Assembly: GCF_024298765.1 (NCBI RefSeq) | Contig: NZ_CP101210.1 | Source: Escherichia coli | GTDB lineage: Bacteria > Pseudomonadota > Gammaproteobacteria > Enterobacterales > Enterobacteriaceae | Length of the DNA: 64,000 bases | Direction: 5' to 3' (one strand) | Shown: piece by piece, positions 1 to 64,000 of the stretch | How the letters are laid out: every line of letters begins with the position of its first letter | Position numbering within the stretch: position 1 is the stretch's first letter | Notes under the pieces: model-generated | What the model was told of the DNA's origin: nothing | Seen by the model: the letters and a program-made list of their open reading frames with translations, nothing else | Database searches by the model: none | Translations under genes and position numbers: made by a program

Positions 1-1710
1 CCGTTGCTGCTGTGCGAATTTATCCGCCTGCTGCGCCAGCGCGTTCAGGCGCTCCTGATACGTAACCTTGTCGCCAAGTGCAGCCAGCTGGCGTTTGTAC
101 TCCAGCGTCTCATCTTTATGCGCCAGCAGGGATTTCTCCTGTGCAGACAGCTGGCGACGTTGCGCCGCCTCCTCCAGTACCGCGAACTGACTCTCCGCCT
201 TCCACAAATCCCGGCGCTGCTGGCTGATTTTCTCATTTGCTCCGGCATGCCTCTCCAGCGTCCGGAGTTCAGCCTGAAGCGTCAGCAGGGCAGCATGAGC
301 ACTGTCTTCCTGACGATCGCCCGCAGACACCTTCACGCCGGACTGTTTCGGCTTTTTCAGCGTCGCTTCATAGTCCTTTTTCGCCGCCGCCATCAGCGTG
401 TTGTAATCTGCCTGCAGAATTTTCCCGTCCTTCAGTGCCTTGTTCAGTTCTTCCTGACGGGCGGTATATTTCTCCAGCGGCGTCTGCAGCCGTTCGTAAG
501 CCTTCTGCGCCTCTTCGGTATATTTCAGCCGTGACGCTTCAGTATCGCTCTGCTGCTGCGCATTTGTGTCCTGTTGACTCTGCTGTTCAGCCTTCTTTCT
601 CGCGGCTTCAAGCGCAAGACGGGCCTTTTCACGATCATCCCAGTAACGCGCCCGCGCTTCATCGTTAACAAAATAATCATCCTTGCGCAGACTCCAGATG
701 TCGTCCGCTTTCTTAAACGCAGCCTCTGCCTTAATCAGCATCTCCTGCGCGGTATCAGGACGACCAATATCCAGCACCGCATCCCACATGGATTTGAATG
801 CCCGCGCTGTCCTGTCTGCCCAGGTCTCCAGCGTACCCATGTTCTCTTTCAGGCGGCGGGTCTGGTCATCAAACCCTTTCGTCGCGGCCTCGTTCGCCGC
901 CTGCAATGCCCCGGCTTCATCGCCGGAACGCTGCAACTGAGCAACATACGCAATCTGCTCCGCCGTCACGTTATGGAACTGGCGTGCCATCGCCGTCAAC
1001 CCCGACGTCGGGTCTGTGGTCAGCTTCCCGAAGGCTTCAGCGACCTTGTCCACCTCCACACCGGATGCAGAGGAGAAACGCGCCACACTCTGGCTGATGG
1101 ACGCAATCTGAGCCTCACCGCTTACTCCCGCCTTAACCAGTGCGCTGAGTGACTCGCTGGTCTGGTTAAACGTCAGCCCTGCCACCTGCCCGGCTCTGGA
1201 CAGGACCAGCATGCGATCTGCCGTCAGACCCGACTGATTGCCGGAAAGGACCAGCGTTTTGTTGAAATCGGACAGGGTTGAGTTGCCCTGATACCAGGCA
1301 TACGCCAGCGCACCGGTCGCCACCGCCAGCGAGGTGGCCCCCACCATCGGCAGGTTGATCGCACCGGCAAGCCCCCTGAACATGGGGATCATCCCGCCGA
1401 AGGAGTCCTTAACCTGCCCCCCCTGTTGCAGCAGGATCAGCCACGGACTTTGCCCGCCTGCAAGCTGCGTGGCCACGTCGGTGAACTGTGCAGGCAGCAT
1501 ACGCATGGCGGCTTTATACTGTCCGACGGAAATCCCCGCTTTCTGTGCAGCCAGCGCCTGCCGGTTCATTGACTGTTCAACGACTGCCGCTGTTTTTTTC
1601 GCATCACTTTCCGTACCGGAAAAATGACGCCTGACTCTGGCCATCTGCTCGTCAAATCTGGCCGCATCCAGACTTAAATCAACGACCAGATCGCCTACCG
1701 GTTCAGCCAT
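1..1710 (-). CDS. H: tail tape measure protein H, N-terminal part (gene continues past window start)
   Basis: Minus-strand frame open from ATG near 1710 (MAEPVGDLVVDLSLD...) to the window edge; absent from ORF track because no stop in window; lies downstream of G-T as in lambda. Confidence 0.8.
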   Translation of the reverse strand, partial: MAEPVGDLVVDLSLDAARFDEQMARVRRHFSGTESDAKKTAAVVEQSMNRQALAAQKAGISVGQYKAAMRMLPAQFTDVATQLAGGQSPWLILLQQGGQVKDSFGGMIPMFRGLAGAINLPMVGATSLAVATGALAYAWYQGNSTLSDFNKTLVLSGNQSGLTADRMLVLSRAGQVAGLTFNQTSESLSALVKAGVSGEAQIASISQSVARFSSASGVEVDKVAEAFGKLTTDPTSGLTAMARQFHNVTAEQIAYVAQLQRSGDEAGALQAANEAATKGFDDQTRRLKENMGTLETWADRTARAFKSMWDAVLDIGRPDTAQEMLIKAEAAFKKADDIWSLRKDDYFVNDEARARYWDDREKARLALEAARKKAEQQSQQDTNAQQQSDTEASRLKYTEEAQKAYERLQTPLEKYTARQEELNKALKDGKILQADYNTLMAAAKKDYEATLKKPKQSGVKVSAGDRQEDSAHAALLTLQAELRTLERHAGANEKISQQRRDLWKAESQFAVLEEAAQRRQLSAQEKSLLAHKDETLEYKRQLAALGDKVTYQERLNALAQQADKFAQQQR

Positions 1711-2137
1711 ACCGGACTCCTCCTGCGATCCCTTCTGATACTGTCATCAGCATTACGTCATCCTCCGTCATGTCCGCCACATCCGGGGAAGCGGGGATAA
1801 CTTCATTCCCGTCCGGGCCAAAACGAACGCCTCCGGCAAGCCCTGCCGCTTTCTGCATCAGCACATCATCTTCAGGCTCTTCGTCAGCCTCGCGCCGGTT
1901 CAGCAGACTGAAATCCAGCGGATGCATCTCCGGATCGCTGAAAAACAGGCTGAGCACGGTGTACGTCAGCCCGGAAAAGTGCATATCCAGCAGAACATCA
2001 TGAAAATAATGGGTACTGTAAAAGCGGTGCCAGTCGGCATACTCCGTGGATGACATCCCGGCAAGCATGGCGCGCCAGTCGGGTCGCCCCATCTCACGCG
2101 CCAGTTTCAGGGCAAAACTCAGCTCACCGTCGAACAC
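1703..2137 (-). CDS. T: tail assembly protein T (made as G-T fusion by -1 frameshift)
   Basis: ORF track 144 aa; overlaps 3' end of G in -1 frame; lambda gene order. Confidence 0.8.
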   Translation of the reverse strand: MFDGELSFALKLAREMGRPDWRAMLAGMSSTEYADWHRFYSTHYFHDVLLDMHFSGLTYTVLSLFFSDPEMHPLDFSLLNRREADEEPEDDVLMQKAAGLAGGVRFGPDGNEVIPASPDVADMTEDDVMLMTVSEGIAGGVRYG

Positions 2138-2541
2138 TTTCCCGCAGAAACAGGCACTGCAGGCCCGGCGTCCTCTGCCTGTTCAGGAGCATCATTCACC
2201 ACAAACTCATACATACCGGACAGCCGGTACACCACGTTTTCAGCATGAGAAATTGCCTCTGTGGGCCAGGTGGTAAGCACTTCCTGCTCAATCTGTTTAA
2301 CGGCTTCATTCATGGAAGGCAGCTTTGTCTTCTGCGGATGGTTATGCCACAGGGACATCGCTACCACAAAAGCACCGGTTCTGATGGCGTCTTCCACAGT
2401 AAACTTCCGGTTGCTGTCTGACTCCGCCTGTTCTGCCTGCCGTTTCATCAGGTCGAGATGCTCAATACGCTGCAGGGCTGACAGTTCAGAAAGCGTGACG
2501 GTCACACCGTTATGTTCAAATGATTCGGTTTTCAGGAACAT
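2119..2541 (-). CDS. G: tail assembly chaperone G
   Basis: 140 aa, MFLKTESFEHNGVTVTLSEL..., matches lambda gpG as recalled. Confidence 0.9.
   Translation of the reverse strand: MFLKTESFEHNGVTVTLSELSALQRIEHLDLMKRQAEQAESDSNRKFTVEDAIRTGAFVVAMSLWHNHPQKTKLPSMNEAVKQIEQEVLTTWPTEAISHAENVVYRLSGMYEFVVNDAPEQAEDAGPAVPVSAGKCSTVS
2137..2143 (-). other. programmed -1 frameshift slippery heptamer G GGA AAG (G-T fusion)
   Basis: Forward-strand ctttccc (reverse complement GGGAAAG) at the G/T overlap. Confidence 0.6.
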
Positions 2542-2556
2542 CGCTGACTCTCCGGA

Positions 2557-3297
2557 TTAACTGGCGGTGACGTTGATTTCTGCAACCGCAGCAAACTCAC
2601 CATTACCAGATACGACCGGAATGTTGACCTTGCCTGCAGCAACACCTTTCACGGTGATGGTCATACCACTGACCGACACGGTGGCTTTTGTTTTATCCGC
2701 AGACACCGCACGGAAGCTCTTGTCGGTTGCGCCATCCGGCTGGAATGCCACGGTCAGCGTGGTGCTCTGCCCTTTCACTACGGAAGCACTGGCGGGTGTC
2801 ACCGTCATGCCGGTCGTCGCCGTCACCGTGCTGCGATCTTCTGCCATCGACGGACGGCCCACATTGGTGACCTTCACCGTGCGGGTAATCACTTCCTTCG
2901 CCGTCACCGCCTTACCGATACTGCTGACCCAGCCACGGAACACATCGACCGTGCCGTTCGGGAAGCGGATTTTATAGGCACGGGTATCACCTTCATTAAA
3001 CCACGCCAGCAGCGCCTGCTGCCCCTGCTCTCCGGGCATCCACGCCAGCGTGAAGCTGGTATCTCCGGCAGATTTCTGCCCCTGCCCGGTCGCAGTCCAG
3101 TCTGCATCTTCATCATCGAGATAGCTGTCGTCATAGGACTCAGCGGTCAGTTCGCCGGGCGTCAGGTCTTTAACTTTTGCCAGACGCGACCAGTCAACGT
3201 CTGAAAGCGGGTTCGCATAAGGGTCACCGCTCCCCTTATAAACCCACAGGGTGGTTCCGGCACCTTTCACCGGTATTGCTGGATTTGGTACAGGCAT
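2557..3297 (-). CDS. V: major tail protein V
   Basis: ORF 2557..3327; internal start MPVPNP... gives 246 aa like lambda gpV; C-terminal Ig-like domain. Confidence 0.9.
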
Positions 3298-3304
3298 ATC
3301 GTCC

Positions 3305-3700
3305 TCACATTTCATAGGTAATGACATACGTCAGATCGGCAGAACTCCACAAGCCCGCATCATCGTCGCGCCGGTAGTCATAGCCACTGGCCACCATACT
3401 GGTGATCAAATCTGACAGTGCCGGGATATCGCTCATCACCGGATAAATCCGGGACTCCATCCACGCATCCAGCTCTGAATCCGGCACCTGAGCAGGCAGG
3501 AAAACTTCAATATGCAGCTCCGCCTGCCAGGTATCGCTGTCCAGCTCTTCGCCCGTGTATTCAGCGCCGGTGAGATAAACGGCAATTGCCGGAAAATCTT
3601 CCTCATCAAAAACAGCAGGGCGACCATCAAAAAACGTCGCCCCGGTGTCATGCTTCTCCAGTGCATCCAGTACGGCTGCACGGAGTTCAGTATGTTTCAT
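3305..3700 (-). CDS. U: tail terminator protein U
   Basis: 131 aa [16 protein letters not shown]..., lambda gpU. Confidence 0.9.
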
Positions 3701-4275
3701 CGCTTTATTACCATCCTCAGTTGATGCTGCAGCGCATAGCCCAGCTCTTTCGGAAGACGCTCACGCCGTATCCGCTCAATATTCTGTTTAAACGCCGTGG
3801 TCAGCGGCACCGCCATCGGGATTTTCACCACATCAATGGGGTAACGGTTTTTCCCGGCCACACGCTGCATGACATGCCAGCGGCCATTTTTCAGTTGCTG
3901 AATAAACGCGCCGGGAATACGACGGTTTCCCACCACAAGCACGCTGCCGCCACCTTTCAGGGCTGAACGCTGCCCCTTTTTACGACGCCTGCGTCGGGAC
4001 AGGACAATCCGCGCGTTACCCAGCTTTATTACGGGCAAATCCCCCCGGTTAACCTTGATTCTGGCCTGCGGATTTTTGACCGTGGCCCTTTTCAGCCAGG
4101 CCCTTTCCTTTACCAGTTTCCGGCGTACCTTTGTCTCACGGGCAACCTGTGACGCCGACTGCGATATCGCGGATGAAGCAACGCGGTTAATGGCCATTGC
4201 GGCGGCACCGGGCACCGCCGTTCTGCTGATACGGCTGAGGTTTTCAACGGCCTGCTCAAGACCTTTTATGGCCAT
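3697..4275 (-). CDS. Z: tail completion protein Z
   Basis: 192 aa MAIKGLEQAVENLSRIS..., lambda gpZ. Confidence 0.9.
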   Translation of the reverse strand: MAIKGLEQAVENLSRISRTAVPGAAAMAINRVASSAISQSASQVARETKVRRKLVKERAWLKRATVKNPQARIKVNRGDLPVIKLGNARIVLSRRRRRKKGQRSALKGGGSVLVVGNRRIPGAFIQQLKNGRWHVMQRVAGKNRYPIDVVKIPMAVPLTTAFKQNIERIRRERLPKELGYALQHQLRMVIKR

Positions 4276-4286
4276 ACATCCCCCTT

Positions 4287-4640
4287 TCAGCGGCGACGGT
4301 TAACGGCAGGCGGTACGCCCCGCCCAAGCCAGAGATGACAGCTTCCGCCATCATCCGGCGAAATCCGGTCTATCCAGAAGTTTTCCTCACCGATGGTCAG
4401 CGTGTCGCCGCGCCGCAGCTGCCGCACATCATCAGTCCGGACAAACAGGGACGGGCTGGAGCCTTCAACGCGTACGCCCTGTCCGGCATAGCTGATATTT
4501 TCAGGGTCATCAAAAACACCACGTATTACTGCGCCGGACTGCTCACCGGATGTCATGGTGGCTGACGTTCCCATGTACCCGCGTATCGTTTCATCGGCGC
4601 GGGCAATGGCAGCATCGAACAGGTTATCGAAATCAGCCAC
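4287..4640 (-). CDS. FII: head-tail joining protein FII
   Basis: 117 aa MADFDNLFDAAIARADETIRGYMG..., lambda gpFII. Confidence 0.9.
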   Translation of the reverse strand: MADFDNLFDAAIARADETIRGYMGTSATMTSGEQSGAVIRGVFDDPENISYAGQGVRVEGSSPSLFVRTDDVRQLRRGDTLTIGEENFWIDRISPDDGGSCHLWLGRGVPPAVNRRR

Positions 4641-4651
4641 AGCGCCTCCCG

Positions 4652-5047
4652 TTATTGCATTCTGGCCAGGCCGCGCTCTGTCATTTCAGCTGCCACACCG
4701 GCAGAGACACGGAACGCCGTTCCCGGCAGCACAAATGCCACAGCCTCATCCCGCGTGGCGTGAAGTGCATCAGTATGCAGCGTCACCAGTGCCACAACCG
4801 TGACCAGATCAGCCGTATCAGTCACGGTATCCGGCTGCGCTGATACCACCTCATTTTCATGTCCGGTCAGCGCATTTTCCGGGCTGACAGATGTGTCCTG
4901 ACCGGCAGCGTCATCCGTGTCATCAAGCTCCTCTTCCAGCTCTGCCACACGGAGCGCCAGTTCTTCTTTCGTCCCCGTCAGGCTGACATCACGGTTCAGT
5001 TGTTCACCCAGCGAGCGGAGACGGGCAATCAGTTCATCTTTCGTCAT
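4652..5047 (-). CDS. FI: DNA packaging protein FI
   Basis: ORF 4652..5086; internal start MTKDELIARLRSLGEQ... gives ~131 aa like lambda gpFI. Confidence 0.85.
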   Translation of the reverse strand: MTKDELIARLRSLGEQLNRDVSLTGTKEELALRVAELEEELDDTDDAAGQDTSVSPENALTGHENEVVSAQPDTVTDTADLVTVVALVTLHTDALHATRDEAVAFVLPGTAFRVSAGVAAEMTERGLARMQ

Positions 5048-5088
5048 GGACTCCTCCACAGAGAAACAATGGCCCCGAAGGGCCATGA

Positions 5089-5868
5089 TTACGCCAGTTG
5101 TACGGACACGAACTCATCAGGGTCAGCCAGCAGCATCAGCGGTGCTGACTGAATCATGGTGAACTCACGCGCCGGATCGCCGGTGGTCACCCAGTTTTTC
5201 GGGTAACGGGCAGAGGCGTTAATGCCTTCGCGCTGTGCGTCCGCATCCTGAATGCAGCCATAGGTGCGCAGACCGCGTGCATGAGTGTTACCCAGCACCA
5301 TCGTGTTGTCCGGCAGGAAGTTCTTTTTGACGCCGTTTTCCACGTACTGTCCGGAATACACGACGATGGCCACATCGCCATACATCCCCTTATAGGACAC
5401 CGCTTTACCCAGGTCTTTCACCGCTGTCTCCAGCTCGGAATGAGAGCCGCGACGGGTATCCAGCTTCTCCTTGACGGCGTTGAAGGAACGGAACAGCGCC
5501 CAGCCTTTCGGATCAAACACGATGATATTCACCACGCCGCTGGCGTTCAGCGCGTAGGCTTCGATATCGTCGGTCGGGTCATACGTGGACTTGTCACGCT
5601 TGCTCCACTCCGTGCCGCCGGACTGCGTGATGTTGTTCGCCGCACTGCGGCCCATATCCACCTCAACCGGATCGAAGGCTTCACCGGTCATGGTGTATTT
5701 GCCCTTGAGCACGGCAGAAACTGCCTGCATCTCTTCGACCTGAGCAATGGCCAGCTCTTCGTCACGCATGTTCTGCAGGATGATGCGACGGCGGCGGTAA
5801 GCCGGGTCCGCCAGATTCTGCGGATCTTCATCCGGCAGGCGACGCAGGGTCATCTGCGGATTCACTTC
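5089..5868 (-). pseudogene. E: major capsid protein E, C-terminal ~258 codons, separated from its 5' part by a ~10.9 kb insertion
   Basis: ORF 5089..5865 begins EVNPQMTLRRLPDE..., i.e. lambda gpE from about residue 91; no start codon of its own. Confidence 0.9.
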
Positions 5869-5869
5869 A

Positions 5870-5879
5870 TGCTTGGGTT
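5870..5879. repeat. left junction direct repeat (att core copy) TGCTTGGGTT
   Basis: Identical 10-mer at 16754..16763; context atgcttgggtta vs gtgcttgggttt. Confidence 0.8.
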
Positions 5880-5955
5880 ACATGAGTCAAATATGAAAGG
5901 ATGTGAATGATTTGATTACGTTTTAGCTATAGAATTGAAATGGAAAATCCTTGAA

Positions 5956-5976
5956 TGCAATACAACGTGCAATACA
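5956..5976. repeat. GCAATACA direct repeats near left end (candidate arm-type integrase sites)
   Basis: tgcaatacaacgtgcaatacatgg; the same motif recurs at the right end. Confidence 0.45.
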
Positions 5977-6013
5977 TGGATGAAAACCATCACTCATTTA
6001 ACAAGAGGAATCT

Positions 6014-6919
6014 ATGCGCTCACCCAACAGAATGCATGAACGCTCAACATTTTATAAGTATATGTCGTTGAATACCGCGAAGATTGTTCTTGATTCATGC
6101 AGCCTTAGATGGAGTTCTCCGGTCCTATTTAATGACCCTTTTGATGTTCCAAGAGAAGTTATGCCTGGTATTAACGAAATTAATATTGGCAAAGCTTTAG
6201 CCCGCAAGTTAATAGCGGAGTTGATTACCCCCAGAGAAGACATACAAAATTTAAACCCTAGAATTAGAACAATGCTAAGTGATTTCCAAAAGTCATTTCC
6301 TTTAGGCATACCCGCAGGATTAATTGAAAGATTTCAAGAAATGGTAAACATTCCACCAGTTGGGATTGGCGCTCCTGCGGCAATACAAGAAATGAAAGAT
6401 ATCTGGCGAGGAATGCTTAATAACAGAAGGATTTTGTGTTTATCTGAGAGCCCTATAATCACTCCTATGTGGAATCACTATGCCGATAAATATAAAGGTA
6501 TAGTTATCGAATTTGATTGTGTAGACTTTCTGGATAGCGCTTGGTTAATAGCCAAACCTATGAAATACACAGATGAAATGCCTCTAACTCACACTGCTGA
6601 AGGGATGGCCGAGTTGCTTTTCATGCCAGACAATAAGTCAATTGAATATATCAATAATGAGATAATATTCATAAAAACAGAAGAATGGGCATATGAAAGA
6701 GAGTGGAGAATTTCAACCTACGCTAGGCCAAATAGCACTGGTCAATATAGCGACTTAAAATTTCACCCTTTTGAGTTAAAATCTGTAATACTTGGTCCTC
6801 TTTTTGATGCCAGCGAGTTCGATGAAGTCGCATCACTAGTTAAAATGTATCCAAGAGCGAAATTATTTAAAAGTTCATTTGGGAACGACAGAAAAATATC
6901 CATAGTACCACTACCTTAA
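6014..6919 (+). CDS. DUF2971-like hypothetical protein, AT-rich cargo
   Basis: 301 aa; motifs FYKY, LFNDPFD, EWAYEREWR recalled as DUF2971-like; codon usage visibly more AT-rich than neighbours; hairpin terminator follows. Confidence 0.6.
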   Translation: MRSPNRMHERSTFYKYMSLNTAKIVLDSCSLRWSSPVLFNDPFDVPREVMPGINEINIGKALARKLIAELITPREDIQNLNPRIRTMLSDFQKSFPLGIPAGLIERFQEMVNIPPVGIGAPAAIQEMKDIWRGMLNNRRILCLSESPIITPMWNHYADKYKGIVIEFDCVDFLDSAWLIAKPMKYTDEMPLTHTAEGMAELLFMPDNKSIEYINNEIIFIKTEEWAYEREWRISTYARPNSTGQYSDLKFHPFELKSVILGPLFDASEFDEVASLVKMYPRAKLFKSSFGNDRKISIVPLP

Positions 6920-7025
6920 AAGGTCAAATGCTTTTGACAAATAAAATCTATCGCCAGTTTTACTGGCGACTTTTAAGCAACAAAGAACCACCTAAGCACT
7001 CTTCCTACCTATGGTTTCATTTGTT

Positions 7026-7577
7026 TTAACTTCGCTGATTATCCTTGATATACCTTTCAGCCATATCTGGAATGTTATCTGAGATCTGGTAAGCTCGAAT
7101 AAATGCTTTACTGACCTCCATCTTAATGAAGTCCTGATACCGTTTTTCCATGCCAGGAAACTGTCGACAGATCGCAAGTGGAAGACTATCAATGATTGCT
7201 CCAACTTCCCCAGTTAATTTCGACAAGGCATAAGTCGCAAATGCAGTGTCAATTACCTCACCTGTTTCGCTGGCATTCTTCAGTTCCTGTGCGTCGGCCT
7301 GCGCACGCGTAAGTCGATGGCGTTCGTACTCAATAGTCCCTGGCTGGAGATCTGTCTCGCTGGCCTGCCGCAGTTCTTCAACTTCCCGGCGCAGCTTTTC
7401 GTTCTCAATTTCAGCATCCCTTTCGGCATACCATTTTATGACGGCGGCAGAGTCATAAAGCACCTCATTACCCTTGCCACCGCCTCGCAGAACGGGCATT
7501 CCCTGTTCCTGCCAGTTCTGAATGGTACGGATACTCGCACCGAAAATGTCAGCCAGCTGCTTTTTGTTGACTTCCAT
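7026..7577 (-). CDS. terminase small subunit Nu1-like; N-terminal ~100 aa identical to the prophage Nu1, C-terminal half divergent
   Basis: 183 aa; MEVNKKQLADIFGASIRTIQNWQEQG... identical to ORF 22397..22942 over the DNA-binding domain, then about half-identical. Confidence 0.85.
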   Translation of the reverse strand: MEVNKKQLADIFGASIRTIQNWQEQGMPVLRGGGKGNEVLYDSAAVIKWYAERDAEIENEKLRREVEELRQASETDLQPGTIEYERHRLTRAQADAQELKNASETGEVIDTAFATYALSKLTGEVGAIIDSLPLAICRQFPGMEKRYQDFIKMEVSKAFIRAYQISDNIPDMAERYIKDNQRS

Positions 7578-7599
7578 TGTTCATTCCACGGACAAAAAC

Positions 7600-7790
7600 A
7601 GAGAAAGGAAACGACAGAGGCCAAAAAGCTCGCTTTCAGCACCTGTCGTTTCCTTTCTTTTCAGGGGGTATTTTAAATAAAAACATTAAGTTACGACGAA
7701 GAAGAACGGAAACGCCTTAAACCGGAAAATTTTCATAAATAGCGAAAATCCGCGCGCCTGACGCCCCGTAGCCTGTCAGATCGCCGGAAA
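7600..7790 (-). other. cos-like site of the element: cosB conserved, cosN divergent
   Basis: Aligns base for base with prophage cos at ~22960..23150; the 12-nt cohesive-end sequence differs at 5 positions (aggtcgccgccc vs cgcctgacgccc on the + strand). Confidence 0.7.
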
Positions 7791-7822
7791 GGACCCGCCA
7801 GCCAGAGCGGGCCCTAATTTCA

Positions 7823-8206
7823 TCAACCAATCAGCTTATAGCGACCATCCCGTGCATTGCGGCGTACACGCTCAATCTTGAGGCATAGCGCCGCATCTGG
7901 CTTTTTTGGGACAGGTACGCGGCAATATTCAGAAGCGCGAGGAATATTATTTATCCAGTCGATCACTTCACTTAAATACCAGGCCTTACGCCCTTCCGTA
8001 ACCTGCACACGCTCCGGGAACTCTCCACTAGCCTCAAGGTTTAGCAGTGTACGCCGACTCAGGGTTGTAATTTCCATCACCTGATTCATATCAACAAGGC
8101 GCTCGCTTAAACACATTTTGTCAGCGATAGCTTTTAATTCCTCTACAGCTGGATTCGGGTACATCATTTCGGCAATTGGCTTAAGGTCATTGTAATCATT
8201 CTGCAT
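7823..8206 (-). CDS. AlpA-family DNA-binding protein with N-terminal extension
   Basis: 127 aa; C-terminal part (ITTLSRRTLLNLEASGEFPERVQVTEGRKAWYLSEVIDWI) resembles AlpA/excisionase-type wHTH. Confidence 0.6.
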   Translation of the reverse strand: MQNDYNDLKPIAEMMYPNPAVEELKAIADKMCLSERLVDMNQVMEITTLSRRTLLNLEASGEFPERVQVTEGRKAWYLSEVIDWINNIPRASEYCRVPVPKKPDAALCLKIERVRRNARDGRYKLIG

Positions 8207-8217
8207 TGTATCCCCCT

Positions 8218-8559
8218 TTACACACGAGCCAGCGGCTGAACAGAAATACCTGAGCCAACAAACGCTGCAATCTTTACTGACAGTTCTTTTACAGACTCAG
8301 GCCAGTTCAGAGCATCAACATTTAAGACACCTGTCTTATAGACCTGAGCCTGTGTTTTTTTCGCGGTGTCGATTTGTACAGCGGAAACATAAACCGCTTT
8401 ACCTACGCTCGAACCATCCCATACCACCAGTGCACCTGTTGCATCTTCCTGCATCAGTGGCGTAAATGCAGGAATTACCCCTTTATTAGCTGAAAATATC
8501 CCCAGCGTAGTCACCAGTGCTTCAGTGCCAGCCATGAGTTCAGTGTAATGAGTAGCCAT
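8218..8559 (-). CDS. head decoration protein, gpD family
   Basis: 113 aa; ...VVWDGSSVGKAVYVSAV...FVGSGISVQ parallels lambda gpD ...[17 protein letters not shown]...FAGTAISIV. Confidence 0.65.
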   Translation of the reverse strand: MATHYTELMAGTEALVTTLGIFSANKGVIPAFTPLMQEDATGALVVWDGSSVGKAVYVSAVQIDTAKKTQAQVYKTGVLNVDALNWPESVKELSVKIAAFVGSGISVQPLARV

Positions 8560-8568
8560 TGCTCCCCC

Positions 8569-9609
8569 TTAGCCAATGCGAACGGTAACAAAACGATTGA
8601 TGCGGGCCGGTATTGGCTGTGGTGCTGAATGTGTCTGCACATATTCAATAGCCGGATCACCAGGCACAATATAGTTTTTCGGTGCAAGTTCGGCTTTAGT
8701 CAGCCCCATTCGGATTAGCTCCGGATCCTGAATACCGCCATAGGCGACAATCCCCTGAAGAGCCGTATTGCCAAGCACCATCAAATCAGGATCAAGGAAA
8801 TGTTTTTCAGTTCCGTCCTCGTCGGTATAACGCCCGCTGTATACAACAATCGCAACATCGCCCATATACCCTTTAAAACTCACCGAATCACCAAGGTCTT
8901 TAAGGGCCGTTTCCAGTTCGGAATTAGAGCCACGACGGGTATCCAGAGCCTCTTTTATCGCTCTGAATGAACGGTATTTCTTCCATACATTACCGCCCAT
9001 AATGATGATATTAGTGACGCCCTCACTAAATTCTGCGTAGCTCTCAATATCATCATTTGGATCAAAAGTTTCTTTATCCTTACCTGACCACTCAGCACCG
9101 CCAGACTGAGTGATGATATTTTGTGGTTTAATATTCCAGTCCAGCTCATAACGTTCAATACCATCGCCCTCAATGATATTTTTCCCCGTTGTGATTGCCT
9201 GAACGGCAAGCCATTCAATACGTGCACGAATAGATTTAGCCTGATTTACAATCGCCTGTTTAACTTTAATATTACGCGCTCCAAAAGCATTGTATTGCTC
9301 AGGTGATACACCAGCAGGGCGCACAGCTAACTTATTTGGATCAATGCTGCTTTTCGGCTTCATATAGCCTGGACGAATTGTTTTTGATTCGTACCCTTCG
9401 TCACGTGAAACTTTACTACCCACCATAGGAGAACAAAACGCTGCAATTGGGATATTTGGATCGTCGATTGTATCAAGAATAATATCGCGCGATTCAAACA
9501 TTACCGAGCGAGTAAAAAACAAACTGGTAAACAACGCATTTAGTTGTTTTTGTACATCTACAGCATTAACCACCTGTACAAGCTGGGTAGGCGAATATAA
9601 ATCAACCAT
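8569..9609 (-). CDS. major capsid protein, gpE family, divergent paralog of prophage E
   Basis: ORF 8569..9783; likely start MVDLYSPTQL... after AAGAGG RBS; conserved blocks TQSGGAEWSGKDKETFDPNDDIESYA and TRRGSNSELETALKDLG match gpE. Confidence 0.8.
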   Translation of the reverse strand: MVDLYSPTQLVQVVNAVDVQKQLNALFTSLFFTRSVMFESRDIILDTIDDPNIPIAAFCSPMVGSKVSRDEGYESKTIRPGYMKPKSSIDPNKLAVRPAGVSPEQYNAFGARNIKVKQAIVNQAKSIRARIEWLAVQAITTGKNIIEGDGIERYELDWNIKPQNIITQSGGAEWSGKDKETFDPNDDIESYAEFSEGVTNIIIMGGNVWKKYRSFRAIKEALDTRRGSNSELETALKDLGDSVSFKGYMGDVAIVVYSGRYTDEDGTEKHFLDPDLMVLGNTALQGIVAYGGIQDPELIRMGLTKAELAPKNYIVPGDPAIEYVQTHSAPQPIPARINRFVTVRIG

Positions 9610-9826
9610 ACGCATCCTCTTTGCATTCATTAAAAATAATTGTGGATATATGCTATCACCGATATTTGTCATGCGAATACATGCAACCGAGTGCAATGTT
9701 GTATAAAGTTTTGGGATAACAACTTCAGCGCGGATAATTAGTGTTAATATCTTAACTCCCTTTGGTCGGGATTTATGTAGCATGCCGGAAAATTTATTTT
9801 TTTCCGGCCTTTTTTATTGGCAATAT

Positions 9827-10276
9827 TTAAAACGGAATATCATCTCCCCATTGCTCATTATCTCCCACTGGTGGATGGCTTCCTTGCTGATCTGCCTGTT
9901 GTTTTGCTCTGTTCAGTGCGTCAGTAGCCTGACCCTGTTGACCTTTTTTGCCGCCCGGTCGCACCGTTCGCGCACTGATTACGCTGTCTGCGATAACCTG
10001 CCAGCCCTGCCGCGTTTCACCGTTCTGTCCAGTCCACTGGCTCACCTGCATATTACCCGCCACGCTCAGGAGTTCGCCTTTGTGATGCTTTGCCAGCGCG
10101 TCGGCTTGTCTGCCAAACGCCAGGACAGATAACCACATCGTCGCCGTTCCGTCATCTGCCTGGCTGCATGGCAAAGATACCGCCATCCGTGCCAGTGTCA
10201 TGGGTGTTCCCTTGCTGGTATGTTTTACCTGTGGGTCGTCCACCAGCCGCCCGTAAGCTGCTATTTGCGCCGTCAT
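9827..10276 (-). CDS. SSB-like single-stranded DNA-binding protein
   Basis: 149 aa; OB-fold-like N-terminus and C-terminal acidic tail ending DDIPF, the SSB hallmark. Confidence 0.6.
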   Translation of the reverse strand: MTAQIAAYGRLVDDPQVKHTSKGTPMTLARMAVSLPCSQADDGTATMWLSVLAFGRQADALAKHHKGELLSVAGNMQVSQWTGQNGETRQGWQVIADSVISARTVRPGGKKGQQGQATDALNRAKQQADQQGSHPPVGDNEQWGDDIPF

Positions 10277-10287
10277 GCTGCCTGCTC

Positions 10288-10530
10288 TCAGGACTTAATA
10301 TTGATGGTTGTCACTTCCTCCGCTTCGGCAATCTCCCGTTCGGTCAGCGTGGCAAAGTTTGCAGCCGCCGTTGTCATGAATGCGCTTATCAGTTCGGGAT
10401 GTGCTTTCGCGTATCCTTCCCCGGCGTTGCGGTCTATTGCCTTAATCGCCACCCTTAGCCAGTGTTCAGCCATATCAAGGGCGCGGTAATGTGGCTTTAT
10501 ATGTTTGTTCAGTTTTCCTGATGTGTGCAT
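10288..10530 (-). CDS. hypothetical protein
   Basis: 80-aa ORF downstream of the iteron region, same strand as the replication genes. Confidence 0.4.
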   Translation of the reverse strand: MHTSGKLNKHIKPHYRALDMAEHWLRVAIKAIDRNAGEGYAKAHPELISAFMTTAAANFATLTEREIAEAEEVTTINIKS

Positions 10531-10569
10531 TTTTATTTTTACCCCCTCGTTTAAAAAGTTTTTTGTGCA

Positions 10570-10805
10570 CCACCACCTTGTCTACCTTGTCTACCTGATT
10601 AGTTATCAGGCCAGTAATGGCGCGGGTTTCAGGGAGGTAGACAGCCCCAAATAGCTGTCTACCTCATCTCTACCCGTCTCCTTACCTGTCTACAAAAATG
10701 GGTAGATAAGGTAGATAACAGGTAGACAGTGAAAAATAGTTATCTACCTGCATTAATGCATTGAAATAAAAGTATTTTATTTCAGTCAGGTAGACAAGGT
10801 AGATA
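10570..10805. repeat. iteron array GGTAGAYA (11 or more copies, both orientations): candidate replication origin
   Basis: ttgtctaccttgtctacc, ggtagacag, ctgtctacc, ggtagataaggtagataacaggtagacag, ttatctacc, ggtagacaaggtagataa; immediately downstream of the primase-helicase gene. Confidence 0.75.
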
Positions 10806-10819
10806 ACCATTGCCATTTT

Positions 10820-12571
10820 TTATAAAAACGCATCGCAATCATCAGTAGTCGTTGCGTTGGTCTGCGTGACTCCCTTAACTTTTCGCGTAATATATTCATA
10901 TCCGTAAACTTTCGCCGCTGACCTCATAGCCTTTCCGAACTCATTCACGCTCAAACATTTCCCCTTTCCTGTATATGCCATGAAGGCCATATAGACACGG
11001 TAAAGGCTGTTTCTGGTCGTGTACTTCACGGTGTCACCACCACCGCCCATCATTAGCCCACGAGCTTCCTCCAGAAACTCCAGCGCCGCGCAAAGCTCAA
11101 CAACCGGATCCGTTTGCTGCTTTATTGCCAGAGCTTCATCACCGTCACGCTGTTCCAGTAATAAAGCCCGTGCCTTTTCAGGGTCAGCAAAATTAGCCAG
11201 CAAGCGGCGGATAATTACGGGGATTTCTGCCGCTATCTTTTCCGGTAATTCCTTGTCTTTTTCGTCCTCCCTTACAATGTTGTCGAACCGGAAAATCACC
11301 CGACGGCGTGACACACCTCCGGCCCGTTCGGTAAAGATCATCGGGTCGTTATTGGTTGCCAGTACCACCGCCCTTATTATCGTCGTGAATCGCTTCTCAT
11401 ATTTCGGGTTAATTTCAACGGGATCGCCTCCCGTGATTTTCTTGATGCCCGTGCCTTCCCCCGTATATTTCGGCTGATCGGCAAGGACGATAAGACGACT
11501 CCCGACAACCTGCGCACGCCCTCCTGCATCATCGAGTGATGTCATCTCTGCGCTTACGGTGTTCTGTTTGCCAGCAAGCAGGGTGGCAATATGGGTAAAT
11601 GTACTCTTACCGCTTCCCCCGTCTCCGGTGGCCTCAATGAACATCTGCCAGTCGTACCGGTTCGCCATAATCATGTACAGCGCGGCACATATACGCATCA
11701 TCTTGCGCGGGTCTTTTCCGGCTGCGTGCTCAAGCCATTTATGAAAGTTTGGCGCGTTATCGCGGATGTTCTCCCCTGGTGCTGGTGGCGTGTACTCAAT
11801 GCCGTTGTGCGTGGTGATCCAGTTCTCCGGCGTGTGCGGGGAAAATTCCCCCGTTTTCAGGTCAAGCGCACCATTGGCGAACGGCAGCAAATCGCCGGAC
11901 GGCTCGCCCATTGGTTCGGCAATAACTTTTAACGCTTCAACGGCGTTATTGATCACGCGTTTGCTGAAAGTGGCCCTGTGCTCTGAATAGATCGCCACCA
12001 TTTCGCGGCTCAGCTCCATTGTGCTGATCGGACACCATACCCCGCCGCGCCATACGTGAACGATTTCACTTTCCGGATGCACACAAACGCCATCAAAGCG
12101 CTCGGCAAGCAGCTGCGCGCGCTCACTGTCTGCCATCTGTGAAAGTTGCGCCTTTTGCTTCGTCGGAAGATTAAGCACCAGGCTTTCCCCACGCTCGCAT
12201 TCCTCTTTGAGTCGCGGCAACTGGTCGGATAAATCCACTGGGCTGATGTCAGTAATCCCCGCGTATTCGTGTACGGTCTTCACTCCAGCCACAGCCAGTA
12301 ACGTAACAATCTGCGTCATGCTGTGCTCTGTGATATGTCCTGCGCGGTAAACACGCACACACTGACGATCTTCATCAATGATCCGGTAATCGGTGATGTT
12401 TTTCAGTTGCTCATCAGCCAACACGACAGGCGGCACATCGTCGGCGGCAATATGTTTACCCGCCCATTCCTGCCACTCTTTCGCATGGCTCCACGCATCA
12501 CTACCTGCAAAGATGATTATCTCTGTCAGTCTGTCGCGTGGCTGTTTTTTTAAGTTCGGTGCCAGTTTCAT
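10820..12571 (-). CDS. primase-helicase (P4 alpha / D5-type replication protein)
   Basis: 583 aa; Walker A GDGGSGKST in the C-terminal half; domain layout as in satellite and plasmid primase-helicases. Confidence 0.75.
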   Translation of the reverse strand: MKLAPNLKKQPRDRLTEIIIFAGSDAWSHAKEWQEWAGKHIAADDVPPVVLADEQLKNITDYRIIDEDRQCVRVYRAGHITEHSMTQIVTLLAVAGVKTVHEYAGITDISPVDLSDQLPRLKEECERGESLVLNLPTKQKAQLSQMADSERAQLLAERFDGVCVHPESEIVHVWRGGVWCPISTMELSREMVAIYSEHRATFSKRVINNAVEALKVIAEPMGEPSGDLLPFANGALDLKTGEFSPHTPENWITTHNGIEYTPPAPGENIRDNAPNFHKWLEHAAGKDPRKMMRICAALYMIMANRYDWQMFIEATGDGGSGKSTFTHIATLLAGKQNTVSAEMTSLDDAGGRAQVVGSRLIVLADQPKYTGEGTGIKKITGGDPVEINPKYEKRFTTIIRAVVLATNNDPMIFTERAGGVSRRRVIFRFDNIVREDEKDKELPEKIAAEIPVIIRRLLANFADPEKARALLLEQRDGDEALAIKQQTDPVVELCAALEFLEEARGLMMGGGGDTVKYTTRNSLYRVYMAFMAYTGKGKCLSVNEFGKAMRSAAKVYGYEYITRKVKGVTQTNATTTDDCDAFL

Positions 12572-12867
12572 TTTTTGCCCCTGAATGCGTTAATCATGCT
12601 TTTCATTTTCTGGATGTTTCCCCGCGCTTTTTCCCTGCTGATGGGCTTACTGCGGGGTGCGGCATATACCAGGGAAAAATCACGCCGGAACTGATAAACA
12701 GGCATCACGCAGTCATAGCTATACCCCTCACGACGGTAAGTGATGCGCCGTTCTGCCACGCCTTTAATCGTTACCGTGCCGCCGTATTTATCGCGGTAAA
12801 TATCGCCGTTCATAAATTCAGGCCGAGCGGGGCCGCTGGCAATAAAGCCAGAATTTTTCATTTCCAT
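12568..12867 (-). CDS. hypothetical protein
   Basis: 99-aa ORF, abuts the primase-helicase start. Confidence 0.4.
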   Translation of the reverse strand: MEMKNSGFIASGPARPEFMNGDIYRDKYGGTVTIKGVAERRITYRREGYSYDCVMPVYQFRRDFSLVYAAPRSKPISREKARGNIQKMKSMINAFRGKK

Positions 12868-12884
12868 ATTATTTATTCCTCGAC

Positions 12885-13106
12885 TTAACTCGACTTATTT
12901 GATAGCTGGGCACTATTTATTGCGTCATTGAGTTTTTCTGCTGCTTCATCAATAAGTGACAACAGGCCATAAGCAATATTTGCATCTTCATTGTCATTTA
13001 TGCAATCAAGCCACATATTTAATATTGCTTTTGCTGAATTATTTAAAGTTAATGAACTTTCTGCACATGCTAACAATTTAAAAAAGACTTCCCGTTCTGT
13101 ATTCAT
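12885..13106 (-). CDS. hypothetical protein
   Basis: 73-aa ORF in a tightly packed small-gene operon. Confidence 0.4.
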   Translation of the reverse strand: MNTEREVFFKLLACAESSLTLNNSAKAILNMWLDCINDNEDANIAYGLLSLIDEAAEKLNDAINSAQLSNKSS

Positions 13107-13298
13107 TTAATCCCCCACCAGCTTACTTTCTTCCTCAATCAAAAAACTAGCGACACTTCCCGAAAGACGCGCCAGTAGGCTCGCCAGTGCGGATATATCA
13201 GCATCTGTAATTTTGTTCGGGTATACCTCAAGAAGGCGGCAAATAATTTCTGTCTGGTGCGCACGTTCAGCGGCTTCGTGTAATGTGATTTCCTGCAT
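13107..13298 (-). CDS. hypothetical protein
   Basis: 63-aa ORF; its stop abuts the next ORF. Confidence 0.4.
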   Translation of the reverse strand: MQEITLHEAAERAHQTEIICRLLEVYPNKITDADISALASLLARLSGSVASFLIEEESKLVGD

Positions 13299-13483
13299 TA
13301 ATGCACCTCTTTTAATTCATACACTGCTGAAATAATGACTTGTGATAAGCCATATTCTGATGATTCGCTTCTCACCGCAGCAATAGCCGTCTGAACATTA
13401 ACAGCCTTCACATTCTGAGCGATACCAATTGTGTGGCCTATTGGGTTAACAGCTCGGGCAAATACACGGAAGGTTTTAAGCAT
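13298..13483 (-). CDS. hypothetical protein
   Basis: 61-aa ORF, first gene of the leftward operon. Confidence 0.4.
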   Translation of the reverse strand: MLKTFRVFARAVNPIGHTIGIAQNVKAVNVQTAIAAVRSESSEYGLSQVIISAVYELKEVH

Positions 13484-13863
13484 GACTCACTCCCTGGCGG
13501 ATTTTTGCAGCGAATACAGCAACACAACCGGACGGGCAACGGCTACGCGCTTCGCGTTCCGTCCAGGCGGTTACGTGGATGATTTGAGATTCTCCGGCAC
13601 TCAGTGCCAGAAAACGCCACACAAAGGCCGTTTGTGTGTGTACAAGGTGTGGTATATGATTTACAGCAACCATAACGGCTCCTAGTTTACGTTGTTGGTT
13701 AGACGCCCCGTATGTGTTCCCAGCACTGCGGGGCGTTGCTCTTTGTATTTCAACAATCCTTTCGGTGTGTTTCATGTTATGAGCGCATGAAACACACGTC
13801 AAGGCTTTTTGTATTTCTTTTTTTGTGTATACTGAAACACACCGATGATTAGGAGTTTCAGAA

Positions 13864-14169
13864 ATGGCAACGGCTAACAAAAACGCAAAATCACAACTGA
13901 CAACTGTCAGAGTCCCACTAGATGTTATGCAAGGGATGGAATCCGTTAAGCTGGACGGTGAAAGCAATGCCGGATTTATCGTAACCGCCATGCGCGGTGA
14001 AATCGCCCGCCGCCAGGCAGAAGGAAGCGGAGAAAATCCCCTCGTGTCTTCACTGGATGCCTTAGCTAAGGTCGAACAAATCGGCATCAAGGCAGCGGAG
14101 GAAATCGGGCAACTCGTAGCCGTCGCTCGTGAAGAACTCCAGCGGCGTAAAGCCAAAGAATCTGAATAA
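13864..14169 (+). CDS. putative ribbon-helix-helix transcriptional regulator
   Basis: 101 aa; AGGAG RBS; TVRVPLDVMQGMESV...NAGFIVTAMRGEI fits a beta-strand plus two helices; divergent from the small-gene operon. Confidence 0.5.
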   Translation: MATANKNAKSQLTTVRVPLDVMQGMESVKLDGESNAGFIVTAMRGEIARRQAEGSGENPLVSSLDALAKVEQIGIKAAEEIGQLVAVAREELQRRKAKESE

Positions 14170-14519
14170 TTAGTATCAGCGCCGTGATGTGAGTAACTAC
14201 GGCGCATTGCTATGTAAATACTGGCAATAAACAGAAAAGGTAGTTCTACTCCGAATAATTTTATCTGACACTACTCCTGAACTAACATGCGCTTATCTTA
14301 CAGGATATAAATATAAATCCATAAAATCACGATTAAATAAAGTCGCTCCAAACATAAACCACACCCAACGCTTAACAAGATAGCAACAAACAGGTAAATA
14401 ACTTGCAGAAATATTTATCGCAAGGATTATCATTATTAATGACAAATCACTTTACCAAGTCATTCCCCTCTCTTATCATAAAGAGAAAGTAATAAATAAG
14501 TTAAGGGAGTTAGAATGCT

Positions 14520-15056
14520 ATGAATCTAAAAAAAATAGCCACAAACACAAAAAACAAGATAACAGAAACATTTAATAAACTTATATTAGAGGCATCTAAA
14601 ACCCCCACACAAGATGAAATTAAAATACTTGAGAGAAGGAGTAAGAAGTTTAATTACTCCTTTTTCTCATACGCAGTCACAGGAGCTATAATAGTTTTTT
14701 GCTCTCAACCATTAATTAAATACGCAAACCCAATACTTATTTTATTGAGTGGTCTGTTACTGTCTATCATCATTATCATTCTCAGAATGATTTATATTTC
14801 ACAAGCGAATGCATCATGGACAACCAAAAAACGCTCACATGTACTAGTTCATTTTCTTTCTGCATGTTTCATAGCATCAACATTGACGTTGCTATATCAG
14901 GCTTACGATAATAACATCACACACAAATTGTACTGTAAAAATATACAACAACTTATTGAAAAAAGGATAAAAACAGAAAAAAACATCAGCATATTCAGTG
15001 GGATGCAATGCACCCCGGTATATGATTACTCTTTATTTGGATTTAATCTCTTATAA
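14520..15056 (+). CDS. hypothetical membrane protein, AT-rich cargo
   Basis: 178 aa; three hydrophobic segments (AVTGAIIVFCSQPLI, ILILLSGLLLSIIIIIL, VLVHFLSACFIASTLTLL); GGGAG RBS; AT-rich. Confidence 0.55.
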   Translation: MNLKKIATNTKNKITETFNKLILEASKTPTQDEIKILERRSKKFNYSFFSYAVTGAIIVFCSQPLIKYANPILILLSGLLLSIIIIILRMIYISQANASWTTKKRSHVLVHFLSACFIASTLTLLYQAYDNNITHKLYCKNIQQLIEKRIKTEKNISIFSGMQCTPVYDYSLFGFNLL

Positions 15057-15067
15057 AGAATGTTATT

Positions 15068-15101
15068 ACTGATTTGAGTACAAATTCTCAAATCAGTAAT
15101 T
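15068..15101. terminator. perfect 13-bp inverted repeat hairpin between convergent genes
   Basis: ttactgatttgag-N8-ctcaaatcagtaa. Confidence 0.5.
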
Positions 15102-15125
15102 CATAATATTTTATTCTGAGATAAT

Positions 15126-15353
15126 TTAAACTACCCACTCACCTCGAATCCATGCCTGCACTTCTGAAAGACGATATGCAACAGCAGTGGAACCAATCTT
15201 GATCCGCTTAGGAAATTTTCCTTCCTTCTCCAGCTTCCAGCGTGTGCTGTTCGCAAGAGTGGTTAGCTCCCGACATTCTTTCTCACGGATCATTCGGTCA
15301 ATGTTAGGAATGTACTCCAGACCCTTTTTATCAACAATTGCCATTTTTTTCAT
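15126..15353 (-). CDS. alpA: AlpA-family regulator/excisionase-like protein
   Basis: ORF 15126..15362; ...LTTLANSTRWKLEKEGKFPKRIKIGSTAVAYRLSEVQAWI typical of AlpA; directly follows int. Confidence 0.65.
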   Translation of the reverse strand: MKKMAIVDKKGLEYIPNIDRMIREKECRELTTLANSTRWKLEKEGKFPKRIKIGSTAVAYRLSEVQAWIRGEWVV

Positions 15354-15354
15354 G

Positions 15355-16590
15355 TTAACCAACCTTTTGTTTGAGGATTGTCACTTTTGAATCAGCACCT
15401 GCGATGCTATTGAGATATGTAGTCCAGAGTTCCAGAGCATCCAGTTTTTTAGCCATAAACTTACTCCGGTTGTAAACACCTGCCACGCCAGGTAGCGCAT
15501 GGCCTAACAGTTGTTCTACTACATAAAATTCAACACCGAGATCACTTAGATGAGTAGATAGCGTTCTTCTAAGGTCGTGTAGTGACCATTGTTTTTCATG
15601 GCCCAAACGTTTACCGATTTTCCCCCCAATCTTGCTTACGCTTTCTCTAATTCGCAGACTTCCCAGCACATAACCAGTATGTTTTGTCTCTTCGTGAACA
15701 TCCGTTACCCACTGTCGTAGAATTTCAGGTACTGGTCTGACGATTTCAACACCAGTTTTTGAGTGATCTTTTGGTACAGTCCAAACCCAACTTTCGAGAT
15801 CCCATTCGCTCCATTCTGATAATCGGGCTTCACTCATTCGACATCCAAATACTGTACAAAGCACAAACATTTTTCGCGTGTATTCAGACATTAGTTTTAA
15901 ATCAGGCTCGACAAAAATTGCCTTCCAGAGCTGGCCGAGTTCGGCTTCATCCAGAACCCGATCCCGCTTACCTGCAATCTGCCCCACATCACTCATGCGC
16001 AAATCCTTTAAAGCATCACACGTCGCGTACTGGCGTACCCGACAAAAACGAAGAGCTAATTTAGTGTCAGAAAAAACATACGCCGCCATAACTGGTGCAT
16101 TACGTTTAATTCGGTCAAAACAGTCCAGCCATTCATATAGGTGAGTGTCATTTACGGGCAAATGACCGATATAGGGAAAGATATGCTTTCGAAATCTGCC
16201 AAGCGTTACAGCATGAGTTTTACGACGCACCTTACAGTAATTTTCATACCAGTAATTTAGTGCATCCTCCACTGTAACTGGCTTTAAGCGTTCTTCAGCC
16301 TGAATCTTAATCTGGATACGCGGATCACGTTTGTCAGCCAACCAACCACGGCACTCGTCGCGCTTTTCCCTTGCCTGTTTGAGTGACATATCAGGATATT
16401 TACCCAACGTTAGCCAGACCGGAGCAGCCCGGCCACCTGCTAACCTGTAGAAGAAAACAAAGCTCACAGCCCCTTTAGTACTCACACGAATAGAAAGCCC
16501 CTTTCCATCAGCAATGGTGATCTGCTTTTCTCTGGGTTTCCCCAGATATCCTTTAAGCGCTTTGTCGCTCAGTTTGTTCTCGCCAGCCAT
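15355..16590 (-). CDS. int: tyrosine integrase, P4-like
   Basis: ORF 15355..16641; probable start MAGENKLSDKALKG...; C-terminal catalytic region with HDLRRT and GH motifs. Confidence 0.85.
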   Translation of the reverse strand: MAGENKLSDKALKGYLGKPREKQITIADGKGLSIRVSTKGAVSFVFFYRLAGGRAAPVWLTLGKYPDMSLKQAREKRDECRGWLADKRDPRIQIKIQAEERLKPVTVEDALNYWYENYCKVRRKTHAVTLGRFRKHIFPYIGHLPVNDTHLYEWLDCFDRIKRNAPVMAAYVFSDTKLALRFCRVRQYATCDALKDLRMSDVGQIAGKRDRVLDEAELGQLWKAIFVEPDLKLMSEYTRKMFVLCTVFGCRMSEARLSEWSEWDLESWVWTVPKDHSKTGVEIVRPVPEILRQWVTDVHEETKHTGYVLGSLRIRESVSKIGGKIGKRLGHEKQWSLHDLRRTLSTHLSDLGVEFYVVEQLLGHALPGVAGVYNRSKFMAKKLDALELWTTYLNSIAGADSKVTILKQKVG

Positions 16591-16605
16591 TTTTAGCCCC
16601 AAAAA

Positions 16606-16640
16606 GCAATACAAGCTGCAATACAGAGATGATTGCAACA
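16606..16640. repeat. GCAATACA repeats near right end (candidate arm-type integrase sites)
   Basis: aagcaatacaagctgcaatacagagatgattgcaacaca between int start and the right junction. Confidence 0.45.
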
Positions 16641-16752
16641 CACAGATAACGAGGAAAATTCAGTGAAAGCACCAGATAAACTTATTCTTTATTATCAAAA
16701 GATTAAGTGTAAAAACCAGCAACTACACGAAAGCCTCAGAAAGCCATGCTAA

Positions 16753-16998
16753 GTGCTTGGGTTTGACATATCCCGGCGTAAATTCAGAGGTGGAGCCGCC
16801 ACGGGAACGGATAACCTCACCGGAAACAATCGGCGAAACGTACAGCGCCATGTTTACCAGTCCCGGAATTTGTGAGAGATAGACTTTCTCCGTAGTGAAG
16901 GGATAGCTCTCACGGAAAAAGAGACGCAGAAACAGCGGATCAAACTTAAATTTCTGCTCATTTGCCGCCAGCAGCTGGGCGGTTGTGTACATCGACAT
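16753..16998 (-). pseudogene. E: major capsid protein E, N-terminal ~90 codons; frame runs into the insertion and stops at 16723
   Basis: ORF 16723..17025: MSMYTTAQLLAANEQKFKFDPLF...GYVKPKH then LAWLSEAFV* from element DNA. Confidence 0.9.
16754..16763. repeat. right junction direct repeat (att core copy) TGCTTGGGTT
   Basis: Identical 10-mer at 5870..5879. Confidence 0.8.
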
Positions 16999-17053
16999 AA
17001 AAAAATCCCGTAAAAAAAGCCGCACAGGCGGCCTTTAGTGATGAAGGGTAAAG

Positions 17054-17386
17054 TTAAACGATGCTGATTGCCGTTCCGGCAAACGCGGTCCGTTTTTTCG
17101 TCTCGTCGCTGGCAGCCTCCGGCCAGAGCACATCCTCATAACGGAACGTGCCGGACTTGTAGAACGTCAGCGTGGTGCTGGTCTGGTCAGCATCAACCGC
17201 CAGAATGCCAACGGCAGCACCGTCGGTGGTGCCATCCCACGCAACCAGCTTACGGGTGGAGGTATCCAGCATCAGCGGGGTCATTGCAGGCGCTTTCGCA
17301 CTCAATCCGCCGGGCGCGGTTGCCGTATGTGCCGGGTCACTGTTGCCCAGCGGCTGGTAATGGGTAAAGGTTTCTTTGCTCGTCAT
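17054..17386 (-). CDS. D: head decoration protein D
   Basis: [31 protein letters not shown]..., lambda gpD. Confidence 0.9.
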
Positions 17387-17395
17387 AAACATCCC

Positions 17396-18695
17396 TTACA
17401 CTGGTGTGTTCAGCAAATCGTTAACGGCATCAGATGCCGGGTTACCTGCAGCCAGCGGTGCCGGTGCCCCCTGCATCAGACGATCCAGCGCAGTGTCACT
17501 GCGCGCCTGTGCACTCTGTGGTGCAGCTGCCAGAATGCGGCGGGCCGTTTCCACGGTCATACCGGGGGTTTCGGCCAGCACGCGTGCCTGTTCTTCGCGT
17601 CCGTGAGCCTCCTCACAGTTGAGGATCCCCATAATGCGACTGTTTTCTGCCGCAACCGCTGCGGTGATCTGCGCGTTCACGTCCGGCTGCGCCGCGCTGG
17701 CGTTCTCGCCCTCCGTCGCTTGCACCACGCCAGTAACGTCAGCCTGCGAAGCAGTGGCTGAAACAGTTGTTGATTGAGTCTCTTTGGTCATTCGCCCTCC
17801 TGAGAGACGGGATTTACGTGCATCCAGTGCATCACGCATGACGGTGATCGCATCGGTACTGTTAACAAGTTCATCAGCCAGTCCGGCATCAATGGCCTCC
17901 TGACCGCTGTACACTGCAGCCTCGGTATCCAGCACAGCCTGCACGGACAGGCCGGTATATGCCGACACCTTCTGTGCAAACATCTGGCGGGTTGCGTCCA
18001 TCCGGGACTGCAGTGTCTCCCGGACGTCATCCGGAAGATGGCTGTAGGGATTGCCATCCACCTTATGGCTGCCGCTGTAAATCAGCGTGATTTCCACACC
18101 CTGTTTCTCCAGGGCAGCACCGTAATTACTGTGAGCCATCATGACGCCGATGGAGCCTGTCCGGGCGGTCTGCGTGACCAGACGCCGGGAGGCGGCACTG
18201 GCAAGCAGCTGACCTGCACTGCAGTTCATGTCGTTGGCCAGCGCCCATACCGGTTTTATGTCACGCACACGGGCGATGATGTCAGCGCAGTCAAATGCCC
18301 CCGCCACCATTCCGCCTGGCGTGTCCATATCGAGCAGAATGCCGTCCACCATCGGGTCGCTGGCAGCCTGTTGCAGACGGGCGATAATGCCGTTGTAACC
18401 GGTCATCCCCGAGTACGGCTGCAGCGCCCGCGTCCGGCTGACCAGCGTGCCGGACACCGGCAGCACGGCGATGCCGTTCATGACCTGATAACTGCGGGCC
18501 TGTCGTGGTCCGTCATCATCACCGGATAATGCCAGCGTCGCGAGTGCCTCCTGGGCAGTCAGGCTGTCGCCGGACACCGCATCCGTCAGGCGGCTGATCC
18601 CAAGCTGGCCTGCAAGCGCACAAAAGAAAACCCGCGCATAGGCGGGTTCAAGCATCAGCGGCTCATTAAAGGCCATGCTGGCAATATGCGGGAGA

Positions 18696-18715
<20 letters not shown>
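17396..18715 (-). CDS. C: head maturation protease C (with nested scaffold Nu3 frame)
   Basis: ORF 17396..18850; start MTAELRNLPHIASMAFNEP... gives 439 aa like lambda gpC. Confidence 0.9.
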
Positions 18716-22396
<3,681 letters not shown>

Positions 22397-22422
<26 letters not shown>

Positions 22423-22942
22423 TCAGCAACCCCGGTATCAGTTCATCCAGCGCGGCTGCTTTGTTCATAGCTTTGATGATATCCCGTTTCAGGAAATCAA
22501 CATGTCGGTTTTCCAGTTCCGGAAAACGCCGCTGCACCGACAGGGGGATCCCGTCGAGAATACTGGCAATTTCACCTGCGATCCGCGACAGCACGAAAGT
22601 ACAGAATGCGGTTTCCACCACTTCAGCTGAGTCTCTGGCATTCTTCAGTTCCTGTGCGTCGGCCTGCGCACGCGTAAGTCGATGGCGTTCGTACTCAATA
22701 GTCCCTGGCTGCAGATCTGTCTCGCTGGCCTGCCGCAGTTCTTCAACTTCCCGGCGCAGCTTTTCGTTCTCAATTTCAGCATCCCTTTCGGCATACCATT
22801 TTATAACGGCGGCAGAGTCATAAAGCACCTCATTACCCTTGCCACCGCCTCGCAGAACGGGCATTCCCTGTTCCTGCCAGTTCTGAATGGTACGGATACT
22901 CGCACCGAAAATGTCAGCCAGCTGCTTTTTGTTGACTTCCAT
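22397..22942 (-). CDS. nu1: terminase small subunit Nu1
   Basis: 181 aa, matches lambda Nu1 as recalled. Confidence 0.95.
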
Positions 22943-22959
22943 TGTTCATTCCACGGCCA

Positions 22960-23150
22960 AAAACAGAGAAAGGAAACGACAAAGGCCCAAAAGTTCGTTT
23001 TCAGCACCTGTCGTTTCCTTTCTTTTCAGGGGTTATTTTAAATAAAAACATTAAGTTACGACGAAGAAGAACGGAAACACCTTAAACCGGAAAATTTTCA
23101 TAAATAGCAAAAACCCGCGAGGTCGCCGCCCCGTAACCTGTCGGATCGCC
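22960..23150 (-). other. prophage cos site (cosB R/IHF elements plus cosN); cohesive-end sequence GGGCGGCGACCT at about 23120..23131
   Basis: aaaacccgcgaggtcgccgccccgtaacctgtcggatcgcc is the reverse complement of lambda cosN with flanks as recalled. Confidence 0.85.
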
Positions 23151-23330
23151 GGAAAGGACCCGTAAAGTGATAATGATTATCATCTACATATCACAACGTG
23201 CGTGGAGGCCATCAAACCACGTCAAATAATCAATTATGACGCAGGTATCGTATTAATTGATCTGCATCAACTTAACGTAAAAACAACTTCAGACAATACA
23301 AATCAGCGACACTGAATACGGGGCAACCTC

Positions 23331-23525
23331 ATGTCAACGAAGAACAGAACCCGCAGAACAACAACCCGCAACATCCGCTTTCCTAACCAAATGATTGAAC
23401 AAATTAACATCGCTCTTGAGCAAAAAGGGTCCGGGAATTTCTCAGCCTGGGTCATTGAAGCCTGCCGTCGGAGACTAACGTCAGAAAAGAGAGCATATAC
23501 ATCAATCCAGAGTGATGATGAATAA
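23331..23525 (+). CDS. hypothetical protein (lambda orf64-like)
   Basis: 64-aa ORF between cos and bor, as in lambda. Confidence 0.6.
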   Translation: MSTKNRTRRTTTRNIRFPNQMIEQINIALEQKGSGNFSAWVIEACRRRLTSEKRAYTSIQSDDE

Positions 23526-23886
23526 ACATCCCGGTTTCTTCCACCATCGCACCGGAAAAGCGACTATGAGGGTAACCCTGCGTCTGTCAGCACAGTAAAA
23601 CCCGGTGTGCATCGTTTTTGATTATTCCCGCACACTCACGCAGAAGGAATTCCCCGTCGGGCTACGGTCATGGTTAATGCGGGAATACGGCGACGATACA
23701 GCGCAGCTAAAAGGGTAATGGACAGAAAGAGCGGTTTATTTCATTCCACAGGATTCTGAGTGCCCCCCCCTCCTCCAATAGGCTGAGCATCCACCTATAT
23801 AGTTTTAATTTTCATCAATCCATTTAACTATCGTTTAATTGTTGTCACATAGGATTCTGCCGTTTTTAACAATGCAGGATAATAAG

Positions 23887-24180
23887 ATGAAAAAAATGTT
23901 GTTTTCTGCCGCTCTGGCAATGCTTATTACAGGATGTGCTCAACAGACGTTTACTGTTGGAAACAAACCGACAGCAGTAACACCAAAGGAAACCATCACC
24001 CATCATTTCTTCGTTTCGGGAATTGGACAGGAGAAAACTGTTGATGCAGCCAAAATTTGTGGCGGCGCAGAAAATGTTGTTAAAACAGAAACCCAGCAAA
24101 CATTCGTAAATGGATTTCTCGGTTTTATTACTTTAGGCATTTATACTCCGCTGGAAGCGCGTGTGTATTGCTCACAATAA
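23887..24180 (+). CDS. bor: Bor lipoprotein (serum resistance)
   Basis: ORF 23839..24180; start MKKMLFSAALAMLITGCAQQTFTV... with lipobox; lambda Bor. Confidence 0.9.
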   Translation: MKKMLFSAALAMLITGCAQQTFTVGNKPTAVTPKETITHHFFVSGIGQEKTVDAAKICGGAENVVKTETQQTFVNGFLGFITLGIYTPLEARVYCSQ

Positions 24181-24211
24181 TTGCATGAGTTGCCCATAGA
24201 TATGGGCAGCT

Positions 24212-24673
24212 CTATCTGCACTGCTCATTAATATACTTCTGGGTTCCTTCCAGTTGTTTTTGCATAGTAATCAGCCTCTCTCTGAGGGTGAAATAATCCC
24301 GTTCAGCGGTGTCTGCCAGTCGGGGGGAGGCTGCATTATCCACGCCGGAGGCGGTGGTGGCTTCACGCACTGACTGACAGACTGCTTTGATGTGCAACCG
24401 ACGACGACCAGCGGCAACATCATCACGCAGAGCATCATTTTCAGCTTTCGCATCAGCTAACTCCTTCGTGTATTTTGCATCGAGCGCAGCAACATCACGC
24501 TGACGCATCTGCATGTCAGTAATTGCCGCGTTCGCCAGCTTCAGTTCTCTGGCATTTTTGTCGCGCTGGGCTTTGTAGGTAATGGCGTTATCACGGTAAT
24601 GATTAACAGCCCATGACAGGCCGACGATGATGCAGATAACCAGAGCGGAGATAATCGCGGTTACTCTGTTCAT
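24212..24673 (-). CDS. Rz: i-spanin Rz
   Basis: ORF 24212..24685; N-terminal TM helix then coiled coil; directly downstream of endolysin. Confidence 0.85.
24271..24453 (-). CDS. Rz1: o-spanin Rz1 lipoprotein, embedded in the +1 frame of Rz
   Basis: 60 aa with lipobox VVGCTS and proline-rich stretch [15 protein letters not shown]. Confidence 0.8.
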
Positions 24674-25167
24674 TGCTGACCCCACAAACAGATTTCACGC
24701 TCAATCTCACGACGAGTCATGAGACCTTTCCATTGCTTACCGCCAGCATATGTCCAGCGACGTAGCTGATCACATGCGCCTTTAATATCACCCTGGTTTA
24801 TTTTGCGAAGAAGCGTCGATGTTCTGAAATTGCCAGCACCCACGTTGTAGACGAACGAGTAAAGAGCGCCGCGCGTTGTTTCCGGTATATCGACTTTGAT
24901 GTACGGGTTAATTTGTCTGGCGACAGTGGCAAGGTCTTTATTCAGGAGGGCTTTGCACTCTGCTTCGGTATACGTTTTACCGGGAATGATGTCTTTTCCT
25001 GTATGCCCGTGACATACAGTCCATACACCAACTATGTCTTTGTAAGGATTATGTCTCACACCTTCCAGACCATCGTTACCACTTGGGCCAGTGATTAATA
25101 CAGATGCTATAGCAATAGCCCCGCCACCAATAGCAGCAGCAACAGCTTTTCGTAATGATGGAGGCAT
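24670..25167 (-). CDS. R: SAR endolysin (phage-21 R-type lysozyme)
   Basis: 165 aa; N-terminal Gly/Ala-rich signal-anchor-release segment then lysozyme domain; resembles DLP12 RrrD / R21. Confidence 0.85.
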
Positions 25168-25382
25168 TATCCACCTCTCGCAGCCTTGCGCTTATCTTCT
25201 TTAATCTTGAAATAAAGGTTTGTCAGGTACGTCAGCAGGCCAAATACCAGGCTACCCAGCACTCCAATTGCCGCCCACTGTGAGGGCGTGACTTTATCTA
25301 GCAGCTGTAAAAACCAGTACCCGGCACTACCTGCTGAGGTGCCATAGGCGACACCCGTTGTTAACTTATCCATGGATTTCAT
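25167..25382 (-). CDS. S: pinholin (S21-type class II holin)
   Basis: 71 aa; [20 protein letters not shown]...[35 protein letters not shown] closely parallels S21 / EssD. Confidence 0.85.
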
Positions 25383-25503
25383 AACCCCACCTCGCAGACA
25401 AAGCGGGTGTAAATTGAGGGAATACTACGAAACGTAACAGACTCGGAGTCAGTGAATAACTCAGGTATTGGGTTATCAGCTAATATCGAGACTCAAAAAA
25501 TGG

Positions 25504-25527
25504 AAAAACCCGCTCGACGGCGGGTTT
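25504..25527 (-). terminator. rho-independent terminator upstream of the lysis cassette (tR'-like)
   Basis: Minus strand aaacccgccgtcgagcgggttttt. Confidence 0.5.
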
Positions 25528-25954
25528 AAGCTGTGTGACGAAGTAACCACTCTTAACAGCATAACCAATTTTTTACGTACGTAAACCACTAAATGATATT
25601 TGCGAGAATGCTACCGAGTATTGAAAACACCACTACAAATACATAAGCAAATCTCAACAAATAACCAACAAATAATTTCCAGTGTTATTTTTAGCTGGTT
25701 TAAATTGAACCTTCAAATTATAGAGCACTTATAAATAACAGCCGTTAATATAAATTGGCTAACAGATTTATTTTTATTCAGCCAAGAGCCATGAATAGGA
25801 TTCGATAGAAAAAAGTTCAGATAAAAATAGAGATCTACTTCACAAATCAAACGAGAAACCAAAACTTACATCTTGAAATAATCACATTGATTAGATGAAT
25901 ATTTATCGCGCAGTGACATCATTTTTTAATAATAGTTCAAAAAAAGGGCTCACG

Positions 25955-27052
25955 ATGAAAAAATTAACAGTGGCAATTTCTGCTGTAGCTGCATCAGTAC
26001 TGATGGCGATGTCTGCTCAGGCAGCTGAAATTTATAATAAAGACAGTAACAAGCTGGATCTGTACGGGAAAGTTAATGCTAAGCACTACTTCTCCTCTAA
26101 TGATGCAGATGATGGTGATACTACTTATGCCCGTCTTGGCTTCAAAGGTGAAACCCAAATCAACGATCAACTGACTGGTTTCGGTCAGTGGGAATATGAA
26201 TTCAAAGGCAACCGCGCTGAATCTCAAGGTTCCTCCAAAGATAAAACCCGTCTTGCCTTCGCTGGCCTGAAATTCGGTGACTACGGCTCCATCGATTACG
26301 GCCGTAACTACGGTGTAGCATACGACATCGGTGCGTGGACTGACGTCCTGCCAGAATTCGGTGGTGACACTTGGACTCAAACCGACGTGTTCATGACTCA
26401 ACGTGCAACTGGTGTTGCAACCTATCGTAACAACGACTTCTTTGGTCTGGTTGATGGTCTGAATTTTGCTGCTCAGTACCAAGGCAAAAACGATCGTAGC
26501 GATTTCGATAACTACACTGAAGGTAACGGTGATGGCTTCGGTTTCTCTGCTACCTATGAATACGAAGGATTCGGTATCGGTGCAACTTATGCGAAATCTG
26601 ATCGTACCGACACTCAAGTTAATGCAGGGAAAGTTCTTCCTGAAGTATTTGCTTCCGGTAAAAATGCAGAAGTTTGGGCCGCAGGTCTGAAATATGACGC
26701 TAACAACATTTACCTGGCCACTACCTATTCTGAAACCCAGAATATGACTGTATTTGCTGATCACTTCGTTGCTAATAAAGCCCAAAACTTCGAAGCTGTT
26801 GCACAATATCAGTTCGATTTCGGTCTGCGTCCGTCCGTTGCTTACCTGCAATCTAAAGGTAAGGATCTTGGAGTATGGGGCGATCAGGACTTAGTCAAAT
26901 ATGTTGATGTAGGTGCAACCTATTACTTCAACAAAAATATGTCTACTTTCGTTGATTACAAAATCAACCTGCTTGACAAAAATGACTTCACTAAAGCACT
27001 CGGTGTAAGCACTGATGACATCGTTGCTGTAGGTCTGGTTTACCAGTTCTAA
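25955..27052 (+). CDS. outer-membrane porin, OmpC/NmpC/Lc family (lysogenic-conversion gene)
   Basis: ORF 25895..27052; start [23 protein letters not shown] signal peptide; [17 protein letters not shown]... and C-terminal VGLVYQF typical of general porins; sits between Q and S on the opposite strand as in DLP12/PA-2. Confidence 0.9.
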
Positions 27053-27189
27053 TCTGATTACGAAAAAGATATGTTGCGGGAGGCGTTGCCTCCCCAACAT
27101 ATAAGTGGCTCCCTCAAGCCACTTCCTTTAGAAGCACAACCTTGCTTCTAACTATATAAACCTTCTGTTATATATTACCCTTTATTTTT

Positions 27190-27215
27190 GGGGGCGTCTC
27201 AACGCCCCATTTTTA
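27190..27215 (+). terminator. rho-independent terminator after porin gene
   Basis: gggggcgtctcaacgcccc followed by attttt. Confidence 0.6.
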
Positions 27216-27241
27216 ATAATTTTTAGTAAACAATTGGCATA

Positions 27242-27640
27242 TTAATTAGAGTTATTAACAACGATATCCATCTCTAACCGGATATCTAATGCCATTAACA
27301 TCCCTTCAATTATACCCTCAGCCTTCTGTAACCTTTTCCCGATATAACCATCAGAGCAGCAATGCTTACCTGCCAGTGACATGAATGTCATACCGACTAC
27401 ATAATAATCTACTAATAAATCGTGCAAATCGCTGTTGTTCTTTTTCAGACGGGCCATGCACCCGCAAATGATCATCGCGTCATCGTCACAACATTGCGGG
27501 CGAGATTTTACTTTTGAAGTAATTAATCCCTTAAAACCGGCGGCAATGGACGACCAGGTCACATCTTCATGATTATTAGCCGCCCACGCTCCCCAACGCT
27601 CAAGAACCATCTGAATATCACGCATCAACTTACTCCACAA
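27242..27640 (-). CDS. Q: late antiterminator Q (phage-82 / DLP12 QuuD type)
   Basis: 132 aa; closely resembles DLP12 QuuD as recalled; Cys-rich putative zinc site; upstream of the lysis genes. Confidence 0.8.
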
Positions 27641-27847
27641 AAATCAGACCAGAACGCCAATTACAAGCAAAAATCAACAAAACAGTATTAGTTGATTGTT
27701 ATCTCTGACTTCATACTCCTGCTCCTGTCAGGGTTTTGGCGTAATTCTTCAGTATTCGGTAATCGGTCAAAACAGAACCGGGGAAACGATATAAGCGCAG
27801 ACGCCCCCAGCGGTGGCGAAGAAGTTCTGCCATATTAAACTCAAACA

Positions 27848-28210
27848 TCATTCATTCCCCATTTCGGTGATGGTCAGTTCCAGCCTCCCACCTTTGGTAA
27901 CAGGCATCTTCACAACGCGGTAATCAACGACCTGAGCATCATCCAGCCAGAAACCTGCTTTGGTGAGTGCGTCAAAAGAGGCTTTTTGCAGATTATCCAG
28001 GTCACGGCGACGGCGATCCGGCATGTGGCACTCAATGCGGATTTTCACAGGCATAGCCAGGCCGATATCCAGCATTGCGTTTTTAATGATTCGGGCGACG
28101 TTATCGCAGTATGCCTGCCCCTCTGCGCTAACGTGCGTGCGCCCGCGATTATGGCGGTAATAGCGATTATTGCTCGGAGGCCAGGGTAATGTGATGCTGT
28201 AGGTATTCAC
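27848..28210 (-). CDS. rusA: Holliday junction resolvase RusA
   Basis: 120 aa [34 protein letters not shown]..., RusA family. Confidence 0.9.
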
Positions 28211-28229
28211 GCCTTAATAACCCCCTCTT

Positions 28230-28424
28230 TCAGCCAGATAACCTGTGTTCTCGCCATACCTTCCAGCGCGCATTCTTTTGCATATGCAGCATCGACTTGC
28301 TTGGCATGCCCTTTACCGGCAATCTTCTGTATGCGCTAAACCTAGATAGAATCCACTCTGTGCACATTGAAGCCCGCTCTATGCTTCCTTTCAGGTATTG
28401 AAGGGATTGAGATGGGCTAAGCAT
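28230..28424 (-). CDS. NinF-like ORF, N-terminus conserved, remainder divergent (possible remnant)
   Basis: [18 protein letters not shown]... matches start of lambda NinF as recalled, then loses the Cys-rich motif. Confidence 0.35.
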
Positions 28425-28800
28425 TATTGGCCTCCTGCATCAGGAGAAAGACAATCATGGCGGCGCGGAGAGGTCTGGCATCAAATATTGGGCTTACGCC
28501 TTTTGCATCCACACACCATTCAGTTAACTGGTCTAAGATAGAAATCCTGTATTTCTCAATAATCGGCCATGAAGCGCTCGGATCATTGCAGTAGTCAGGC
28601 AAATGATTTAATGGCTCAAAAGTTGTATCAGCATTTCCGTAATACCATTTGTTGGTGTTATTCCCTGATGTTTCCGGTTTACTTGCCCAAAGGCCTTTAA
28701 AAATTATGTCTCCTACCATTCTGTTAATTTCAAAATCACTTAACTGTGAATAATCCATTGTCATTTCCTCGCACGATATCTTAGCCACCGGATATCCCAC
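28417..28800 (-). CDS. nin-region hypothetical protein
   Basis: 127-aa ORF in the nin operon on the same strand as its neighbours; family not recognised. Confidence 0.5.
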
Positions 28801-28937
28801 AGGTGAGCTGTGTAATTGAAGGTTTTTACGTCAGATTCTTTTGGGATTGGCTTGCGTTTATTTCTGGAGCGTTTCGTTGGAAGGTATTTGCAGTTTTCGC
28901 AGATGATGTCGGTGAAACTTCGTCGCTGTCGCCTCAT
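28761..28937 (-). CDS. ninE: NinE
   Basis: ORF 28761..29027; internal start [58 protein letters not shown] matches lambda NinE. Confidence 0.8.
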
Positions 28938-29461
28938 GCCGCCCTCCTGACGCCCTGCCCGATCGCCATCAATGCCGCTTTGGATACGGTAGTAAACATC
29001 CGTCGAGGACTGATGAACGGTCGCCAAATCAGCAGCATGGAGCCTTTGCTGTTTCCCTTCTTCTCCAGCCCTGTCGATGGTTCGATAAAATTAATCCGTC
29101 CATCAGTGATAATGCGAACTTCGTCGACACTCTCCAGAGCCTTGCTGAACCATCCGACTGACATATCCTCTGGCACAAGCATAACTACCGTCTGTCGCTG
29201 TTGTATGCACTGCTCAGCGGCTTTTTCCACCCACGGCCTGATATTGCTGTACGGTGGGTTATTCCAGATTGCACCGTGGCTTACCCACTCAGAATTGAGC
29301 GCGTCGTCGGCCTCAGTTAGCCAGTGAGCACACAGAGCATTTTTGTCGCTCGCTGCAGAATCCAGCCAGAATCCAAACTCAATATCCAGTGCATCAAAAA
29401 GCCAAAGCGGCGTTTGCCAGCAGTCCTTGTCGTGTGCTGGCGTATTTGATTTGATAGTCAT
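28934..29461 (-). CDS. phage DNA N6-adenine methyltransferase (orphan)
   Basis: ORF 28934..29521; probable start [25 protein letters not shown]...; NPPY catalytic motif. Confidence 0.75.
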
Positions 29462-29898
29462 GCAGCCCGATCTCCCCATCTCGCTTTCCACTCCAGAGCC
29501 AGTCTCGCTTCGTCTGACCACTTAACGCCACGCTCTGTACCGAATGCCTGTATAAGCTCTAATAGCTCCGCAAATTCGCCTACACGCATCCTGCTGGTTG
29601 ACTGGCCTATTACCACAAAGCCATTCCCGGCAAGGTTAGGAACAACATCCTGCTGCTTTAATGCTGCGGTAAACACACACTTCCAGCTTTCTGCATCCAG
29701 CCAGCGACCATGCCATTCAACCTGACGAGAGACGTCACCTAAGCAGGCCCATAGCTTCCTGTTTTGGTCTAAGCTGCGGTTGCGTTCCTGAATGGTTACT
29801 ACGATTGGTTTGGTTGGGTCTGGAAGGATTTGCTGTACTGCGTGAATAGCGTTTTGCTGATGTGCTGGAGATCGAATTTCAAAGGTTAGTTTTTTCAT
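29458..29898 (-). CDS. ninB: NinB (Orf-family recombination mediator)
   Basis: ORF 29458..29916; start MKKLTFEIRSPAHQQNAIHAVQQILPDPTKP..., lambda NinB. Confidence 0.9.
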   Translation of the reverse strand: MKKLTFEIRSPAHQQNAIHAVQQILPDPTKPIVVTIQERNRSLDQNRKLWACLGDVSRQVEWHGRWLDAESWKCVFTAALKQQDVVPNLAGNGFVVIGQSTSRMRVGEFAELLELIQAFGTERGVKWSDEARLALEWKARWGDRAA

Positions 29899-29971
29899 GA
29901 CTTCCCTCTCCCCCAAATAAAAAGGCCTGCGATTACCAGCAGGCCTGTTATTAGCTCAGTGATGTAGATGG

Positions 29972-30262
29972 TCATCTTTTAACTCCATATACCGCCAATA
30001 CCCGTTTCATCGCGGCACTCTGGCGACACTCCTTAAAAATCAGGTTCGTGCTCATCTTTCCTTCCCGTTCTTCCTTGGTAGCAAACCGGTAATACACCGT
30101 TCGCCAGACCTTACCTTCGATAACCAGAAGACCTGCCCGTGCCATTTTAGCCGCGGCCTGATTTATGCTGGTTACTGTTGCGCCTGTTAGCGCGGCAACG
30201 TCCGGCGCACAGAAGCTATTATGCGTCCCCAGGTAATGAATAATTGCCTCTTTGCCCGTCAT
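29972..30262 (-). CDS. ren: Ren
   Basis: 96 aa MTGKEAIIHYLGTHNSFCAPDVAALTGATVTSINQ..., lambda Ren. Confidence 0.9.
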   Translation of the reverse strand: MTGKEAIIHYLGTHNSFCAPDVAALTGATVTSINQAAAKMARAGLLVIEGKVWRTVYYRFATKEEREGKMSTNLIFKECRQSAAMKRVLAVYGVKR

Positions 30263-30960
30263 ACACTTGCTCCTTTCAGTCCGAACTTAGCTTTGATTTC
30301 TGCGATCTTCGCCAGAGCCTGTGCACGATTTAGAGGTCTACCGCCCATGACAGGAAGTTGTTTTACTGGTTCAGGGATCGCCTCACCACGGTTAATTCTC
30401 GCAGTCATATGGACAAGCTCATCTGCGGCCTTACGGCGTAATTCCGCATCAGTAAGCGCATTGGCCCGCATGTTCTGATACAGGTTGGTAACCAGCCAGT
30501 AGTGCGCGTTTGATTTCCACGGATAAGACTCCGCATCCGGATACAGGCCTCGCTTCCGGCAATACTCGTAAACCATATCAACCAGCTCGCTGACGTTTGG
30601 CAGTCCGGCGATAACGGATGCTTCTTCCCGGCACCATGCAACAAACTGCCCGGGTGATGGCAGAAATGGTCGATTCTGCCGACGGGCTACGCGCATTCCT
30701 GCGTTAACCTGTTCCATTGTGGTGATCCCGTTTTCCCGGAAAGCCAGCACCCACTGGCGGCGGATTTCGTTCAGTTCGTTCTGGTCCCGGTTAGCCAGGC
30801 TCGCCGGGAAAGTTGCCAGTAACTGGCTGAACACACCATTGATGATCTGCGCTACCTGTTGTACCTGCGGCTTTTCGTCGTACTGTTCCGGCATGTTGTT
30901 GGCGATCCGACGCATCTGCTCACGGTCAAAGTTAACCATCTGTGCGGCGATGTTTTTCAT
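30259..30960 (-). CDS. P: replication protein P (DnaB loader)
   Basis: 233 aa MKNIAAQMVNFDREQMRRIANNMPEQYDEK..., lambda P. Confidence 0.95.
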   Translation of the reverse strand: MKNIAAQMVNFDREQMRRIANNMPEQYDEKPQVQQVAQIINGVFSQLLATFPASLANRDQNELNEIRRQWVLAFRENGITTMEQVNAGMRVARRQNRPFLPSPGQFVAWCREEASVIAGLPNVSELVDMVYEYCRKRGLYPDAESYPWKSNAHYWLVTNLYQNMRANALTDAELRRKAADELVHMTARINRGEAIPEPVKQLPVMGGRPLNRAQALAKIAEIKAKFGLKGASV

Positions 30961-31856
30961 AAATCCACCCCGTAAATCCAGTCAGTGTTTGTCAGGTCGA
31001 GTTTTGGTTTGCTGGCTGTCACGCCTGCCTGTTGCTTGTTACGGTTGATTTCGAGCTGGGTCCACTTGTCGCGGAGTTTGGCCGGACTCAGCACGTTACC
31101 GGACCAGAAGTTGTCCTGGCAGGCCCAGCGGAAAAGCACACACATATCGCGGTGGTTACGTCCGTCACGTTCACGCATCAGGCGGATATCGTTAGCCCAC
31201 CCAGCAAAATTCGGTTTTCTGGCTGATGGTGCGATAGTCTTCACCATGTCAAACATCCACTCTGCGGCGGTCAGGTCTTCTGCTGTCCCCCACTTGCTGC
31301 CGCTCTGAATTGCAGCATCCGGTTTAACCACAGAAAGATCGTTTTCTGGCTGGTCAGAGGATTCGCCAGAATTCTCTGACGAATAATCTTTTCTTTTTTC
31401 TTTTGTAATAGTGTCTTTTGTGTCCCCCTGTTTTGAGGGATAGCAATCCCCCAATTTGAGGGATGTTTTATCCCTCGTTTTAGGGGATTGTCCCTCGTTT
31501 TGAGGGATACACCATTCTGAGATGTTTTTATTTGGTCCAAACATGCCGCCTTGCTGCTTGATAATATTCATTCTGACGAGTTCTAACTTGGCTTCATTGC
31601 ACCGTTTGACAGGTAACTTTGTAATCTCGCTAAGTTGAGAATCGGTGATTCTGTCCATTGGTTTATTCCACCCATAGGTTTTACGCAGAATGGCAAGCAG
31701 CACTTTAAACTGTCGCTTGGTCAGATCTGCGCCCGAATAAGCCTCAAGCAGCATATTTGATAGTCTGGCGTAACCATCATCGAGATCTGCCACATTACGC
31801 TCCTGTCCGGCAAAGTTACCTCTGCCGAAGTTGAGTATTTTTGCTGTATTTGTCAT
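30957..31856 (-). CDS. O: replication initiator O
   Basis: 299 aa MTNTAKILNFGRGNFAGQERNVADLDDGYARLSNMLLEAY..., lambda O. Confidence 0.95.
   Translation of the reverse strand: MTNTAKILNFGRGNFAGQERNVADLDDGYARLSNMLLEAYSGADLTKRQFKVLLAILRKTYGWNKPMDRITDSQLSEITKLPVKRCNEAKLELVRMNIIKQQGGMFGPNKNISEWCIPQNEGQSPKTRDKTSLKLGDCYPSKQGDTKDTITKEKRKDYSSENSGESSDQPENDLSVVKPDAAIQSGSKWGTAEDLTAAEWMFDMVKTIAPSARKPNFAGWANDIRLMRERDGRNHRDMCVLFRWACQDNFWSGNVLSPAKLRDKWTQLEINRNKQQAGVTASKPKLDLTNTDWIYGVDL
31425..31520 (-). repeat. ori-lambda iterons inside gene O
   Basis: Four ~19-bp repeats tccctcaaaacgaggga / tcccctaaaacgaggga / tccctcaaattggggga variants, followed by an AT-rich tract. Confidence 0.85.
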
Positions 31857-31888
31857 AATGACTCCTGTTGATAGATCCAGTAATGACC

Positions 31889-32182
31889 TCAGAACTCCAT
31901 CTGGATTTGTTCAGAACGCTCGGTTGCCGCCGGGCGTTTTTTATTGGTGAGAATCGCAGCAACTTGTCGCGCCAATCGAGCCATGTCGTCGTCAACGACC
32001 CCCCATTCAAGAACAGCAAGCAGCATTGAGAACTTGGGAATCCAGTCTCTCTTCCACCTGCTGATCTGCGACTTATCAACTCCCACAGCTTCCGCTGTCT
32101 TCTCAGTTCCAAGCATTGCGATTTTGTTAAGCAACGCACTCTCGATTCGTAGTGCCTCGTTGCGTTTGTTTGCACGAACCAT
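31889..32182 (-). CDS. cII: transcriptional activator CII
   Basis: ORF 31889..32242; start MVRANKRNEALRIESALLNKIAMLGTEK... gives 97 aa, lambda CII. Confidence 0.95.
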   Translation of the reverse strand: MVRANKRNEALRIESALLNKIAMLGTEKTAEAVGVDKSQISRWKRDWIPKFSMLLAVLEWGVVDDDMARLARQVAAILTNKKRPAATERSEQIQMEF

Positions 32183-32257
32183 ATGTAAGTATTTCCTTAG
32201 ATAACAATTGATTGAATGTATGCAAATAAATGCATACACCATAGGTGTGGTTTAATT

Positions 32258-32275
32258 GGATGCCCTTTTTCAGGG
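32258..32275 (-). promoter_or_regulatory. nutR boxB hairpin
   Basis: Minus strand gccctgaaaaagggc between cro and cII. Confidence 0.7.
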
Positions 32276-32300
32276 CGGGGATGGGTAAGAGCGGGGTTAT

Positions 32301-33315
<1,015 letters not shown>

Positions 33316-33442
33316 TAGGAAGTAAGTTTTATGTTGACGGCACAGTCAACTTGGCATAGATTAATTAAACCAAGCCCAGCCCCGTTCGCAGACAATTGTT
33401 AATATCTGCATAACGGCTCTGGGCTATTTTTTTGGGACTCTT

Positions 33443-34300
33443 ATGAAGAAAGCAGCAATTTTAATTGATGCGGGTTTTTTCATGCAGCGTGTTCATGCTA
33501 CGCATCGTAAACACTTCGCCGAGCATGAACTGACTGCGCAATGCATAATGAAAGTAATATGGTCAATGGTTCTTTCCCATCTTAATGGAAAACGTCAATC
33601 ACAAGAACGTAGGGAACCGCTTGAGCTTTATAGAATTTACTTCTATGACTGTCCACCACTCGACATTCAAACACGCCTTCCACTTCCTGAGCCTGGCAAT
33701 AAGACGCCTGGTCGCAAGAATTTCAAACTCGAAAAATCATATATTCTGAGAACGGAGCTGCATGAAGAGTTAAGAAAAACTCGAAAAACAGCCTTAAGAT
33801 TAGGGAATCTTGTTGATAATAAGCGATGGCAACTAACTACATTCTCCCTTGATGCTCTGATGAAAGGAACGAAAAAATGGGATGAACTGACAAATGATGA
33901 TTTTTACTATGACATCAAACAAAAACAAGTTGATATCAAGCTAGGGATGGATATCACGACTTTAGCTTATGAAAAACTTGTTGATGTAATTGTCCTTGTT
34001 GCTGGGGACTCAGACTTTGTGCCTGCCGCCAAACACGCCAGAATTAAAGGTATTGATTTTATTCTTGATCCACTAAGACAGAATGTTACCCCATCACTGT
34101 CAGAGCACATTGATGGAGTTCAGTCATACAGCTTGATATCAGGACTTGCCGATGCTTTACATGTTGAGCCAGACCCGGCACCTGACTGGTGGGAAGATCG
34201 AAAAAAAGGCAAGCCTAGGGGAAAAAACAATAGCGGTAAACGCAGGTATGGAAACACTCAAGCTGAGTCTGCAAAGAAACATCAAAGAAATAAACGATAA
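33443..34300 (+). CDS. NYN-domain (LabA-like, PIN-like) putative nuclease occupying the rexA-rexB position
   Basis: 285 aa; MKKAAILIDAGFF... and VIVLVAGDSDFVPA motifs typical of NYN domains; basic C-terminal tail; downstream of cI on the same strand; not similar to RexA or RexB. Confidence 0.6.
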   Translation: MKKAAILIDAGFFMQRVHATHRKHFAEHELTAQCIMKVIWSMVLSHLNGKRQSQERREPLELYRIYFYDCPPLDIQTRLPLPEPGNKTPGRKNFKLEKSYILRTELHEELRKTRKTALRLGNLVDNKRWQLTTFSLDALMKGTKKWDELTNDDFYYDIKQKQVDIKLGMDITTLAYEKLVDVIVLVAGDSDFVPAAKHARIKGIDFILDPLRQNVTPSLSEHIDGVQSYSLISGLADALHVEPDPAPDWWEDRKKGKPRGKNNSGKRRYGNTQAESAKKHQRNKR

Positions 34301-34308
34301 TCCCATCA

Positions 34309-34336
34309 ACCCGGCCACCGAGCCGGGTTTTCTTTG
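34309..34336 (+). terminator. rho-independent terminator after the cI-NYN operon
   Basis: cccggccaccgagccgggttttctttg. Confidence 0.6.
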
Positions 34337-34479
34337 CCTCACGATCGCCCCACCTAAAAACACATAACCAATTGTATTTATTTTAAAATTAATAGGTGCA
34401 ACTCACTAAACAACGCAATTCTGATCTCTCGATCACCTCCCAAGCCACACAACCCTGCAAAAAATAAATCTATATAAAA

Positions 34480-34560
34480 AACATACAGATAACCATCTGC
34501 GGTGATAAATTATCTCTGGCGGTGTTGACACAAATACCACTAGCGGTGATACTAAACACA
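34480..34560 (+). promoter_or_regulatory. oL operators and pL promoter
   Basis: catctgcggtgataaa, tatctctggcggtgttgaca, taccactagcggtgatact arranged as in lambda pL. Confidence 0.8.
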
Positions 34561-34606
34561 CCAGCAGGACGCACTAACCCACATGAAGGTGATGCTCTTA
34601 AAAATT

Positions 34607-34623
34607 AAGCCCTGAAGAAGGGC
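34607..34623 (+). promoter_or_regulatory. nutL boxB hairpin
   Basis: gccctgaagaagggc upstream of N. Confidence 0.75.
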
Positions 34624-34781
34624 AGCATTCAAAGCAGAAGGCTTTGGGGTGTGTGATACGAAACGAAACATTGGCCGGAAGTGCGAATCCGGATTAGCTG
34701 CAAATGAGCCAATCGTGGGGTGTTTTCGTTCAGGACTACGACTCCCACACACCACCAAAGCTAACTGACAAGAGAATCCAG

Positions 34782-35679
<898 letters not shown>

Positions 35680-35848
35680 TTAAAAGACAGGCATACTAAT
35701 AAACACTGCACTGTGTATTTATTCCAACGAGTGAATACACGGAGCAATGTCGCTCGTAACTAAACAGGAGCCGACTTGTTCTGATTATTGGAAATCTTCT
35801 TTGCCCTCCAGTGTGAGGGCGATTTTTTATCTATGAGGATATGAATAG

Positions 35849-36217
35849 GTGTCAAACATCAAAAAATACATCATTGATTACGACTGGAAAGCATCAATAG
35901 AAATTGAAATCGACCATGACGTAATGACAGAGGAAAAACTTCACCAGATTAATAATTTCTGGTCAGACTCTGAATACCGACTCAATAAACACGGCTCTGT
36001 ATTAAATGCTGTATTAATCATGCTGGCGCAACATGCTCTGCTTATAGCAATTTCAAGCGACTTAAATGCATATGGTGTTGTGTGTGAGTTCGACTGGAAT
36101 GATGGAAATGGTCAGGAAGGATGGCCTCCAATGGATGGTAGCGAAGGAATAAGAATTACCGATATCGATACATCAGGAATATTTGATTCAGATGATATGG
36201 CTATCAAGGCCGCCTGA
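35849..36217 (+). CDS. ea10: Ea10-like early protein
   Basis: 122 aa, GTG start with GAGGA RBS; position between N and cIII as lambda ea10. Confidence 0.6.
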   Translation: MSNIKKYIIDYDWKASIEIEIDHDVMTEEKLHQINNFWSDSEYRLNKHGSVLNAVLIMLAQHALLIAISSDLNAYGVVCEFDWNDGNGQEGWPPMDGSEGIRITDIDTSGIFDSDDMAIKAA

Positions 36218-36289
36218 GTGCGGCTTTACCGCATACCAATAACGCTTCACTCGAGGCGTTTTTCGTTATGTATAAATAAGGAGCACACC

Positions 36290-36430
36290 ATGCAATATGC
36301 CATTGCAGGGTGGCCTGTTGCTGGCTGCCCTTCCGAATCTTTACTTGAACGAATCACCCGTAAATTACGTGACGGATGGAAACGCCTTATCGACATACTT
36401 AATCAGCCAGGAGTACCCAAAAATGGATAA
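36290..36430 (+). CDS. cIII: CIII (FtsH inhibitor), apparently 8 codons shorter than lambda CIII
   Basis: [46 protein letters not shown] then stop, inside ORF 36218..36430. Confidence 0.8.
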   Translation: MQYAIAGWPVAGCPSESLLERITRKLRDGWKRLIDILNQPGVPKNG

Positions 36431-36566
36431 AAAACTTATGGCTATCCAGACAAAATTCACTATTGCCACTTTTATTGGCGATGAAAAGATGTTTCGTGAG
36501 GCCGTCGACGCTTATAAAAAATGGATATTAATACTGAAACTGAGATCAAGCAAAAGCATTCACTAA
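36423..36566 (+). CDS. kil: Kil
   Basis: [47 protein letters not shown], lambda Kil with two substitutions near the N-terminus. Confidence 0.8.
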
Positions 36567-36937
36567 CCCCCTTTCCTGTTTTCCTAATCAGCCCGGCATT
36601 TCGCGGGCGATATTTTCACAGCTATTTCAGGAGTTCGGCCATGAACGCTTATTACATTCAGGATCGTCTTGAGGCTCAGAGCTGGGCGCGTCACTACCAG
36701 CAGATAGCCCGTGAAGAGAAAGAGGCAGAACTGGCAGACGACATGGAAAAAGGCCTGCCCCAGCACCTGTTTGAATCGCTATGCATCGATCATTTGCAAC
36801 GCCACGGGGCCAGCAAAAAAGCCATTACCCGTGCGTTTGATGACGATGTTGAGTTTCAGGAGCGCATGGCAGAACACATCCGGTACATGGTTGAAACCAT
36901 TGCTCACCATCAGGTTGATATTGATTCAGAGGTATAA
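36521..36937 (+). CDS. gam: Gam (RecBCD inhibitor)
   Basis: 138 aa [55 protein letters not shown]..., lambda Gam. Confidence 0.95.
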
Positions 36938-36942
36938 AACGG

Positions 36943-37728
36943 ATGAGTACAGCACTCGCAACGCTGGCAGGGAAGCTGGCTGAACGTGTCGGCATGGATT
37001 CTGTCGACCCACAGGAACTGATCACCACTCTTCGCCAGACGGCATTTAAAGGCGATGCCAGCGATGCGCAGTTCATCGCATTGTTGATCGTCGCCAACCA
37101 GTACGGCCTTAATCCGTGGACGAAAGAAATTTACGCCTTCCCTGACAAGCAGAACGGCATCGTTCCGGTGGTGGGCGTTGATGGCTGGTCCCGTATCATC
37201 AATGAAAACCAGCAGTTTGATGGCATGGACTTTGAGCAGGACAATGAATCATGTACATGCCGGATTTACCGCAAGGACCGTAATCATCCGATCTGCGTTA
37301 CCGAGTGGATGGATGAATGCCGCCGCGAACCATTCAAAACCCGCGAAGGCAGAGAAATCACCGGACCGTGGCAGTCGCATCCCAAACGGATGTTACGGCA
37401 TAAAGCCATGATTCAGTGTGCCCGTCTGGCCTTCGGATTTGCTGGTATCTATGACAAGGATGAAGCCGAGCGCATTGTCGAAAATACCGCATACACTGCA
37501 GAACGTCCGCCGGAACGCGACATCACTCCGGTTAACGATGAAACCATGCAGGAGATTAACACTATGCTGATTGCCCTGGACAAAACATGGGATGACGACT
37601 TATTGCCGCTCTGTTCCCAGATATTTCGCCGCGACATTCGCGCATCGTCAGAACTGACACAGGCCGAAGCAATGAAAGCTCTTGGATTCCTGAAACAGAA
37701 AGCCTCTGAACAGAAGGTGGCTGCATGA
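36943..37728 (+). CDS. bet: Bet (Red-beta single-strand annealing protein)
   Basis: 261 aa [38 protein letters not shown]..., lambda Bet. Confidence 0.95.
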
Positions 37729-38405
37729 CACCGGACATTATCCTGCAGCGTACCGGGATCGACGTGAGAGCTGTCGAACAGGGGGATGATGCATGGCACA
37801 AATTACGGCTCGGCGTCATCACCGCTTCAGAAGTTCACAACGTGATAGCAAAGCCCCGCTCAGGAAAGAAGTGGCCTGACATGAAAATGTCCTACTTCCA
37901 CACCCTGCTGGCTGAGGTTTGCACCGGTGTGGCTCCGGAAGTTAACGCTAAGGCGCTGGCCTGGGGAAAACAGTACGAGAACGACGCCAGAACCCTCTTT
38001 GAGTTCACTTCCGGCGTTAATGTTACTGAATCCCCGATCATCTATCGCGACGAAAGTATGCGCACCGCCTGCTCTCCCGATGGTTTATGCAGTGACGGCA
38101 ACGGCCTTGAACTGAAATGCCCGTTTACCTCCCGGGATTTCATGAAGTTCCGGCTCGGTGGTTTCGAGGCCATAAAATCGGCTTACATGGCCCAGGTGCA
38201 GTACAGCATGTGGGTGACGCGAAAAGATGCCTGGTACTTTGCCAACTATGACCCACGAATGAAGCGTGAAGGCCTGCATTATGTCGTGGTTGAGCGGGAT
38301 GAAAATTACATGGCGAGTTTTGACGAGATGGTGCCGGAGTTCATCGAAAAAATGGACGAGGCACTGGCTGAAATTGGTTTTGTATTTGGGGAGCAATGGC
38401 GATGA
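37725..38405 (+). CDS. exo: Exo (lambda exonuclease)
   Basis: 226 aa [40 protein letters not shown]..., lambda Exo. Confidence 0.95.
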
Positions 38406-38584
38406 CGCATCCTCACGATAATATCCGGGTAGGCGCGATCACTTTCGTCTACTCCATTACAAAGCGAGGCTGGGTATTTCCCGGCCTTTCTGTTATCAGA
38501 AATCCCCTGAAAGCACAGCGGCTGGCTGAGGAGATAAATAATAAACGGGGAGCTGTATGCACAAAGCATCTCCCGTTGAGTTAA
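38396..38584 (+). CDS. orf60a-like hypothetical protein
   Basis: [54 protein letters not shown]... Confidence 0.7.
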
Positions 38585-38748
38585 GAACGAGTATCGAGAT
38601 GGCACATAGCCTCGCTCAAATTGGAGTCAGGTTTGTGCCAATACCAGTAGAAACAGACGAAGAATTTCATACGTTAGCCGCATCCCTTTCACAAAAGCTG
38701 GAAATGATGGTGGCGAAAGCAGAAGCAGATGAGAGAGACCAGGTATGA
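38557..38748 (+). CDS. orf63-like hypothetical protein
   Basis: 63-aa ORF in the pL operon. Confidence 0.6.
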   Translation: MHKASPVELRTSIEMAHSLAQIGVRFVPIPVETDEEFHTLAASLSQKLEMMVAKAEADERDQV

Positions 38749-38824
38749 CAACCACTGAATGCATTTTTCTGGCAGCGGGCTTCATATTCTGTGTGCTTAT
38801 GCTTGCCGACATGGGGCTTGTTCA

Positions 38825-39040
38825 ATGACACCTCAGCAAGAAAACGCCCTTCGCAGCATTGCCCGTCAGGCTAATTCTGAAATCAAAAAAGCCAGACAGC
38901 AGTTTCCGGATAAAAACGTCGATGACATTTGCCGTAGCGTACTAAAGAAGCACCGCGAAACGGTAACGCTGATGGGATTCACACCGACTCATTTAAGCCT
39001 GGCGATCGGCATGTTGAACGGCGTCTTTAAGGAACGGTGA
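38825..39040 (+). CDS. orf61-like hypothetical protein
   Basis: ORF 38759..39040; internal start MTPQQENALRSIARQANSEIKKARQQ... Confidence 0.6.
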   Translation: MTPQQENALRSIARQANSEIKKARQQFPDKNVDDICRSVLKKHRETVTLMGFTPTHLSLAIGMLNGVFKER

Positions 39041-39138
39041 ACATGAAAAGCAAAATCATCAGGGAGCTACAGGCTCCTTTTTTATTATTCGCATTCACCC
39101 TCAAGCGTATTAACCAACAATTCAGGGATTAATGAAAG

Positions 39139-39360
39139 ATGGCAGACATCATTGATTCAGCATCAGAAATTGAAGAATTACAGCGCAACACAGCAATAAA
39201 AATGCGCCGCCTGAACCACCAGGCTATATCTGCCACTCATTGTTGTGAGTGTGGCGATCCGATAGATGAACGAAGACGCTTGGCCGTTCAGGGTTGTCGG
39301 ACTTGTGCAAGTTGCCAGGAGGATCTGGAACTTATCAGTAAACAGAGAGGTTCGAAGTGA
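39139..39360 (+). CDS. DksA/TraR-family C4 zinc-finger protein
   Basis: 73 aa with CCECGDPIDERRRLAVQGCRTCASC motif. Confidence 0.7.
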   Translation: MADIIDSASEIEELQRNTAIKMRRLNHQAISATHCCECGDPIDERRRLAVQGCRTCASCQEDLELISKQRGSK

Positions 39361-39905
39361 GCGAAATTAACTCTCAGGCACTGCGTGAGGCGGCAGTAGC
39401 AATTGAAACAGTAGCAACACCTCAAAAATTGCTGGCATTTCGTATGAAAGTCACACCTCAGGTTGTGCTGGCTCTACTGGATGAACGAGATGCATTAAAT
39501 GAACGCCTAGCCGAACTGGAGGCTGATTTAGCAGGGCTGGCCGAAGACCACCAGAAAGCGACTGAGTCAATTAAGCAGGCTGATGCAGCTGTTAAGTTGG
39601 CACACGAGAAGTTTTCGGCGCTGGCGGCGGAGAATGAGCTGGCTCGTAAAGCAGTTCAGGAATTCTGCGATGTTGTTGGCGACAGCACCGAGGTTATCTG
39701 CGAGGAGATTGGGAGAGATGGTGTTCTGGTTATTTTGGAGGCCATGAAGGCAACAGGAAATATGCCAGCCACCGATGCTTTCCTGGCTGAAGTACGGGCG
39801 CAGGGGGTGGAGATGATGCGCGAACATCCATCAATCAAACTTTGCTCTTTGACGCACATATGTGATGAGTTAGCCGCCCAGCTTCGCAAAGGAGGCAACC
39901 AGTGA
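39357..39905 (+). CDS. Ea22-like coiled-coil protein
   Basis: 182 aa, GTG start, N-terminus MSEINSQALREAA... as in Ea22-family proteins. Confidence 0.55.
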   Translation: MSEINSQALREAAVAIETVATPQKLLAFRMKVTPQVVLALLDERDALNERLAELEADLAGLAEDHQKATESIKQADAAVKLAHEKFSALAAENELARKAVQEFCDVVGDSTEVICEEIGRDGVLVILEAMKATGNMPATDAFLAEVRAQGVEMMREHPSIKLCSLTHICDELAAQLRKGGNQ

Positions 39906-40035
39906 CTGGACATGCAGCAATCCTCGACATGTGCTGTGGCAGTCGCATGTTCTGGTTAGATAAGAATGACGAACGGGCGAGATAAGCGATCGGTTAAGTG
40001 CTATAGTAATGCGCTTTTGTATTTATGGAGTGAAT

Positions 40036-40734
40036 ATGAAAAATATCCTACTGGCATCATTGTTAGTGGCATCGCCGGGTGCATTTGCAGCCAGCTTTGA
40101 CTGCCAAAAGGCTTCGACAGCAATCGAACATAAAATCTGCGATAACGAACGTCTGTCAAAATTAGACGAACAGCTTAGCTCTGCCTATTCTAGTGCCCTC
40201 AAAGGAAACCCAGAGAACGCAGACACCCTAAAAATGGTTCAACGTCAGTGGGTAAATATGCGTGGAAAACTCACTGATAATAAGGCTCTGGAGCTGGCTT
40301 ATCTTATCCAAATTAATGGCCTCAAAGGTTTGGGGAGTTCAGTCAGCGTAACAGCGGCCAATGACATACCCACGTCGGCGCAGAAACATTCTAAAGAGCA
40401 GGAAGATACAAGTAAGGCAGAAGCTAAGTCGGTCAAGAACGGCAATAAGCTAACCTTAGAGTCATTCCGAGCTAAATATGTAGAAGTAGATGGTGAGTAT
40501 TACAGCACGACATCCATTCCTAGAGGCAGTTCGTTCTTGTTCACTTGCGCTAGTCGTATTGCTGATGACCAAGTGAATATTTGGAAGAAACAGGCAGCCA
40601 AAGAGGGCAAAATCGACCTATTCTTTGAGGTTGAGAATCACTTACACACGGCTATGTTGAACGCCAATTTTCAGAAGTTGAATTCAGACCCTGCCAAAAG
40701 AGGTATTTGTAATCTGATTAACGCAGTGCCGTAA
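40036..40734 (+). CDS. secreted DUF1311 (LprI-like) domain protein, moron
   Basis: ORF 40009..40734; start MKNILLASLLVASPGAFA signal peptide; FDCQKASTAIEHKICDNERLSKLDEQLSSAY...QRQWVNMR fits the DUF1311 pattern; AT-rich. Confidence 0.6.
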   Translation: MKNILLASLLVASPGAFAASFDCQKASTAIEHKICDNERLSKLDEQLSSAYSSALKGNPENADTLKMVQRQWVNMRGKLTDNKALELAYLIQINGLKGLGSSVSVTAANDIPTSAQKHSKEQEDTSKAEAKSVKNGNKLTLESFRAKYVEVDGEYYSTTSIPRGSSFLFTCASRIADDQVNIWKKQAAKEGKIDLFFEVENHLHTAMLNANFQKLNSDPAKRGICNLINAVP

Positions 40735-40970
40735 GTAAATTTAGGGCCACAGTTGTGGCCTTAAATATTTTTTTCAGCCTTTTCTTATTTGTAATAAGCA
40801 GTACTTGGTAGTGCTTATAAAACAGAATAAAAAATATATGACTTTGGCGATTACCCAGTAAAGATATTCGAAATAAATGTAAATATCGACAATGAATAAC
40901 TATCCTCGCACTCGCGGGGATTTCTTTTATCTGAACTCGCTACGGCGAGTTTTTTTTATGGAGATGATAA

Positions 40971-41138
40971 ATGCACTTCCGAGTCACAGGTGAATGGAAT
41001 GGAGAACCATTCAACAGAGTTATCGAAGCCGAGAACATCAGCGACTGCTATGACCACTGGATGCTGTGGGCGCAGATAGCACATGCAGACGTAACCAATA
41101 TTCGAATTGAAGAACTGAAAGAACACCAAGCCGCCTGA
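40971..41138 (+). CDS. small hypothetical protein (55 aa) upstream of xis
   Basis: Hand-translated MHFRVTGEWNGEPFNRVIEAENISDCYDHWMLWAQIAHADVTNIRIEELKEHQAA; followed by hairpin gccgcc-tgatg-gcggttttttc; below the ORF-track size cutoff. Confidence 0.5.
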   Translation: MHFRVTGEWNGEPFNRVIEAENISDCYDHWMLWAQIAHADVTNIRIEELKEHQAA

Positions 41139-41177
41139 TGGCGGTTTTTTCTTGCGTGTAATTGCGGAGACTTTGCG

Positions 41178-41396
41178 ATGTACTTGACACTTCAGGAGTG
41201 GAACGCACGCCAGCGACGCCCAAGAAGCCTTGAAACAGTTCGTCGATGGGTACGCGAGTGCAGGATATTCCCTCCTCCGGTTAAGGATGGAAGAGAGTAT
41301 CTGTTCCACGAATCAGCGGTAAAGGTTGACTTAAATCGACCAGTAACAGGTAGCCTTTTGAAGAGGATCAGAAATGGGAAGAAGGCGAAGTCATGA
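41178..41396 (+). CDS. xis: excisionase Xis
   Basis: 72 aa MYLTLQEWNARQRRPRSLETVRRWVRECRIFPPPVKDGREYLFHESAVKVDLNRP..., lambda Xis. Confidence 0.95.
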   Translation: MYLTLQEWNARQRRPRSLETVRRWVRECRIFPPPVKDGREYLFHESAVKVDLNRPVTGSLLKRIRNGKKAKS

Positions 41397-42444
41397 GCGC
41401 CGGGATTTACCCCCTAACCTTTATATAAGAAACAATGGATATTACTGCTACAGGGACCCAAGGACGGGTAAAGAGTTTGGATTAGGCCGAGACAGGCGAA
41501 TCGCAATCACTGAAGCTATACAGGCCAACATTGAGTTATTTTCAGGACACAAACACAAGCCTCTGACAGCGAGAATCAACAGTGATAATTCCGTTACGTT
41601 ACATTCATGGCTTGATCGCTACGAAAAAATCCTGGCCAGCAGAGGAATCAAGCAGAAGACACTCATAAATTACATGAGCAAAATTAAAGCAATAAGGAGG
41701 GGTCTGCCTGATGCTCCACTTGAAGACATCACCACAAAAGAAATTGCGGCAATGCTCAATGGATACATAGACGAGGGCAAGGCGGCATCAGCCAAGTTAA
41801 TCAGATCAACACTGAGCGATGCATTCCGAGAGGCTATAGCTGAAGGCCATATAACAACAAACCCGGTCGCAGCCACTCGCGCTGCAAAATCAGAGGTAAG
41901 GAGATCAAGACTTACGGCTGACGAATACCTGAAAATTTATCAAGCAGCAGAATCATCACCATGTTGGCTTAGACTTGCAATGGAACTGGCTGTTGTTACC
42001 GGGCAGCGAGTTGGTGATTTATGCGAAATGAAGTGGTCTGATATCGTAGATGGATATCTTTATGTCGAGCAAAGCAAAACAGGCGTAAAAATTGCCATCC
42101 CAACAACATTGCATGTTGATGCTCTCGGGATATCAATGAAGGAAACACTTGATAAATGCAAAAAGATTCTTGGCGGAGAAACCATAATTGCATCTACTCG
42201 TCGTGAACCGCTTTCATCCGGCACAGTATCAAGGTATTTTATGCGCGCACGAAAAGCATCAGGTCTTTCCTTCGAAGGGGATCCGCCTACCTTTCACGAG
42301 TTGCGCAGTTTGTCTGCAAGACTCTATGAGAAGCAGATAAGCGATAAGTTTGCTCAACATCTTCTCGGGCATAAGTCGGACACCATGGCATCACAGTATC
42401 GTGATGACAGAGGCAGGGAGTGGGACAAAATTGAAATCAAATAA
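41374..42444 (+). CDS. int: integrase Int (lambda)
   Basis: 356 aa MGRRRSHERRDLPPNLYIRNNGYYCYRDPRTGKEFGLGRDRRIAITEAIQANIELF..., lambda Int. Confidence 0.95.
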   Translation: MGRRRSHERRDLPPNLYIRNNGYYCYRDPRTGKEFGLGRDRRIAITEAIQANIELFSGHKHKPLTARINSDNSVTLHSWLDRYEKILASRGIKQKTLINYMSKIKAIRRGLPDAPLEDITTKEIAAMLNGYIDEGKAASAKLIRSTLSDAFREAIAEGHITTNPVAATRAAKSEVRRSRLTADEYLKIYQAAESSPCWLRLAMELAVVTGQRVGDLCEMKWSDIVDGYLYVEQSKTGVKIAIPTTLHVDALGISMKETLDKCKKILGGETIIASTRREPLSSGTVSRYFMRARKASGLSFEGDPPTFHELRSLSARLYEKQISDKFAQHLLGHKSDTMASQYRDDRGREWDKIEIK

Positions 42445-42449
42445 TGATT

Positions 42450-42532
42450 TTATTTTGACTGATAGTGACCTGTTCGTTGCAACAAATTGATAAGCAATGC
42501 TTTTTTATAATGCCAACTTAGTATAAAAAAGC
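42450..42532. other. prophage attachment site (int-proximal arm plus 15-bp core; core at about 42518..42532)
   Basis: caaataatgattttattttgactgatagtgacctgttcgttgcaacaaattgataagcaatgcttttttataatgccaacttagtataaaaaagc is the reverse complement of the lambda attP arm and core GCTTTTTTATACTAA; host DNA follows. Confidence 0.85.
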
Positions 42533-42578
42533 AGGCTTCAACGGATTCATTTTTCTATTTCATAGCCCGGAGCAACCT

Positions 42579-43862
42579 GTGAACACATTTTCAGTTTCCC
42601 GTCTGGCGCTGGCATTGGCTTTTGGCGTGACGCTGACCGCCTGTAGCTCAACACCGCCCGATCAACGTCCTTCTGATCAAACCGCGCCTGGTACCTCTTC
42701 TCGCCCGATTCTGTCGGCAAAAGAAGCGCAGAATTTCGATGCTCAACACTATTTTGCATCCCTGACACCAGGTGCGGCAGCGTGGAATCCTTCCCCGATT
42801 ACCCTGCCTGCACAACCTGACTTTGTTGTCGGCCCGGCGGGTACTCAAGGTGTAACGCATACCACGATTCAGGCGGCGGTAGATGCGGCAATTATCAAGC
42901 GTACCAACAAGCGCCAGTATATTGCCGTGATGCCTGGTGAGTATCAGGGAACGGTATATGTCCCTGCCGCTCCGGGTGGAATTACTCTGTACGGTACAGG
43001 TGAAAAACCGATTGATGTGAAGATTGGGCTTTCCCTTGATGGGGGCATGAGCCCTGCCGACTGGCGTCACGACGTCAACCCGCGCGGCAAATATATGCCA
43101 GGTAAACCAGCGTGGTATATGTACGATAGCTGCCAGAGCAAACGCAGCGACAGTATCGGCGTTCTCTGCTCTGCGGTCTTCTGGTCACAAAACAATGGAC
43201 TGCAACTGCAAAACCTGACCATCGAAAACACGCTGGGCGATAGCGTAGATGCGGGTAACCATCCGGCGGTGGCACTGCGTACTGATGGTGACCAGGTACA
43301 GATTAACAACGTTAACATTCTCGGTCGTCAGAACACCTTCTTTGTCACCAACAGCGGTGTGCAGAACCGTCTGGAAACGAATCGTCAGCCGCGTACGCTG
43401 GTGACCAACAGCTACATTGAAGGGGATGTGGATATCGTTTCTGGTCGCGGCGCAGTGGTGTTCGATAATACCGAATTCCGCGTGGTGAACTCACGTACTC
43501 AGCAAGAAGCGTATGTGTTTGCACCGGCTACGCTGTCCAACATTTACTACGGTTTCCTCGCCGTAAACAGTCGTTTCAATGCTTCCGGTGATGGCGTGGC
43601 GCAACTGGGCCGCTCGCTGGATGTTGATGCCAATACCAACGGTCAGGTGGTGATCCGTGATAGCGCCATCAACGAAGGTTTTAACACAGCCAAACCGTGG
43701 GCTGATGCGGTGATTTCCAATCGTCCATTCGCGGGTAACACCGGCAGCGTTGATGATAACGACGAAGTACAGCGCAATCTGAATGACACTAACTACAACC
43801 GCATGTGGGAATACAATAACCGCGGCGTGGGTAGCAAAGTGGTTGCAGAGGCGAAGAAGTAG
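42579..43862 (+). CDS. ybhC: putative outer-membrane lipoprotein, pectinesterase-like
   Basis: 427 aa, GTG start, MNTFSVSRLALALAFGVTLTACSS lipoprotein signal; matches K-12 YbhC. Confidence 0.9.
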   Translation: MNTFSVSRLALALAFGVTLTACSSTPPDQRPSDQTAPGTSSRPILSAKEAQNFDAQHYFASLTPGAAAWNPSPITLPAQPDFVVGPAGTQGVTHTTIQAAVDAAIIKRTNKRQYIAVMPGEYQGTVYVPAAPGGITLYGTGEKPIDVKIGLSLDGGMSPADWRHDVNPRGKYMPGKPAWYMYDSCQSKRSDSIGVLCSAVFWSQNNGLQLQNLTIENTLGDSVDAGNHPAVALRTDGDQVQINNVNILGRQNTFFVTNSGVQNRLETNRQPRTLVTNSYIEGDVDIVSGRGAVVFDNTEFRVVNSRTQQEAYVFAPATLSNIYYGFLAVNSRFNASGDGVAQLGRSLDVDANTNGQVVIRDSAINEGFNTAKPWADAVISNRPFAGNTGSVDDNDEVQRNLNDTNYNRMWEYNNRGVGSKVVAEAKK

Positions 43863-43869
43863 GAGCTGT

Positions 43870-44000
<131 letters not shown>

Positions 44001-44002
44001 TT

Positions 44003-46264
44003 TTACATCTGACGGTTTTTATTGAAGTTAATCAAACTACCCGCCTTGATAATCTCGCGCTCTTCAGCAGTCAGACTTTCCATATAGAGCGTAATCTCCG
44101 TTACCGGTGCATCTTCATGGATCACATAACCTTTAAACGTCGTTCCAGGATTATCCAGCGCCGCTTTAATGCCAGGGATGTAAATGTAATCCCCCACTTC
44201 AAACGTTGGTGCTTCCGCCATTTGCAGCGGTAACATCCCCCAGTTGATGACGTTAGAACGGTAGCGTTTAGTCGCGTATTCCTCGGCAATATTCGCCAGA
44301 CCGCCAATCACACGCTGGCAGCTCGCCGCCTGCTCACGCGCAGAACCATCGCCTGGTTTCACCGCATAGACCATGCTGCCAATTTCAGTTTGCAGCGGAT
44401 CAATATGCTCCTGACCAGCAATCTGCTTAATGCGCGCAAACACCTCTGTCAGCTCGCTGACATTCCCCGCCAGACGCTGATTTTCCAGCTCAGCAGTCGC
44501 TTTACTTCTGCCAACATAACCGGGATCGCGGCGTGACAGGGTAAACTCCGCCAGACCAATCGGATTTGAACGATAAGAAGAGGTTTCACCGGAAGGAATC
44601 AGTTCGTCGGTGGTGGTGACTTCGTCGAGGATCTTCGAGCACACTTTGAGGACGATATTGTCAGTCAGCGCGCCCAATTCCGGCCAGTCTTTGATGTTCG
44701 GTCCGTAGATCAGCGGTTGCTGGGTCGCCCCTTTCACAAAGCCTTGATAGACGCGATTTTTATACGGCGTTACATCGAAGGCGTACTCCGGCACGTTGTC
44801 CCAGCAATCGAGTTCGCTGGCAGAGGTTAAATAGCCACCGTTTGCCGCAGTTGCAGCGATAGAACGAGCGTCCATCAACGCCACCGCTGACATCTGCCCA
44901 TTAGCTGGCTTAGAGCCTTCGCGGTTCGGGAAGTTACGCGTGGTGTGGCGAATACTCAAACCGTTGTTGATTGGCGTATCGCCCGCACCAAAGCATGGGC
45001 CGCAGAACGCGGTTCTGATGATTGCGCCTGCGCCAATCAAATCTGCTACCACACCTTTTTTGGCGAGATCCATAAACACCGGCTGTGATGACGGGTAAAC
45101 CGCCAATGAGAAGGTATCGTTGCCGCAGGATTGACCGCGCAGCGCATTCGCCGCCGCGATGACGTTTTCGTAGTTACCGCCAGAACAGCCCGCGATAATC
45201 CCCTGCTGCACTTTCAGGCGACCATTTTCCACTTTATCCAGCAGCGAGAGTTTGGCTTTACCGTGCGCCACGCGTTCGGACTCAATTTCAATCTCACGCA
45301 GAATGTCGGTCAGGTTCTGGTTCAGCGTGTCGATTTCATACACGTTGCTCGGGTGGAATGGCAGCGCAATCATTGGTTTGATGGCGCTTAAATCAACGCT
45401 GATGCAGCCATCGTAGTACGCCATTGGTTGAGGGTTAAGTTGGCAGTAATCCTGGCCGCGACCGTGCAGCGCCAGCCAGTTATGGACTTCTTCATCGGTT
45501 TGCCAGACAGAACTTAAACAGGTCGTTTCAGTGGTCATCACGTCAACGCTGTTACGGAAATCGGTAGAGAGCGCTGCAACACCGGGACCTACGAACTCCA
45601 TCACTTTGTTTTTGACGTAACCGTTTTTGAACACGGCACCGATGATAGCCAGCGCCACATCCTGCGGCCCCACATACGGCGCAGGTTTTCCGGTCAGATG
45701 CACCGCAACCACGCCCGGATAGTCGATATCCCAGGTGTCATTAAGCAGCTGTTTTACCAACTCGCCGCCGCCCTCGCCAACCGCCATTGTCCCTAACGCA
45801 CCGTAACGGGTATGGCTGTCTGACCCGAGGATCATTTTGCCGCCGCCCGCCATCATTTCACGCATATATTGATGGATGACCGCAATATGCGGTGGCACAA
45901 AAATACCGCCATAACGCTGGGCCGCCGATAAACCAAAAACATGGTCATCACCGTTAATGGTGCCGCCCACAGCACAGAGTGAGTTATGGCAGTTGGTCAG
46001 CACATACGGCAGCGGGAAACGTTCCATACCGGACGCTTTAGCGGTCTGTACAATACCAACAAAGGTAATATCGTGAGAGGCTAATGAATCAAACTTAATT
46101 TTAAGTTTATCCATATTTCCGGACGTATTATGAGAAGAGAGAATAGACCAGGCAATAGTGCCTTTTTTTGCTTCTTCTTTTTTTATTTCGCCGGTGAAAT
46201 GTTCTTCGGCAATTATTTCGTTATTGCTGGCGAGAAACACGCCTTTTTCAGATAACTTGATCAT
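44003..46264 (-). CDS. ybhJ: aconitase-family protein
   Basis: ORF 44003..46288; start [18 protein letters not shown]... gives 753 aa as K-12 YbhJ. Confidence 0.9.
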
Positions 46265-46446
46265 CAAATGCTCCAGATATCTGCGCACCGTGAAGTGCGC
46301 AGAAAGATAATAAATGGATATACTCTAAATAATTCGAGTTGCAGGAAGGCGACAAGCGAGTGAATCCCCAGGAGCTTACATAAGTAAGTGACTGGGGTGA
46401 GCGAACGCAGACGCAGCACATGCAACTTGAAGTATGACGAGTATAT

Positions 46447-47880
46447 TTACAGCATGTTCCAGCCGATCAGCATATTCCACCACCACACGCCGAGGGTGAT
46501 ATGCACCAGGAAGGTTAATATCGTCAGTACCGCACCGACCAACCACCAGGATTTAATATCGTTGTAACCCACGCCAAAGATGACCGGACCTGCCGCGCCG
46601 CCATAGTGAGTAACCATGCCGCCATAGGAGTTAGAGAACAACAGTGCCAGCGCGGTTAACATTAACGGTGCGCCGGAGACATTCGCCAGCATGGCAAATA
46701 CCGGTAACATGGCAACGATATAGGCACTACCAGAAGCGAAGAAATAACGCACGATGATGCTGAGGAAAATAATAACGAAGAAAGCAACGTTACCGTGACC
46801 ATCAAATGCCAGGTTATTTTTAAAGACTTCAGCTAACCATTCGAAGAATTTAACTTTCGATAATAAGGAGCTTAAGCCGATAATACCGCCGTACCAGATT
46901 AAGGTATTCCAGCCGCCTTTATTTTTAACCACGTCTTCCCAGGTAACGATACCCAGCAGCAGCATAGTTGCCATAACAACGATTGCCACGGTGGATTCAT
47001 CAACCCCCAGAGACTTACTGAAAATCCAGCCCAGCAGCGCCAGCACAAAGACACCGAGCAGCATTTTTTCGCGGATTTTCATCGGTCCCAGTTCGGCAAG
47101 GCCCGCTTTAGCGATGGTTTTGTTATCCACCTTCTTAATTTCTGGTGGATACATGGTGTAAATCACCAGCGGGGTGACCAGCAGCATAATGATGCCCGGC
47201 AATCCGGCGGCTAGCGCCCATCCACCCCAGCTAATTTGCAGGTGCAGAATGTCGTTGATCATTTTCAGCGCCAGAATGTTCCCCGCCATTGCGGTAAAGA
47301 ACATATAGCTGGTGGTTTTAGTGACCATGTAAATGGACATCATCAGGTAATGTCCAACACGACGCGGACTTTTTTCCGGTTCTGATCCCAAAGCCACTGC
47401 CACGCTGTTGATGATCGGTAACACGATGCCGCCCGCACGCGCGGTGTTAGACGGTGTTGCCGGAGCCAGTACCAGATCGAGAAATACCGTAACGTAACCC
47501 AGACCCAGGGTAGTGCTACCAATTTTACCAATCAGCAGATAGGCAATACGTTTACCTAAGCCTGTGGTTACAAACGCGGCGCTTAAAGTAAACGCAGAAA
47601 ACACCAGCCAGGTGGTACCGGAAGAGTAACCGCTTAATACGGCGGTGGTTTTAAATTCCCCACCTGATAAGTTACCCACCACTACCATCGATGCGGCGAC
47701 GGCAATTAACAGTACGACAGGTTCCGGGAAAGGCTTGATAACCAGCCCCACAATGGCCGCCAGGTAAATACCAAAAAGCACCCACGCCAGTTCGCTTAAT
47801 CCTGCCGGAGCTGGCATAAAGCCAATAATACATGGGATCGCTAATATCAGAATTAGCTTCCATAACGATTTTTTATTCAT
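46447..47880 (-). CDS. ybhI: DASS-family anion transporter
   Basis: 477 aa polytopic membrane protein, K-12 YbhI. Confidence 0.9.
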   Translation of the reverse strand: MNKKSLWKLILILAIPCIIGFMPAPAGLSELAWVLFGIYLAAIVGLVIKPFPEPVVLLIAVAASMVVVGNLSGGEFKTTAVLSGYSSGTTWLVFSAFTLSAAFVTTGLGKRIAYLLIGKIGSTTLGLGYVTVFLDLVLAPATPSNTARAGGIVLPIINSVAVALGSEPEKSPRRVGHYLMMSIYMVTKTTSYMFFTAMAGNILALKMINDILHLQISWGGWALAAGLPGIIMLLVTPLVIYTMYPPEIKKVDNKTIAKAGLAELGPMKIREKMLLGVFVLALLGWIFSKSLGVDESTVAIVVMATMLLLGIVTWEDVVKNKGGWNTLIWYGGIIGLSSLLSKVKFFEWLAEVFKNNLAFDGHGNVAFFVIIFLSIIVRYFFASGSAYIVAMLPVFAMLANVSGAPLMLTALALLFSNSYGGMVTHYGGAAGPVIFGVGYNDIKSWWLVGAVLTILTFLVHITLGVWWWNMLIGWNML

Positions 47881-47955
47881 TTAATATCCTGTTCTTTCTG
47901 TATGACTCATACAGAATTCCTTTATTGATTGTCATTATCACGACAACAAAATTTT

Positions 47956-49008
47956 TCAGGGAAGATAAACTTCACCGGAAAATATTTTTCTTGTCGTCCG
48001 AATAACAGATGCGCGTAACGTCGTGGCATCCTGACCTTCATTACTTAAATGAACGTCGAGCGCACCACTGGGGTGTTCAATATTGATATTGCCGTATCCT
48101 ACAGAAGGGACGATTTGTCGGGTGACGGTGCCTTCCAATGCACAACTACAGGAAATAGCAATAGCACCGGTTATCGCCAAAGCGCGATGGCAAGAATGCG
48201 GCATAAAATAACGCACATTAATTGCCCCGCCTTTCTGCGCTGGAGAAATAAGTACAGGTTTAGGGATAACCATATTACTGACATCGCCTAAGCCCATTGC
48301 TTTACCCGCTTGTAGACGGATAGATTCAATGCTGGCTAATAATGCTTTGTCGGCATCCAGCTCTGCCGGTAATTCATAGCCTGTTTTTCCCAGATATTCA
48401 GCAGGAATAATGACAACTGGCATCGCCATATCGATACAGGTCACCGGGACATCGTCAAAATAATCAATCTGATTATCCGTCGGGAAGACTTTTCCGGTTT
48501 TCGTTCCGGCGGCATTCAGGAAAGTGAGCGCAACCGGTGCGGCAGTACCCGGTACGCCGTCAATTCTGGCGCTACCCTCGTACTCGACAACACCATTTGG
48601 CGTTTGCACATCAGCTTCGATAAACGTACCCGTATTGACGTTGCGGATACGTACGCGGGTAACTGGCGAAGTCGCTGCAATCAAACCATTTTCAATGGCG
48701 AATGCCCCAACGCCAGACAGCATATTGCCGCAGTTAGGCGTGGTATCGACACGTTGCTCATGGACGATAACTTGAGCAAACAGATAATCGACATCTGCAC
48801 GCGGATCGCTGGAGCGGCTAATAATGGCGACTTTACTGGTCAGCGGATTACCGCCGCCAATACCGTCAATTTCCAGATCGTTACCGGAACCCATAATTGC
48901 CATCAATATTTTATCGCGCTGCGTTTGATCTTCGGGTAGATGTTCCGCTAACAGGAACGCGCCCCTCGAGGTTCCACCTCGCATCATCACGCAGGGTATT
49001 TTTTTCAT
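47956..49008 (-). CDS. ybhH: PrpF/AcnD-accessory family isomerase-like protein
   Basis: 350 aa, K-12 YbhH. Confidence 0.9.
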   Translation of the reverse strand: MKKIPCVMMRGGTSRGAFLLAEHLPEDQTQRDKILMAIMGSGNDLEIDGIGGGNPLTSKVAIISRSSDPRADVDYLFAQVIVHEQRVDTTPNCGNMLSGVGAFAIENGLIAATSPVTRVRIRNVNTGTFIEADVQTPNGVVEYEGSARIDGVPGTAAPVALTFLNAAGTKTGKVFPTDNQIDYFDDVPVTCIDMAMPVVIIPAEYLGKTGYELPAELDADKALLASIESIRLQAGKAMGLGDVSNMVIPKPVLISPAQKGGAINVRYFMPHSCHRALAITGAIAISCSCALEGTVTRQIVPSVGYGNINIEHPSGALDVHLSNEGQDATTLRASVIRTTRKIFSGEVYLP

Positions 49009-49191
49009 AATAATGCCCTCAATTTAAAAACATAACTTATTGCGATATGGTTACATTAAGGGCAAAGCATCTCTAATGACTTTAGCTCAACGATTAATAA
49101 CATTTTTTCATTAATTTAAGTTGGCTAAATGCAGTTAAAATTTTTAACTGCCAGTCACCCAAAATCGTCGCTTCCATTTTCCGGAGTAATA

Positions 49192-50145
49192 ATGAAGCAT
49201 GAATTATCAAGTATGAAGGCATTTGTCATACTGGCAGAGTCCAGTTCATTTAACAATGCTGCTAAATTACTCAATATTACGCAACCTGCATTAACGCGAA
49301 GAATAAAAAAGATGGAGGAAGATTTACACATTCAACTATTTGAGCGTACAACTCGCAAGGTTACGTTAACAAAAGCAGGAAAAAGGTTGCTCCCGGAGGC
49401 GCGGGAATTAATAAAAAAATTCGATGAAACGCTTTTTAATATTCGTGATATGAATGCTTATCATCGTGGTATGGTGACGTTAGCGTGTATTCCGACCGCA
49501 GTATTTTATTTTTTACCGCTGGCAATCGGTAAATTTAATGAGCTGTATCCCAATATTAAAGTGCGGATTCTGGAACAAGGCACGAATAATTGCATGGAAT
49601 CGGTGCTGTGTAACGAATCAGACTTTGGCATAAACATGAACAACGTCACAAATTCATCCATTGATTTTACCCCACTGGTCAACGAGCCGTTCGTGCTGGC
49701 CTGTCGGCGTGACCATCCATTGGCCAAAAAGCAGCTTGTAGAATGGCAGGAGTTAGTGGGTTACAAAATGATTGGCGTACGCTCCTCCAGCGGCAACCGA
49801 CTATTGATAGAACAACAGCTAGCCGACAAGCCCTGGAAGCTGGACTGGTTTTACGAAGTGCGTCATCTTTCGACGTCATTAGGGCTGGTGGAGGCGGGAC
49901 TGGGGATTTCGGCGCTTCCTGGTCTGGCAATGCCCCATGCGCCCTATTCTTCGATTATTGGTATCCCGCTGGTGGAACCGGTTATACGTCGGACATTGGG
50001 GATTATTCGCCGCAAAGATGCCGTGCTTTCTCCGGCAGCTGAACGCTTTTTTGCCTTGCTGATTAATTTGTGGACTGACGATAAAGACAATTTGTGGACC
50101 AATATCGTCGAACGCCAGAGACATGCGTTACAGGAGATAGGTTAA
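49192..50145 (+). CDS. ybhD: LysR-family transcriptional regulator
   Basis: ORF 49129..50145; start MKHELSSMKAFVILAESSSFNNAAKLLNITQPALTRRIKKMEEDL (wHTH) gives 317 aa. Confidence 0.9.
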   Translation: MKHELSSMKAFVILAESSSFNNAAKLLNITQPALTRRIKKMEEDLHIQLFERTTRKVTLTKAGKRLLPEARELIKKFDETLFNIRDMNAYHRGMVTLACIPTAVFYFLPLAIGKFNELYPNIKVRILEQGTNNCMESVLCNESDFGINMNNVTNSSIDFTPLVNEPFVLACRRDHPLAKKQLVEWQELVGYKMIGVRSSSGNRLLIEQQLADKPWKLDWFYEVRHLSTSLGLVEAGLGISALPGLAMPHAPYSSIIGIPLVEPVIRRTLGIIRRKDAVLSPAAERFFALLINLWTDDKDNLWTNIVERQRHALQEIG

Positions 50146-50185
50146 TACACCGGCGCAGAAGAGACTGCGCCGGGTAAATCAGCGG

Positions 50186-51217
<1,032 letters not shown>

Positions 51218-51335
51218 CTAAAATTAGTCGCTTTTGGCGGTGAATGCTGAATTAAAACGCAGAATTTTGTCCGATAGTGGTATCGGTGTACCATTCGCGC
51301 AGACGAAAATTCTTAACCTTAATCTGGAATACGCC

Positions 51336-52154
51336 ATGACCACACGCGTGATTGCTCTCGACTTAGACGGCACCTTATTGACCCCGAAAAAGACCTTGCT
51401 TCCATCATCGATAGAAGCCCTGGCCCGCGCTCGCGAAGCAGGCTATCAATTAATCATCGTCACAGGTCGCCATCACGTCGCTATTCATCCTTTTTATCAG
51501 GCGCTGGCGCTGGATACACCTGCTATTTGCTGTAATGGCACCTATTTGTATGATTATCATGCAAAAACTGTGCTGGAAGCGGACCCAATGCCTGTTAACA
51601 AAGCCCTGCAACTCATTGAGATGCTGAATGAACACCACATTCACGGTCTGATGTATGTGGATGATGCGATGGTTTATGAGCACCCGACCGGACATGTCAT
51701 TCGCACGTCTAACTGGGCGCAAACCCTGCCGCCGGAACAGCGTCCGACTTTCACACAAGTCGCTTCTCTGGCTGAAACGGCGCAACAAGTTAACGCCGTA
51801 TGGAAGTTCGCCCTGACGCACGATGACCTGCCGCAATTGCAGAATTTTGGTAAGCATGTCGAACATGAACTGGGACTGGAGTGTGAATGGTCCTGGCACG
51901 ATCAGGTTGATATTGCACGCGGCGGCAACAGCAAAGGTAAACGTTTGACGAAATGGGTTGAGGCGCAAGGCTGGTCGATGGAAAACGTCGTGGCCTTCGG
52001 CGATAACTTCAATGATATTAGTATGCTGGAAGCCGCTGGTACAGGCGTGGCGATGGGCAACGCCGATGACGCAGTAAAAGCGCGCGCCAACATTGTGATT
52101 GGTGATAACACCACCGACAGCATTGCCCAGTTCATTTATAGCCACCTGATTTAA
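51336..52154 (+). CDS. ybhA: HAD-family phosphatase (pyridoxal phosphate phosphatase)
   Basis: ORF 51234..52154; start MTTRVIALDLDGTLL... (DxDGT HAD motif) gives 272 aa. Confidence 0.9.
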   Translation: MTTRVIALDLDGTLLTPKKTLLPSSIEALARAREAGYQLIIVTGRHHVAIHPFYQALALDTPAICCNGTYLYDYHAKTVLEADPMPVNKALQLIEMLNEHHIHGLMYVDDAMVYEHPTGHVIRTSNWAQTLPPEQRPTFTQVASLAETAQQVNAVWKFALTHDDLPQLQNFGKHVEHELGLECEWSWHDQVDIARGGNSKGKRLTKWVEAQGWSMENVVAFGDNFNDISMLEAAGTGVAMGNADDAVKARANIVIGDNTTDSIAQFIYSHLI

Positions 52155-53213
52155 TCAGGCGGTTATCGACACACTTTTAATTTGCGCATACAGCCACAGG
52201 CCAGGTTTGATCGCCAGTTCATCCCTGGCCCACGGGCTGATACGCGCCCACAGCGTTTTACCGCCGACTTCCAGCTCCACTTCCACCTGGCCGTTGTCGT
52301 CATAACTATTAACAACTTTTGCCCGCAATACGTTACGAATGCTGGTTTGCTGTGGCGGTTGTAAAACCAGCGAGACATCGGAAGCCTGAATGCGGATGCG
52401 TAGCGCAGCTTGCAGCGGTTCGTCCAGCTTATTGACCCACAAATGCTGATCGCCCAGCGCCAGCGCGGTCATCGCGTAATGCGGATGATGCTCAAGTACT
52501 GTCACTTTCAGAATGCTACTTTGTTGCTCTTTCGGTAGCCACGGATTCATCACGCTACTACCCCAGACTTCTTCCAGCGCGCCAAAGGCTTTCACCTGAC
52601 CGTTTTCCAGTACCATCACTCTGTCTGCCAGATGGAGGATTTCATCCAGCGAATGGCTGACATACAACATCGGAATGTTGATTTCCCGCGTCAGACGTTG
52701 CAGATAAGGCAACAGTTCGCGTTTACGCGGAATATCCAGTGACGCCAGCGGTTCATCCAGCAACAGCAATTCCGGTGCTGTCAGCAAAGCCCGACCAATC
52801 GCCACGCGCTGTTTTTCGCCTCCGGACAGGCTGCCTGGTAAACGTTCAAGCAACGGTTCAATGCCTAAAAGCGCCACCAGCTTATCGAACTGATTGACCA
52901 TGCTTTTCGCCATGCCGTAGCGCAGATTGCCACGCACTTTGTAATGCGGGAACAGCCGCGCATCCTGAAAAACATAGCCAACGCGACGCTTTTCCGGCGA
53001 CAGGCAGATACCTTTTTCGGCATCATTTAGTACCCGACCATTGAGGACAATCCGCCCTTTTTGCGGACGTGTCAGTCCACTGATGGCGTTAATCAGCGAA
53101 GTTTTTCCGGCACCGGAGACGCCAAAGATAGCAGTTATGCCATTGGCGGGCAGCGTTTCATCAATGGTCAGGCAATGGTTGCCCAACGTCTGGGAAAAAT
53201 TCAGTTCCAGCAT
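52155..53213 (-). CDS. modC: molybdate ABC transporter ATP-binding protein
   Basis: 352 aa, Walker [11 protein letters not shown]-terminal TOBE domain. Confidence 0.95.
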
Positions 53214-53215
53214 GA

Positions 53216-53905
53216 TTAGCGCCCTGCCCGTTCACGGCTGATTCTGGCCAGCCATTCTGAAATCAACAGGGAGATCATCGCCAGCGCAATAGAAATAATG
53301 CACAGTCTCGCCGCGCCACTTTCCCCGCCGGGGGTCTGGATCAGGGTATACATGGCAGAAGGAATGGTTCGCGTTTCACCAGGAATGTTCGACACAAAGG
53401 TGATGGTTGCACCAAACTCACCGAGAGAACGAGCAAAAGCCAGTACCGTACCAACAATAATGCCCGGTAAGGTCAGCGGTAACGTGATAGTAAAGAAAAC
53501 GCGCCAGCGCCCGGCACCCAGTGTTCTTGCGGCCTGTTCCAGTTTGATATCAACACCTTCCAGCGCCAGACGAATTGCCCGCACCATCAGCGGAAACGAC
53601 ATAACGGCGGCAGCGAGAACCGCGCCGCGCCAGCTAAAGGCGAAGGTAATGCCAAACCAGTCATACAGACGTTCACCGATAAATCCGCGCCGTCCCATCG
53701 AAACTAATAATAAGTAACCGACGACCACGGGCGGTAACACCAGCGGTAGATGCAGTACGCTGTCGAGCAGAGCTTTGCCCGGAAACGTGCAACGCACCAG
53801 TAACCAGGCAAAAAAGATCCCAAACGGCAGGCTAAACAGCACAGCCAGGGAAGAAACTTTCAGGCTTAATAAAACTGCCTGCCATTCTGGATCAGTCAGT
53901 ATCAT
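53216..53905 (-). CDS. modB: molybdate ABC transporter permease
   Basis: 229 aa membrane protein, K-12 ModB. Confidence 0.95.
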
Positions 53906-54678
53906 TACTTGGTTGTAAATCCGTAACGTTTAAAGATTTCCGCAGCCTGCGGCCCTTTCAAATAATCATAAAATGCTTTCACTGTCGCATTGTTATGCCC
54001 TTCCACAACAGCAACCGGATATTCCACTTTTTTATGTGAATCTTCCGGGAAGGTGGCAACCACTTTTACCCCTTTGCTGGCAACTGCGTCAGAACCGTAA
54101 ACAATACCCAGCGGCGCTTCATTGCGTTCGACCAACGCCAGCGCGCCACGAACATCTTCCGCCGGAGCCAGTTTCGGGGAGAGCGTATCCCATGCGCCCA
54201 GTTTTTGCAGTGCTTCTTTTGCATAAATGCCAGCGGGAACATGTTCCGGATCGCCAACCGCCAGACGACCGCCATTCAGCAGCGAAGTCCAGTTGGTTTT
54301 GCTGTCGATGGTGAAATCTTTCTGCTCGCTGGCTTTCGGTGCTACAACGACCAGGCTATTGCCGAGCAGTGTCTGGCGCGAAGCCGTATCGATCGCTTTT
54401 TTATCAACCGCATAATCCATCCATTTCTGATCGGCAGAAATAAACAGATCCGCAGGCGCACCCGCTTCAATCTGACGGGCCAAAGTAGATGACGAAGCGA
54501 AAGAAGAAACCACATCCACGCCTTTCTCTTTTTTATACTGCGTAGCAATGTCCTGCATTGCGTTAGTCAGTGATGCGGCGGCGAACACCGTGATTTTCCC
54601 TTCATCTGCCAGTGCATTGCCAGCAACAGCGAAAGAGAGTGCCGCCCCGGCAAACAAGTTCAACCATTTACGAGCCAT
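53905..54678 (-). CDS. modA: molybdate ABC transporter periplasmic binding protein
   Basis: 257 aa with signal peptide MARKWLNLFAGAALSFAVAGNALA. Confidence 0.95.
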   Translation of the reverse strand: MARKWLNLFAGAALSFAVAGNALADEGKITVFAAASLTNAMQDIATQYKKEKGVDVVSSFASSSTLARQIEAGAPADLFISADQKWMDYAVDKKAIDTASRQTLLGNSLVVVAPKASEQKDFTIDSKTNWTSLLNGGRLAVGDPEHVPAGIYAKEALQKLGAWDTLSPKLAPAEDVRGALALVERNEAPLGIVYGSDAVASKGVKVVATFPEDSHKKVEYPVAVVEGHNNATVKAFYDYLKGPQAAEIFKRYGFTTK

Positions 54679-54679
54679 T

Positions 54680-54721
54680 GGTAACCCCTTAATCTAACGT
54701 TATGTAGGCGACAATATAACG
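54680..54721. promoter_or_regulatory. modA promoter / ModE operator
   Basis: cgttatattgtcgcctacataacgttagattaaggggttacc on the minus strand, the ModE-binding sequence as recalled. Confidence 0.6.
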
Positions 54722-54843
54722 GCTAACTCAGAATTTTCCCAGCAGTTATTGCTAACCTTTGTGAGGTAGATGAGAAAAAATATCGGCAGGAAAAGCAGGA
54801 GGTTGAGAAAAAGAAATGCCCGACTAAGCGGGCATTCAGGGAT

Positions 54844-55011
<168 letters not shown>

Positions 55012-55121
55012 TCATGAGACTATTCTAACCGCTAAGCAAAGAAAAGCACTCCCCTTTTGTGCGGTCAGCTTTGCGTGGCGTTCGTTTTCCGTCACAATAA
55101 GACTTTTTCCAGGATATTGTT

Positions 55122-55910
55122 ATGCAGGCCGAAATCCTTCTCACCCTTAAGCTCCAACAAAAATTATTCGCCGACCCGCGCCGCATTTCGCTACTAAAAC
55201 ACATTGCGCTTTCCGGTTCCATTAGCCAGGGAGCGAAAGATGCCGGTATCAGCTATAAAAGCGCATGGGATGCCATTAACGAGATGAATCAGTTAAGTGA
55301 GCATATTCTGGTTGAGCGCGCAACAGGCGGTAAAGGTGGAGGCGGCGCAGTACTGACCCGCTATGGTCAGCGACTGATTCAGCTCTATGACTTACTGGCG
55401 CAAATCCAGCAAAAAGCCTTTGATGTGTTAAGTGACGATGACGCCCTGCCGCTGAACAGCCTGCTGGTCGCGATCTCACGTTTTTCACTGCAAACCAGCG
55501 CCCGTAACCAATGGTTTGGCACCATCACCGCCCGCGATCATGATGACGTTCAACAGCATGTTGATGTCTTACTGGCTGACGGAAAAACACGCCTGAAAGT
55601 CGCAATTACCGCACAAAGCGGCGCGCGTCTGGGGCTGGATGAAGGCAAAGAAGTGTTGATATTACTAAAAGCGCCGTGGGTAGGCATTACTCAGGACGAA
55701 GCGGTCGCACAAAACGCCGACAACCAATTACCGGGTATTATTAGCCATATTGAGCGCGGCGCAGAGCAGTGCGAAGTATTAATGGCGCTACCCGACGGGC
55801 AAACACTGTGCGCCACAGTGCCGGTAAATGAAGCGACTTCTCTTCAGCAAGGACAGAATGTCACGGCCTACTTTAATGCCGACAGCGTGATTATCGCCAC
55901 GCTGTGCTAA
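55122..55910 (+). CDS. modE: molybdate-responsive transcriptional regulator
   Basis: 262 aa MQAEILLTLKLQQKLFADPRRISLLKHIALSGSISQGAKDAGISYKSAW... Confidence 0.95.
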   Translation: MQAEILLTLKLQQKLFADPRRISLLKHIALSGSISQGAKDAGISYKSAWDAINEMNQLSEHILVERATGGKGGGGAVLTRYGQRLIQLYDLLAQIQQKAFDVLSDDDALPLNSLLVAISRFSLQTSARNQWFGTITARDHDDVQQHVDVLLADGKTRLKVAITAQSGARLGLDEGKEVLILLKAPWVGITQDEAVAQNADNQLPGIISHIERGAEQCEVLMALPDGQTLCATVPVNEATSLQQGQNVTAYFNADSVIIATLC

Positions 55911-55977
55911 GCGTGTTGACAATTTGTTATGAAACACGTATCCCTGTCAGTAATCGCTGCACAAAATGGGATATAAA

Positions 55978-57450
55978 ATGTCATCGTTGCAAATTTTGCA
56001 AGGCACGTTTCGTCTTAGCGACACAAAAACGCTGCAATTGCCTCAGCTAACGTTAAACGCGGGTGATAGTTGGGCGTTTGTCGGTTCGAATGGAAGCGGG
56101 AAATCGGCGCTGGCCCGCGCGCAGGCGGGGGAACTTCCGCTTTTGAAAGGTGAACGGCAAAGCCAGTTTTCCCACATCACTCGTCTCTCCTTCGAGCAAT
56201 TGCAAAAGCTCGTCAGCGACGAATGGCAGCGGAATAACACCGATATGCTCGGCCCTGGCGAAGATGACACCGGGCGTACCACGGCTGAAATCATTCAGGA
56301 TGAAGTAAAGGATGCACCGCGTTGCATGCAACTGGCGCAGCAGTTCGGTATTACCGCCCTCCTCGACCGACGCTTTAAATACCTTTCCACTGGCGAGACG
56401 CGAAAAACCCTGCTGTGTCAGGCGCTGATGTCGGAGCCTGACTTGTTGATTCTTGATGAGCCGTTCGATGGCCTGGATGTTGCCTCACGTCAGCAGCTGG
56501 CTGAGCTACTCGCCTCGTTACATCAGTCCGGTATTACTCTGGTACTGGTGCTCAATCGCTTCGATGAGATCCCGGAATTTGTCCAGTTTGCTGGCGTGCT
56601 GGCGGATTGTACGTTAGCGGAAACGGGCGCTAAAGAGGAACTGCTCCAGCAAGCACTCGTCGCGCAACTGGCACATAGCGAACAGCTTGAAGGTGTGCAA
56701 CTGCCGGAGCCGGATGAACCTTCAGCACGTCACGCCTTACCCGCCAACGAACCGCGCATTGTGCTGAACAACGGCGTGGTTTCTTATAACGATCGCCCCA
56801 TTCTTAATAACCTTAGCTGGCAGGTGAATCCAGGCGAGCACTGGCAAATTGTCGGGCCAAATGGCGCGGGAAAATCGACGTTATTAAGCCTGATTACTGG
56901 CGATCATCCGCAAGGTTACAGCAACGATTTGACGCTTTTCGGACGACGTCGCGGCAGCGGCGAAACCATCTGGGATATCAAAAAGCATATCGGTTACGTC
57001 AGCAGTAGTTTGCATCTGGATTACCGGGTCAGCACTACCGTGCGTAATGTGATCCTTTCTGGCTATTTTGATTCGATTGGCATTTATCAGGCCGTTTCGG
57101 ATCGCCAGCAAAAACTGGTGCAGCAGTGGCTGGATATTCTCGGCATTGATAAACGCACGGCTGACGCTCCGTTCCATAGTCTTTCCTGGGGACAGCAGCG
57201 TCTGGCGCTGATCGTCCGCGCGCTGGTGAAACATCCGACGTTGCTTATTCTCGATGAACCACTACAGGGGCTTGATCCGCTCAATCGCCAGCTTATCCGC
57301 CGGTTTGTTGATGTGCTGATTAGCGAAGGTGAAACGCAATTGTTGTTTGTTTCGCACCATGCTGAAGATGCGCCTGCCTGTATTACCCATCGTCTTGAGT
57401 TCGTGCCGGACGGTGACTTTTATCGCTATGCGCTGACAAAAATAAACTGA
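55978..57450 (+). CDS. modF: ABC-type ATPase ModF (two ATP-binding cassettes)
   Basis: ORF 55966..57450; start MSSLQILQGTFRLSD...; two Walker A motifs GSNGSGKS and GPNGAGKST. Confidence 0.9.
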   Translation: MSSLQILQGTFRLSDTKTLQLPQLTLNAGDSWAFVGSNGSGKSALARAQAGELPLLKGERQSQFSHITRLSFEQLQKLVSDEWQRNNTDMLGPGEDDTGRTTAEIIQDEVKDAPRCMQLAQQFGITALLDRRFKYLSTGETRKTLLCQALMSEPDLLILDEPFDGLDVASRQQLAELLASLHQSGITLVLVLNRFDEIPEFVQFAGVLADCTLAETGAKEELLQQALVAQLAHSEQLEGVQLPEPDEPSARHALPANEPRIVLNNGVVSYNDRPILNNLSWQVNPGEHWQIVGPNGAGKSTLLSLITGDHPQGYSNDLTLFGRRRGSGETIWDIKKHIGYVSSSLHLDYRVSTTVRNVILSGYFDSIGIYQAVSDRQQKLVQQWLDILGIDKRTADAPFHSLSWGQQRLALIVRALVKHPTLLILDEPLQGLDPLNRQLIRRFVDVLISEGETQLLFVSHHAEDAPACITHRLEFVPDGDFYRYALTKIN

Positions 57451-57464
57451 GTCGGTAATGCTGA

Positions 57465-57525
57465 CTGTACCGGAGGCGGCCTAAGCGCCCTCTCCGGCCT
57501 ACAGTTCGACGCATCCAGGCATGAA
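57465..57525. repeat. REP element
   Basis: ggaggcggcctaagcgccctctccggcctacagttcgacgcatccagg. Confidence 0.6.
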
Positions 57526-57615
57526 ACCGCGACTTTTTTCAGATAAAAAGCTCAATCATTCATAAACCCTCTGTTTTATAATCCATTAATGGCGCATAAA
57601 AAACGGCTAAATTCT

Positions 57616-57631
57616 TGTGTAAACGATTCCA
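57616..57631. promoter_or_regulatory. gal operator OE (GalR/GalS site) within the galP1/P2 promoter region
   Basis: gtgtaaacgattccac upstream of galE; a second operator-like gtggtagcggttacat lies inside galE near 57728. Confidence 0.75.
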
Positions 57632-57710
57632 CTAATTTATTCCATGTCACACTTTTCGCATCTTTGTTATGCTATGGTTATTTCATACCATAAGCCTAAT
57701 GGAGCGAATT

Positions 57711-58727
57711 ATGAGAGTTCTGGTTACCGGTGGTAGCGGTTACATTGGAAGTCATACCTGTGTGCAATTACTGCAAAACGGTCATGATGTCATCATTCTT
57801 GATAACCTCTGTAACAGTAAGCGCAGCGTACTGCCTGTTATCGAGCGTTTAGGCGGCAAACATCCAACGTTTGTTGAAGGCGATATCCGTAACGAAGCGT
57901 TGATGACCGAGATCCTGCACGATCACGCTATCGACACTGTGATCCACTTCGCCGGGCTGAAAGCCGTTGGCGAATCGGTACAAAAACCGCTTGAATATTA
58001 CGACAACAATGTCAACGGTACCCTGCGCCTGATTAGCGCCATGCGCGCCGCGAACGTCAAAAACTTTATTTTTAGCTCCTCCGCCACCGTCTATGGCGAT
58101 CAGCCCAAAATTCCATACGTTGAAAGCTTCCCGACCGGCACACCGCAAAGCCCTTACGGCAAAAGCAAACTGATGGTGGAACAGATCCTCACCGATCTGC
58201 AAAAAGCCCAGCCGGACTGGAGCATTGCCCTGCTGCGCTACTTCAACCCGGTTGGCGCGCATCCGTCGGGCGATATGGGCGAAGATCCGCAAGGCATTCC
58301 GAATAACCTGATGCCATACATCGCCCAGGTTGCTGTAGGCCGTCGCGACTCGCTGGCGATTTTTGGTAACGATTATCCGACCGAAGACGGTACTGGCGTA
58401 CGCGATTACATCCACGTAATGGATCTGGCGGACGGTCACGTCGTGGCGATGGAAAAACTGGCGAACAAGCCAGGCGTACACATCTATAACCTCGGCGCTG
58501 GCGTAGGCAGCAGCGTGCTGGACGTGGTTAATGCCTTCAGCAAAGCCTGCGGCAAACCGGTTAATTATCATTTTGCACCGCGTCGCGAGGGCGACCTTCC
58601 GGCCTACTGGGCGGACGCCAGCAAAGCCGACCGTGAACTGAACTGGCGCGTAACGCGCACACTCGATGAAATGGCGCAGGACACCTGGCACTGGCAGTCA
58701 CGCCATCCACAGGGATATCCCGATTAA
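57711..58727 (+). CDS. galE: UDP-glucose 4-epimerase
   Basis: ORF 57669..58727; start MRVLVTGGSGYIGSH (Rossmann motif) gives 338 aa. Confidence 0.95.
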   Translation: MRVLVTGGSGYIGSHTCVQLLQNGHDVIILDNLCNSKRSVLPVIERLGGKHPTFVEGDIRNEALMTEILHDHAIDTVIHFAGLKAVGESVQKPLEYYDNNVNGTLRLISAMRAANVKNFIFSSSATVYGDQPKIPYVESFPTGTPQSPYGKSKLMVEQILTDLQKAQPDWSIALLRYFNPVGAHPSGDMGEDPQGIPNNLMPYIAQVAVGRRDSLAIFGNDYPTEDGTGVRDYIHVMDLADGHVVAMEKLANKPGVHIYNLGAGVGSSVLDVVNAFSKACGKPVNYHFAPRREGDLPAYWADASKADRELNWRVTRTLDEMAQDTWHWQSRHPQGYPD

Positions 58728-58736
58728 GGAACGACC

Positions 58737-59783
58737 ATGACGCAATTTAATCCCGTTGATCATCCACATCGCCGCTACAACCCGCTCACCGGGCAATGGA
58801 TTCTGGTTTCACCGCACCGCGCTAAGCGCCCCTGGCAGGGGGCGCAGGAAACGCCAGCCAAACAGGTGTTACCTGCTCATGATCCAGATTGCTTCCTCTG
58901 CGCAGGTAATGTGCGGGTGACAGGCGATAAAAACCCCGATTACACCGGGACTTACGTTTTCACTAATGACTTTGCGGCTTTGATGTCTGACACACCAGAT
59001 GCGCCGGAAAGTCACGATCCGCTGATGCGTTGCCAGAGCGCGCGTGGCACCAGTCGGGTGATCTGCTTTTCACCGGATCACAGCAAAACGTTGCCAGAAC
59101 TCAGCGTTGCGGCATTGACGGAAATCGTCAAAACCTGGCAGGAGCAAACCGCAGAACTGGGGAAAACGTACCCATGGGTGCAGGTCTTTGAAAACAAAGG
59201 CGCGGCGATGGGCTGCTCTAACCCGCATCCGCACGGACAGATTTGGGCAAATAGCTTCCTGCCTAACGAAGCTGAGCGCGAAGACCGTCTGCAAAAAGAA
59301 TATTTCGCCGAACAGAAATCGCCAATGCTGGTGGATTATGTTCAGCGCGAGCTGGCAGACGGTAGCCGTACCGTTGTCGAAACCGAACACTGGTTAGCCG
59401 TTGTACCTTACTGGGCTGCCTGGCCGTTCGAAACGCTACTGCTGCCCAAAGCCCACGTTTTACGGATCACCGATTTGACCGACGCCCAGCGCAGCGATTT
59501 GGCACTGGCGTTGAAAAAGCTGACCAGTCGTTATGACAACCTCTTCCAGTGCTCCTTCCCCTACTCTATGGGCTGGCACGGCGCGCCATTTAATGGCGAA
59601 GAGAATCAACACTGGCAGCTGCACGCGCACTTTTATCCGCCTCTGTTGCGCTCTGCCACCGTACGTAAATTTATGGTTGGTTATGAAATGCTGGCAGAAA
59701 CCCAGCGAGACCTGACCGCAGAACAGGCCGCAGAGCGTTTGCGCGCAGTCAGCGATATCCATTTTCGCGAATCCGGAGTGTAA
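58737..59783 (+). CDS. galT: galactose-1-phosphate uridylyltransferase
   Basis: 348 aa, HPHGQ active-site motif. Confidence 0.95.
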
Positions 59784-59786
59784 GAA

Positions 59787-60935
59787 ATGAGTCTGAAAGA
59801 AAAAACACAATCTCTGTTTGCCAACGCATTTGGCTACCCTGCCACTCACACCATTCAGGCGCCTGGCCGCGTGAATTTGATTGGTGAACACACCGACTAC
59901 AACGACGGTTTCGTTCTGCCCTGCGCGATTGATTATCAAACCGTGATCAGTTGTGCACCACGCGATGACCGTAAAGTTCGCGTGATGGCAGCCGATTATG
60001 AAAATCAGCTCGACGAGTTTTCCCTCGATGCGACCATTGTCGCGCATGAAAACTATCAATGGGCTAACTACGTTCGTGGCGTGGTGAAACATCTGCAACT
60101 GCGTAACAACAGCTTCGGCGGCGTGGACATGGTGATCAGCGGCAATGTGCCGCAGGGTGCCGGGTTAAGTTCTTCCGCTTCACTGGAAGTCGCGGTCGGA
60201 ACCGTATTGCAGCAGCTTTATCATTTGCCGCTGGACGGCGCACAAATCGCGCTTAACGGTCAGGAAGCAGAAAACCAGTTTGTTGGCTGTAACTGCGGGA
60301 TCATGGATCAGCTAATTTCCGCACTCGGCAAGAAAGATCATGCCTTGCTGATTGACTGCCGCTCACTGGGGACTAAAGCAGTTTCCATGCCGAAAGGTGT
60401 GGCTGTCGTCATCATTAACAGTAACTTCAAACGTACCCTGGTTGGCAGCGAATACAACACCCGTCGTGAACAGTGCGAAACTGGTGCGCGTTTCTTCCAG
60501 CAGCCAGCGCTGCGCGATGTCACCATTGAAGAGTTCAACGCTGTTGCGCATGAACTGGACCCAATCGTGGCGAAACGCGTGCGTCATATCCTGACTGAAA
60601 ACGCCCGCACCGTTGAAGCTGCCAGCGCACTGGAGCAAGGCGACCTGAAACGTATGGGCGAGTTGATGGCGGAGTCTCATGCCTCTATGCGCGATGATTT
60701 CGAAATCACCGTGCCGCAAATTGACACTCTGGTAGAAATCGTCAAAGCTGTGATTGGCGACAAAGGTGGCGTACGCATGACCGGCGGCGGATTTGGCGGC
60801 TGTATCGTCGCGCTGATCCCGGAAGAGCTGGTGCCTGCCGTACAGCAAGCTGTCGCTGAACAATATGAAGCAAAAACAGGTATTAAAGAGACTTTTTACG
60901 TTTGTAAACCATCACAAGGAGCAGGACAGTGCTGA
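59787..60935 (+). CDS. galK: galactokinase
   Basis: 382 aa, GHMP-kinase motif [15 protein letters not shown]. Confidence 0.95.
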
Positions 60936-61969
60936 ACGAAACTCCCGCACTGGCACCCGATGGTCAGCCGTACCGACTGTTAACTTTGCGTAACAACGCA
61001 GGGATGGTAGTCACGCTGATGGACTGGGGTGCGACTTTACTTTCCGCCCGTATTCCGTTTTCCGATGGCAGCGTCCGCGAGGCGCTGCTCGGCTGTGCCA
61101 GCCCGGAATGCTATCAGGATCAGGCCGCATTTCTGGGGGCCTCTATTGGTCGTTATGCCAACCGTATCGCCAATAGCCGTTATACCTTTGACGGTGAAAC
61201 CGTGACGCTTTCACCAAGTCAGGGCGTTAACCAGCTGCACGGCGGCCCGGAAGGGTTCGACAAACGTCGCTGGCAGATTGTGAACCAGAACGATCGTCAG
61301 GTGCTGTTTGCCCTGAGTTCAGATGATGGCGATCAGGGCTTCCCGGGTAATCTCGGAGCGACGGTACAATATCGTCTGACCGACGATAACCGTATCTCTA
61401 TTACTTATCGCGCCACAGTTGATAAACCTTGCCCGGTGAATATGACTAATCACGTCTATTTCAATCTTGACGGCGAGCAGTCTGACGTGCGCAATCACAA
61501 GTTGCAGATTCTGGCGGACGAATATCTGCCGGTTGATGAAGGCGGCATTCCCCACGACGGCCTGAAATCTGTCGCCGGAACGTCTTTTGATTTCCGCAGC
61601 GCCAAAATCATCGCCAGTGAGTTTCTTGCCGACGACGATCAGCGCAAAGTGAAAGGTTACGATCACGCGTTCTTGTTACAGGCCAAAGGCGATGGCAAGA
61701 AAGTGGCGGCGCATGTCTGGTCAGCAGATGAAAAATTGCAGCTGAAGGTCTACACCACCGCTCCGGCTCTGCAATTCTACTCCGGCAACTACCTCGGCGG
61801 CACACCGTCGCGGGGAACCGAACCTTACACCGACTGGCAAGGGCTGGCGTTGGAAAGCGAGTTTCTGCCGGACAGCCCGAACCACCCTGAATGGCCGCAA
61901 CCGGACTGTTTCCTGCGTCCTGGCGAAGAGTATTCCAGCCTGACGGAATATCAGTTTATTGCTCAGTAA
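60929..61969 (+). CDS. galM: galactose mutarotase (aldose 1-epimerase)
   Basis: 346 aa [39 protein letters not shown]... Confidence 0.95.
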
Positions 61970-62171
61970 TGTTAAGCCCTCGTCATGAGGGCTTTATCTT
62001 CATATTGTTCAAATCACCAGCAAACACCGACATATTTGCAACTCAATATTCACAACAACCTTACACTGCGACACTATTTTCGCTATGGTTATGCGTAAGC
62101 ATTGCTGTTGCTTCGTCACGGCAATATAATGAGAATTATTATCATTAAAAGATGATTTGAGGAGTAAGTAT

Positions 62172-62924
62172 ATGGCTGTAACTAAGCTGGTTCTGGTTCG
62201 TCATGGCGAAAGTCAGTGGAACAAAGAAAACCGTTTCACCGGTTGGTACGACGTGGATCTGTCTGAGAAAGGCGTAAGCGAAGCAAAAGCAGCAGGTAAG
62301 CTGCTGAAAGAGGAAGGTTACAGCTTTGACTTTGCTTACACCTCTGTGCTGAAACGCGCTATCCATACCCTGTGGAATGTGCTGGACGAACTGGATCAGG
62401 CATGGCTGCCCGTTGAGAAATCCTGGAAACTGAACGAACGTCACTACGGTGCGTTGCAGGGTCTGAACAAAGCAGAAACCGCTGAAAAGTATGGCGACGA
62501 GCAGGTGAAACAGTGGCGTCGTGGTTTTGCAGTGACTCCGCCGGAACTGACTAAAGATGATGAGCGTTATCCGGGTCACGATCCACGTTACGCGAAGCTG
62601 AGCGAGAAAGAACTGCCGCTGACGGAAAGCCTGGCGCTGACCATTGACCGCGTGATCCCTTACTGGAATGAAACCATTCTGCCGCGTATGAAGAGCGGTG
62701 AGCGCGTAATCATCGCTGCACACGGTAACTCGTTACGTGCGCTGGTGAAATATCTTGATAACATGAGCGAAGAAGAGATTCTTGAGCTGAATATCCCGAC
62801 CGGCGTGCCGCTGGTTTATGAGTTTGACGAGAACTTCAAACCGCTGAAACGCTATTATCTGGGTAATGCTGACGAGATCGCGGCGAAAGCAGCAGCCGTT
62901 GCGAACCAGGGTAAAGCGAAGTAA
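62172..62924 (+). CDS. gpmA: 2,3-bisphosphoglycerate-dependent phosphoglycerate mutase
   Basis: ORF 62157..62924; start [17 protein letters not shown] (RHGE catalytic motif) gives 250 aa. Confidence 0.95.
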
Positions 62925-62944
62925 ACGTCATTCGTTTAAAAATG

Positions 62945-62980
62945 AGAAAGCCGACTGCAAGTGAGTCGGCTTTTTTGTTT
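62945..62980. terminator. bidirectional rho-independent terminator between gpmA and aroG
   Basis: aaagccgactgcaagtgagtcggcttttttg. Confidence 0.6.
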
Positions 62981-63071
62981 GTCGTTGCTAACAATGGAGC
63001 ACATTGCCTGATGCTACGCTGCGCGTCTTATCAGGGCTGCAAACGTACAGTCATGGCGATTCGACTATAAA

Positions 63072-64000
<929 letters not shown>

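Follow-up and report, generated by a model that had tools for sequence, protein, structure and literature searches.

What separates the two halves of the capsid gene E in this lambdoid prophage of Escherichia coli, and how did it come to lie there? Within the window, i.e. the whole 64-kb stretch of DNA analysed, the lambda-type gene E of the prophage (hereafter the helper) is interrupted at codon His82 by an element of 10,884 bp, in line with the initial annotation, which had described E as split by an element of ~10.9 kb. The N-terminal fragment (16754..16998, minus strand) comprises codons 1-81 and the CA of His82 and ends in a 10-bp core, thus the junction codon is the 82nd instead of about the 90th as annotated at first; the corresponding ORF (16723..17025, minus strand) holds the start of gpE, MSMYTT...GYVKPKH, after which come 9 foreign codons and a stop at 16723. 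The C-terminal fragment (5089..5869, minus strand) supplies the T of His82, codons 83-341 and the stop, and its ORF (5089..5865, minus strand) is the remainder of gpE, (E)VNPQMTL...VSVQLA. When the flanks are joined at a single repeat copy, they yield an intact ORF of 341 aa with no base lost or gained, of which Pfam Phage_cap_E spans residues 5-339, as anticipated by the claim that precise excision restores the E frame. Calling the insertion itself 'in frame' is meaningless, since the 10.9-kb insert introduces a stop after only 9 codons. The further claim that E is not expressible while the element is integrated is likewise supported.

The two boundaries are marked, as had been noticed, by the same 10-mer, TGCTTGGGTT, found at 5870..5879 on the cargo side and at 16754..16763 on the integrase side, where it is AACCCAAGCA read along E. 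These are its sole copies in the window when both strands are searched, and the chance expectation for identical 10-mers precisely at both breakpoints of one gene is about 4^-10. Because the 10-bp core is part of E at both ends, the element-specific DNA is 5880-16753. The earlier prediction of CAT or CAC at the junction holds for the codon being His, whereas the alternative is settled in that crossover within the core gives CAT to E and CAC to attP. The G+C content breaks sharply between the element (44.7%) and the flanking late genes (57%), and the core genes of the element are all intact and all oriented like E and the helper late operon. The sequence shows an exact insertion with a 10-bp identity block at either end.

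That the interval is an insertion and not ancestral sequence follows from the empty site. The uninterrupted E with ...ttcacttcaTGCTTGGGTTtgacata..., for which a search had been suggested, is present at 100% identity in free phages and E. coli genomes: the empty attB (234 bp) has counterparts at 100% identity in phages ev099 and PhiR68_2, and the greater part of it is matched in 80 phage records and in 3,103 E. coli genomes (survey set, 5,426 complete genomes). A mosaic phage with two sets of capsid genes from the start, whose E fragments descend from an old duplication or rearrangement, would account for the homologues of E, D and Nu1 in the element and for its 95% identity, along 558 bp, to the cos-Nu1 region of a related helper prophage (strain 104). 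However, the E pieces join exactly into the sequence found in those phages and genomes, no phage record contains the interval beyond ~530 bp of cos-Nu1, the G+C break is sharp, and the integrase, AlpA and att arms are typical of a site-specific integrative element. The empty-site matches and the absence of the interval from phage records refute such a phage, to which we give next to no credence. Even less is to be said for an assembly artefact, in which a satellite contig was wrongly joined into the prophage at a short repeat; all that speaks for it is that the repeat is as short as 10 bp. The integrase-side junction, the integrase-attachment pair within E proposed for a search elsewhere, occurs in 172 of the 5,426 complete genomes, from unrelated projects and with NRG857c among them, and the same configuration has been verified in NRG857c through read counting and qPCR (PMC10111431), which refutes the artefact and leaves its probability practically nil. 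Two annotated capsid-gene fragments flank the element in strains 200177, 104 and NRG857c, and matching genomes annotate the N-terminal E piece as 'major capsid protein, missing C-terminus'.

The machinery for such an insertion lies just inside the right junction, where the P4-type integrase and AlpA of the initial annotation were confirmed. The tyrosine integrase (411 aa; 15355..16590, minus strand) has P4-type Arm-DNA-bind_3, SAM-like and catalytic domains and retains HxxR at 338 and Tyr373; it is identical (411/411) to the copies of strains 104 and 200177 and differs from that of the NRG857c element (409/411) by A55D and V410A, both outside the catalytic motifs. The adjacent AlpA-family excisionase/regulator (75 aa; 15126..15353, minus strand), a match to phrog_2790 (excisionase and transcriptional regulator), is identical to the NRG857c copy at 75/75 residues. 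The repeats seen within both ends are GCAATACA pairs at 5957/5969 and 16606/16618, which belong to the doubled arm-type motifs CATGTATTGCACGTTGTATTGCA (5956..5978, minus strand; near edge ~81 bp from the core centre) and TCTGTATTGCAGCTTGTATTGCT (16605..16627, minus strand; near edge ~132 bp from the core centre, a short way upstream of the integrase start). The doubled TGTATTGC motif agrees in sequence and in its distances (81 and 132 bp) with the published type element, to which the integrase-side att arm is identical except for one base. On the cargo side, the doubled motif and ~9 bp adjoining the core are all that three otherwise unrelated P arms share. Together, these data support an integrase-bearing satellite placed by site-specific recombination into E of a lambdoid prophage.

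The initial annotation was not aware of a described E. coli satellite whose attachment site is a helper capsid gene, but the element is not new. A helper-embedded phage-inducible chromosomal island (HE-PICI) at exactly the same site was described in 2023 (preprint 2022) by Tommasini, Mageeney & Williams (NAR Genom Bioinform 5:lqad036; PMC10111431), who reported the helper-embedded PICI family and catalogued 201 instances at E:Phage_cap_E:80, the site group of Eco567.11capE in NRG857c. Their supplement lists E_Phage_cap_E_80 elements with the block aacccaagca, identical to the att block here, inside helpers at PBP|ybhC, and the paper reports the 10-bp block, the doubled motif GCAATACA/TGTATTGC, a satellite capsid gene that is immune to its own element, and the idea of a delayed capsid. 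Taken as a whole, 5880-16753 is very probably a HE-PICI of this published site group, and no sequence feature contradicts that membership.

Compared with Eco567.11capE, the element shares the target codon in E, the block and the orientation to E, the zone order integration / regulatory / replication / late, a capsid-decoration-HTH-cos block 98% identical, and the same cosN variant. It differs in the replication module (10483-13877), a diverged allele left unaligned by BLASTN at default settings, in having a full-length chimeric terS and a DUF2971 gene where NRG857c has a truncated Nu1 remnant (11capE lacks terS according to PMC10111431) and DUF262 and HEPN genes, and in its helper, which occupies icd in NRG857c and the lambda att site (ybhC) here.

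Between the integration and late genes lies a variable regulatory zone (13476..15056), at the position of the 'Bro' zone of the published description, with a predicted membrane ORF (178 aa; 14520-15056, plus strand), a YlcI/YnfO-like ORF (13864-14169, plus strand) and an Icd-like ORF (about 13476-13673, minus strand). The replication zone (10820..13483, minus strand) contains three small ORFs, a DUF4222 ORF (12568-12867, minus strand) and a P4-family primase/DUF5906 protein (583 aa; 10820-12571, minus strand). Directly downstream of the primase gene, a putative origin (10575..10811) has at least 10 iterons AGGTAGACA/TGTCTACCT in both orientations, a position that agrees with known PICI origins (PMC6092414). 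A hypothetical ORF (80 aa; 10288-10530, minus strand) and a single-stranded-DNA-binding protein (SSB; 9827-10276, minus strand) follow.

The late zone encodes a major capsid protein (346 aa; 8569..9609, minus strand) 42% identical to helper gpE, and a head decoration protein (8218..8559, minus strand) 38% identical to helper gpD. As claimed, the satellite capsid gene is itself no target, sharing 5/10 bases with the att core at the equivalent position. Immediately upstream of cos lies a second AlpA-family winged-helix protein (127 aa; 7823..8206, minus strand; match 8c3t, E 2e-9). In the cos site (7600..7800, minus strand), the cosQ side and the cosB region up to the terS start nearly match those of the helper, whereas the cosN 12-mer, GGGCGTCAGGCG (7755-7766), differs at 5/12 positions from the helper's GGGCGGCGACCT (23120-23131), and cleavage by the resident helper's terminase is therefore in question. 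This doubt is eased by prophages with 99-100% identical gpA that bear the same cosN variant, which also occurs in the NRG857c element and in 28 IMG/VR contigs. The small terminase (terS, 183 aa; 7026..7577, minus strand) is intact and chimeric: its N-terminal 102 aa are identical to helper Nu1, and its C-terminal 84 aa reach no more than 42% identity to any entry among 50,697 phage records. The helper supplies portal, protease and large terminase, of which the satellite has no copies. The cargo gene (DUF2971; 6014..6919, plus strand), besides the regulatory-zone genes the only sizeable gene opposed to E, matches the PADLOC phage-defence candidate PDC-S31, and is swapped for DUF262 and HEPN genes in strain 104 as in NRG857c.

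Is the element still mobile? Excision, which had been proposed as a check, has been observed for a near-identical element: in NRG857c, the whole composite excises and replicates after mitomycin C, and precise excision of the satellite, yielding attP and repaired E, follows ~1 hour later (PMC10111431). Plaque-forming helper or satellite particles were not recovered in that work, thus helper dependence and transfer are only presumed for the site group. A fossil insertion, i.e. a once-mobile element without excision in this strain that has permanently inactivated a decaying prophage, finds some support in the truncated look of many HE-PICI helpers (PMC10111431), the internal stop in terS of the closest full-length copy (strain 200177) and the prophage tail-fibre end falling outside the window. 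Against this, every core gene here is full length, terS included, no damage is seen in either core or in any of the four arm half-sites, and the integrase is that of strains 104 and 200177 and nearly that of the element shown to excise. Isolated phages match the visible 37 kb of the helper at 98% identity (mEp332 across 87% of 25 kb, with Lambda also close), and the ORFs for Nu1, A, B, C, D, lysis, Q, O, P, cI, N and int all have their usual length. We regard a fossil as improbable. In addition, the gut-metagenome contig L032 carries an attP junction in the order pri-capsid-D-HTH-cos-terS-attP-int-alpA, with an integrase 99.5% identical; it gives a separate trace of an excised or concatemeric molecule, although the junction could also come from a tandem pair (coverage 2.9x). 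This attP, the 172-genome junction count, and the chimeric small terminase and variant cosN found here are small additions to the published work.

Among known satellites, EcCICFT073, the model Gram-negative cos PICI (Fillol-Salom et al. 2018 ISME J, PMC6092414; 2019 Mol Cell, PMC6739421), has a similar int-alpA pair, a primase with downstream origin, capsid and decoration homologues, a cos site, a similar size and lambdoid helpers. It occupies a chromosomal site apart from its helper, whereas the element here sits inside the helper; it keeps cosN and has a foreign cosB, whereas here cosB is like the helper's and cosN is the variant part; and it retargets the helper small terminase via Rpp, whereas here there is a small-terminase gene and the 127-aa ORF upstream of cos matched no Rpp chain at E<=1. 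The capsid-forming PICIs (cf-PICIs) likewise have their own major capsid and small terminase but, according to Alqurainy et al. (2022/2023, bioRxiv 10.1101/2022.09.08.507074), encode all head and packaging functions and depend on the helper for tails alone, compared with capsid, decoration and small terminase only in this element. Satellite phage P4 resembles it in the Arm-DNA-bind_3 integrase architecture, the P4-family primase C-terminal domain and the helper dependence presumed here, and differs in having a P2-like instead of a lambdoid helper and in residing in a tRNA gene instead of inside the helper; Rfam detected no C4/isrK RNA in the element, and a PHROG scan of ten element proteins gave no annotation as Sid, Psu or Delta.

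Elements that interrupt a gene and restore it by precise excision at a defined moment are known from regulated gene integrity or active lysogeny, as in the skin element in sigK of Bacillus subtilis and phi10403S in comK of Listeria. Here, unlike in those systems, the interrupted gene is part of a second mobile element, the helper phage, and the timing presumably benefits the satellite. A switch serving the prophage or the host, as a safety catch limiting spontaneous lytic bursts or timing head synthesis, would fit the disruption of E by integration and its repair by excision, with an attP that holds no replacement sequence, and the candidate defence gene could benefit the host. We nevertheless consider it unlikely, while the switch and parasite readings are not mutually exclusive: an independently transmitted satellite is preferred because replicon, cos site and head genes are the element's own, its cargo slot is variable, and it is found in helpers at different chromosomal sites (icd, ybhC). 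The authors of PMC10111431 likewise favour an independently transmitted satellite over a switch.

For such a satellite, we propose that the embedded element would block helper capsid synthesis and replicate passively, that read-through from the helper late promoter probably transcribes it, and that the integrase and AlpA would thus be expressed late, leading to excision. The freed circle would replicate from the primase/iteron origin, and helper terminase would package it from the satellite cos into heads joined to helper tails, with the satellite capsid, decoration protein, small terminase and DUF2971 cargo modulating packaging, interference or defence. On this proposal, the phage could accordingly build heads of its own only once the satellite has excised.

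The 10-mer TGCTTGGGTT is present at 5870-5879 and 16754-16763, with no further copy on either strand of the 64-kb window, and brackets the break in gene E, which encodes the major capsid protein in the lambda-like helper prophage. On the minus strand, an ORF at 16723..17025 includes residues 1-82 of a major capsid protein of lambda type (MSMYTT...GYVKPKH), after which it continues for nine unrelated codons to a stop, and the rest of the protein is encoded by ORF 5089..5865, a C-terminal fragment on the same strand that has no E sequence upstream of it. Joining the flanks at one repeat copy gives an unbroken 341-aa ORF, of which residues 5-339 are covered by Pfam Phage_cap_E; these residues correspond to model positions 1-328, thus the junction falls near position 78-80, in agreement with the core at E codons 79-82 and with the att identity block AACCCAAGCA near position 80 of the model. 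The coordinates and features given for the split gene and the satellite by the initial annotation, including the positions of the repeat pair, proved correct apart from small points: the gene is indeed split and rejoinable, but the N-terminal piece comprises 82 codons instead of about 90, and the junction codon after repair would be CAT, where CAT or CAC had been allowed. The predicted repaired E junction is TTCACTTCATGCTTGGGTTTGACATA (plus strand), and the predicted satellite attP junction is GACTCATGTAACCCAAGCACTTAGCATGGC. The interval between the repeats measures 10,874 bp (10,884 bp with one core), and its G+C content is 44.7%, compared with about 57% in the late genes on either side.

Sequence comparison shows that this interval is an insertion and refutes the alternative that it represents ancestral sequence. 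A 234-bp empty site rebuilt from the flanks matches the free phages ev099 and PhiR68_2 at 100%, and is matched over most of its length in 80 phage records and in 3,103 of 5,426 complete E. coli genomes, many at 100%, thus the uninterrupted E anticipated by the initial annotation does exist. The interval itself was absent from 50,697 phage records, save a stretch of about 530 bp at cos-Nu1. The same junction was also recovered in other genomes, as had been envisaged: a 401-bp integrase-side probe was covered at >=80% in 172 of the 5,426 complete E. coli genomes (~3%). For strains 200177, 104 and NRG857c, RefSeq labels the two flanks as pieces of a capsid gene, one 'missing C-terminus' and the other 'missing N-terminus', and strain 200177 provides the closest full-length match (99.4% identical). 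The element lies within a late gene, its int, alpA, pri, capsid and terS genes all being on the minus strand like E, and no replacement sequence is found in attP, thus E would stay disrupted until excision.

The initial annotation knew of no described E. coli satellite that uses a helper capsid gene as its site, but such elements have already been published as the Eco567.11capE family (PMC10111431). The type element, 11capE of E. coli NRG857c, is an 11-kb PICI-like island that interrupts capsid gene E of lambda type and has an identity block of 10 bp, its own capsid gene is too diverged for self-integration, and a doubled motif tgTGTATTGCantgTGTATTGCa is placed on both sides of the attP centre, 81 bp upstream and 132 bp downstream (PMC10111431). 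In the present element, the doubled motif is found at 5956-5978 and 16605-16627, with distances of 81 bp and 132 bp between its near edges and the core centres (expected from the attP centre, 81+/-2 bp upstream and 132+/-2 bp downstream), and the satellite's own capsid gene has just 5 of the 10 att-core bases, in line with the earlier claim that it lacks the target. A domain search found Arm-DNA-bind_3, SAM-like and catalytic (Phage_integrase) domains in the 411-aa minus-strand tyrosine integrase, the primary one of the element, which near-identity places in the 11capE clade: it equals that of NRG857c at 409 of 411 residues, with A55D and V410A away from the HxxR/Tyr motifs. The 75-aa AlpA-family excisionase/regulator, next after the integrase in the direction of E and on the minus strand, is identical to its 11capE counterpart at 75/75 residues, the integrase-side arm is one base off, the core is identical, and the capsid-to-cos block is 98% identical and shares a variant cosN. 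In contrast, the replication module at 10483-13877 is a diverged allele left unaligned by BLASTN at default settings. The supplement of the same paper lists E_Phage_cap_E_80 elements with the block 'aacccaagca' and helpers at 'PBP|ybhC', which is the arrangement of the window, and its catalogue holds 201 elements at the E site and 290 at 13 other late-gene sites (PMC10111431). Based on these entries and on the match of integrase, AlpA and core, we assign the element to the described family as a helper-embedded phage-inducible chromosomal island (HE-PICI) of site group E:Phage_cap_E:80. The observation of the initial annotation is confirmed and its biological interpretation supported, for an element that is already known.

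Ordered excision and repair of E have been shown by experiment on the near-identical element: after mitomycin C treatment of NRG857c, qPCR and read counting detected excision of the composite at 1 h followed by its replication, and, at 2-3 h, precise loss of the satellite from 42-98% of the composites, and it was proposed that E is not expressed until the satellite excises; plaques or particles were not obtained by the authors (PMC10111431). On the integrase side, the doubled motif reads TGTATTGC in the direction of E and precedes the integrase gene by a short distance. The attP P arm is unrelated in sequence among three cargo types, except for ~9 bp beside the core and the doubled motif, which keeps the same spacing in the two other, unrelated P arms. 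Such fixed spacing in unrelated sequence provides independent support for the published idea of protein-binding arm sites. While no attP junction was found in IMG/VR, one metagenome scan yielded a single contig carrying it, the human-gut contig L032 (ENA ORSG01002381, 8,651 bp), with the predicted junction at 6601-6630, late-zone genes upstream of attP, and integrase (99.5% identical) and alpA downstream. This order, at a coverage of 2.9x, is consistent with that expected for an excised circle or a concatemer, and lends indirect support to precise excision; a tandem pair would give the same junction.

The helper occupies the classical lambda attachment site, as judged from the lambda P' arm and core TTAGTATAAAAAAGC (42460-42535, core 42518-42532), which has ybhC as its neighbour and pgl and modF farther out. 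The window holds the prophage from the tail genes through int, a 356-aa lambda-type integrase at 41374-42444, to the att-lambda core at 42518-42532, the tail-fibre end being beyond the window. Across 87% of its length, the 25-kb segment 17500-42450 shares 98% identity with the isolated phage mEp332, and it is close to Lambda too; the ORFs Nu1, A, B, C, D, Rz, R, Q, O, P, cI, N and int are of normal length. Three morons, all on the plus strand, were recognized: a porin of the OmpC/OmpD type located between Q and the lysis genes (25895-27052), a Bor/Iss-type lipoprotein (23839-24180), and, in the interval from the lysis genes to cos, an ORF of the YlcI/YnfO family (23331-23525). Rfam gave a single above-threshold match in the window, to the lambda cIII thermoregulator element (36277-36335, plus strand, 88.5 bits). 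Directly downstream of cI, at the rexAB position, a 285-aa NYN-domain protein (33443-34300, plus strand) gave weak PADLOC hits (HEC-09, NYN nuclease) and is a possible defence gene of the prophage.

Within the satellite, alpA is followed by a small and variable regulatory zone with an Icd-like ORF, a YlcI/YnfO-like ORF and a 178-aa membrane ORF; the second YlcI/YnfO-like ORF of the window is that of the satellite at 13864-14169. The replication zone consists of DUF4222 and a P4-family primase, then iterons and an SSB gene. A dense array at 10575-10811, with at least 10 copies of AGGTAGACA/TGTCTACCT in both orientations directly 3' of the primase gene, is probably the satellite replication origin. 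The late zone carries a capsid gene sharing 42% identity with helper E, a decoration gene sharing 38% with helper D, and, upstream of cos, a 127-aa winged-helix protein that is the second AlpA-like protein. With int and alpA at one end, a primase with an adjacent origin and a size of 10.9 kb (range 10-20 kb), the element agrees with the gene and size criteria for Gram-negative PICIs (Fillol-Salom 2018). No lysis or tail proteins were found among the element ORFs in PHROG and NCBIfam scans and RefSeq annotations, NCBIfam gave no match for the small ORFs, capsid, terS and DUF2971, and a promoter and terminator scan of the element was close to the shuffled expectation. The idea of a tRNA target found no tRNA gene in the window to which it could apply.

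Unlike P4-like satellites, which are recognized by a C4/CI RNA and Sid/Psu/Delta, the element gave no Rfam match for a C4/isrK immunity RNA at gathering threshold or E<=1, and no Sid, Psu or Delta is annotated among its proteins scanned with PHROG. Nor does it share the traits of capsid-forming PICIs (own large terminase, portal, protease/scaffold and head-tail connectors): of the head and packaging set it encodes only capsid, decoration and small terminase, and A, B and C belong to the helper (17396-22422). In EcCICFT073, the model Gram-negative cos PICI, cosN is kept, cosB is replaced and Rpp retargets the helper small terminase (PMC6092414, PMC6739421), and interference is not relieved by deleting the capsid and decoration genes (PMC6092414). 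The cos pattern here is the opposite, with a helper-like cosB and a variant cosN, and the element thus departs from Rpp-type redirection, which combines Rpp with a cosB unlike that of the helper. The 127-aa winged-helix ORF was considered as an Rpp homologue and rejected, as it matched AlpA (8c3t) and no Rpp chain in a sequence-only test of this one ORF. The genomic arrangement demonstrates a site-specific insertion with an intact recombination apparatus, its own predicted replicon and cos, and co-orientation with the late operon. Read-through late transcription would then turn on int and alpA, E expression would be delayed and helper yield lowered, and the helper terminase would pack the satellite into particles with helper tails.

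The satellite cohesive-end 12-mer at 7755-7766 is GGGCGTCAGGCG, which differs at 5 of 12 bases from the canonical lambda GGGCGGCGACCT of the helper (23120-23131), and the cosQ side and cosB closely match those of the helper. The variant occurs in none of the 50,697 isolated phage records and in 28 IMG/VR contigs. A satellite-only packaging signal is ruled out by three IMG/VR prophage contigs (L005 at 1258-1278, L023 and L031), in which the variant lies directly upstream of a helper-type Nu1 and of a gpA 99-100% identical to that of the helper, L005 having an uninterrupted E as well; the variant is thus found as an allele of lambdoid cos too, and a terminase of the helper's type probably cuts it. 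The satellites keep it though the resident helper has canonical cosN.

The first part of Nu1 contains DNA-binding and self-association regions, and its C-terminal part includes the gpA-binding end. The 183-aa satellite small terminase (7026-7577, minus strand) is a chimera, with residues 1-102 identical to helper Nu1 (97/98 against lambda Nu1, PDB 6hn7) and a C-terminal 84 aa whose best identity in the 50,697 phage records is <=42%; in strain 200177 the gene is interrupted by an internal stop. Seven contigs with other E-site satellites (L009, L011, L019, L020, L027, L030 and L032) carry a different small-terminase gene, ~38% identical to the present one and about 166-639 bp downstream of the satellite cosN, and 11capE is said to be without terS (PMC10111431), thus three or more alternatives exist for the slot after cos. 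Beside the att site, the present copy combines the full small-terminase gene with a DUF2971 gene (6014-6919, plus strand) that matches the PADLOC candidate PDC-S31, a cargo type found in about five complete genomes and four IMG/VR contigs; strains 104 and NRG857c instead have a truncated Nu1 remnant with DUF262 and HEPN genes (L002:2063-3779 and L003:2282-3998). Comparison of these copies shows that defence-type genes and variants of the small terminase are swapped at the cargo end, and both the DUF2971 and the DUF262/HEPN cargo look like anti-phage genes.

A satellite that takes its helper's gene for capsid protein hostage would, if new, be a striking case of cis-acting parasitism; it is in fact already in the literature, and the value of the present copy is that of a correctly recognized, textbook-grade instance of a configuration common in E. 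coli. Being intact, with a full small-terminase gene and a lambda-like helper at the lambda att site, it offers a convenient strain for tests of particle formation, capsid use and packaging bias. A modest lead remains in the packaging module that this cargo variant carries. We regard it as unlikely that the variant uses a packaging strategy undescribed for HE-PICIs, in which mixed oligomers of chimeric TerS and helper Nu1 would poison helper packaging or favour the satellite cosN. If that were true, the chimeric TerS would do the work of Rpp or of SaPI TerS/Ppi with a protein derived from a captured helper gene.

Follow-up and report, generated by a model that had tools for sequence, protein, structure and literature searches.

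For lambda Int, the arm-type sites P1, P2 and P'1-P'3 are known together with IHF sites; the integrase is heterobivalent, its arm repeats flank the core, attP measures approximately 240-250 bp, and a site for a bending protein lies between arm and core. P4 is the type member of the integrase family considered here, and the arm repeats of its attP were reportedly described by Pierson and Kahn in 1987. In the annotated P4 genome (NC_001609), 2+2 co-oriented 12-bp 'attP arm sequence repeats' are found on the int strand, one adjacent pair 16-39 bp upstream of the int gene and the other pair past the core. The int gene of KplE1 (CPS-53) abuts an att arm with its 5' end, the arm sites lying in the int promoter or leader, and negative autoregulation has been shown for the encoded IntS (PMC2951348). 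The most similar elements are the helper-embedded PICIs (HE-PICIs) of Tommasini et al. 2023 (PMC10111431), among them satellites that hold the capsid gene of their helper hostage until excision. In the site group E:Phage_cap_E:80, which is integrated at about codon 80 of a lambda gene E homologue, attL and attR share an identity block of 10 bp. A doubled motif, tgTGTATTGCantgTGTATTGCa, occurs twice in the same orientation, at distances of 81±2 and 132±2 bp from the centre of attP; that study did not decide between the integrase, AlpA and some other protein as its binder, and stated that the motif is absent from fis PICIs.

The 64-kb window, i.e. the whole stretch of DNA analysed, contains a satellite of about 11 kb inserted in the capsid gene E of a lambda-like prophage. 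Its junctions and the features relevant here are as follows.

5089-5879, minus strand: helper prophage major capsid gene E, 3' fragment, interrupted by the satellite (sequence reading; lambda matches)
5870-5879, no strand: left att identity block TGCTTGGGTT, bordering the 3' part of prophage gene E; the same 10-mer recurs at 16754-16763
5957-5964, plus strand: int-distal arm, half-site 1 GCAATACA (TGTATTGC on the int-coding strand), from an exact motif search
5969-5976, plus strand: int-distal arm, half-site 2 GCAATACA, 12 bp past half-site 1
15126-15353, minus strand: AlpA-family small helix-turn-helix protein (ORF list), directly downstream of int; annotated in relatives as AlpA family or HTH regulator
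15355-16590, minus strand: P4-family tyrosine integrase (Int), 411 aa, Pfam PF13356 (E 3.7e-19) and PF00589
16606-16613, plus strand: int-proximal arm, first half-site GCAATACA, 15 nt upstream of the int ATG
16618-16625, plus strand: int-proximal arm, second half-site GCAATACA, 12 bp from the first
16635-16642, plus strand: possible weak third half-site GCAACACA, one mismatch (motif search)
16684-16713, minus strand: weakly predicted sigma-70-like promoter upstream of int (TTTACA, 18-nt spacer, AAGAAT; 9/12 matches, consensus only)
16693-16705, plus strand: candidate IHF site TATCAAAAGATTA (consensus match), between the int-proximal arm pair and the core
16754-16763, no strand: right att identity block TGCTTGGGTT, bordering the 5' part of prophage gene E
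16754-16998, minus strand: helper prophage major capsid gene E, 5' fragment, approximately 81 codons, starting MSMYTTAQLLAANEQKF...

The element is a helper-embedded PICI of the site group E:Phage_cap_E:80. Gene E is split after approximately 81 codons and flanked by TGCTTGGGTT at both junctions, as in this site group, and direct reading of the sequence showed that the lambda E frame becomes continuous again once the flanks are joined across the two blocks (..GYVKPKHEVNPQMTLRRL..); in RefSeq relatives the E fragment is annotated as 'major capsid protein, incomplete'. The 7-bp crossover segment is probably TGCTTGG (5870-5876), and in one relative (L001) the shared att block is reduced to this heptamer. 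The genes for Int, AlpA, primase, SSB, an E-like capsid protein, a D-like protein, a second AlpA and Nu1 are all located on the minus strand, as is E; this co-orientation of int, alpA and primase with the interrupted late gene and the PICI-like gene order are those of a HE-PICI. The AlpA-family protein encoded next to int is probably the excisionase. With the published Eco567.11capE HE-PICIs the element shares the insertion point in a lambda-E homologue, the 10-bp identity block, the motif and its co-orientation, and the distances from the centre of the block to the edge of the extended motif, 81.5 bp on the left and 131.5 bp on the right, agree with the published 81±2 and 132±2 bp. There is no material difference in the window itself, and the right arm of the NRG857c element is 99.4% identical to the one analysed here. 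Both element and motif have been known since 2023, the finding is an ordinary one, and within this window the chief result is the confirmation of the element boundaries.

An earlier note on this DNA had described GCAATACA as a co-oriented repeat inside both ends, and this was borne out by exact pairs starting at 5957 and 5969 and at 16606 and 16618, all on the plus strand, with a degenerate third copy at 16635. Confinement of the motif to the ends, which the note had put forward for checking, held for the doublet and failed for the single 8-mer, exact copies of which occur elsewhere in the 64-kb window at 6380 (plus strand), 9291 (minus) and 24164 (minus). The copy at 9291 is also seen in relatives, only because the conserved capsid gene contains it. 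The total of seven GCAATACA copies compares with 2.8 expected and was attained in 5 of 100 shuffles, and copies with one mismatch were at chance level (55 found, 64.5 expected). By chance, 64 kb of sequence should contain approximately one 8-mer doubled at a 12-bp period, but none of 200 Markov simulations produced one and the same 8-mer doubled in two different places (analytic probability approximately 3e-5). The non-random feature is thus the doublet; single 8-mers occur at chance frequency, and only the doublet is specific for the ends. An unrelated 12-bp-period doublet, TGTATTAA, lies within an open reading frame at 35997, about one such doublet being expected by chance. The conservation of the third half-site at 16635 is inconsistent across site groups: two other groups retain no more than a GTTGCA-like remnant at this position, it is absent in others, and some groups instead have a third copy, a perfect one, on the side of int.

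The reconstructed attP spans approximately 255 bp, with all half-sites in the same orientation and a 12-bp period in each doublet. Read on the int-coding strand, it comprises the distal doublet, about 77 bp, the 7-10-bp crossover block, about 55 bp, the IHF-like site, about 65 bp, the proximal doublet, 15 nt and the int ATG. A repeat is thus present on either side of the core within attP, and its sequence is unrelated to that of the core, as is typical of arm-type sites. If the predicted promoter is real, the proximal pair lies in the int leader, an arrangement like that of KplE1, whose P' arm differs in its motif (a conserved TAAA core) and in having interspersed TorI sites. The P4 attP has the same 2+2 architecture; it differs in its half-site (GGGGGCA compared with TGTATTGC here), in arms that lie nearer to the core (20 bp in P4, with gaps of 112 and 53 bp), in a further, inverted copy that covers the start of int and in its target, a tRNA gene instead of a phage capsid gene. 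Lambda resembles the present attP in its heterobivalent integrase, its flanking arm repeats, its attP length and its bending-protein site, but has an N-terminal domain of a different family and 2+3 sites at a spacing of approximately 10-11 bp, and its int gene is not known to be transcribed from within the arm.

The doublets have been retained in relatives whose arms have otherwise diverged beyond alignment, and they lie at fixed distances within both att junctions of an integrase-bearing element, in agreement with the ends that had been proposed on the basis of the motif. The distal doublet is exact, at an offset of 87-88, in 25 of the 27 elements of a junction-anchored sample, and its 4-nt spacer is represented by 18 different tetranucleotides among relatives with the 8-mer itself constant; in 49 complete elements compared for the flank of this doublet, the adjacent 40 nt fall into approximately 20 unalignable clusters. 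Among integrase relatives with 49-57% identity, which target other late genes, TGTATTGC-N4-TGTATTGC is invariant in the context of at least seven unrelated proximal arm sequences. The position of the doublet is constant relative to the crossover and not relative to the int ATG, from which it is 13-70 nt away. A search of viral contigs for related loci recovered mostly near-identical capE elements, useful for the diversity of distal arms and not as outgroups.

The same architecture extends beyond the HE-PICIs. In fis-site PICIs and other relatives, a 12-bp-period doublet is located 130-132 bp from the att block and a second, co-oriented one approximately 81 bp away on the opposite side, distal arms being readable in only a minority of non-HE loci because for most species-representative loci they lie beyond the 10-kb flank. 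Wherever it was measured in related integrases (fis-site PICIs, other relatives, P4), the doublet geometry was the same, always with a 12-bp period, and the half-sites differ by class (TGTATAAAC, GTGTATCAC, GTGTAGTC, GTGGGGTAC, GGTGTGTAGCA, GGGGGTACAT and others). The fis PICIs, for which the motif was stated to be absent (PMC10111431), share the doublet architecture with different half-sites. The doublet is therefore not peculiar to helper-embedded PICIs; it is the form that a P4-family arm architecture takes here.

The IHF consensus has only three matches in the 64-kb window, one of which is the candidate site at 16693-16705. The comparison of 98 related loci gave 23 perfect matches, 20 of which begin at a distance of 77-82 nt from the first half-site, at 17 times the background density; perfect matches occur in only about one fifth of the loci and on opposite strands in different classes.

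Residues ~7-93 of the integrase constitute an arm-DNA-binding domain (Arm-DNA-bind_3, PF13356, E 3.7e-19), which is also present in the P4 integrase. Residues 17-98 show sequence similarity to PDB 3JU0 and 3JTZ, and an AF2 model of the integrase (pLDDT 84.6) matches 3JU0, 3JTZ and 3RMP; these arm-type binding domains of the HPI and HAI7 integrases, which were compared at the protein level only, have the same fold as the Int N-terminal domain and 29-34% sequence identity to it. Across relatives, the half-site co-varies with this domain. In 1,540 pairs of approximately 70 loci, grouped into half-site classes by a crude longest-common-substring rule, the AUC for 'same half-site' reached 0.955 with Int residues 1-100 as the predictor, compared with 0.772 when the remainder of Int was used and 0.792 with AlpA, values to be read with the phylogenetic non-independence of locus pairs in mind and with the caveat that the proximal doublet adjoins the codons of the N-terminal domain, so that co-inheritance by linkage could inflate the signal. 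Pairs at least 90% identical had differing half-sites in 0 of 21 cases for the Int N-terminal domain, in 6 of 25 for the rest of Int and in 9 of 29 for AlpA. Scans that started from the motif led to the matching integrase class in 33 of 34 and 5 of 5 cases. In attP, both doublets are situated within approximately 400 bp of the N-terminal-domain codons.

A particularly clear case is provided by elements of Proteus mirabilis and of P. columbae/hauseri, whose Int C-terminal parts are 96% and AlpA proteins 97-98% identical, whereas their Int N-terminal domains are only 69% identical and their half-sites differ (GTGGGGTAC versus TGTATAAACA). On the proximal arm, to which this comparison refers, the divergent DNA block extends from -147 to +200, i.e. 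it comprises the doublet and codons 1-67; locus L330 carries no doublet but the proximal one. The class-specific residues 33-37, 43-47 and 57-59 map to the predicted strands E32-36, E42-48 and E58-65 or to their edges, and classes with G-rich half-sites have K or R at position 47 of the per-class consensus. A strict filter for specificity positions applied to the integrase classes returned no positions, and only the per-class consensus was informative.

Together with the Arm-DNA-bind_3 domain and the annotated P4 arm repeats, the tracking of half-site and Int N-terminal domain supports the arm-type reading advanced in the earlier note: the four GCAATACA half-sites are, with good probability, the arm-type sites to which the P4-family tyrosine integrase of the satellite binds. 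As far as sequence comparisons can tell, the Int N-terminal domain is favoured as the binder of the doublets, and the change of half-site with this domain offers a computational answer to the question of the binder raised in 2023. An excisionase of the AlpA family, i.e. a recombination directionality factor, might be considered instead, as alpA directly follows int, AlpA was named as a possible binder (PMC10111431), and directionality factors are described in PMC7498355 as typically binding direct repeats about one helical turn apart. This is nevertheless very improbable: AlpA proteins 88-98% identical accompany unrelated half-sites, including the 9 of 29 pairs mentioned above, which is not the behaviour of excisionase sites, and within HE-PICIs the half-site is invariant at AlpA identities down to 36-45%. 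The presence of doublets on both arms, with four half-sites in total, and the annotation of the equivalent P4 repeats as arm repeats also speak against AlpA. Sites of directionality factors are usually found on one arm only. We likewise give little credence to binding by a different element-encoded protein or by a host factor, even if 'some unknown DNA binding protein' was allowed for in PMC10111431, since a host factor cannot account for class-specific half-sites in elements of closely related hosts (Proteus species), the gene content beyond int, alpA and the replication genes varies widely among the fetched loci, and the half-site follows the Int N-terminal domain.

The proximal pair lies 15 nt upstream of the int ATG and downstream of the predicted promoter, and KplE1 IntS represses its own promoter via arm sites (PMC2951348). 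It could thus be argued that the proximal doublet serves solely as an int operator, for autoregulation or as a barrier to late read-through from the helper, with no role in recombination and with an incidental distal doublet. There is only a slim chance that this is so, because the distal doublet is kept at a constant distance from the crossover, far from int and beside highly variable cargo, and the spacing of the proximal doublet is preserved relative to the core and not to the ATG. Moreover, the operator sites of KplE1 are themselves recombination arm sites, and an operator role would therefore be an added function and not an alternative. That the doublets are mere chance repeats or replication iterons has a negligible probability: single GCAATACA copies elsewhere do occur at about chance frequency, and the unrelated doublet at 35997 has the same 12-bp period, but the recurrence of the same doubled 8-mer at two sites in none of the simulations and its conservation in dozens of elements contradict this. 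A chance origin was accordingly rejected on the basis of shuffles and simulations, and an iteron or origin role because the doublets are located at the element ends and a distinct cluster of GGTAGAYA iterons adjoins the primase gene. This cluster, with approximately 12 copies at 10570-10815, differs in sequence from GCAATACA.

If the half-sites are indeed arm-type integrase sites, the anatomy, conservation, domain homology and covariation observed here allow a model of their use, in which binding and its stoichiometry are extrapolated. The C-terminal domains of an integrase tetramer would bind and cut the core in capsid gene E, while each of the four N-terminal three-stranded-sheet domains would hold one arm half-site. 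A host bending protein, for which we infer IHF, would fold the long arm back to the core. By means of the complexes assembled in this way, the satellite would integrate into E and later leave it again, restoring the capsid gene of the helper. As the proximal doublet has the upstream E fragment or promoter on one side and the int ATG on the other, bound integrase probably also damps int expression, a putative autoregulation. The wider comparison, a modest addition to the published work, points to a possible specificity code.

We tentatively suggest, as a possibility we rather doubt, that arm specificity is a swappable cassette that renders satellites mutually orthogonal. A block of approximately 350 bp comprising the proximal doublet and int codons 1-67 has been exchanged between Proteus elements that share 96-98% identity in AlpA and in the core-binding and catalytic domains. 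If the suggestion is correct, diversification of the arm code would allow one core site to serve several satellites, each excised individually and without cross-recombination; the code would be written in beta-sheet positions ~35, 43-47 and 57-59 and half-site bases 4-8, and would be a recognition code that could be read in order to re-target P4-family integrases. Different half-site classes are found in tandem at the same fis-side att site, and four loci (L250, L251, L280, L300) carry distal doublets of another class approximately 235 bp upstream of the proximal doublet.

The repeats inside both ends of the element lie where, and in the orientation in which, the earlier note had placed them: four exact copies of GCAATACA (the half-site), all on the plus strand, form two doublets with a 12-bp period, one distal and one proximal to the integrase gene int.

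Features of the element and its insertion site
5870-5879 and 16754-16763: direct repeat TGCTTGGGTT, with the motif pairs just inside
5957-5964, plus: distal half-site 1, GCAATACA, exact
5969-5976, plus: distal half-site 2, GCAATACA, exact, 12-bp spacing
16606-16613, plus: proximal half-site, GCAATACA, exact
16618-16625, plus: proximal second half-site, GCAATACA, exact, 12-bp spacing
16635-16642: GCAACACA
16998-16754, minus: gene E, codons 1 to ~81
5879-5089, minus: remainder of gene E
15355-16590, minus: P4-family tyrosine integrase, N-terminal Arm-DNA-bind_3 domain
15126-15353, minus: small AlpA-family protein
10820-12571, minus: D5_N/DUF5906 primase
within insert, minus: SSB
within insert, minus: E-like capsid protein
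within insert, minus: D-like decoration protein
within insert, minus: second AlpA
within insert, minus: Nu1-type small terminase
plus: DUF2971 gene

A search of the whole window confirmed that the doublet is confined to the two ends, but the single 8-mer is not, with three extra copies at 6380 (plus), 9291 (minus) and 24164 (minus). Its total of 7, against 2.8 expected, is only marginally unusual because 5 of 100 shuffles reach 7, and copies with one mismatch are at chance level. Doubled 8-mers with a 12-bp period are expected about once per 64 kb by chance, while one 8-mer doubled at two separate sites was seen in 0 of 200 simulations (analytic probability ~3e-5); the non-random feature is the doublet. 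Another doublet, CTGTATTAA..CTGTATTAA with a 12-bp period, lies at 35997-36017 within an ORF of 122 aa in the early region of the prophage, and about one of its kind is expected by chance.

When the outer flanks of the 10,884-bp insert (5880-16763) are joined at TGCTTGGGTT, the lambda major capsid gene E is made whole. Of 5,426 complete E. coli genomes, 174 have the int-side arm, in every case with a split 'major capsid protein' alongside, and E. coli NRG857c is among the matches. This strain carries Eco567.11capE (site E:Phage_cap_E:80), the prototype of the helper-embedded PICIs (HE-PICIs) described by Tommasini, Mageeney & Williams 2023 (PMC10111431), the family to which the element belongs. 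That study reported the 10-bp identity block, excision by experiment and a doubled motif, tgTGTATTGCantgTGTATTGCa, the reverse complement of the motif found here, in two co-oriented copies whose distances to the attP centre are 81±2 and 132±2 bp, compared with 81.5 and 131.5 bp in the window. Neither the element nor its motif is new to the literature.

Among the HE-PICIs the doublet is conserved where its surroundings are not. Stretches of 40 nt next to the distal doublet, taken from 49 complete elements, form ~20 clusters that cannot be aligned, and the 4-nt spacer of the doublet has 18 values; the offset is the same in eight elements, one with a triplet, whose int-distal arms represent six unrelated sequences. 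In 27 distal arms gathered by anchoring on the junction and not on the motif, the doublet is exact in 25 and has one mismatch in 2, at offset 87-88. HE-PICIs in other late genes, with integrases only 49-57% identical and at least seven unrelated proximal arms, all carry TGTATTGC-N4-TGTATTGC 13-70 nt from the ATG. One HE-PICI (L128, E. coli 90-9280, ~5900-26400), whose distal doublet has one mismatch, lies within a ClpP-protease/capsid fusion gene that belongs to another PICI-like element with its own integrase, and is hence a satellite nested in a satellite.

Outside this clade, integrase relatives also show a direct repeat 30-70 nt upstream of int, its period exactly 12 bp. In fis-site elements, PICIs without the motif according to PMC10111431, the att block CAGTTCATGCCGTA is followed at 130-132 bp by the start of this doublet; where a fis PICI is complete, a second doublet in the same orientation lies ~81 bp from the far-end block; eleven IMG/VR contigs carry two co-oriented TGTATAAAC doublets. 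The half-site classes comprise TGTATAAAC, GTGTATCAC/GTATCAA, GTGTAGTC (variant GTGCAGTC), GTGGGGTAC/TAA, GTGGGGCAC, GGTGTGTAGCA, ATGGGGGTACAT and TGTGGGTT. The P4 record annotates 12-bp 'attP arm sequence repeats' (half-site GGGGGCA), one adjacent pair 16-39 bp upstream of int and two more units past the core, each of them on the int strand. The doublets in relatives and the P4 repeats therefore identify the window motif as the local version of the P4-family arm architecture. As additions to the published work, sequence comparison indicates that doublets of this design are a general feature of the P4 integrase family and that fis PICIs share them, with other half-sites. Two Shewanella loci (L288 323-391, L289 9909-9953) have, in place of two 12-bp units upstream of int, a tandem array of up to five or six (GGGGGTACATAT). 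At L250, L251, L280, L300, L234 and L237 a doublet of another class precedes the proximal doublet by ~235 bp, at ~270-290 nt before int, and resembles the distal arm of a second element integrated in tandem at that att site.

Three possible binders of the motif were proposed in PMC10111431: integrase arm domains, AlpA (the small HTH protein encoded next to int) or an unknown protein. When protein identity was used as predictor of a shared half-site across 56 loci (1,540 phylogenetically non-independent pairs), the AUC was 0.955 for Int residues 1-100, 0.772 for the rest of Int and 0.792 for AlpA; half-sites differed in 0 of 21, 6 of 25 and 9 of 29 pairs at least 90% identical, respectively. 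The few N-terminal pairs that are discordant at 80% identity or more differ by one base or have truncated repeat strings. Linkage adds to this covariation, since the N-terminal codons adjoin the proximal doublet. Most telling are Proteus mirabilis and P. columbae / P. hauseri, which share Int C-terminal parts (96% identical) and AlpA (97-98%), but whose Int N-terminal domains reach only 69% identity and whose half-sites are GTGGGGTAC and TGTATAAACA, respectively; the divergent DNA block (-147 to +200) comprises the doublet and codons 1-67, between flanks of 90-100% identity. Conversely, HE-PICIs keep a single half-site despite AlpA identities down to 36-45%. Differing half-sites beside near-identical AlpA and one half-site across divergent AlpA make AlpA an unlikely binder, and its exclusion is independent of linkage. 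Motif-first IMG/VR scans retrieved integrases of the matching class (WVFTYR in 33 of 34, W.FKYR in 5 of 5). Both by sequence and by fold (AF2 model, pLDDT 84.6) the N-terminal domain of Int matches three arm-type binding domains of solved structure, 3JU0, 3JTZ and 3RMP; class-specific residues (33-37, 43-47, 57-59) fall within predicted strands or at their margins, and position 47 is Lys or Arg in G-rich half-site classes. Within one class (L264-L267, L273, L277), GTGTAGTC occurs with ..YR..(A/V)PQR integrases and GTGCAGTC with ..FR..(N/K)SQR. By these comparisons the half-site appears to follow the integrase N-terminal domain rather than AlpA, a further computational addition. The suggestion in the earlier note that the repeats are candidate arm-type integrase sites is supported, as putative sites, by the N-terminal arm domain, the P4 architecture and the covariation.

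An integrase tetramer would then join the core in gene E with the four arm half-sites, each held by one N-terminal domain, and a bend in the long arm would carry the arm sites to the core. The resulting integrase-bridged complex would lead to insertion into E and, once the helper is induced, to excision of the satellite and restoration of E. Of only three IHF consensus matches in the window, one (16693-16705) falls between the core and the proximal doublet. Perfect matches number 23 across 98 related loci; 20 of them begin 77-82 nt from the first half-site, on either strand and at 17 times background density. A weak promoter-like site predicted at 16713-16684 (minus) would put the proximal doublet in the int leader, and autoregulation of int is plausible by analogy with IntS of KplE1 (PMC2951348).

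Next to the core, ~35 bp of the element on the distal side (5880-5915, ACATGAGTCAAATATGAAAGGATGTGAATGAT) are kept where the adjacent arm of relatives is unrelated, and may contain a core-type site and/or excisionase sites. The variable gene slot beside the int-distal arm (6014-6919), with DUF2971 in the window and a restriction endonuclease, Abi-family or TIR-domain protein in close relatives (L002-L007), looks like a defence-gene hotspot. At 7026-7790 (minus) the satellite has its Nu1-type small terminase gene and, upstream of this, a lambda-like cos region with a cosB part nearly identical to lambda and an altered cosN (GGGGCGTCAGGCGCGCGGATTTTCGC versus GGGCGGCGACCTCGCGGGTTTTCGC in lambda); the helper's own cosN is at 23120-23131. 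Directly downstream of the primase gene, a gap at 10570-10815 contains GGTAGAYA / TRTCTACC ~12 times, in both orientations and partly as tandems with a 9-bp period, and is probably the replication origin of the satellite.

Follow-up and report, generated by a model that had tools for sequence, protein, structure and literature searches.

A DUF2971 gene with a predicted ADP-ribosyltransferase fold as accessory cargo and candidate anti-phage gene of a capsid-gene PICI in Escherichia coli

The window analyzed here (the whole stretch of 64,000 nucleotides from Escherichia coli, contig NZ_CP101210.1) contains a 10.9-kb element at positions 5870-16763, which is flanked on both sides by prophage DNA (positions 1-5869 and 16764 to about 23200). 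The insert carries genes for an integrase (int), AlpA-type regulators, a primase, ssb, a capsid homologue, a decoration homologue and TerS, and the annotation of E. coli A37 shows the same gene arrangement. The left copy of the 10-bp core TGCTTGGGTT recurs only at the right boundary of the element, and in-silico removal of one core together with the intervening DNA yields an uninterrupted 341-aa ORF for a lambda-E-like capsid protein. [quoted passage not shown] We classify the element as a helper-embedded PICI within a lambda-E-like major capsid gene. The gene under study had been placed at the left end of the element by an earlier note made from this DNA sequence, and the positions of the two att cores agree with that placement (Table 1).

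The carrier is of a type that is already known, because the configuration of the element 11capE has been published (PMC10111431). The capsid-gene integration was considered as a novelty of its own and rejected, as it is already described under the HE-PICI capE group (PMC10111431). 11capE of E. coli NRG857c is helper-embedded, with a 10-bp identity block and 201 instances at the site (PMC10111431). It resembles the present element in its size of ~11 kb, its AlpA/primase/capsid gene content, the location of the 10-bp identity block in a lambda-E-like capsid gene and the co-orientation with helper late genes (PMC10111431). In contrast to the element studied here, where a Nu1-chimeric TerS and a DUF2971 cassette are present, 11capE is without terS and no DUF2971 cargo is discussed for it (Tommasini, Mageeney and Williams 2023, PMC10111431).

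Table 1. Coordinates of the DUF2971 gene and of the features around it (window positions unless another locus is named)
Feature	Position	Strand	Remarks
attL core TGCTTGGGTT	5870..5879		left satellite boundary, inside the prophage E-like major capsid gene
Two direct TGCAATACA repeats	5956-5964 and 5968-5976	+	~38 nt before the DUF2971 start codon
Shine-Dalgarno-like AAGAGGA	6003..6009	+	4 nt before the ATG at 6014; read from the sequence
DUF2971/PDC-S31 gene	6014..6919	+	301 aa; predicted ADP-ribosyltransferase fold
Candidate catalytic residues of the DUF2971 protein	Y156 (6479-6481); E228, E230 (6695-6703)		
RefSeq WP_001117802.1	L001 12312-13070		omits the residues encoded at window 6014-6160
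GC-rich hairpin	6950..6970		between the convergent DUF2971 and TerS genes
attR core TGCTTGGGTT	16754..16763		right satellite boundary, adjoining the integrase gene

The ORF that the earlier note had delimited is found at full length and at exactly the positions given there. As described, it runs opposite to the core genes of the satellite: TerS, AlpA, decoration, capsid, ssb, primase and int are every one on the minus strand, and the DUF2971 gene is the sole sizeable ORF antisense to the late-module genes. The visibly AT-rich character reported for it is reflected in a GC content of 0.376, compared with 0.447 in the whole satellite, 0.484 in TerS, 0.474 in AlpA and 0.584 in the fragment of the prophage capsid gene to its left; the suggested check of composition and codon usage gave a GC3 of 0.331, and the GC of the gene is below that of both flanks. 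The core of the putative ribosome binding site, AAGAGG, is kept in the Enterobacter and Klebsiella orthologues. A promoter consensus scan from attL to the ATG detected nothing upstream of the gene, and a weak candidate picked by eye (ATGATT-17 nt-TAGAAT, at ~5907-5935) was given no weight.

The RefSeq/PGAP call for the E. coli gene is shorter, with 252 aa and a start at Met50 (window position 6161). This start is very probably wrong and placed too late, because homologues of ~300 aa span 98-100% of the 301-aa query and the N-terminus is invariant. At the protein level, residues 1-49 are conserved across the four orthologues that were compared, and they include ten invariant residues in an alignment of 61 sequences, and the NCBI records for the Enterobacter and Klebsiella proteins give 301 aa. 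Translation from Met50 would also remove two strands of the predicted core (residues 12-17 and 30-34). If the ORF were cloned as annotated, the product would probably be an inactive protein, the 49 missing N-terminal residues including invariant ones of the core.

The space between attL and the start codon holds two of only three copies of TGCAATACA in the 64-kb window (at 5956, 5968 and 16617), all of which lie at satellite ends. The repeats are unchanged in five related elements, whichever cargo these carry, and similarity between elements with different cargo types stops just past them. From this pattern, TGCAATACA is probably the arm-type site of the integrase and marks the inner edge of attL; the cassette itself extends roughly over positions 5977-6975. 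As the left pair of repeats sits between attL and the start codon, integrase binding could affect the expression of the DUF2971 gene. At the opposite end of the element, the TGCAATACA region covers window positions 16606-16625.

The earlier note had also ascribed to the gene a terminator hairpin of its own, and this claim holds with a refinement. The hairpin, ATCGCCAGT-TTT-ACTGGCGAC, lies ~32 nt past the DUF2971 stop codon, and on the plus strand folding of the region beats all of 200 shuffles (z -4.98). A terminator scan called it on the minus strand only, with the tail AGATTTTATT, which would make it a terminator of the convergent TerS gene; the plus strand was not called because the tail there has only four T. 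The orthologous loci of Enterobacter and Klebsiella retain the stem together with the gene; in the latter, a different gene follows downstream, and TTTTT succeeds the stem on the plus strand. The stem travels with the gene, and the cassette has a hairpin of its own, which in E. coli is probably a bidirectional terminator shared by the DUF2971 and TerS genes.

Several observations concern the TerS gene (7026-7577, minus strand). A stretch of 558 bp (7240-7797), comprising a cos-like region and TerS codons 1-102, is 95% identical to the prophage cos/Nu1 region at 22605-23162, and the same stretch matches nohA/nohD/Nu1 in >4000 E. coli genomes. TerS is chimeric, since its N-terminal part is prophage Nu1-like while residues 103-183 are of the satellite type. 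The N-terminal helix-turn-helix (residues 3-54) matches the PADLOC model mad1 (mads_1) with E 2.7e-11, which most likely reflects a shared DNA-binding domain and not a defence role.

To describe the distribution of the cassette, we searched 5426 complete E. coli genomes for the AlpA-decoration-capsid backbone of the satellite and required a coverage of at least 80%. The backbone was found in about 365 of these, and 29-31 of the ~365 have the cassette with both of its junctions, always alongside the split capsid gene. Other elements at the same att site hold different genes in this slot, namely one for a hypothetical protein of 438 aa in L002, one for a hypothetical protein of 311 aa in L012, and one for a 93-aa protein together with a different TerS in L003. 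The DUF2971 gene lies within the att boundaries, outside the conserved backbone, and is variably present, which are the properties of a PICI cargo gene. It is accessory cargo, and the slot that it occupies is variable and lies at the satellite end farthest from the integrase gene, in agreement with the accessory status at a variable end that had been proposed for it. The idea that the slot is a defence hotspot was not supported, the alternative cargos being without recognisable function or defence annotation: those of L002, L012 and L003, as well as two Klebsiella proteins, gave no Pfam or PADLOC assignment. For this reason we confine the claim to a variable slot.

The capsid-gene PICIs of three genera carry the DUF2971 gene in the same slot and in the same orientation, with orthologues in Enterobacter sichuanensis (88% identity) and Klebsiella aerogenes (72%). 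Every orthologue is AT-rich (GC 0.36-0.38). The dN/dS ratio is 0.14 for the comparison with Enterobacter and 0.07-0.08 for that with Klebsiella, where dS is saturated in these more distant pairs; by these sequence comparisons, the gene is under purifying selection. One search returned 479 relatives of the protein. Among the distant homologues, one lies in a chromosomal island of E. hormaechei and adjoins HEPN_AbiV, one is found in a lambdoid prophage of Pantoea beside a 951-aa SIR2_2 protein and an HD protein, and others occur in an integrase-bearing island at proAB and in a P2-like remnant. Distant homologues were also detected by tblastn in 364 plasmids, where the contexts of homologues with 26-30% identity were uninformative. 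The phage genomes searched by tblastn gave six distant partial matches (24-28% identity) and nothing closer, so the gene is not a common phage moron. Within the cassette region (5880-7025) there was no partner ORF, no conserved second ORF and no macrodomain gene. No known antitoxin RNA or P4-type immunity RNA is indicated, because an Rfam search over the whole satellite gave no match.

The assignment to the DUF2971 family, which had been proposed from sequence motifs, was upheld by a profile search. Pfam DUF2971 (PF11185) matches residues 152-233 over model positions 1-89 of 89 (i-E 2e-9, score 39.1) and is matched by all 61 aligned homologues, and the RefSeq product name of the E. coli protein is DUF2971 domain-containing protein. 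The three motifs on which the proposal was based are present as F13-Y-K-Y16, L38-FNDPFD44 and E224-WAYEREWR232. The suggested comparison with defence-system profiles also gave a match: PADLOC PDC-S31 (PDLC04990) covers residues 9-289 over profile positions 5-246 of 259 (E 1.8e-32), and four more PDC-S31 models match the same protein. We take the PADLOC label PDC to denote a candidate system. In addition, the protein matches PHROG 1762, for which function is not assigned (E 7e-69). An NCBIfam search of the protein returned no family, and a literature search for PDC-S31 found no mention of it.

The alignment of 61 homologues, which are 36-88% identical to the query, reveals two sets of invariant residues. 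The N-terminal set comprises W33, S34, S35, P36, N40, D41, P42, D44, P46 and R47, and the later set consists of Y156, Y160, W225, E228, E230, W231 and R232. An AF2 model of the protein (pLDDT 94.8, pTM 0.86) shows the split beta-sheet NAD+-binding core of ADP-ribosyltransferases (ARTs), and ARTs are its only meaningful structural neighbours, with Tpt1/KptA and DarT in the lead. The ExE motif (E228-x-E230) falls at the beginning of beta strand 230-236. Where many members of the family have the motif-I His, this protein has K15; R32 is another possible motif-I residue. Two large helical insertions are present at residues about 55-137 and 195-228. A Foldseek search of PDB and BFVD gave nothing significant (best PDB match E 0.16; DarT 7omv E 0.17), probably because of these two long insertions, and a profile search of PDB sequences gave noise only (E 0.1 or worse) and no solved relative. 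The fold assignment is of moderate strength because neither search produced a significant match.

The predicted features agree with a published survey of ART families that groups DUF2971 near DarT and AbiGi (PMC12522546). According to this survey, the Tyr of the family is strictly conserved and an ExE motif is present, conservation of the His is poor, and large helical inserts separate strand 1 from strand 2 and strand 4 from strand 5. Y156 and E228-x-E230 fit this family description. An ART fold was likewise reported for Aristaios, itself a DUF2971 protein, by the authors who described it (PMC11381338). We consider it quite likely that the E. coli protein is an ART-fold enzyme; catalytic activity is not guaranteed, because K15 replaces the motif-I His.

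Aristaios is the only experimentally validated DUF2971 member that we found. It is encoded on the Lactococcus plasmid pUCCL641_199 and is a validated single-gene resistance of the abortive type (Grafakou et al., NAR 2024; PMC11381338), which blocks phage transcription and protein production (PMC13064643, PMC12967558). The two proteins are alike in being encoded by a single DUF2971 gene on a mobile element, in their predicted ART fold and in size (316 aa for Aristaios and 301 aa here). They differ in that Aristaios is a Gram-positive plasmid gene, and its link to the E. coli protein consists of the shared Pfam family and fold alone; a tblastn search of plasmids with the E. coli protein gave no lactococcal match among the best matches listed. 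As for PDC-S31, its model covers nearly the whole protein, and PDC-S31 itself is a computational candidate. Altogether, the gene adds a new member to a candidate defence family that is already known, and its carrier likewise belongs to a known element type.

The ARTs DarT and CmdT are known to act in defence through modification of DNA or mRNA (PMC11381338; PMC11618068). DarT, the ssDNA ADP-ribosyltransferase of DarTG, is compact and has no counterpart of the two large helical insertions seen here. Membership in a DarTG system was rejected: no DarT (DUF4433) model matched in Pfam or PADLOC, the relation is one of fold only, and the neighbours are a capsid pseudogene and TerS, with no DarG macrodomain antitoxin. 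CmdT, the mRNA ART of CmdTAC, is an E. coli anti-phage ART that blocks phage protein synthesis (PMC11618068) and can be regarded as a functional analogue of the outcome proposed below. It differs in working with an antitoxin and a SecB-like chaperone, neither of which is present here; the protein studied shows no detectable homology to CmdT and matches none of the CmdT models of PADLOC. The RNA 2'-phosphotransferase Tpt1/KptA shares only 13% identity with the DUF2971 protein, has the catalytic tetrad Arg-His-Arg-Arg and is a housekeeping or repair enzyme that is not known from mobile elements.

Based on these comparisons, we propose that the gene encodes a stand-alone NAD+-dependent ART-like enzyme of the DUF2971 family that acts in anti-phage defence of the abortive-infection type, a reading to which we assign a probability of roughly 55%. 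In a lysogen, the gene would be transcribed independently, antisense to the late genes of satellite and helper, and the enzyme would be held in an inactive state, for which the two large helical insertions may be responsible. A foreign phage would switch the enzyme on upon infection, and it would then ADP-ribosylate a target on which phage gene expression depends; a nucleic acid is the likeliest candidate, followed by a protein of transcription or translation. The modification would abort the infection, as with Aristaios, and the benefit to the host would be shared by the resident composite of prophage and satellite. The choice of a nucleic-acid target is tentative and held at less than even odds, as it is suggested only by the higher ranking of Tpt1 and DarT over protein-targeting toxins among the neighbours of the model. 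The defence role that the earlier note had drawn from genomic context is strengthened, short of proof, by the PDC-S31 match, by the Aristaios precedent and by the AbiV and SIR2 neighbours of distant homologues. Several points count against the proposal: Foldseek and the PDB profile search gave no significant match, K15 stands in place of the motif-I His, the consensus scan gave no promoter, the other cargos of the slot carry no defence annotation, and an ART toxin without an antitoxin needs a means of self-control.

Several other readings assign the enzyme a different role. The ART might be a weapon of the satellite that modifies a component of the helper or of a competitor phage, or host machinery, in favour of satellite packaging, and so serve interference and not immunity. 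PICIs are known to encode such functions (PMC6092414), the gene lies at the packaging end of the element by TerS, the cos-like region and the capsid genes, and in both E. coli and Enterobacter the elements with the cassette also have the chimeric Nu1-type TerS. We nevertheless consider this reading unlikely, since the gene is antisense to the AlpA- and helper-late-driven transcription of the PICI cycle genes and would not be co-induced with them (PMC10111431), is absent from most elements with the same backbone, has different neighbour genes in Klebsiella, and has homologues outside satellites in chromosomal islands, prophages and plasmids. Variation of the neighbour genes between genera likewise argues against an addiction or post-segregational-killing toxin that would stabilise the element selfishly, with no anti-phage role; region 5880-7025 contains no antitoxin candidate, second ORF, macrodomain gene or known RNA, and such a toxin appears quite improbable.

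We regard as still less probable an effector directed at the host or at eukaryotes (a secreted virulence ART), or a host-takeover enzyme like T4 Alt/Mod that would serve an incoming satellite or phage. A survey of Legionella predicts that about 18% of DUF2971 proteins are effectors (PMC12522546), virulence-related accessory genes are frequent on PICIs (PMC6092414), and the family has a PHROG as well as distant homologues in phage genomes. Against these points, the neighbourhood holds no hint of a secretion system, the contexts of homologues are defence-like (HEPN_AbiV; SIR2_2 with HD), and the nearest structural neighbours act on nucleic acids, unlike the classic protein-targeting exotoxins. 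The least likely of these readings, in our judgement, is a catalytically dead ART-like scaffold or pseudo-enzyme (a sensor or binder), or a decaying passenger gene. It would account for K15 in place of the motif-I His and for the undetectable similarity to solved ARTs in the profile search, but it is at odds with the strong purifying selection and with the invariance of the Tyr, the ExE and the long N-terminal motif down to 36% identity; moreover, the His is poorly conserved in the family as a whole (PMC12522546).

The preferred reading, abortive-infection defence by a stand-alone ART-like enzyme, can be extended to a more specific scheme that we hold to be distinctly unlikely, in which the protein would be a Tpt1-like nucleic-acid ART new to immunity, acting on phosphate ends of RNA or DNA or on a base, and gated by the helper-embedded layout. 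Transcription of the helper late operon is expected to continue through the embedded PICI (PMC10111431). As the gene is antisense to this read-through operon, a resident helper that transcribes its late genes could thereby switch the defence off in cis. Antisense orientation to the antiterminated late transcript, together with the upstream overlap with the integrase arm sites, would restrict this silencing to times when the resident composite of helper and satellite itself goes lytic; at other times it would remain armed against foreign phages.

If the defence reading is true, this would be the first enterobacterial DUF2971 ART shown in phage defence and would extend the lactococcal Aristaios finding to a family spread over about 6000 species (PMC12522546). 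E. coli would moreover offer a tractable system in which to seek the trigger and the ADP-ribosylation target of DUF2971 proteins, and the helper-embedded PICIs, whose accessory content lacks prior description, would gain a defence cargo.

Some further observations concern other parts of the satellite and its relatives. An ORF of 178 aa at 14520-15056 (plus strand) is antisense, has a GC content of 0.311 and long hydrophobic stretches, and lies near the integrase end; it gave no match in PADLOC and may be another cargo gene in a dynamic zone. Just downstream of the primase gene, at 10635-10807, palindromic or iteron-like repeats (AGGTAGACAG...CTGTCTACCT, GGTAGAYAAGGTAGATAAC) probably mark the replication origin of the satellite. 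Elements with the AlpA-decoration-capsid module are also integrated elsewhere, in a prophage portal gene (L013, E. coli LH09-a) and at chromosomal sites beside clpS (L014) and beside smrA-dgcM (L015, L016), and some of these four elements have a RepA-type helicase in place of the primase. In E. coli FDAARGOS_1296 (L003 12094-16557), an IS66-family element interrupts the primase gene of a related capsid-gene PICI, and this copy is probably immobilised because its primase gene is split.

Follow-up and report, generated by a model that had tools for sequence, protein, structure and literature searches.

PICIs of Escherichia coli with capsid and decoration genes have been known since 2018. In EcCICFT073 (Fillol-Salom 2018 and 2019) the capsid structure has been solved (PDB 3BQW, which is c1499), the helper TerS is needed, only phage-sized DNA is packaged, and the capsid and decoration genes are dispensable for transfer. 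The closest described element type is the helper-embedded PICI (HE-PICI) of site class E:Phage_cap_E:80, or ‘11capE’ type, reported by Tommasini, Mageeney & Williams 2023 (PMC10111431). Members of this class share a 10-bp identity block (aacccaagca) at approximately codon 80 of gene E, and the HE-PICI attP carries a doubled TGTATTGC motif 81 ± 2 bp upstream and 132 ± 2 bp downstream of its centre. For 11capE in strain NRG857c it was shown that, after induction, the composite of helper and satellite excises first and the satellite later. Particles of 11capE or of its helper have never been recovered, and packaging of the family is unproven. The type element was reported without terS, and there is no mention in that study of a decoration gene, a cosN difference or a mosaic.

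The window analysed here is a stretch of 64,000 nucleotides from an E. coli genome, and it contains a lambda-like helper prophage integrated beside icd. The capsid gene E of this prophage is split at 5869/16764 by one discrete unit of 10,884 bp, which is bounded by the 10-bp repeat AACCCAAGCA; a search of the whole window returned two copies only. Both copies match the published identity block, the flank of the attL core matches the published attL when compared by eye, and the doubled motif occurs at the published spacings on either side of the core, where no match is expected by chance (Table 1). In silico excision, in which 5089..5869 is joined to 16754–16998, gives an intact gpE of 341 aa, and helper genes A, B, C and D are intact; the helper also has a repressor and an integrase.

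Table 1. Coordinates of the element, its junctions and the helper features compared with it; functions are predictions from the evidence listed.
Feature	Position	Strand	Evidence
Helper gene E, C-terminal fragment	5089..5869	-	Comparison with gpE
attR core AACCCAAGCA; element right end within helper gene E	5870..5879	-	Matches identity block aacccaagca listed for E_Phage_cap_E_80 HE-PICIs
Doubled motif TGTATTGCnnnnTGTATTGC, arm, 82 bp from core centre	5957..5976	-	2 matches against 0 expected
Cargo gene, DUF2971 protein, defence candidate PDC-S31	6014..6919	+	PADLOC PDC-S31 1.8e-32; low-GC stretch, GC 0.376
Nu1-type small terminase paralogue, 183 aa, mosaic	7026..7577	-	Identical to WP_074514846.1
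cosB: R1 7599-7615, R2 7642-7657, I1-like AT tract 7669-7693, R3 7697-7714	7578..7754	-	Sequence comparison
cosN, 12-nt cohesive-end sequence GGGCGTCAGGCG	7755..7766	-	Comparison with helper cos
cosQ (GGGTCCT); start of homology with helper	7790..7796	-	Sequence comparison
AlpA/excisionase-family HTH protein, 127 aa, between decoration gene and cos	7823..8206	-	phrog_2790 1e-49; homologue is PF05930; dN/dS ~0.05
gpD-family head decoration protein paralogue, 113 aa	8218..8559	-	PHROGs, Pfam, solved structures, helper comparison
gpE-family major capsid protein paralogue, 346 aa	8569..9609	-	PHROGs, Pfam, solved structures, helper comparison
Single-stranded DNA-binding protein of element	9827..10276	-	Gene calls and profile matches
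Repeat/inverted-repeat cluster, directly 3' of primase gene	10635..10807	.	Repeat families D1 and D8
P4/D5-family primase-replicase	10820..12571	-	81% identical to EcCICFT073 primase
AlpA-like regulator adjoining integrase gene	15126..15353	-	PHROGs
Tyrosine integrase of element	15355..16590	-	PHROGs
Doubled motif, second copy, 133 bp from core centre	16606..16625	-	Same motif search
attL core AACCCAAGCA; element left end within helper gene E	16754..16763	-	Flank matches published attL (compared by eye)
Helper gene E, N-terminal fragment, codons 1 to ~78	16764..16998	-	Comparison with gpE
Helper nu1, 181 aa	22397..22942	-	Gene call and comparison
Helper cos: cosB, cosN 23120-23131 (GGGCGGCGACCT), cosQ 23155-23161	22943..23161	-	Sequence comparison

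The gene order of the element is int-alpA ... primase-SSB ... capsid-decoration-HTH-cos-terS-cargo, and its core genes lie on the minus strand, as do the helper late genes. At 10,884 bp, with int, alpA, a primase-replicase and adjacent origin, a capsid gene and terS, its content is that of a Gram-negative PICI, a class of approximately 10–15 kb in which the capsid gene and terS are optional and other structural or lysis genes are not present. The repeat cluster beside the primase gene is likely to be the replication origin, judging from its position, which fits the PICI ori rule. Between the element ends, 5870 and 16763, no large terminase, portal, protease or tail gene was found, which bears out what an earlier note on this DNA had claimed, and none of the genes that cf-PICIs carry beside their capsid protein (portal, protease, head-tail connectors, TerL/HNH) is present. 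The element also contains no tRNA gene and, in an Rfam search, no C4/isrK-type immunity RNA. The cargo position holds different cargo in other elements.

The element type is already published, which the earlier note did not recognise, and the window element is a modestly new subtype of it. We consider it probable that the region under study is the late zone of an 11capE-type HE-PICI of site class E:Phage_cap_E:80 residing in helper gene E, with cos as the part that serves spread and the capsid, decoration and Nu1 paralogues as conserved accessories, not a replacement head. The presence of head-gene homologues near a cos site could also be expected of a second, degraded lambdoid prophage that never formed one mobile unit. 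However, this reading is refuted by the junction and conservation analyses and its probability is negligible. The junctions place 7000–9800 inside one discrete mobile unit, as had been proposed, and the 10-bp repeats of this unit are exact and its att sites arranged as published; the same module order is found in approximately 80 loci, with genes intact and dN/dS far below 1; and the capsid-decoration allele is carried by 394 of 5,426 complete E. coli genomes (∼ 7%).

Profile searches and matches to solved structures agree that homologues of gpE, gpD and Nu1 are encoded where the earlier note had placed them. The capsid protein matches Pfam Phage_cap_E (PF03864, 2e-41), the PHROGs major head protein (4e-89) and the solved lambda gpE 7VI9 (5.5e-76), and is 42% identical to helper gpE over its full length (E = 3e-84). 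The decoration protein matches Pfam HDPD (PF02924, 5e-15), PHROGs head decoration (1e-25) and the solved chains of lambda gpD (1e-11) and of 1TD0 and 1TD3 (6e-16), with 38% identity to the helper copy (E = 6e-18). The Nu1 paralogue matches Pfam Phage_Nu1 (PF07471, 7e-84) over residues 1–162 and the PHROGs terminase small subunit (1e-65). Pfam and PHROGs gave these matches where NCBIfam gave none for the capsid, decoration, Nu1 or HTH proteins. On this evidence the three proteins are to be regarded as genuinely related to lambda E, D and Nu1, their role for the satellite being unproven.

All 84 of the related loci that hold the capsid and decoration genes have them intact, and dN/dS values of ∼ 0.03 (capsid) and ∼ 0.09 (decoration) indicate strong purifying selection. 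This points to some role that the label ‘accessory’ leaves unexplained. One candidate role, in line with the earlier note, is that of a half-way capsid-forming satellite, which would build its own shell from the gpE and gpD paralogues on the helper portal, scaffold and protease, while its own Nu1 recognises the DNA. The capsid protein is always paired with its cognate decoration protein, which speaks for a genuine lattice and against a minor poison subunit; the helper gene E is interrupted during integration of the element; and the phage-sized DNA packaged by EcCICFT073 is compatible with full-size shells of satellite protein. Nevertheless, this role is unlikely. In EcCICFT073, deletion of c1499 or of c1500 left transfer unchanged, and an island in which cat took the place of c1499 was transferred at up to 1e6 per ml, so the claim that the satellite substitutes its own shell and decoration found no support. 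The accompanying claim of a substituted DNA-recognition subunit fared no better, because the DNA-binding half of Nu1 and cosB are both of helper type and hence provide no discrimination; moreover, elements in the same E site do without a Nu1 gene (that of strain 104, and 11capE as reported), and the gene after cos varies widely among 83 related satellite loci.

With gene E split and an E-family gene on the element, the satellite copy could also stand in for the interrupted helper capsid gene, as Tommasini et al. suggested (PMC10111431). We regard such a backup function as very unlikely, since excision restores E precisely, a decoration paralogue is carried even though helper D is intact, and the same capsid-decoration pair occurs in PICIs outside E, for example in EcCICFT073 at its chromosomal site.

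The Nu1 paralogue is a mosaic, as the earlier note had recognised. Residues 1–102 are 100% identical to helper Nu1 (304 of 306 nt in codons 1–102), and residues 1–68 match the Nu1 DNA-binding domain 1J9I at every aligned position (1e-39). Beyond a breakpoint near 7269–7272, by contrast, residues 103–183 agree with the helper at approximately 29 of 76 aligned positions (38%), and the DNA is 51% identical. The gene as found in satellites has a dN/dS of 0.044. The best match to the C-terminal half among 50,697 phage records reached 40% identity (tblastn), and identity to the TerS C-terminal half of the complete prophage of strain M9, which is of a second cassette type, was 29%; homologues (P0004, P0064 and P0106) were found in satellites with the same module. 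Within these data, residues 103–183 appear to form a lineage seen only in satellites, and most likely they engage, or compete for, the helper large terminase gpA. The possibility that this half was borrowed from the nu1 allele of another phage was ruled out by the same values (≤ 40% in the phage records, 29% to M9).

This Nu1 variant is carried by 0.6% of complete E. coli genomes, and in the strain 104 element, at the same E site, a 64-aa ORF takes its place. One nu1 allele has a premature stop. It was rejected as a case of repeated decay, the stop being one shared G65A mutation on one haplotype, and as evidence for dispensability it is weak. In related PICIs a 180-aa gene lies after cos. This was examined as a candidate Rpp and rejected, since it matched neither the RppC complex entry in the PDB nor RppA in BLAST; its product is a full-length homologue of TerS and shares 38% identity with Nu1.

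Conservation with the helper extends from nu1 into cos, and the nu1-cosB repeat described in the earlier note is real: 7240–7797 pairs with 22605–23162 at 95% over 558 bp (BLAST), the near-identity proper running from cosQ (7796) to codon 102 (∼ 7270). The cosB sites of element and helper are identical at 168 of 177 positions (95%). Within this block the cohesive-end sequences differ at five of 12 positions (GGGCGTCAGGCG in the element, GGGCGGCGACCT in the helper), a difference that the earlier note missed. The variant cosN was considered as a satellite-specific feature, and this was rejected, as prophages that have lambda-type Nu1 and gpA, with gene E uninterrupted, carry it too. Since the element cosN differs at these five positions, cutting by helper gpA is assumed; the existence of prophages that combine the variant cosN with a 98.6–100% identical gpA gives indirect support.

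The cassette comprising cosB and the Nu1 DNA-binding region matches that of the resident helper in eight of nine composites, across two helper types; the composite of strain MLI106K3 carries a mismatched cassette. For the second type the match comes from one example among the 5,426 complete genomes, strain A37, in which helper and element share 529 bp at 97.9% identity, with cosB identical at 175 of 175 positions. The A37 element has the same breakpoint and the same satellite C-terminal half as the window element. Its cos and Nu1 N-terminal cassette is of another kind and once more agrees with that of the resident helper, which supports the claim of recent exchange. Separately, contig L007 can be read equally well as a helper-by-element deletion product or as the result of short reads having been assembled across the ∼ 530-bp repeat.

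These patterns allow a more specific, tentative proposal, which we hold to be possible rather than probable. Embedded satellites of the E:80 type may stay packaging-compatible by copying the cosB and Nu1 DNA-binding cassette repeatedly from their current helper, by crossovers in the conserved cosQ/cosN segment and in nu1 codons 76–102, while selection would keep a satellite-only TerS C-terminal domain that captures or modulates the helper large terminase. Often such satellites would have their own 12-nt ends, so that satellite and helper DNA ends could not anneal together.

Identity of the N-terminal halves also bears on interference or defence, in which the paralogues would act mainly as dominant-negative subunits. 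Assembly would be poisoned by the capsid and decoration proteins, and helper Nu1 would be drawn into mixed dimers with its satellite counterpart via the N-terminal half, which is identical in both, so that less helper phage or fewer competing lambdoid phages would be produced. Mixed dimers are plausible, as the dimerising DNA-binding domain (matches to PDB 6HN7 and 1J9I) lies within the 100% identical residues 1–102; Rpp of related PICIs acts by heterodimerising with helper TerS; and the adjoining cargo slot holds defence candidates. However, a Nu1 poison acting at a common cosB would equally hit packaging of the satellite itself, and in EcCICFT073 lambda interference persisted when c1499 or c1500 was deleted, the inhibitor there being RppA. 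An interference function for these paralogues is thus doubtful.

Under the preferred reading, in which the paralogues are accessories to a cos-packaged HE-PICI, SOS induction would lead to excision and replication of the helper-satellite composite. The satellite would then excise precisely at the 10-bp core, restoring gene E, as was shown for 11capE (PMC10111431), and would also replicate by means of its own primase and origin. Its concatemers may be cut at the satellite cos and packaged by the helper terminase into heads built on the helper portal, scaffold and protease, which would then be joined to helper tails. Four copies of the element amount to 43.5 kb, which fits a lambda-sized head. 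In this cycle cos would be the part needed for spread, cosB with the first 102 nu1 codons would constitute the specificity cassette, and recombination with the resident helper would hold that cassette at the helper type. The capsid, decoration and Nu1 paralogues would be conserved accessories.

As things stand, the locus adds one more case to a published element type. New here are the satellite-only lineage of the Nu1 C-terminal half, the cassette match in eight of nine composites and the cosN difference at five of 12 positions. Capsid and decoration genes of E. coli PICIs are strongly conserved, yet gave no phenotype in the sole tested system, EcCICFT073. The subtype offers a natural experiment, in that it combines an interrupted helper capsid gene, a capsid-decoration pair of its own and a small terminase that is half helper and half satellite. 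It could reveal how a cos satellite that lacks Rpp gains preferential packaging, and whether cohesive-end variation defines compatibility groups of lambdoid phages and their satellites.

Among known systems, Eco567.11capE (PMC10111431) is the most similar. The two elements have in common the insertion point in a lambda-type gene E, the 10-bp core, the doubled arm motif and its spacing, attL (by eye), a size of ∼ 11 kb, the order of zones, an E-family capsid gene of their own and a cos-like stretch common with the helper. The window element differs in having a 183-aa Nu1 paralogue, where Eco567.11capE was reported without terS and the comparable strain 104 element has the 64-aa ORF, and its DUF2971 cargo is not that of the type element.

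EcCICFT073 likewise has int, alpA, an 81% identical primase and SSB, followed by a capsid protein and a decoration protein 55% and 54% identical to those of the window, then cos and a winged-HTH packaging gene. It is, however, integrated at a chromosomal site, and its packaging gene is RppA (144 aa), which resembles Nu1 only weakly, in the wHTH (30% identity with the window gene over 64 aa). In EcCICFT073 cosB is PICI-specific and cosQ and cosN are near those of the helper, whereas the window has the reverse, a helper-type cosB and a different cosN, with a true Nu1 homologue. Rpp-type packaging redirection is characterised by rpp after cos and a PICI-specific cosB; the window has in these places a full Nu1 homologue and a cosB that is 95% identical to the helper.

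The TerS-S of pac SaPIs is similarly a satellite-encoded TerS homologue obliged to work with the helper large terminase, but the pac site that SaPI TerS recognises is specific to the satellite, and Ppi blocks phage TerS, whereas the DNA-binding half and cosB in the window are of helper type. Ccm, encoded by the cos SaPI SaPIbov5, is homologous to the major capsid protein of the helper, and its satellite is cos-packaged and likewise without portal or protease; Ccm comes without a decoration partner and redirects capsid size, while the E. coli relative EcCICFT073 showed no size redirection. The cf-PICIs (Alqurainy et al. 2023) share the PICI backbone with a satellite-encoded capsid protein and TerS, but add portal, protease, head-tail connectors, HNH and TerL, none of which the window element has.

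The closest parallel to the Nu1 mosaic is the lambda-21 hybrid small terminase (Feiss laboratory; PMC9026076), in which cosB specificity resides in the N-terminal half and TerL specificity in the C-terminal half, and a crossover in the conserved middle gives working chimeras; the A37 helper has that architecture. The lambda-21 hybrids join two phage lineages, whereas the C-terminal half in the window would represent a third, seen in satellites only, with 38% identity to the lambda type and 29% to the second.

The satellite is a discrete unit of 10,884 bp inserted in E, the gene for the major capsid protein, in its own helper, the surrounding lambda-like prophage. AACCCAAGCA occurs just twice in the whole window, once at each end of the unit, and joining the flanking E fragments in silico gave an intact gpE. 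Precise excision at this 10-bp repeat restores the 341-aa protein, a configuration already published under the name HE-PICI, for a PICI embedded in its helper. The helper retains intact A, B, C/Nu3 and D, together with a repressor and an integrase. An earlier note, made from the sequence alone, had treated region 7000-9800 as part of one mobile unit; since the junctions enclose it, the objection that the region might lie outside that unit fails. RefSeq annotation of a copy 99.4% identical to the element lists an integrase, an AlpA-type regulator, an Icd-like protein, DUF4222, primase, SSB, capsid, decoration protein, an HTH protein, small terminase and a DUF2971 protein. As the note had claimed, large terminase, portal, protease and tail genes are all missing from this annotation.

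The three head and packaging genes are present, all on the minus strand, and each is a true member of its family. The capsid paralogue matches Phage_cap_E (Pfam, 2e-41), major head protein (PHROGs, 4e-89) and the solved lambda gpE chain 7VI9 (5.5e-76); the decoration paralogue matches HDPD (5e-15), head decoration (1e-25) and the solved chains 1TD0 (6e-16) and lambda gpD (1e-11); and the Nu1 paralogue matches Phage_Nu1 (7e-84), small terminase (1e-65) and the solved Nu1 DNA-binding domain 1J9I (1e-39). These family assignments are secure. The capsid and decoration paralogues are 42% and 38% identical to the helper's own proteins, respectively. Nu1 residues 1-102 are 100% identical to helper Nu1 and the remainder ~38%. 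BLAST pairs the two regions at 95% over 558 bp, and the alignment places the start of homology exactly at cosQ and its end close to codon 103 (~7270).

The capsid and decoration genes are intact throughout 84 related loci, with dN/dS values of ~0.03 and ~0.09, which together indicate that they encode working proteins. The functional reading in the earlier note, in which the satellite supplies a shell of its own in place of the helper's and has recently exchanged DNA with its helper, is only partly supported. That the capsid protein is constantly accompanied by a decoration protein of its own speaks for a real lattice. However, in EcCICFT073, a classical E. coli PICI and the nearest tested relative (Fillol-Salom 2018, 2019), deletion of either gene was without phenotype, lambda interference and island transfer both being the same. 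The own-shell claim is thus unproven for this element and contradicted for that relative. Simple backup of the interrupted helper E can hardly be what the satellite capsid gene does in general, because the capsid-decoration pair is also carried by PICIs at chromosomal sites, and the decoration gene is duplicated too although helper D is intact.

The claim of recent exchange was right, and exchange is seemingly recurrent. In the window element, cosB and the N-terminal half of Nu1 belong to the type that the helper carries. The comparison covered nine helper-satellite composites, seven of which combine a lambda-type helper with a lambda-type element. The element nu1 5' half, measurable in six of these, is 95.4-99.3% identical to that of the helper, and cosB is 90-97% identical in six; these figures leave out strain 104 nu1, which is replaced by a 64-aa ORF, and the WP7-S17 helper cos, which was not captured. 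In strain A37 the helper is of a second type and the element carries that same second-type cassette (529 bp at 97.9%; cosB 175/175), with the same breakpoint and satellite C-terminal half as the window element. With helper-matched cassettes of both types, the resident helper has been the source of cosB and the DNA-binding half on at least two occasions; however, A37 is the sole second-type matched case among 5,426 complete genomes. The A37 helper Nu1 is itself a natural hybrid, with a second-type N-terminal and a lambda-type C-terminal half, and the TerL gene of this helper is frameshifted. In strain MLI106K3 (loci L109 and L117) a lambda-type element lies in a second-type helper; its nu1 has a W22 stop, a single shared mutation confined to one haplotype, and the element may be stranded in a mismatched helper. 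In two short contigs, L007 and L089, phage-side sequence from upstream of cos is fused to the mosaic nu1, and L007 runs on through DUF2971 and attR to the 3' part of E; either helper nu1 and element nu1 recombined and left a deletion, or the assembly path crossed between copies of the ~530-bp repeat.

Within this otherwise near-identical stretch, the 12-nt cohesive ends of element (GGGCGTCAGGCG) and helper (GGGCGGCGACCT) differ at 5/12 positions. A helper and its embedded satellite usually have non-complementary ends, as would be so in 7/7 lambda-type composites with the helper cos captured. The cohesive-end sequence is thus polymorphic (also loci L023, L054, L003, L006, L091, L097 and L104). 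Five cosN versions, three of them rarer, occur among related satellites, with positions 1-5 and 11 invariant; GGGCGTCAGGCG is the commoner form (~49 of 83 related satellite loci). It is not satellite-specific, as three prophage contigs carry it alongside a lambda-type Nu1 (99.4%) and gpA (98.6-100%), one also with an intact E. The presence of GGGCGTCAGGCG beside such a gpA suggests that the same terminase serves both cosN forms.

The C-terminal half of the satellite Nu1 (residues 103-183) has no close counterpart among 50,697 phage records, the best being lambda at 40%, and is 29% identical to its counterpart in a complete second-terminase-type prophage of strain M9. Three homologues of this half (P0004, P0064 and P0106) all lie in satellites, where the module order is that of the window: capsid, decoration protein, AlpA-like HTH, cos, Nu1, cargo. 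Satellite Nu1 homologues are constrained (dN/dS 0.044). The gene is not universal, since the satellite-type nu1 3' half occurs in 31 of the 5,426 complete genomes versus 394 for the capsid-decoration allele, the strain 104 E-site element has its 64-aa ORF where the window element has nu1, terS is reported lacking from the published type element 11capE (PMC10111431), and the gene after cos varies widely across 83 related loci. In many sister PICIs (L008, L017 and ~30 other loci), a 180-aa TerS-like protein is encoded 145 nt after cosN, beside a PICI-specific cosB. It combines a different winged-helix N-terminus with a C-terminal half of the kind found in the satellite Nu1, is 38% identical to Nu1 overall, gave no detectable similarity to the EcCICFT073 packaging protein RppA and no solved structure at E <= 0.01, and may represent a distinct class of satellite small terminase.

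The slot that separates the small terminase gene from attR is a variable cargo site; in strain 104 the cargo swap begins at ~codon 17 of nu1. This and other features are located in the table.

Coordinates of features in the window and in related loci
Feature	Coordinates	Sequence	Remarks
E fragments	5089-5869; 16764-16998	window	flank the element
Terminal repeats	5870-5879; 16754-16763	window	element ends
Cargo	6014-6919	window	DUF2971 protein; PADLOC candidate PDC-S31; GC 0.38
Element/helper homology (BLAST)	7240-7797; 22605-23162	window	
cosN	7755-7766; 23120-23131	window	element; helper
HTH protein	7823-8206	window	AlpA/excisionase family; conserved directly upstream of cos; dN/dS ~0.05
Repeat cluster	10635-10807	window	direct and palindromic (AGGTAGACAG...CTGTCTACCT; GGTAGATAAGGTAGATAAC); just 3' of primase gene; probably the satellite's replication origin
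178-aa predicted protein	14520-15056	window	opposite strand; GC 0.36 (low); between alpA and YlcI/YnfO gene; no PADLOC match; hypothetical in RefSeq
Lambda cIII thermoregulator element	36277-36335	window	helper early region; 88.5 bits; only Rfam match in whole window
Cargo, strain 104	4063-5779	L002	NsnA/PD-T4-2-like DUF262 + HEPN pair
Cargo	6604-7958	L006	FRG + DUF3892
Cargo	6594-7790	L003	398-aa protein without assigned family
A37 cassette	6683-7211; 22217-22745	L112 (NZ_CP029327.1)	element; helper

In relatives, others have shown that SOS induction leads to composite excision and then to satellite excision, which restores E, and that there is dependence on helper TerS. In the window element, the helper terminase would be held on the shared cosB through Nu1-type DNA-binding domains, which may come from the helper's Nu1, from the satellite's or from mixed dimers. 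It would then cut the satellite cos and fill heads assembled on the portal and scaffold of the helper; at 43.5 kb, four copies of the genome fit a lambda-sized head. The C-terminal half of the satellite Nu1 probably either binds gpA or competes for it, a guess guided by the domain logic of lambda-21 hybrids (PMC9026076) and by purifying selection.

The observation in the earlier note was correct, and the element type is already published. Eco567.11capE is an 11-kb PICI that interrupts E in a lambda-like prophage located at icd and has its own capsid gene on board, and 201 instances have been mapped to its site, E:Phage_cap_E:80 (Tommasini, Mageeney and Williams, PMC10111431). The window element shares the identity block aacccaagca with this class, and its attL agrees by eye with that published (PMC10111431). 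Moreover, the distances of the doubled TGTATTGC motif to the centre of the core are 82 and 133 bp, compared with published spacings of 81 +/- 2 and 132 +/- 2 bp (PMC10111431). In the 11capE experiments, composite excision and replication came first and satellite excision later, and no virions were recovered (PMC10111431). E. coli PICIs with both capsid and decoration genes have been on record since 2018 (EcCICFT073 c1499 and c1500), and in the standard PICI model the capsid gene and small terminase count as core components. EcCICFT073, whose capsid is PDB entry 3BQW, is 55% identical to the window element in capsid, 54% in decoration protein and 81% in primase; its slot upstream of cos holds a 137-aa protein unrelated to the HTH protein found here. 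The additions made here are modest: a Nu1-bearing mosaic subtype, a helper-matched cassette and a cohesive-end polymorphism. Published Rpp-type PICIs display the pattern opposite to that of the window element, with cosQ and cosN near those of the helper and a different cosB.

Follow-up and report, generated by a model that had tools for sequence, protein, structure and literature searches.

A lambda-type cos site with a variant cosN allele in a PICI embedded in the capsid gene of an Escherichia coli prophage

Introduction

The stretch of Escherichia coli DNA analysed here (64,000 nt, hereafter the window) contains a lambdoid prophage with two cos sites, and the second of them raises the question of why its cosN, from which the cohesive end is made, departs from that of the surrounding prophage. 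The first-pass annotation called this cosN a recoded variant that had not been described, and proposed that it might discriminate between helper and satellite DNA or act as a safety device while the element is embedded. We compared the site with the helper cos and with the cos sites of related satellites and phages, and weighed these proposals against that of a natural allele at a working packaging site.

A PICI embedded in its helper (an HE-PICI) and belonging to the 11capE type has been described as Eco567.11capE, in prophage 50icd of E. coli NRG857c (Tommasini, Mageeney, and Williams 2023, PMC10111431). Excision was demonstrated for this type element, and particles of 11capE or of its helper were not recoverable. 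That study pointed out a cos-like segment of 258 bp sharing about 90% identity with the one in the helper; the cos subsites and the difference in cosN were not analysed there.

The cosN of lambda is functionally asymmetric, with mutations at bp 7-12 having minimal effect (Feiss et al. 2015, PMC4669245). C11G is silent, while its symmetric counterpart G2C lowers yield about 10-fold, and the tolerance at bp 7-12 has been attributed to TerS at cosB, which positions TerL for the bottom-strand nick (PMC4669245). TerS places TerL via cosB and does not itself read cosN (PMC4669245, PMC9026076). Selection is seen on cosQ and on cosN's left half, which Feiss et al. regard as constrained and of which bp 6 is the edge, and not on bp 7-12; the natural variants N15, phiD326, and Gifsy-1 all map to the right half (PMC4669245). 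With lambda TerL, yields are equal whether cosN is that of lambda or of N15, equal cleavage efficiency being known for the N15 allele and point mutants only, and a mismatch between ends at two of 12 positions lowers viable yield about 4-fold (PMC4669245).

Results

The element that carries the second cos is a helper-embedded PICI of the Eco567.11capE type, integrated in the major capsid gene E, which agrees with the initial reading of a satellite-like element inside the prophage. It spans 10,884 bp on the minus strand (5870-16763) between 10-bp att cores, TGCTTGGGTT, at 5870-5879 and 16754-16763, and in-silico excision of the 10,884 bp yields an uninterrupted lambda E ORF of 341 aa. Insertion in a prophage late gene, a short att block, and restoration of the gene on excision are the features of the HE-PICI class E:Phage_cap_E, and the element also has the four-zone layout of HE-PICIs (integrase/AlpA, Bro/regulatory, replication, and late zone). 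Its gene order is tyrosine integrase, HTH and small regulators, Icd-like, DUF4222, primase, SSB, E-like capsid, D-like decoration, AlpA-like, the satellite cos (cos'), TerS-like, and DUF2971 cargo. The empty-site equivalent of this integration is found in a related prophage, L009 (relatives are given here by locus handles).

The host prophage reads along the minus strand as cos, Nu1, A, W, B, C, D, the first ~80 codons of E, the insert, the remainder of E, and the tail genes. The helper cosN, GGGCGGCGACCT, lies at 23120-23131 and cosQ at 23132-23161, followed by Nu1 (22397-22942) and A, encoding TerL (gpA; 20497-22422), all on the minus strand, and by D (17054-17392). Helper E is split into an N-terminal fragment (16754-16999, minus strand; coordinates transferred from L001, where it is annotated as a partial major capsid protein) and a C-terminal fragment (5089-5865, minus strand). 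The satellite, while splitting helper E, encodes its own E-like major capsid protein (8569-9609, minus strand), with 45% identity to helper E by tblastn, and a decoration-like protein (8218-8559, minus strand), with 38% identity to helper D by tblastn, so that capsid-shell homologues are supplied while the helper's is broken. Directly upstream of cos' is an AlpA-family HTH gene of 127 aa (7823-8206, minus strand; phrog_2790; PDB 8c3t AlpA, E 2e-9).

The AlpA-cos junction of this PICI family occurs in 238 of 5,426 complete E. coli genomes. NZ_CP062853.1 matches the window with 100% identity at 7700-7860. Gene E (L001-L004), the portal gene (L005), and a tRNA-Ile gene (L006) serve as integration sites for the relatives of the element. 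The portal-gene element of E. coli AHB4 (L005) and the chromosomal tRNA-Ile element of E. coli 1EC213 (L006) have another integrase and the canonical lambda cosN. Some IMG/VR contigs are about 11 kb long and were considered as excised or packaged PICI genomes; no terminal overlap was seen in them and they carry E fragments at both ends, marking them as provirus cut-outs.

The second complete lambda-type cos in the window occupies 7602-7796 and comprises cosQ, cosN, R3, I1, R2, and R1. A gap-free alignment of 7400-7798 with 22780-23165 pairs cos' with the prophage cos at 22967-23161, bearing out the base-for-base correspondence first noted for 7600-7790; the sequences and the span given at that time were accurate, and the full site is slightly longer. 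Past ~7798 the alignment collapses, helper homology stopping at the outer edge of cosQ' and extending only about 30 bp to the left of cosN'. The two sites (7755-7766 and 23120-23131) share one orientation and are separated by 15,365 bp.

Within the window, the canonical lambda 12-mer GGGCGGCGACCT has a single occurrence, the helper cosN, against a chance expectation of 0. The corresponding 12-mer of the element, at 7755-7766, reads CGCCTGACGCCC on the plus strand and GGGCGTCAGGCG on the minus strand. In lambda-style numbering, where bp 1 is the base that opens the overhang, GGGCGTCAGGCG and GGGCGGCGACCT disagree at five of 12 positions (bp 6, 8, 9, 10, and 12). Two further changes, at bp 18 and 23, lie just beyond the 12-mer, so that both counts in the first-pass annotation hold, and cosQ' is changed at bp -5 and -12. 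The complete set of differences between cos' and the helper cos is bp -12, -5, 6, 8, 9, 10, 12, 18, 23, 53, 99, 134, 138, 144, 150, and 175. Since five of these fall within the 12 bp of cosN' and 11 in the remaining aligned sequence of 217 bp (-29 to -1 and 13-200), cosN' is a block replacement rather than a product of scattered drift.

Around this block the subsites of a lambda-type cos are in place, all on the minus strand. cosQ', GGGTCCTTTCCGGCGATCTGACAGGCTACG (7767-7796), matches helper cosQ at 28 of 30 bases and stands at the fixed lambda-type distance upstream of the nick site, bp -29 to 0, reading GGGTCCTTTCCGG...TACG. The cohesive-end 12-mer lies in the context TACG / GGGCGTCAGGCG / CGCGG, in which the left half GGGCG and the conserved CG dinucleotides flanking both nick positions are kept. 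The putative TerS-binding site R3', CGTTTCCGTTCTTCTT (7699-7714, bp 53-68), differs from helper R3 (23064-23079) in its first base only, as does R1', CTGTCGTTTCCTTTCT (7602-7617, bp 150-165), from helper R1 (22967-22982). The inverted R sequence R2', AGAAAGGAAACGACAG (7643-7658, bp 109-124), is identical to helper R2 (23008-23023), and so is the AT-rich I1-like block between R3' and R2' (7669-7681) to helper 23034-23046; its assignment as an IHF site is by position. The initial description of cosB as essentially identical to the helper's is thus accurate. R3, I1, R2, and R1 stand at lambda spacing and are followed by the terS gene, Nu1', at the same positions as in the helper: the Nu1' ATG at 7577 and the helper Nu1 start are both at bp 190. 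Counted from the sequence, the twofold symmetry of the 16-bp cosN falls from 10 positions in the helper to eight in cosN'.

To see how the variant is distributed in the family, we sampled 88 PICIs by their AlpA-cosQ junction, which is PICI-specific and leaves the sample unbiased with respect to cosN. The variant GGGCGTCAGGCG was carried by 48 and the canonical GGGCGGCGACCT by 34; four had GGGCGGAAGGCG and two had other alleles. All 39 PICIs whose cosB is not of the own-TerS type carry GGGCGTCAGGCG (32 with a lambda-type R3 and seven unclassified; IMG/VR loci L007-L214, 88 sites), while those with an own-TerS-type cosB comprise 34 canonical, eight variant, and six other. This association between cosB type and variant cosN could hint at function rather than shared ancestry. 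Two PICIs embedded in the capsid gene with an E-type integrase (L195 and L209) carry the canonical allele, as does the portal-embedded L005. Where a helper and its embedded PICI could both be read (the window, L001, L002, and the L048/L105 contig), the helper was canonical and the PICI variant every time. Most of the PICI copies are carried by one integrase lineage, and the copies are therefore not independent.

The 12-mer GGGCGTCAGGCG is invariant across the 48 PICI copies and 14 metagenome copies despite at least six cosQ flanks and at least six cosB flanks, and this invariance may reflect constraint or recency. The segment to the left of cosN (AlpA-cosQ-cosN) is PICI-specific and conserved, while that to the right has been exchanged repeatedly with phages. 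An exact 18-mer search of IMG/VR found 53 contigs, 49 with a PICI-type and four with a phage-type upstream flank; to the right of cosN the 49 PICI-flanked contigs have at least four different sequences, some with a different PICI-specific TerS and cosB. A contig with its end at cosN' would be an in-silico sign of cleavage; the 16 metagenome matches included none, and none were seen among the IMG/VR contigs. A further 46 exact 18-mer matches in species-representative genomes were discarded as chance matches in GC-rich DNA with no cos context.

Phages of this group are themselves polymorphic at cosN. A scan anchored only on cosQ and GGGCG returned 113 lambdoid cos sites with 12 different 12-mers, 84 of the sites being canonical and the variation confined to bp 6-12. 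GGGCG was imposed by the scan pattern, so its conservation across the 12 alleles is not independent evidence; the CG dinucleotides flanking cosN are likewise kept in all 12 alleles. Several of these natural alleles have T or A at bp 6. A dedicated survey of natural cosN variation is reportedly that of Vahanian et al. 2017, Virology 509:140.

The variant is not specific to satellites: lambdoid prophages colinear with the helper have exactly this 12-mer at their own cos, in disagreement with the first reading of it as a feature of the satellite. It was present at six phage-type cos sites: L009, L044, L047, L059, and two metagenome contigs. L009 runs colinear with the helper at 97.7% identity across 6.4 kb, and its Nu1, gpA, portal, and D are accompanied by an unbroken E; in this apparently complete prophage GGGCGTCAGGCG is the only cos allele. 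L047 and L059 are colinear with the helper in the early, lysis, and cos regions. The Nu1 of L009, L047, and L059 is 99% identical to the helper's, whereas L044, which has a phage-type flank and gives no blast match to the window, ends too near cosN to show a Nu1. In L009 (IMGVR_UViG_2913112809_000002, 1229-1790) the satellite's cosN allele stands beside a PICI-like cosQ variant, with the E attachment site empty. This pattern suggests that cos alleles move between PICIs and helpers by recombination.

A related allele, GGGCGGAAGGCG, shares bp 8-12 with GGGCGTCAGGCG and is carried by the deposited phages PhiR46_1 and YDC107_1 and by chromosomal prophages of strains AR_0089 and APEC E14033; the Nu1 of AR_0089 has the same protein accession as the helper Nu1 of L001 and L002. 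The N15 sticky end, GGGCGGCGTCCG, has G at bp 12 in common with GGGCGTCAGGCG, and its record annotates the difference from lambda. In the comparison with other cos sites that had been proposed at the outset, N15 also departs from lambda, and no exact GGGCGTCAGGCG was found in deposited phage genomes, where the closest sequences are two bases different. Nor was it found at a phage's own cos in complete E. coli genomes, the best matches there carrying GGGCGGAAGGCG. The match to the cosN of other lambdoid phages, which had been named in advance as the result that would undo the recoding claim, comes from the prophages described above and is a match at the level of sequence only.

The small-terminase gene of the satellite, Nu1' (7026-7577, minus strand, 183 aa), is chimeric. 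Residues 1-102 are identical to helper Nu1 and cover the DNA-binding and part of the oligomerisation region (PDB 6hn7_B, lambda TerS residues 1-98, E 5e-59), while the C-terminal 81 residues are divergent, with ~40% identity to the best-matching TerS among deposited phages. In lambda the C-terminal part of TerS binds TerL. The C-terminal half fits neither the PICI family's own TerS, to which Nu1' is 38% identical overall (L004), nor a known phage TerS (~40% over the C-terminal half), and both were rejected as its source. Nu1' is intact in the window and in several of the copies from IMG/VR; strain 200177 has it as a pseudogene and strain 104 in a form shortened to 64 aa, and many copies in which it is inactivated or missing retain the same cosN'.

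The element has no TerL gene, and the TerL that might act on it does not co-vary with the cosN allele. TerLs 98.6-100% identical to helper gpA co-occur with three alleles, GGGCGGCGACCT, GGGCGGAAGGCG, and GGGCGTCAGGCG. All nine TerL residues that differ between L009 and the helper are also polymorphic among phages with a canonical cosN, and no allele-specific TerL substitution was found among TerLs at least 98.6% identical to the helper's serving these three alleles.

In the unexcised composite, which is ~61 kb in the published type strain, the cos'-to-cos interval of ~45.6 kb would be the sole span that lambda could package. Neither the head genes nor most of the PICI are part of it, and its ends would be mismatched.

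Discussion

We think it likely that cos' is a functional satellite packaging site bearing a near-neutral natural cosN allele, and not a special recoding. The bases that matter are kept, namely GGGCG at bp 1-5, the CGs flanking the nicks, cosQ, and the cosN-R3 spacing. Counting against function is the change of G to T at bp 6, at the edge of the constrained left half. The anatomy of cos', the distribution of its allele, and the absence of TerL co-variation were all observed directly in this work. Cleavage of the site is most likely, judging by the published genetics of lambda and N15.

Under this reading, once the PICI is induced and excised, helper Nu1 would recognise satellite DNA through the lambda-type R3-I1-R2-R1 cosB, with IHF bending the DNA at I1 while Nu1 occupies the R sites. 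Helper TerL (gpA), anchored at cosB, would then nick 12 bp apart at cosN' whatever bp 6-12 read, giving satellite chromosomes their own self-complementary ends, 5'-GGGCGTCAGGCG, matched within each PICI. Four 10.9-kb units (43.5 kb) would fit a lambda-sized head; alternatively, the satellite's E-like and D-like proteins might form a different shell. The alleles at bp 6-12 would be exchanged by recombination between lambdoid phages and their PICIs, and the simplest account of the difference between satellite and resident helper is an inherited haplotype. Satellite and helper ends, mismatched at five of 12 positions, should not anneal productively, as a passive consequence of that difference.

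The cosN difference is one more natural allele in a documented polymorphism, and any novelty is confined to the specific allele and its distribution among PICIs. The claim of a recoded, undescribed variant gives way to the right-half polymorphism already documented for N15, phiD326, and Gifsy-1 (PMC4669245). The idea that cosN' serves to discriminate, or to keep the embedded element safe, fits poorly with the canonical alleles of sister PICIs embedded in the capsid and portal genes, and with the near-identical TerLs that serve three alleles.

Another explanation is that the mismatch between ends is itself adaptive. A satellite end that cannot anneal to the helper end would prevent hybrids from circularising, an idea that we regard as unlikely. 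The hybrids meant here would be cos'-to-cos products of the unexcised composite, or helper-satellite joints formed after co-injection, and selection would be strongest in PICIs with the helper's own cosB. Several observations are in keeping with this: the helper is canonical and the embedded PICI variant in all readable pairs, the variant is present in 39 of 39 PICIs lacking an own-TerS cosB while own-TerS PICIs are mostly canonical, and the cos'-to-cos segment, at ~45.6 kb of a ~61-kb composite (PMC10111431), would be of packageable size. As a mismatch of two in 12 costs about 4-fold (PMC4669245), five in 12 should be far worse. However, the copies are non-independent and mostly of one integrase lineage, the canonical allele is found in the capsid-embedded L195 and L209 and the portal-embedded L005, and helper-type phages themselves carry GGGCGTCAGGCG. 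A cos'-to-cos product without the PICI also offers no obvious selective return to the satellite. The more specific proposal that selection maintains such a barrier, in that a PICI with the helper's cosB competes for the same TerS and a 5/12 mismatch blocks hybrid circularisation, seems to us unlikely to much the same degree.

It is similarly improbable that cos' is attenuated or dead, with the changes at bp 12, by the bottom-strand nick, and at bp 6 reducing or abolishing cleavage. Such a site might be a decaying remnant acquired from a helper, or a weak site that avoids cuts while embedded. Decay of the late zone does occur, as the pseudogenes and truncated forms of Nu1' in sister elements show; the type strain yielded no particles (PMC10111431), and the twofold symmetry of the 16-bp cosN is reduced from 10 to eight positions. 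Decay, though, is hard to reconcile with the same 12-mer in 48 of 88 PICIs and 14 metagenome copies amid varied flanks, and with the intact cosQ, bp 1-5, CG flanks, and R3 spacing. G at bp 12 is also present in the functional N15, right-half changes are silent in lambda (PMC4669245), and L009, apparently a complete prophage, has the allele at its sole cos.

A distinct nicking specificity, in which cosN' needs a different or modified terminase such as gpA with the chimeric Nu1', is very hard to sustain: the full-length TerS-like protein, with a DNA-binding half that is the helper's and a C-terminal half only ~40% identical to the best phage TerS, might be taken to suggest it, but the element has no TerL, Nu1' is lost or inactive in many copies with the same cosN', there are no allele-linked TerL substitutions, and TerS positions TerL via cosB without reading cosN (PMC4669245, PMC9026076).

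Read as a packaging site with a natural allele, cos' closely resembles lambda cos with its gpNu1/gpA terminase. Subsite order and spacing, the R3, R2, and R1 sequences, and the cosQ sequence are the same, as are the geometry of the 12-bp 5' overhang (read here from sequence), GGGCG at bp 1-5, the CG flanks, and a TerS start at about bp 190. It differs in its cohesive end, at bp 6, 8, 9, 10, and 12, and in its location on an 11-kb satellite without TerL. Among natural variants, N15 and phiD326 (bp 9 and 12), Gifsy-1 (bp 8, 9, and 11), and mEp213/LLS (GGGCGGCGCGCT) share with cos' variation in the cosB-proximal part of the overhang, a conserved left half and CG flanks, and the same TerL type (PMC4669245, PMC12315714), although cos' is changed at more positions, five, including bp 6. 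The element has the same gene E site, 10-bp core, 11-kb size, gene order, and own capsid gene as Eco567.11capE, while copies of this type differ in cargo and in the state of Nu1'.

The EcCICFT073-type cos PICIs with Rpp are also E. coli PICIs that use a lambda-type cos and the helper terminase, with cosQ and the cosQ-cosN spacing conserved (Fillol-Salom et al. 2018, PMC6092414; 2019, PMC6739421; Murialdo and Feiss 2022, PMC9026076). They show the reverse pattern, in which the helper cosN is kept and a foreign cosB is read by Rpp-TerS, whereas the element in the window has a helper-type cosB and a different cosN. No Rpp homologue was found beside cos': in structure-chain comparison the upstream 127-aa protein matched AlpA (PDB 8c3t) and gave no Rpp match, and the downstream gene is TerS, residues 1-98 matching 6hn7_B. 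Redirection of the Rpp type is therefore rejected, there being no Rpp detected beside cos', a helper-type cosB, and a cosN different from the helper's at five of 12 positions. The cos SaPIs such as SaPIbov5 are similarly satellites packaged via a copy of the helper phage cos (cited in PMC6092414) but differ in phage family and terminase, a comparison based on the literature only.

These results extend the polymorphism already known for lambda-like cohesive ends by one natural allele and indicate that HE-PICIs often carry another cosN allele than their resident helper. This is useful for cos annotation and for predicting PICI termini, with the caution that the lambda 12-mer alone is insufficient for finding cos. 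If the mismatch affects the fate of hybrid helper-satellite DNA, it would constitute a layer of packaging compatibility beyond TerS-cosB recognition, and a functional association between non-own-TerS cosB and variant cosN would reveal the same layer. Were the end-incompatibility barrier real, cosN would be a second, hitherto unrecognised layer of specificity in satellite-helper conflict.

The variable parts of these genomes include a cargo slot between the TerS-like gene and the att site, at 5880-7025 in the window, where it holds the DUF2971 gene. In relatives the slot (L002 7035-8751; L004 7903-8664; L003 8263-9198) is occupied by DUF262 and HEPN in strain 104, by an Abi-family protein in AST216, and, in one more strain, by a hypothetical protein. 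The slot looks like the anti-phage defence hotspots reported for P4 and PICIs. On the helper side, the prophage of the sister genome L002 (25321-28486) has a porin gene among its lysis genes and, immediately past cos, an iss gene for a bor-like serum-survival lipoprotein; the stretch of the window corresponding to this part of L002 is ~23800-27100.
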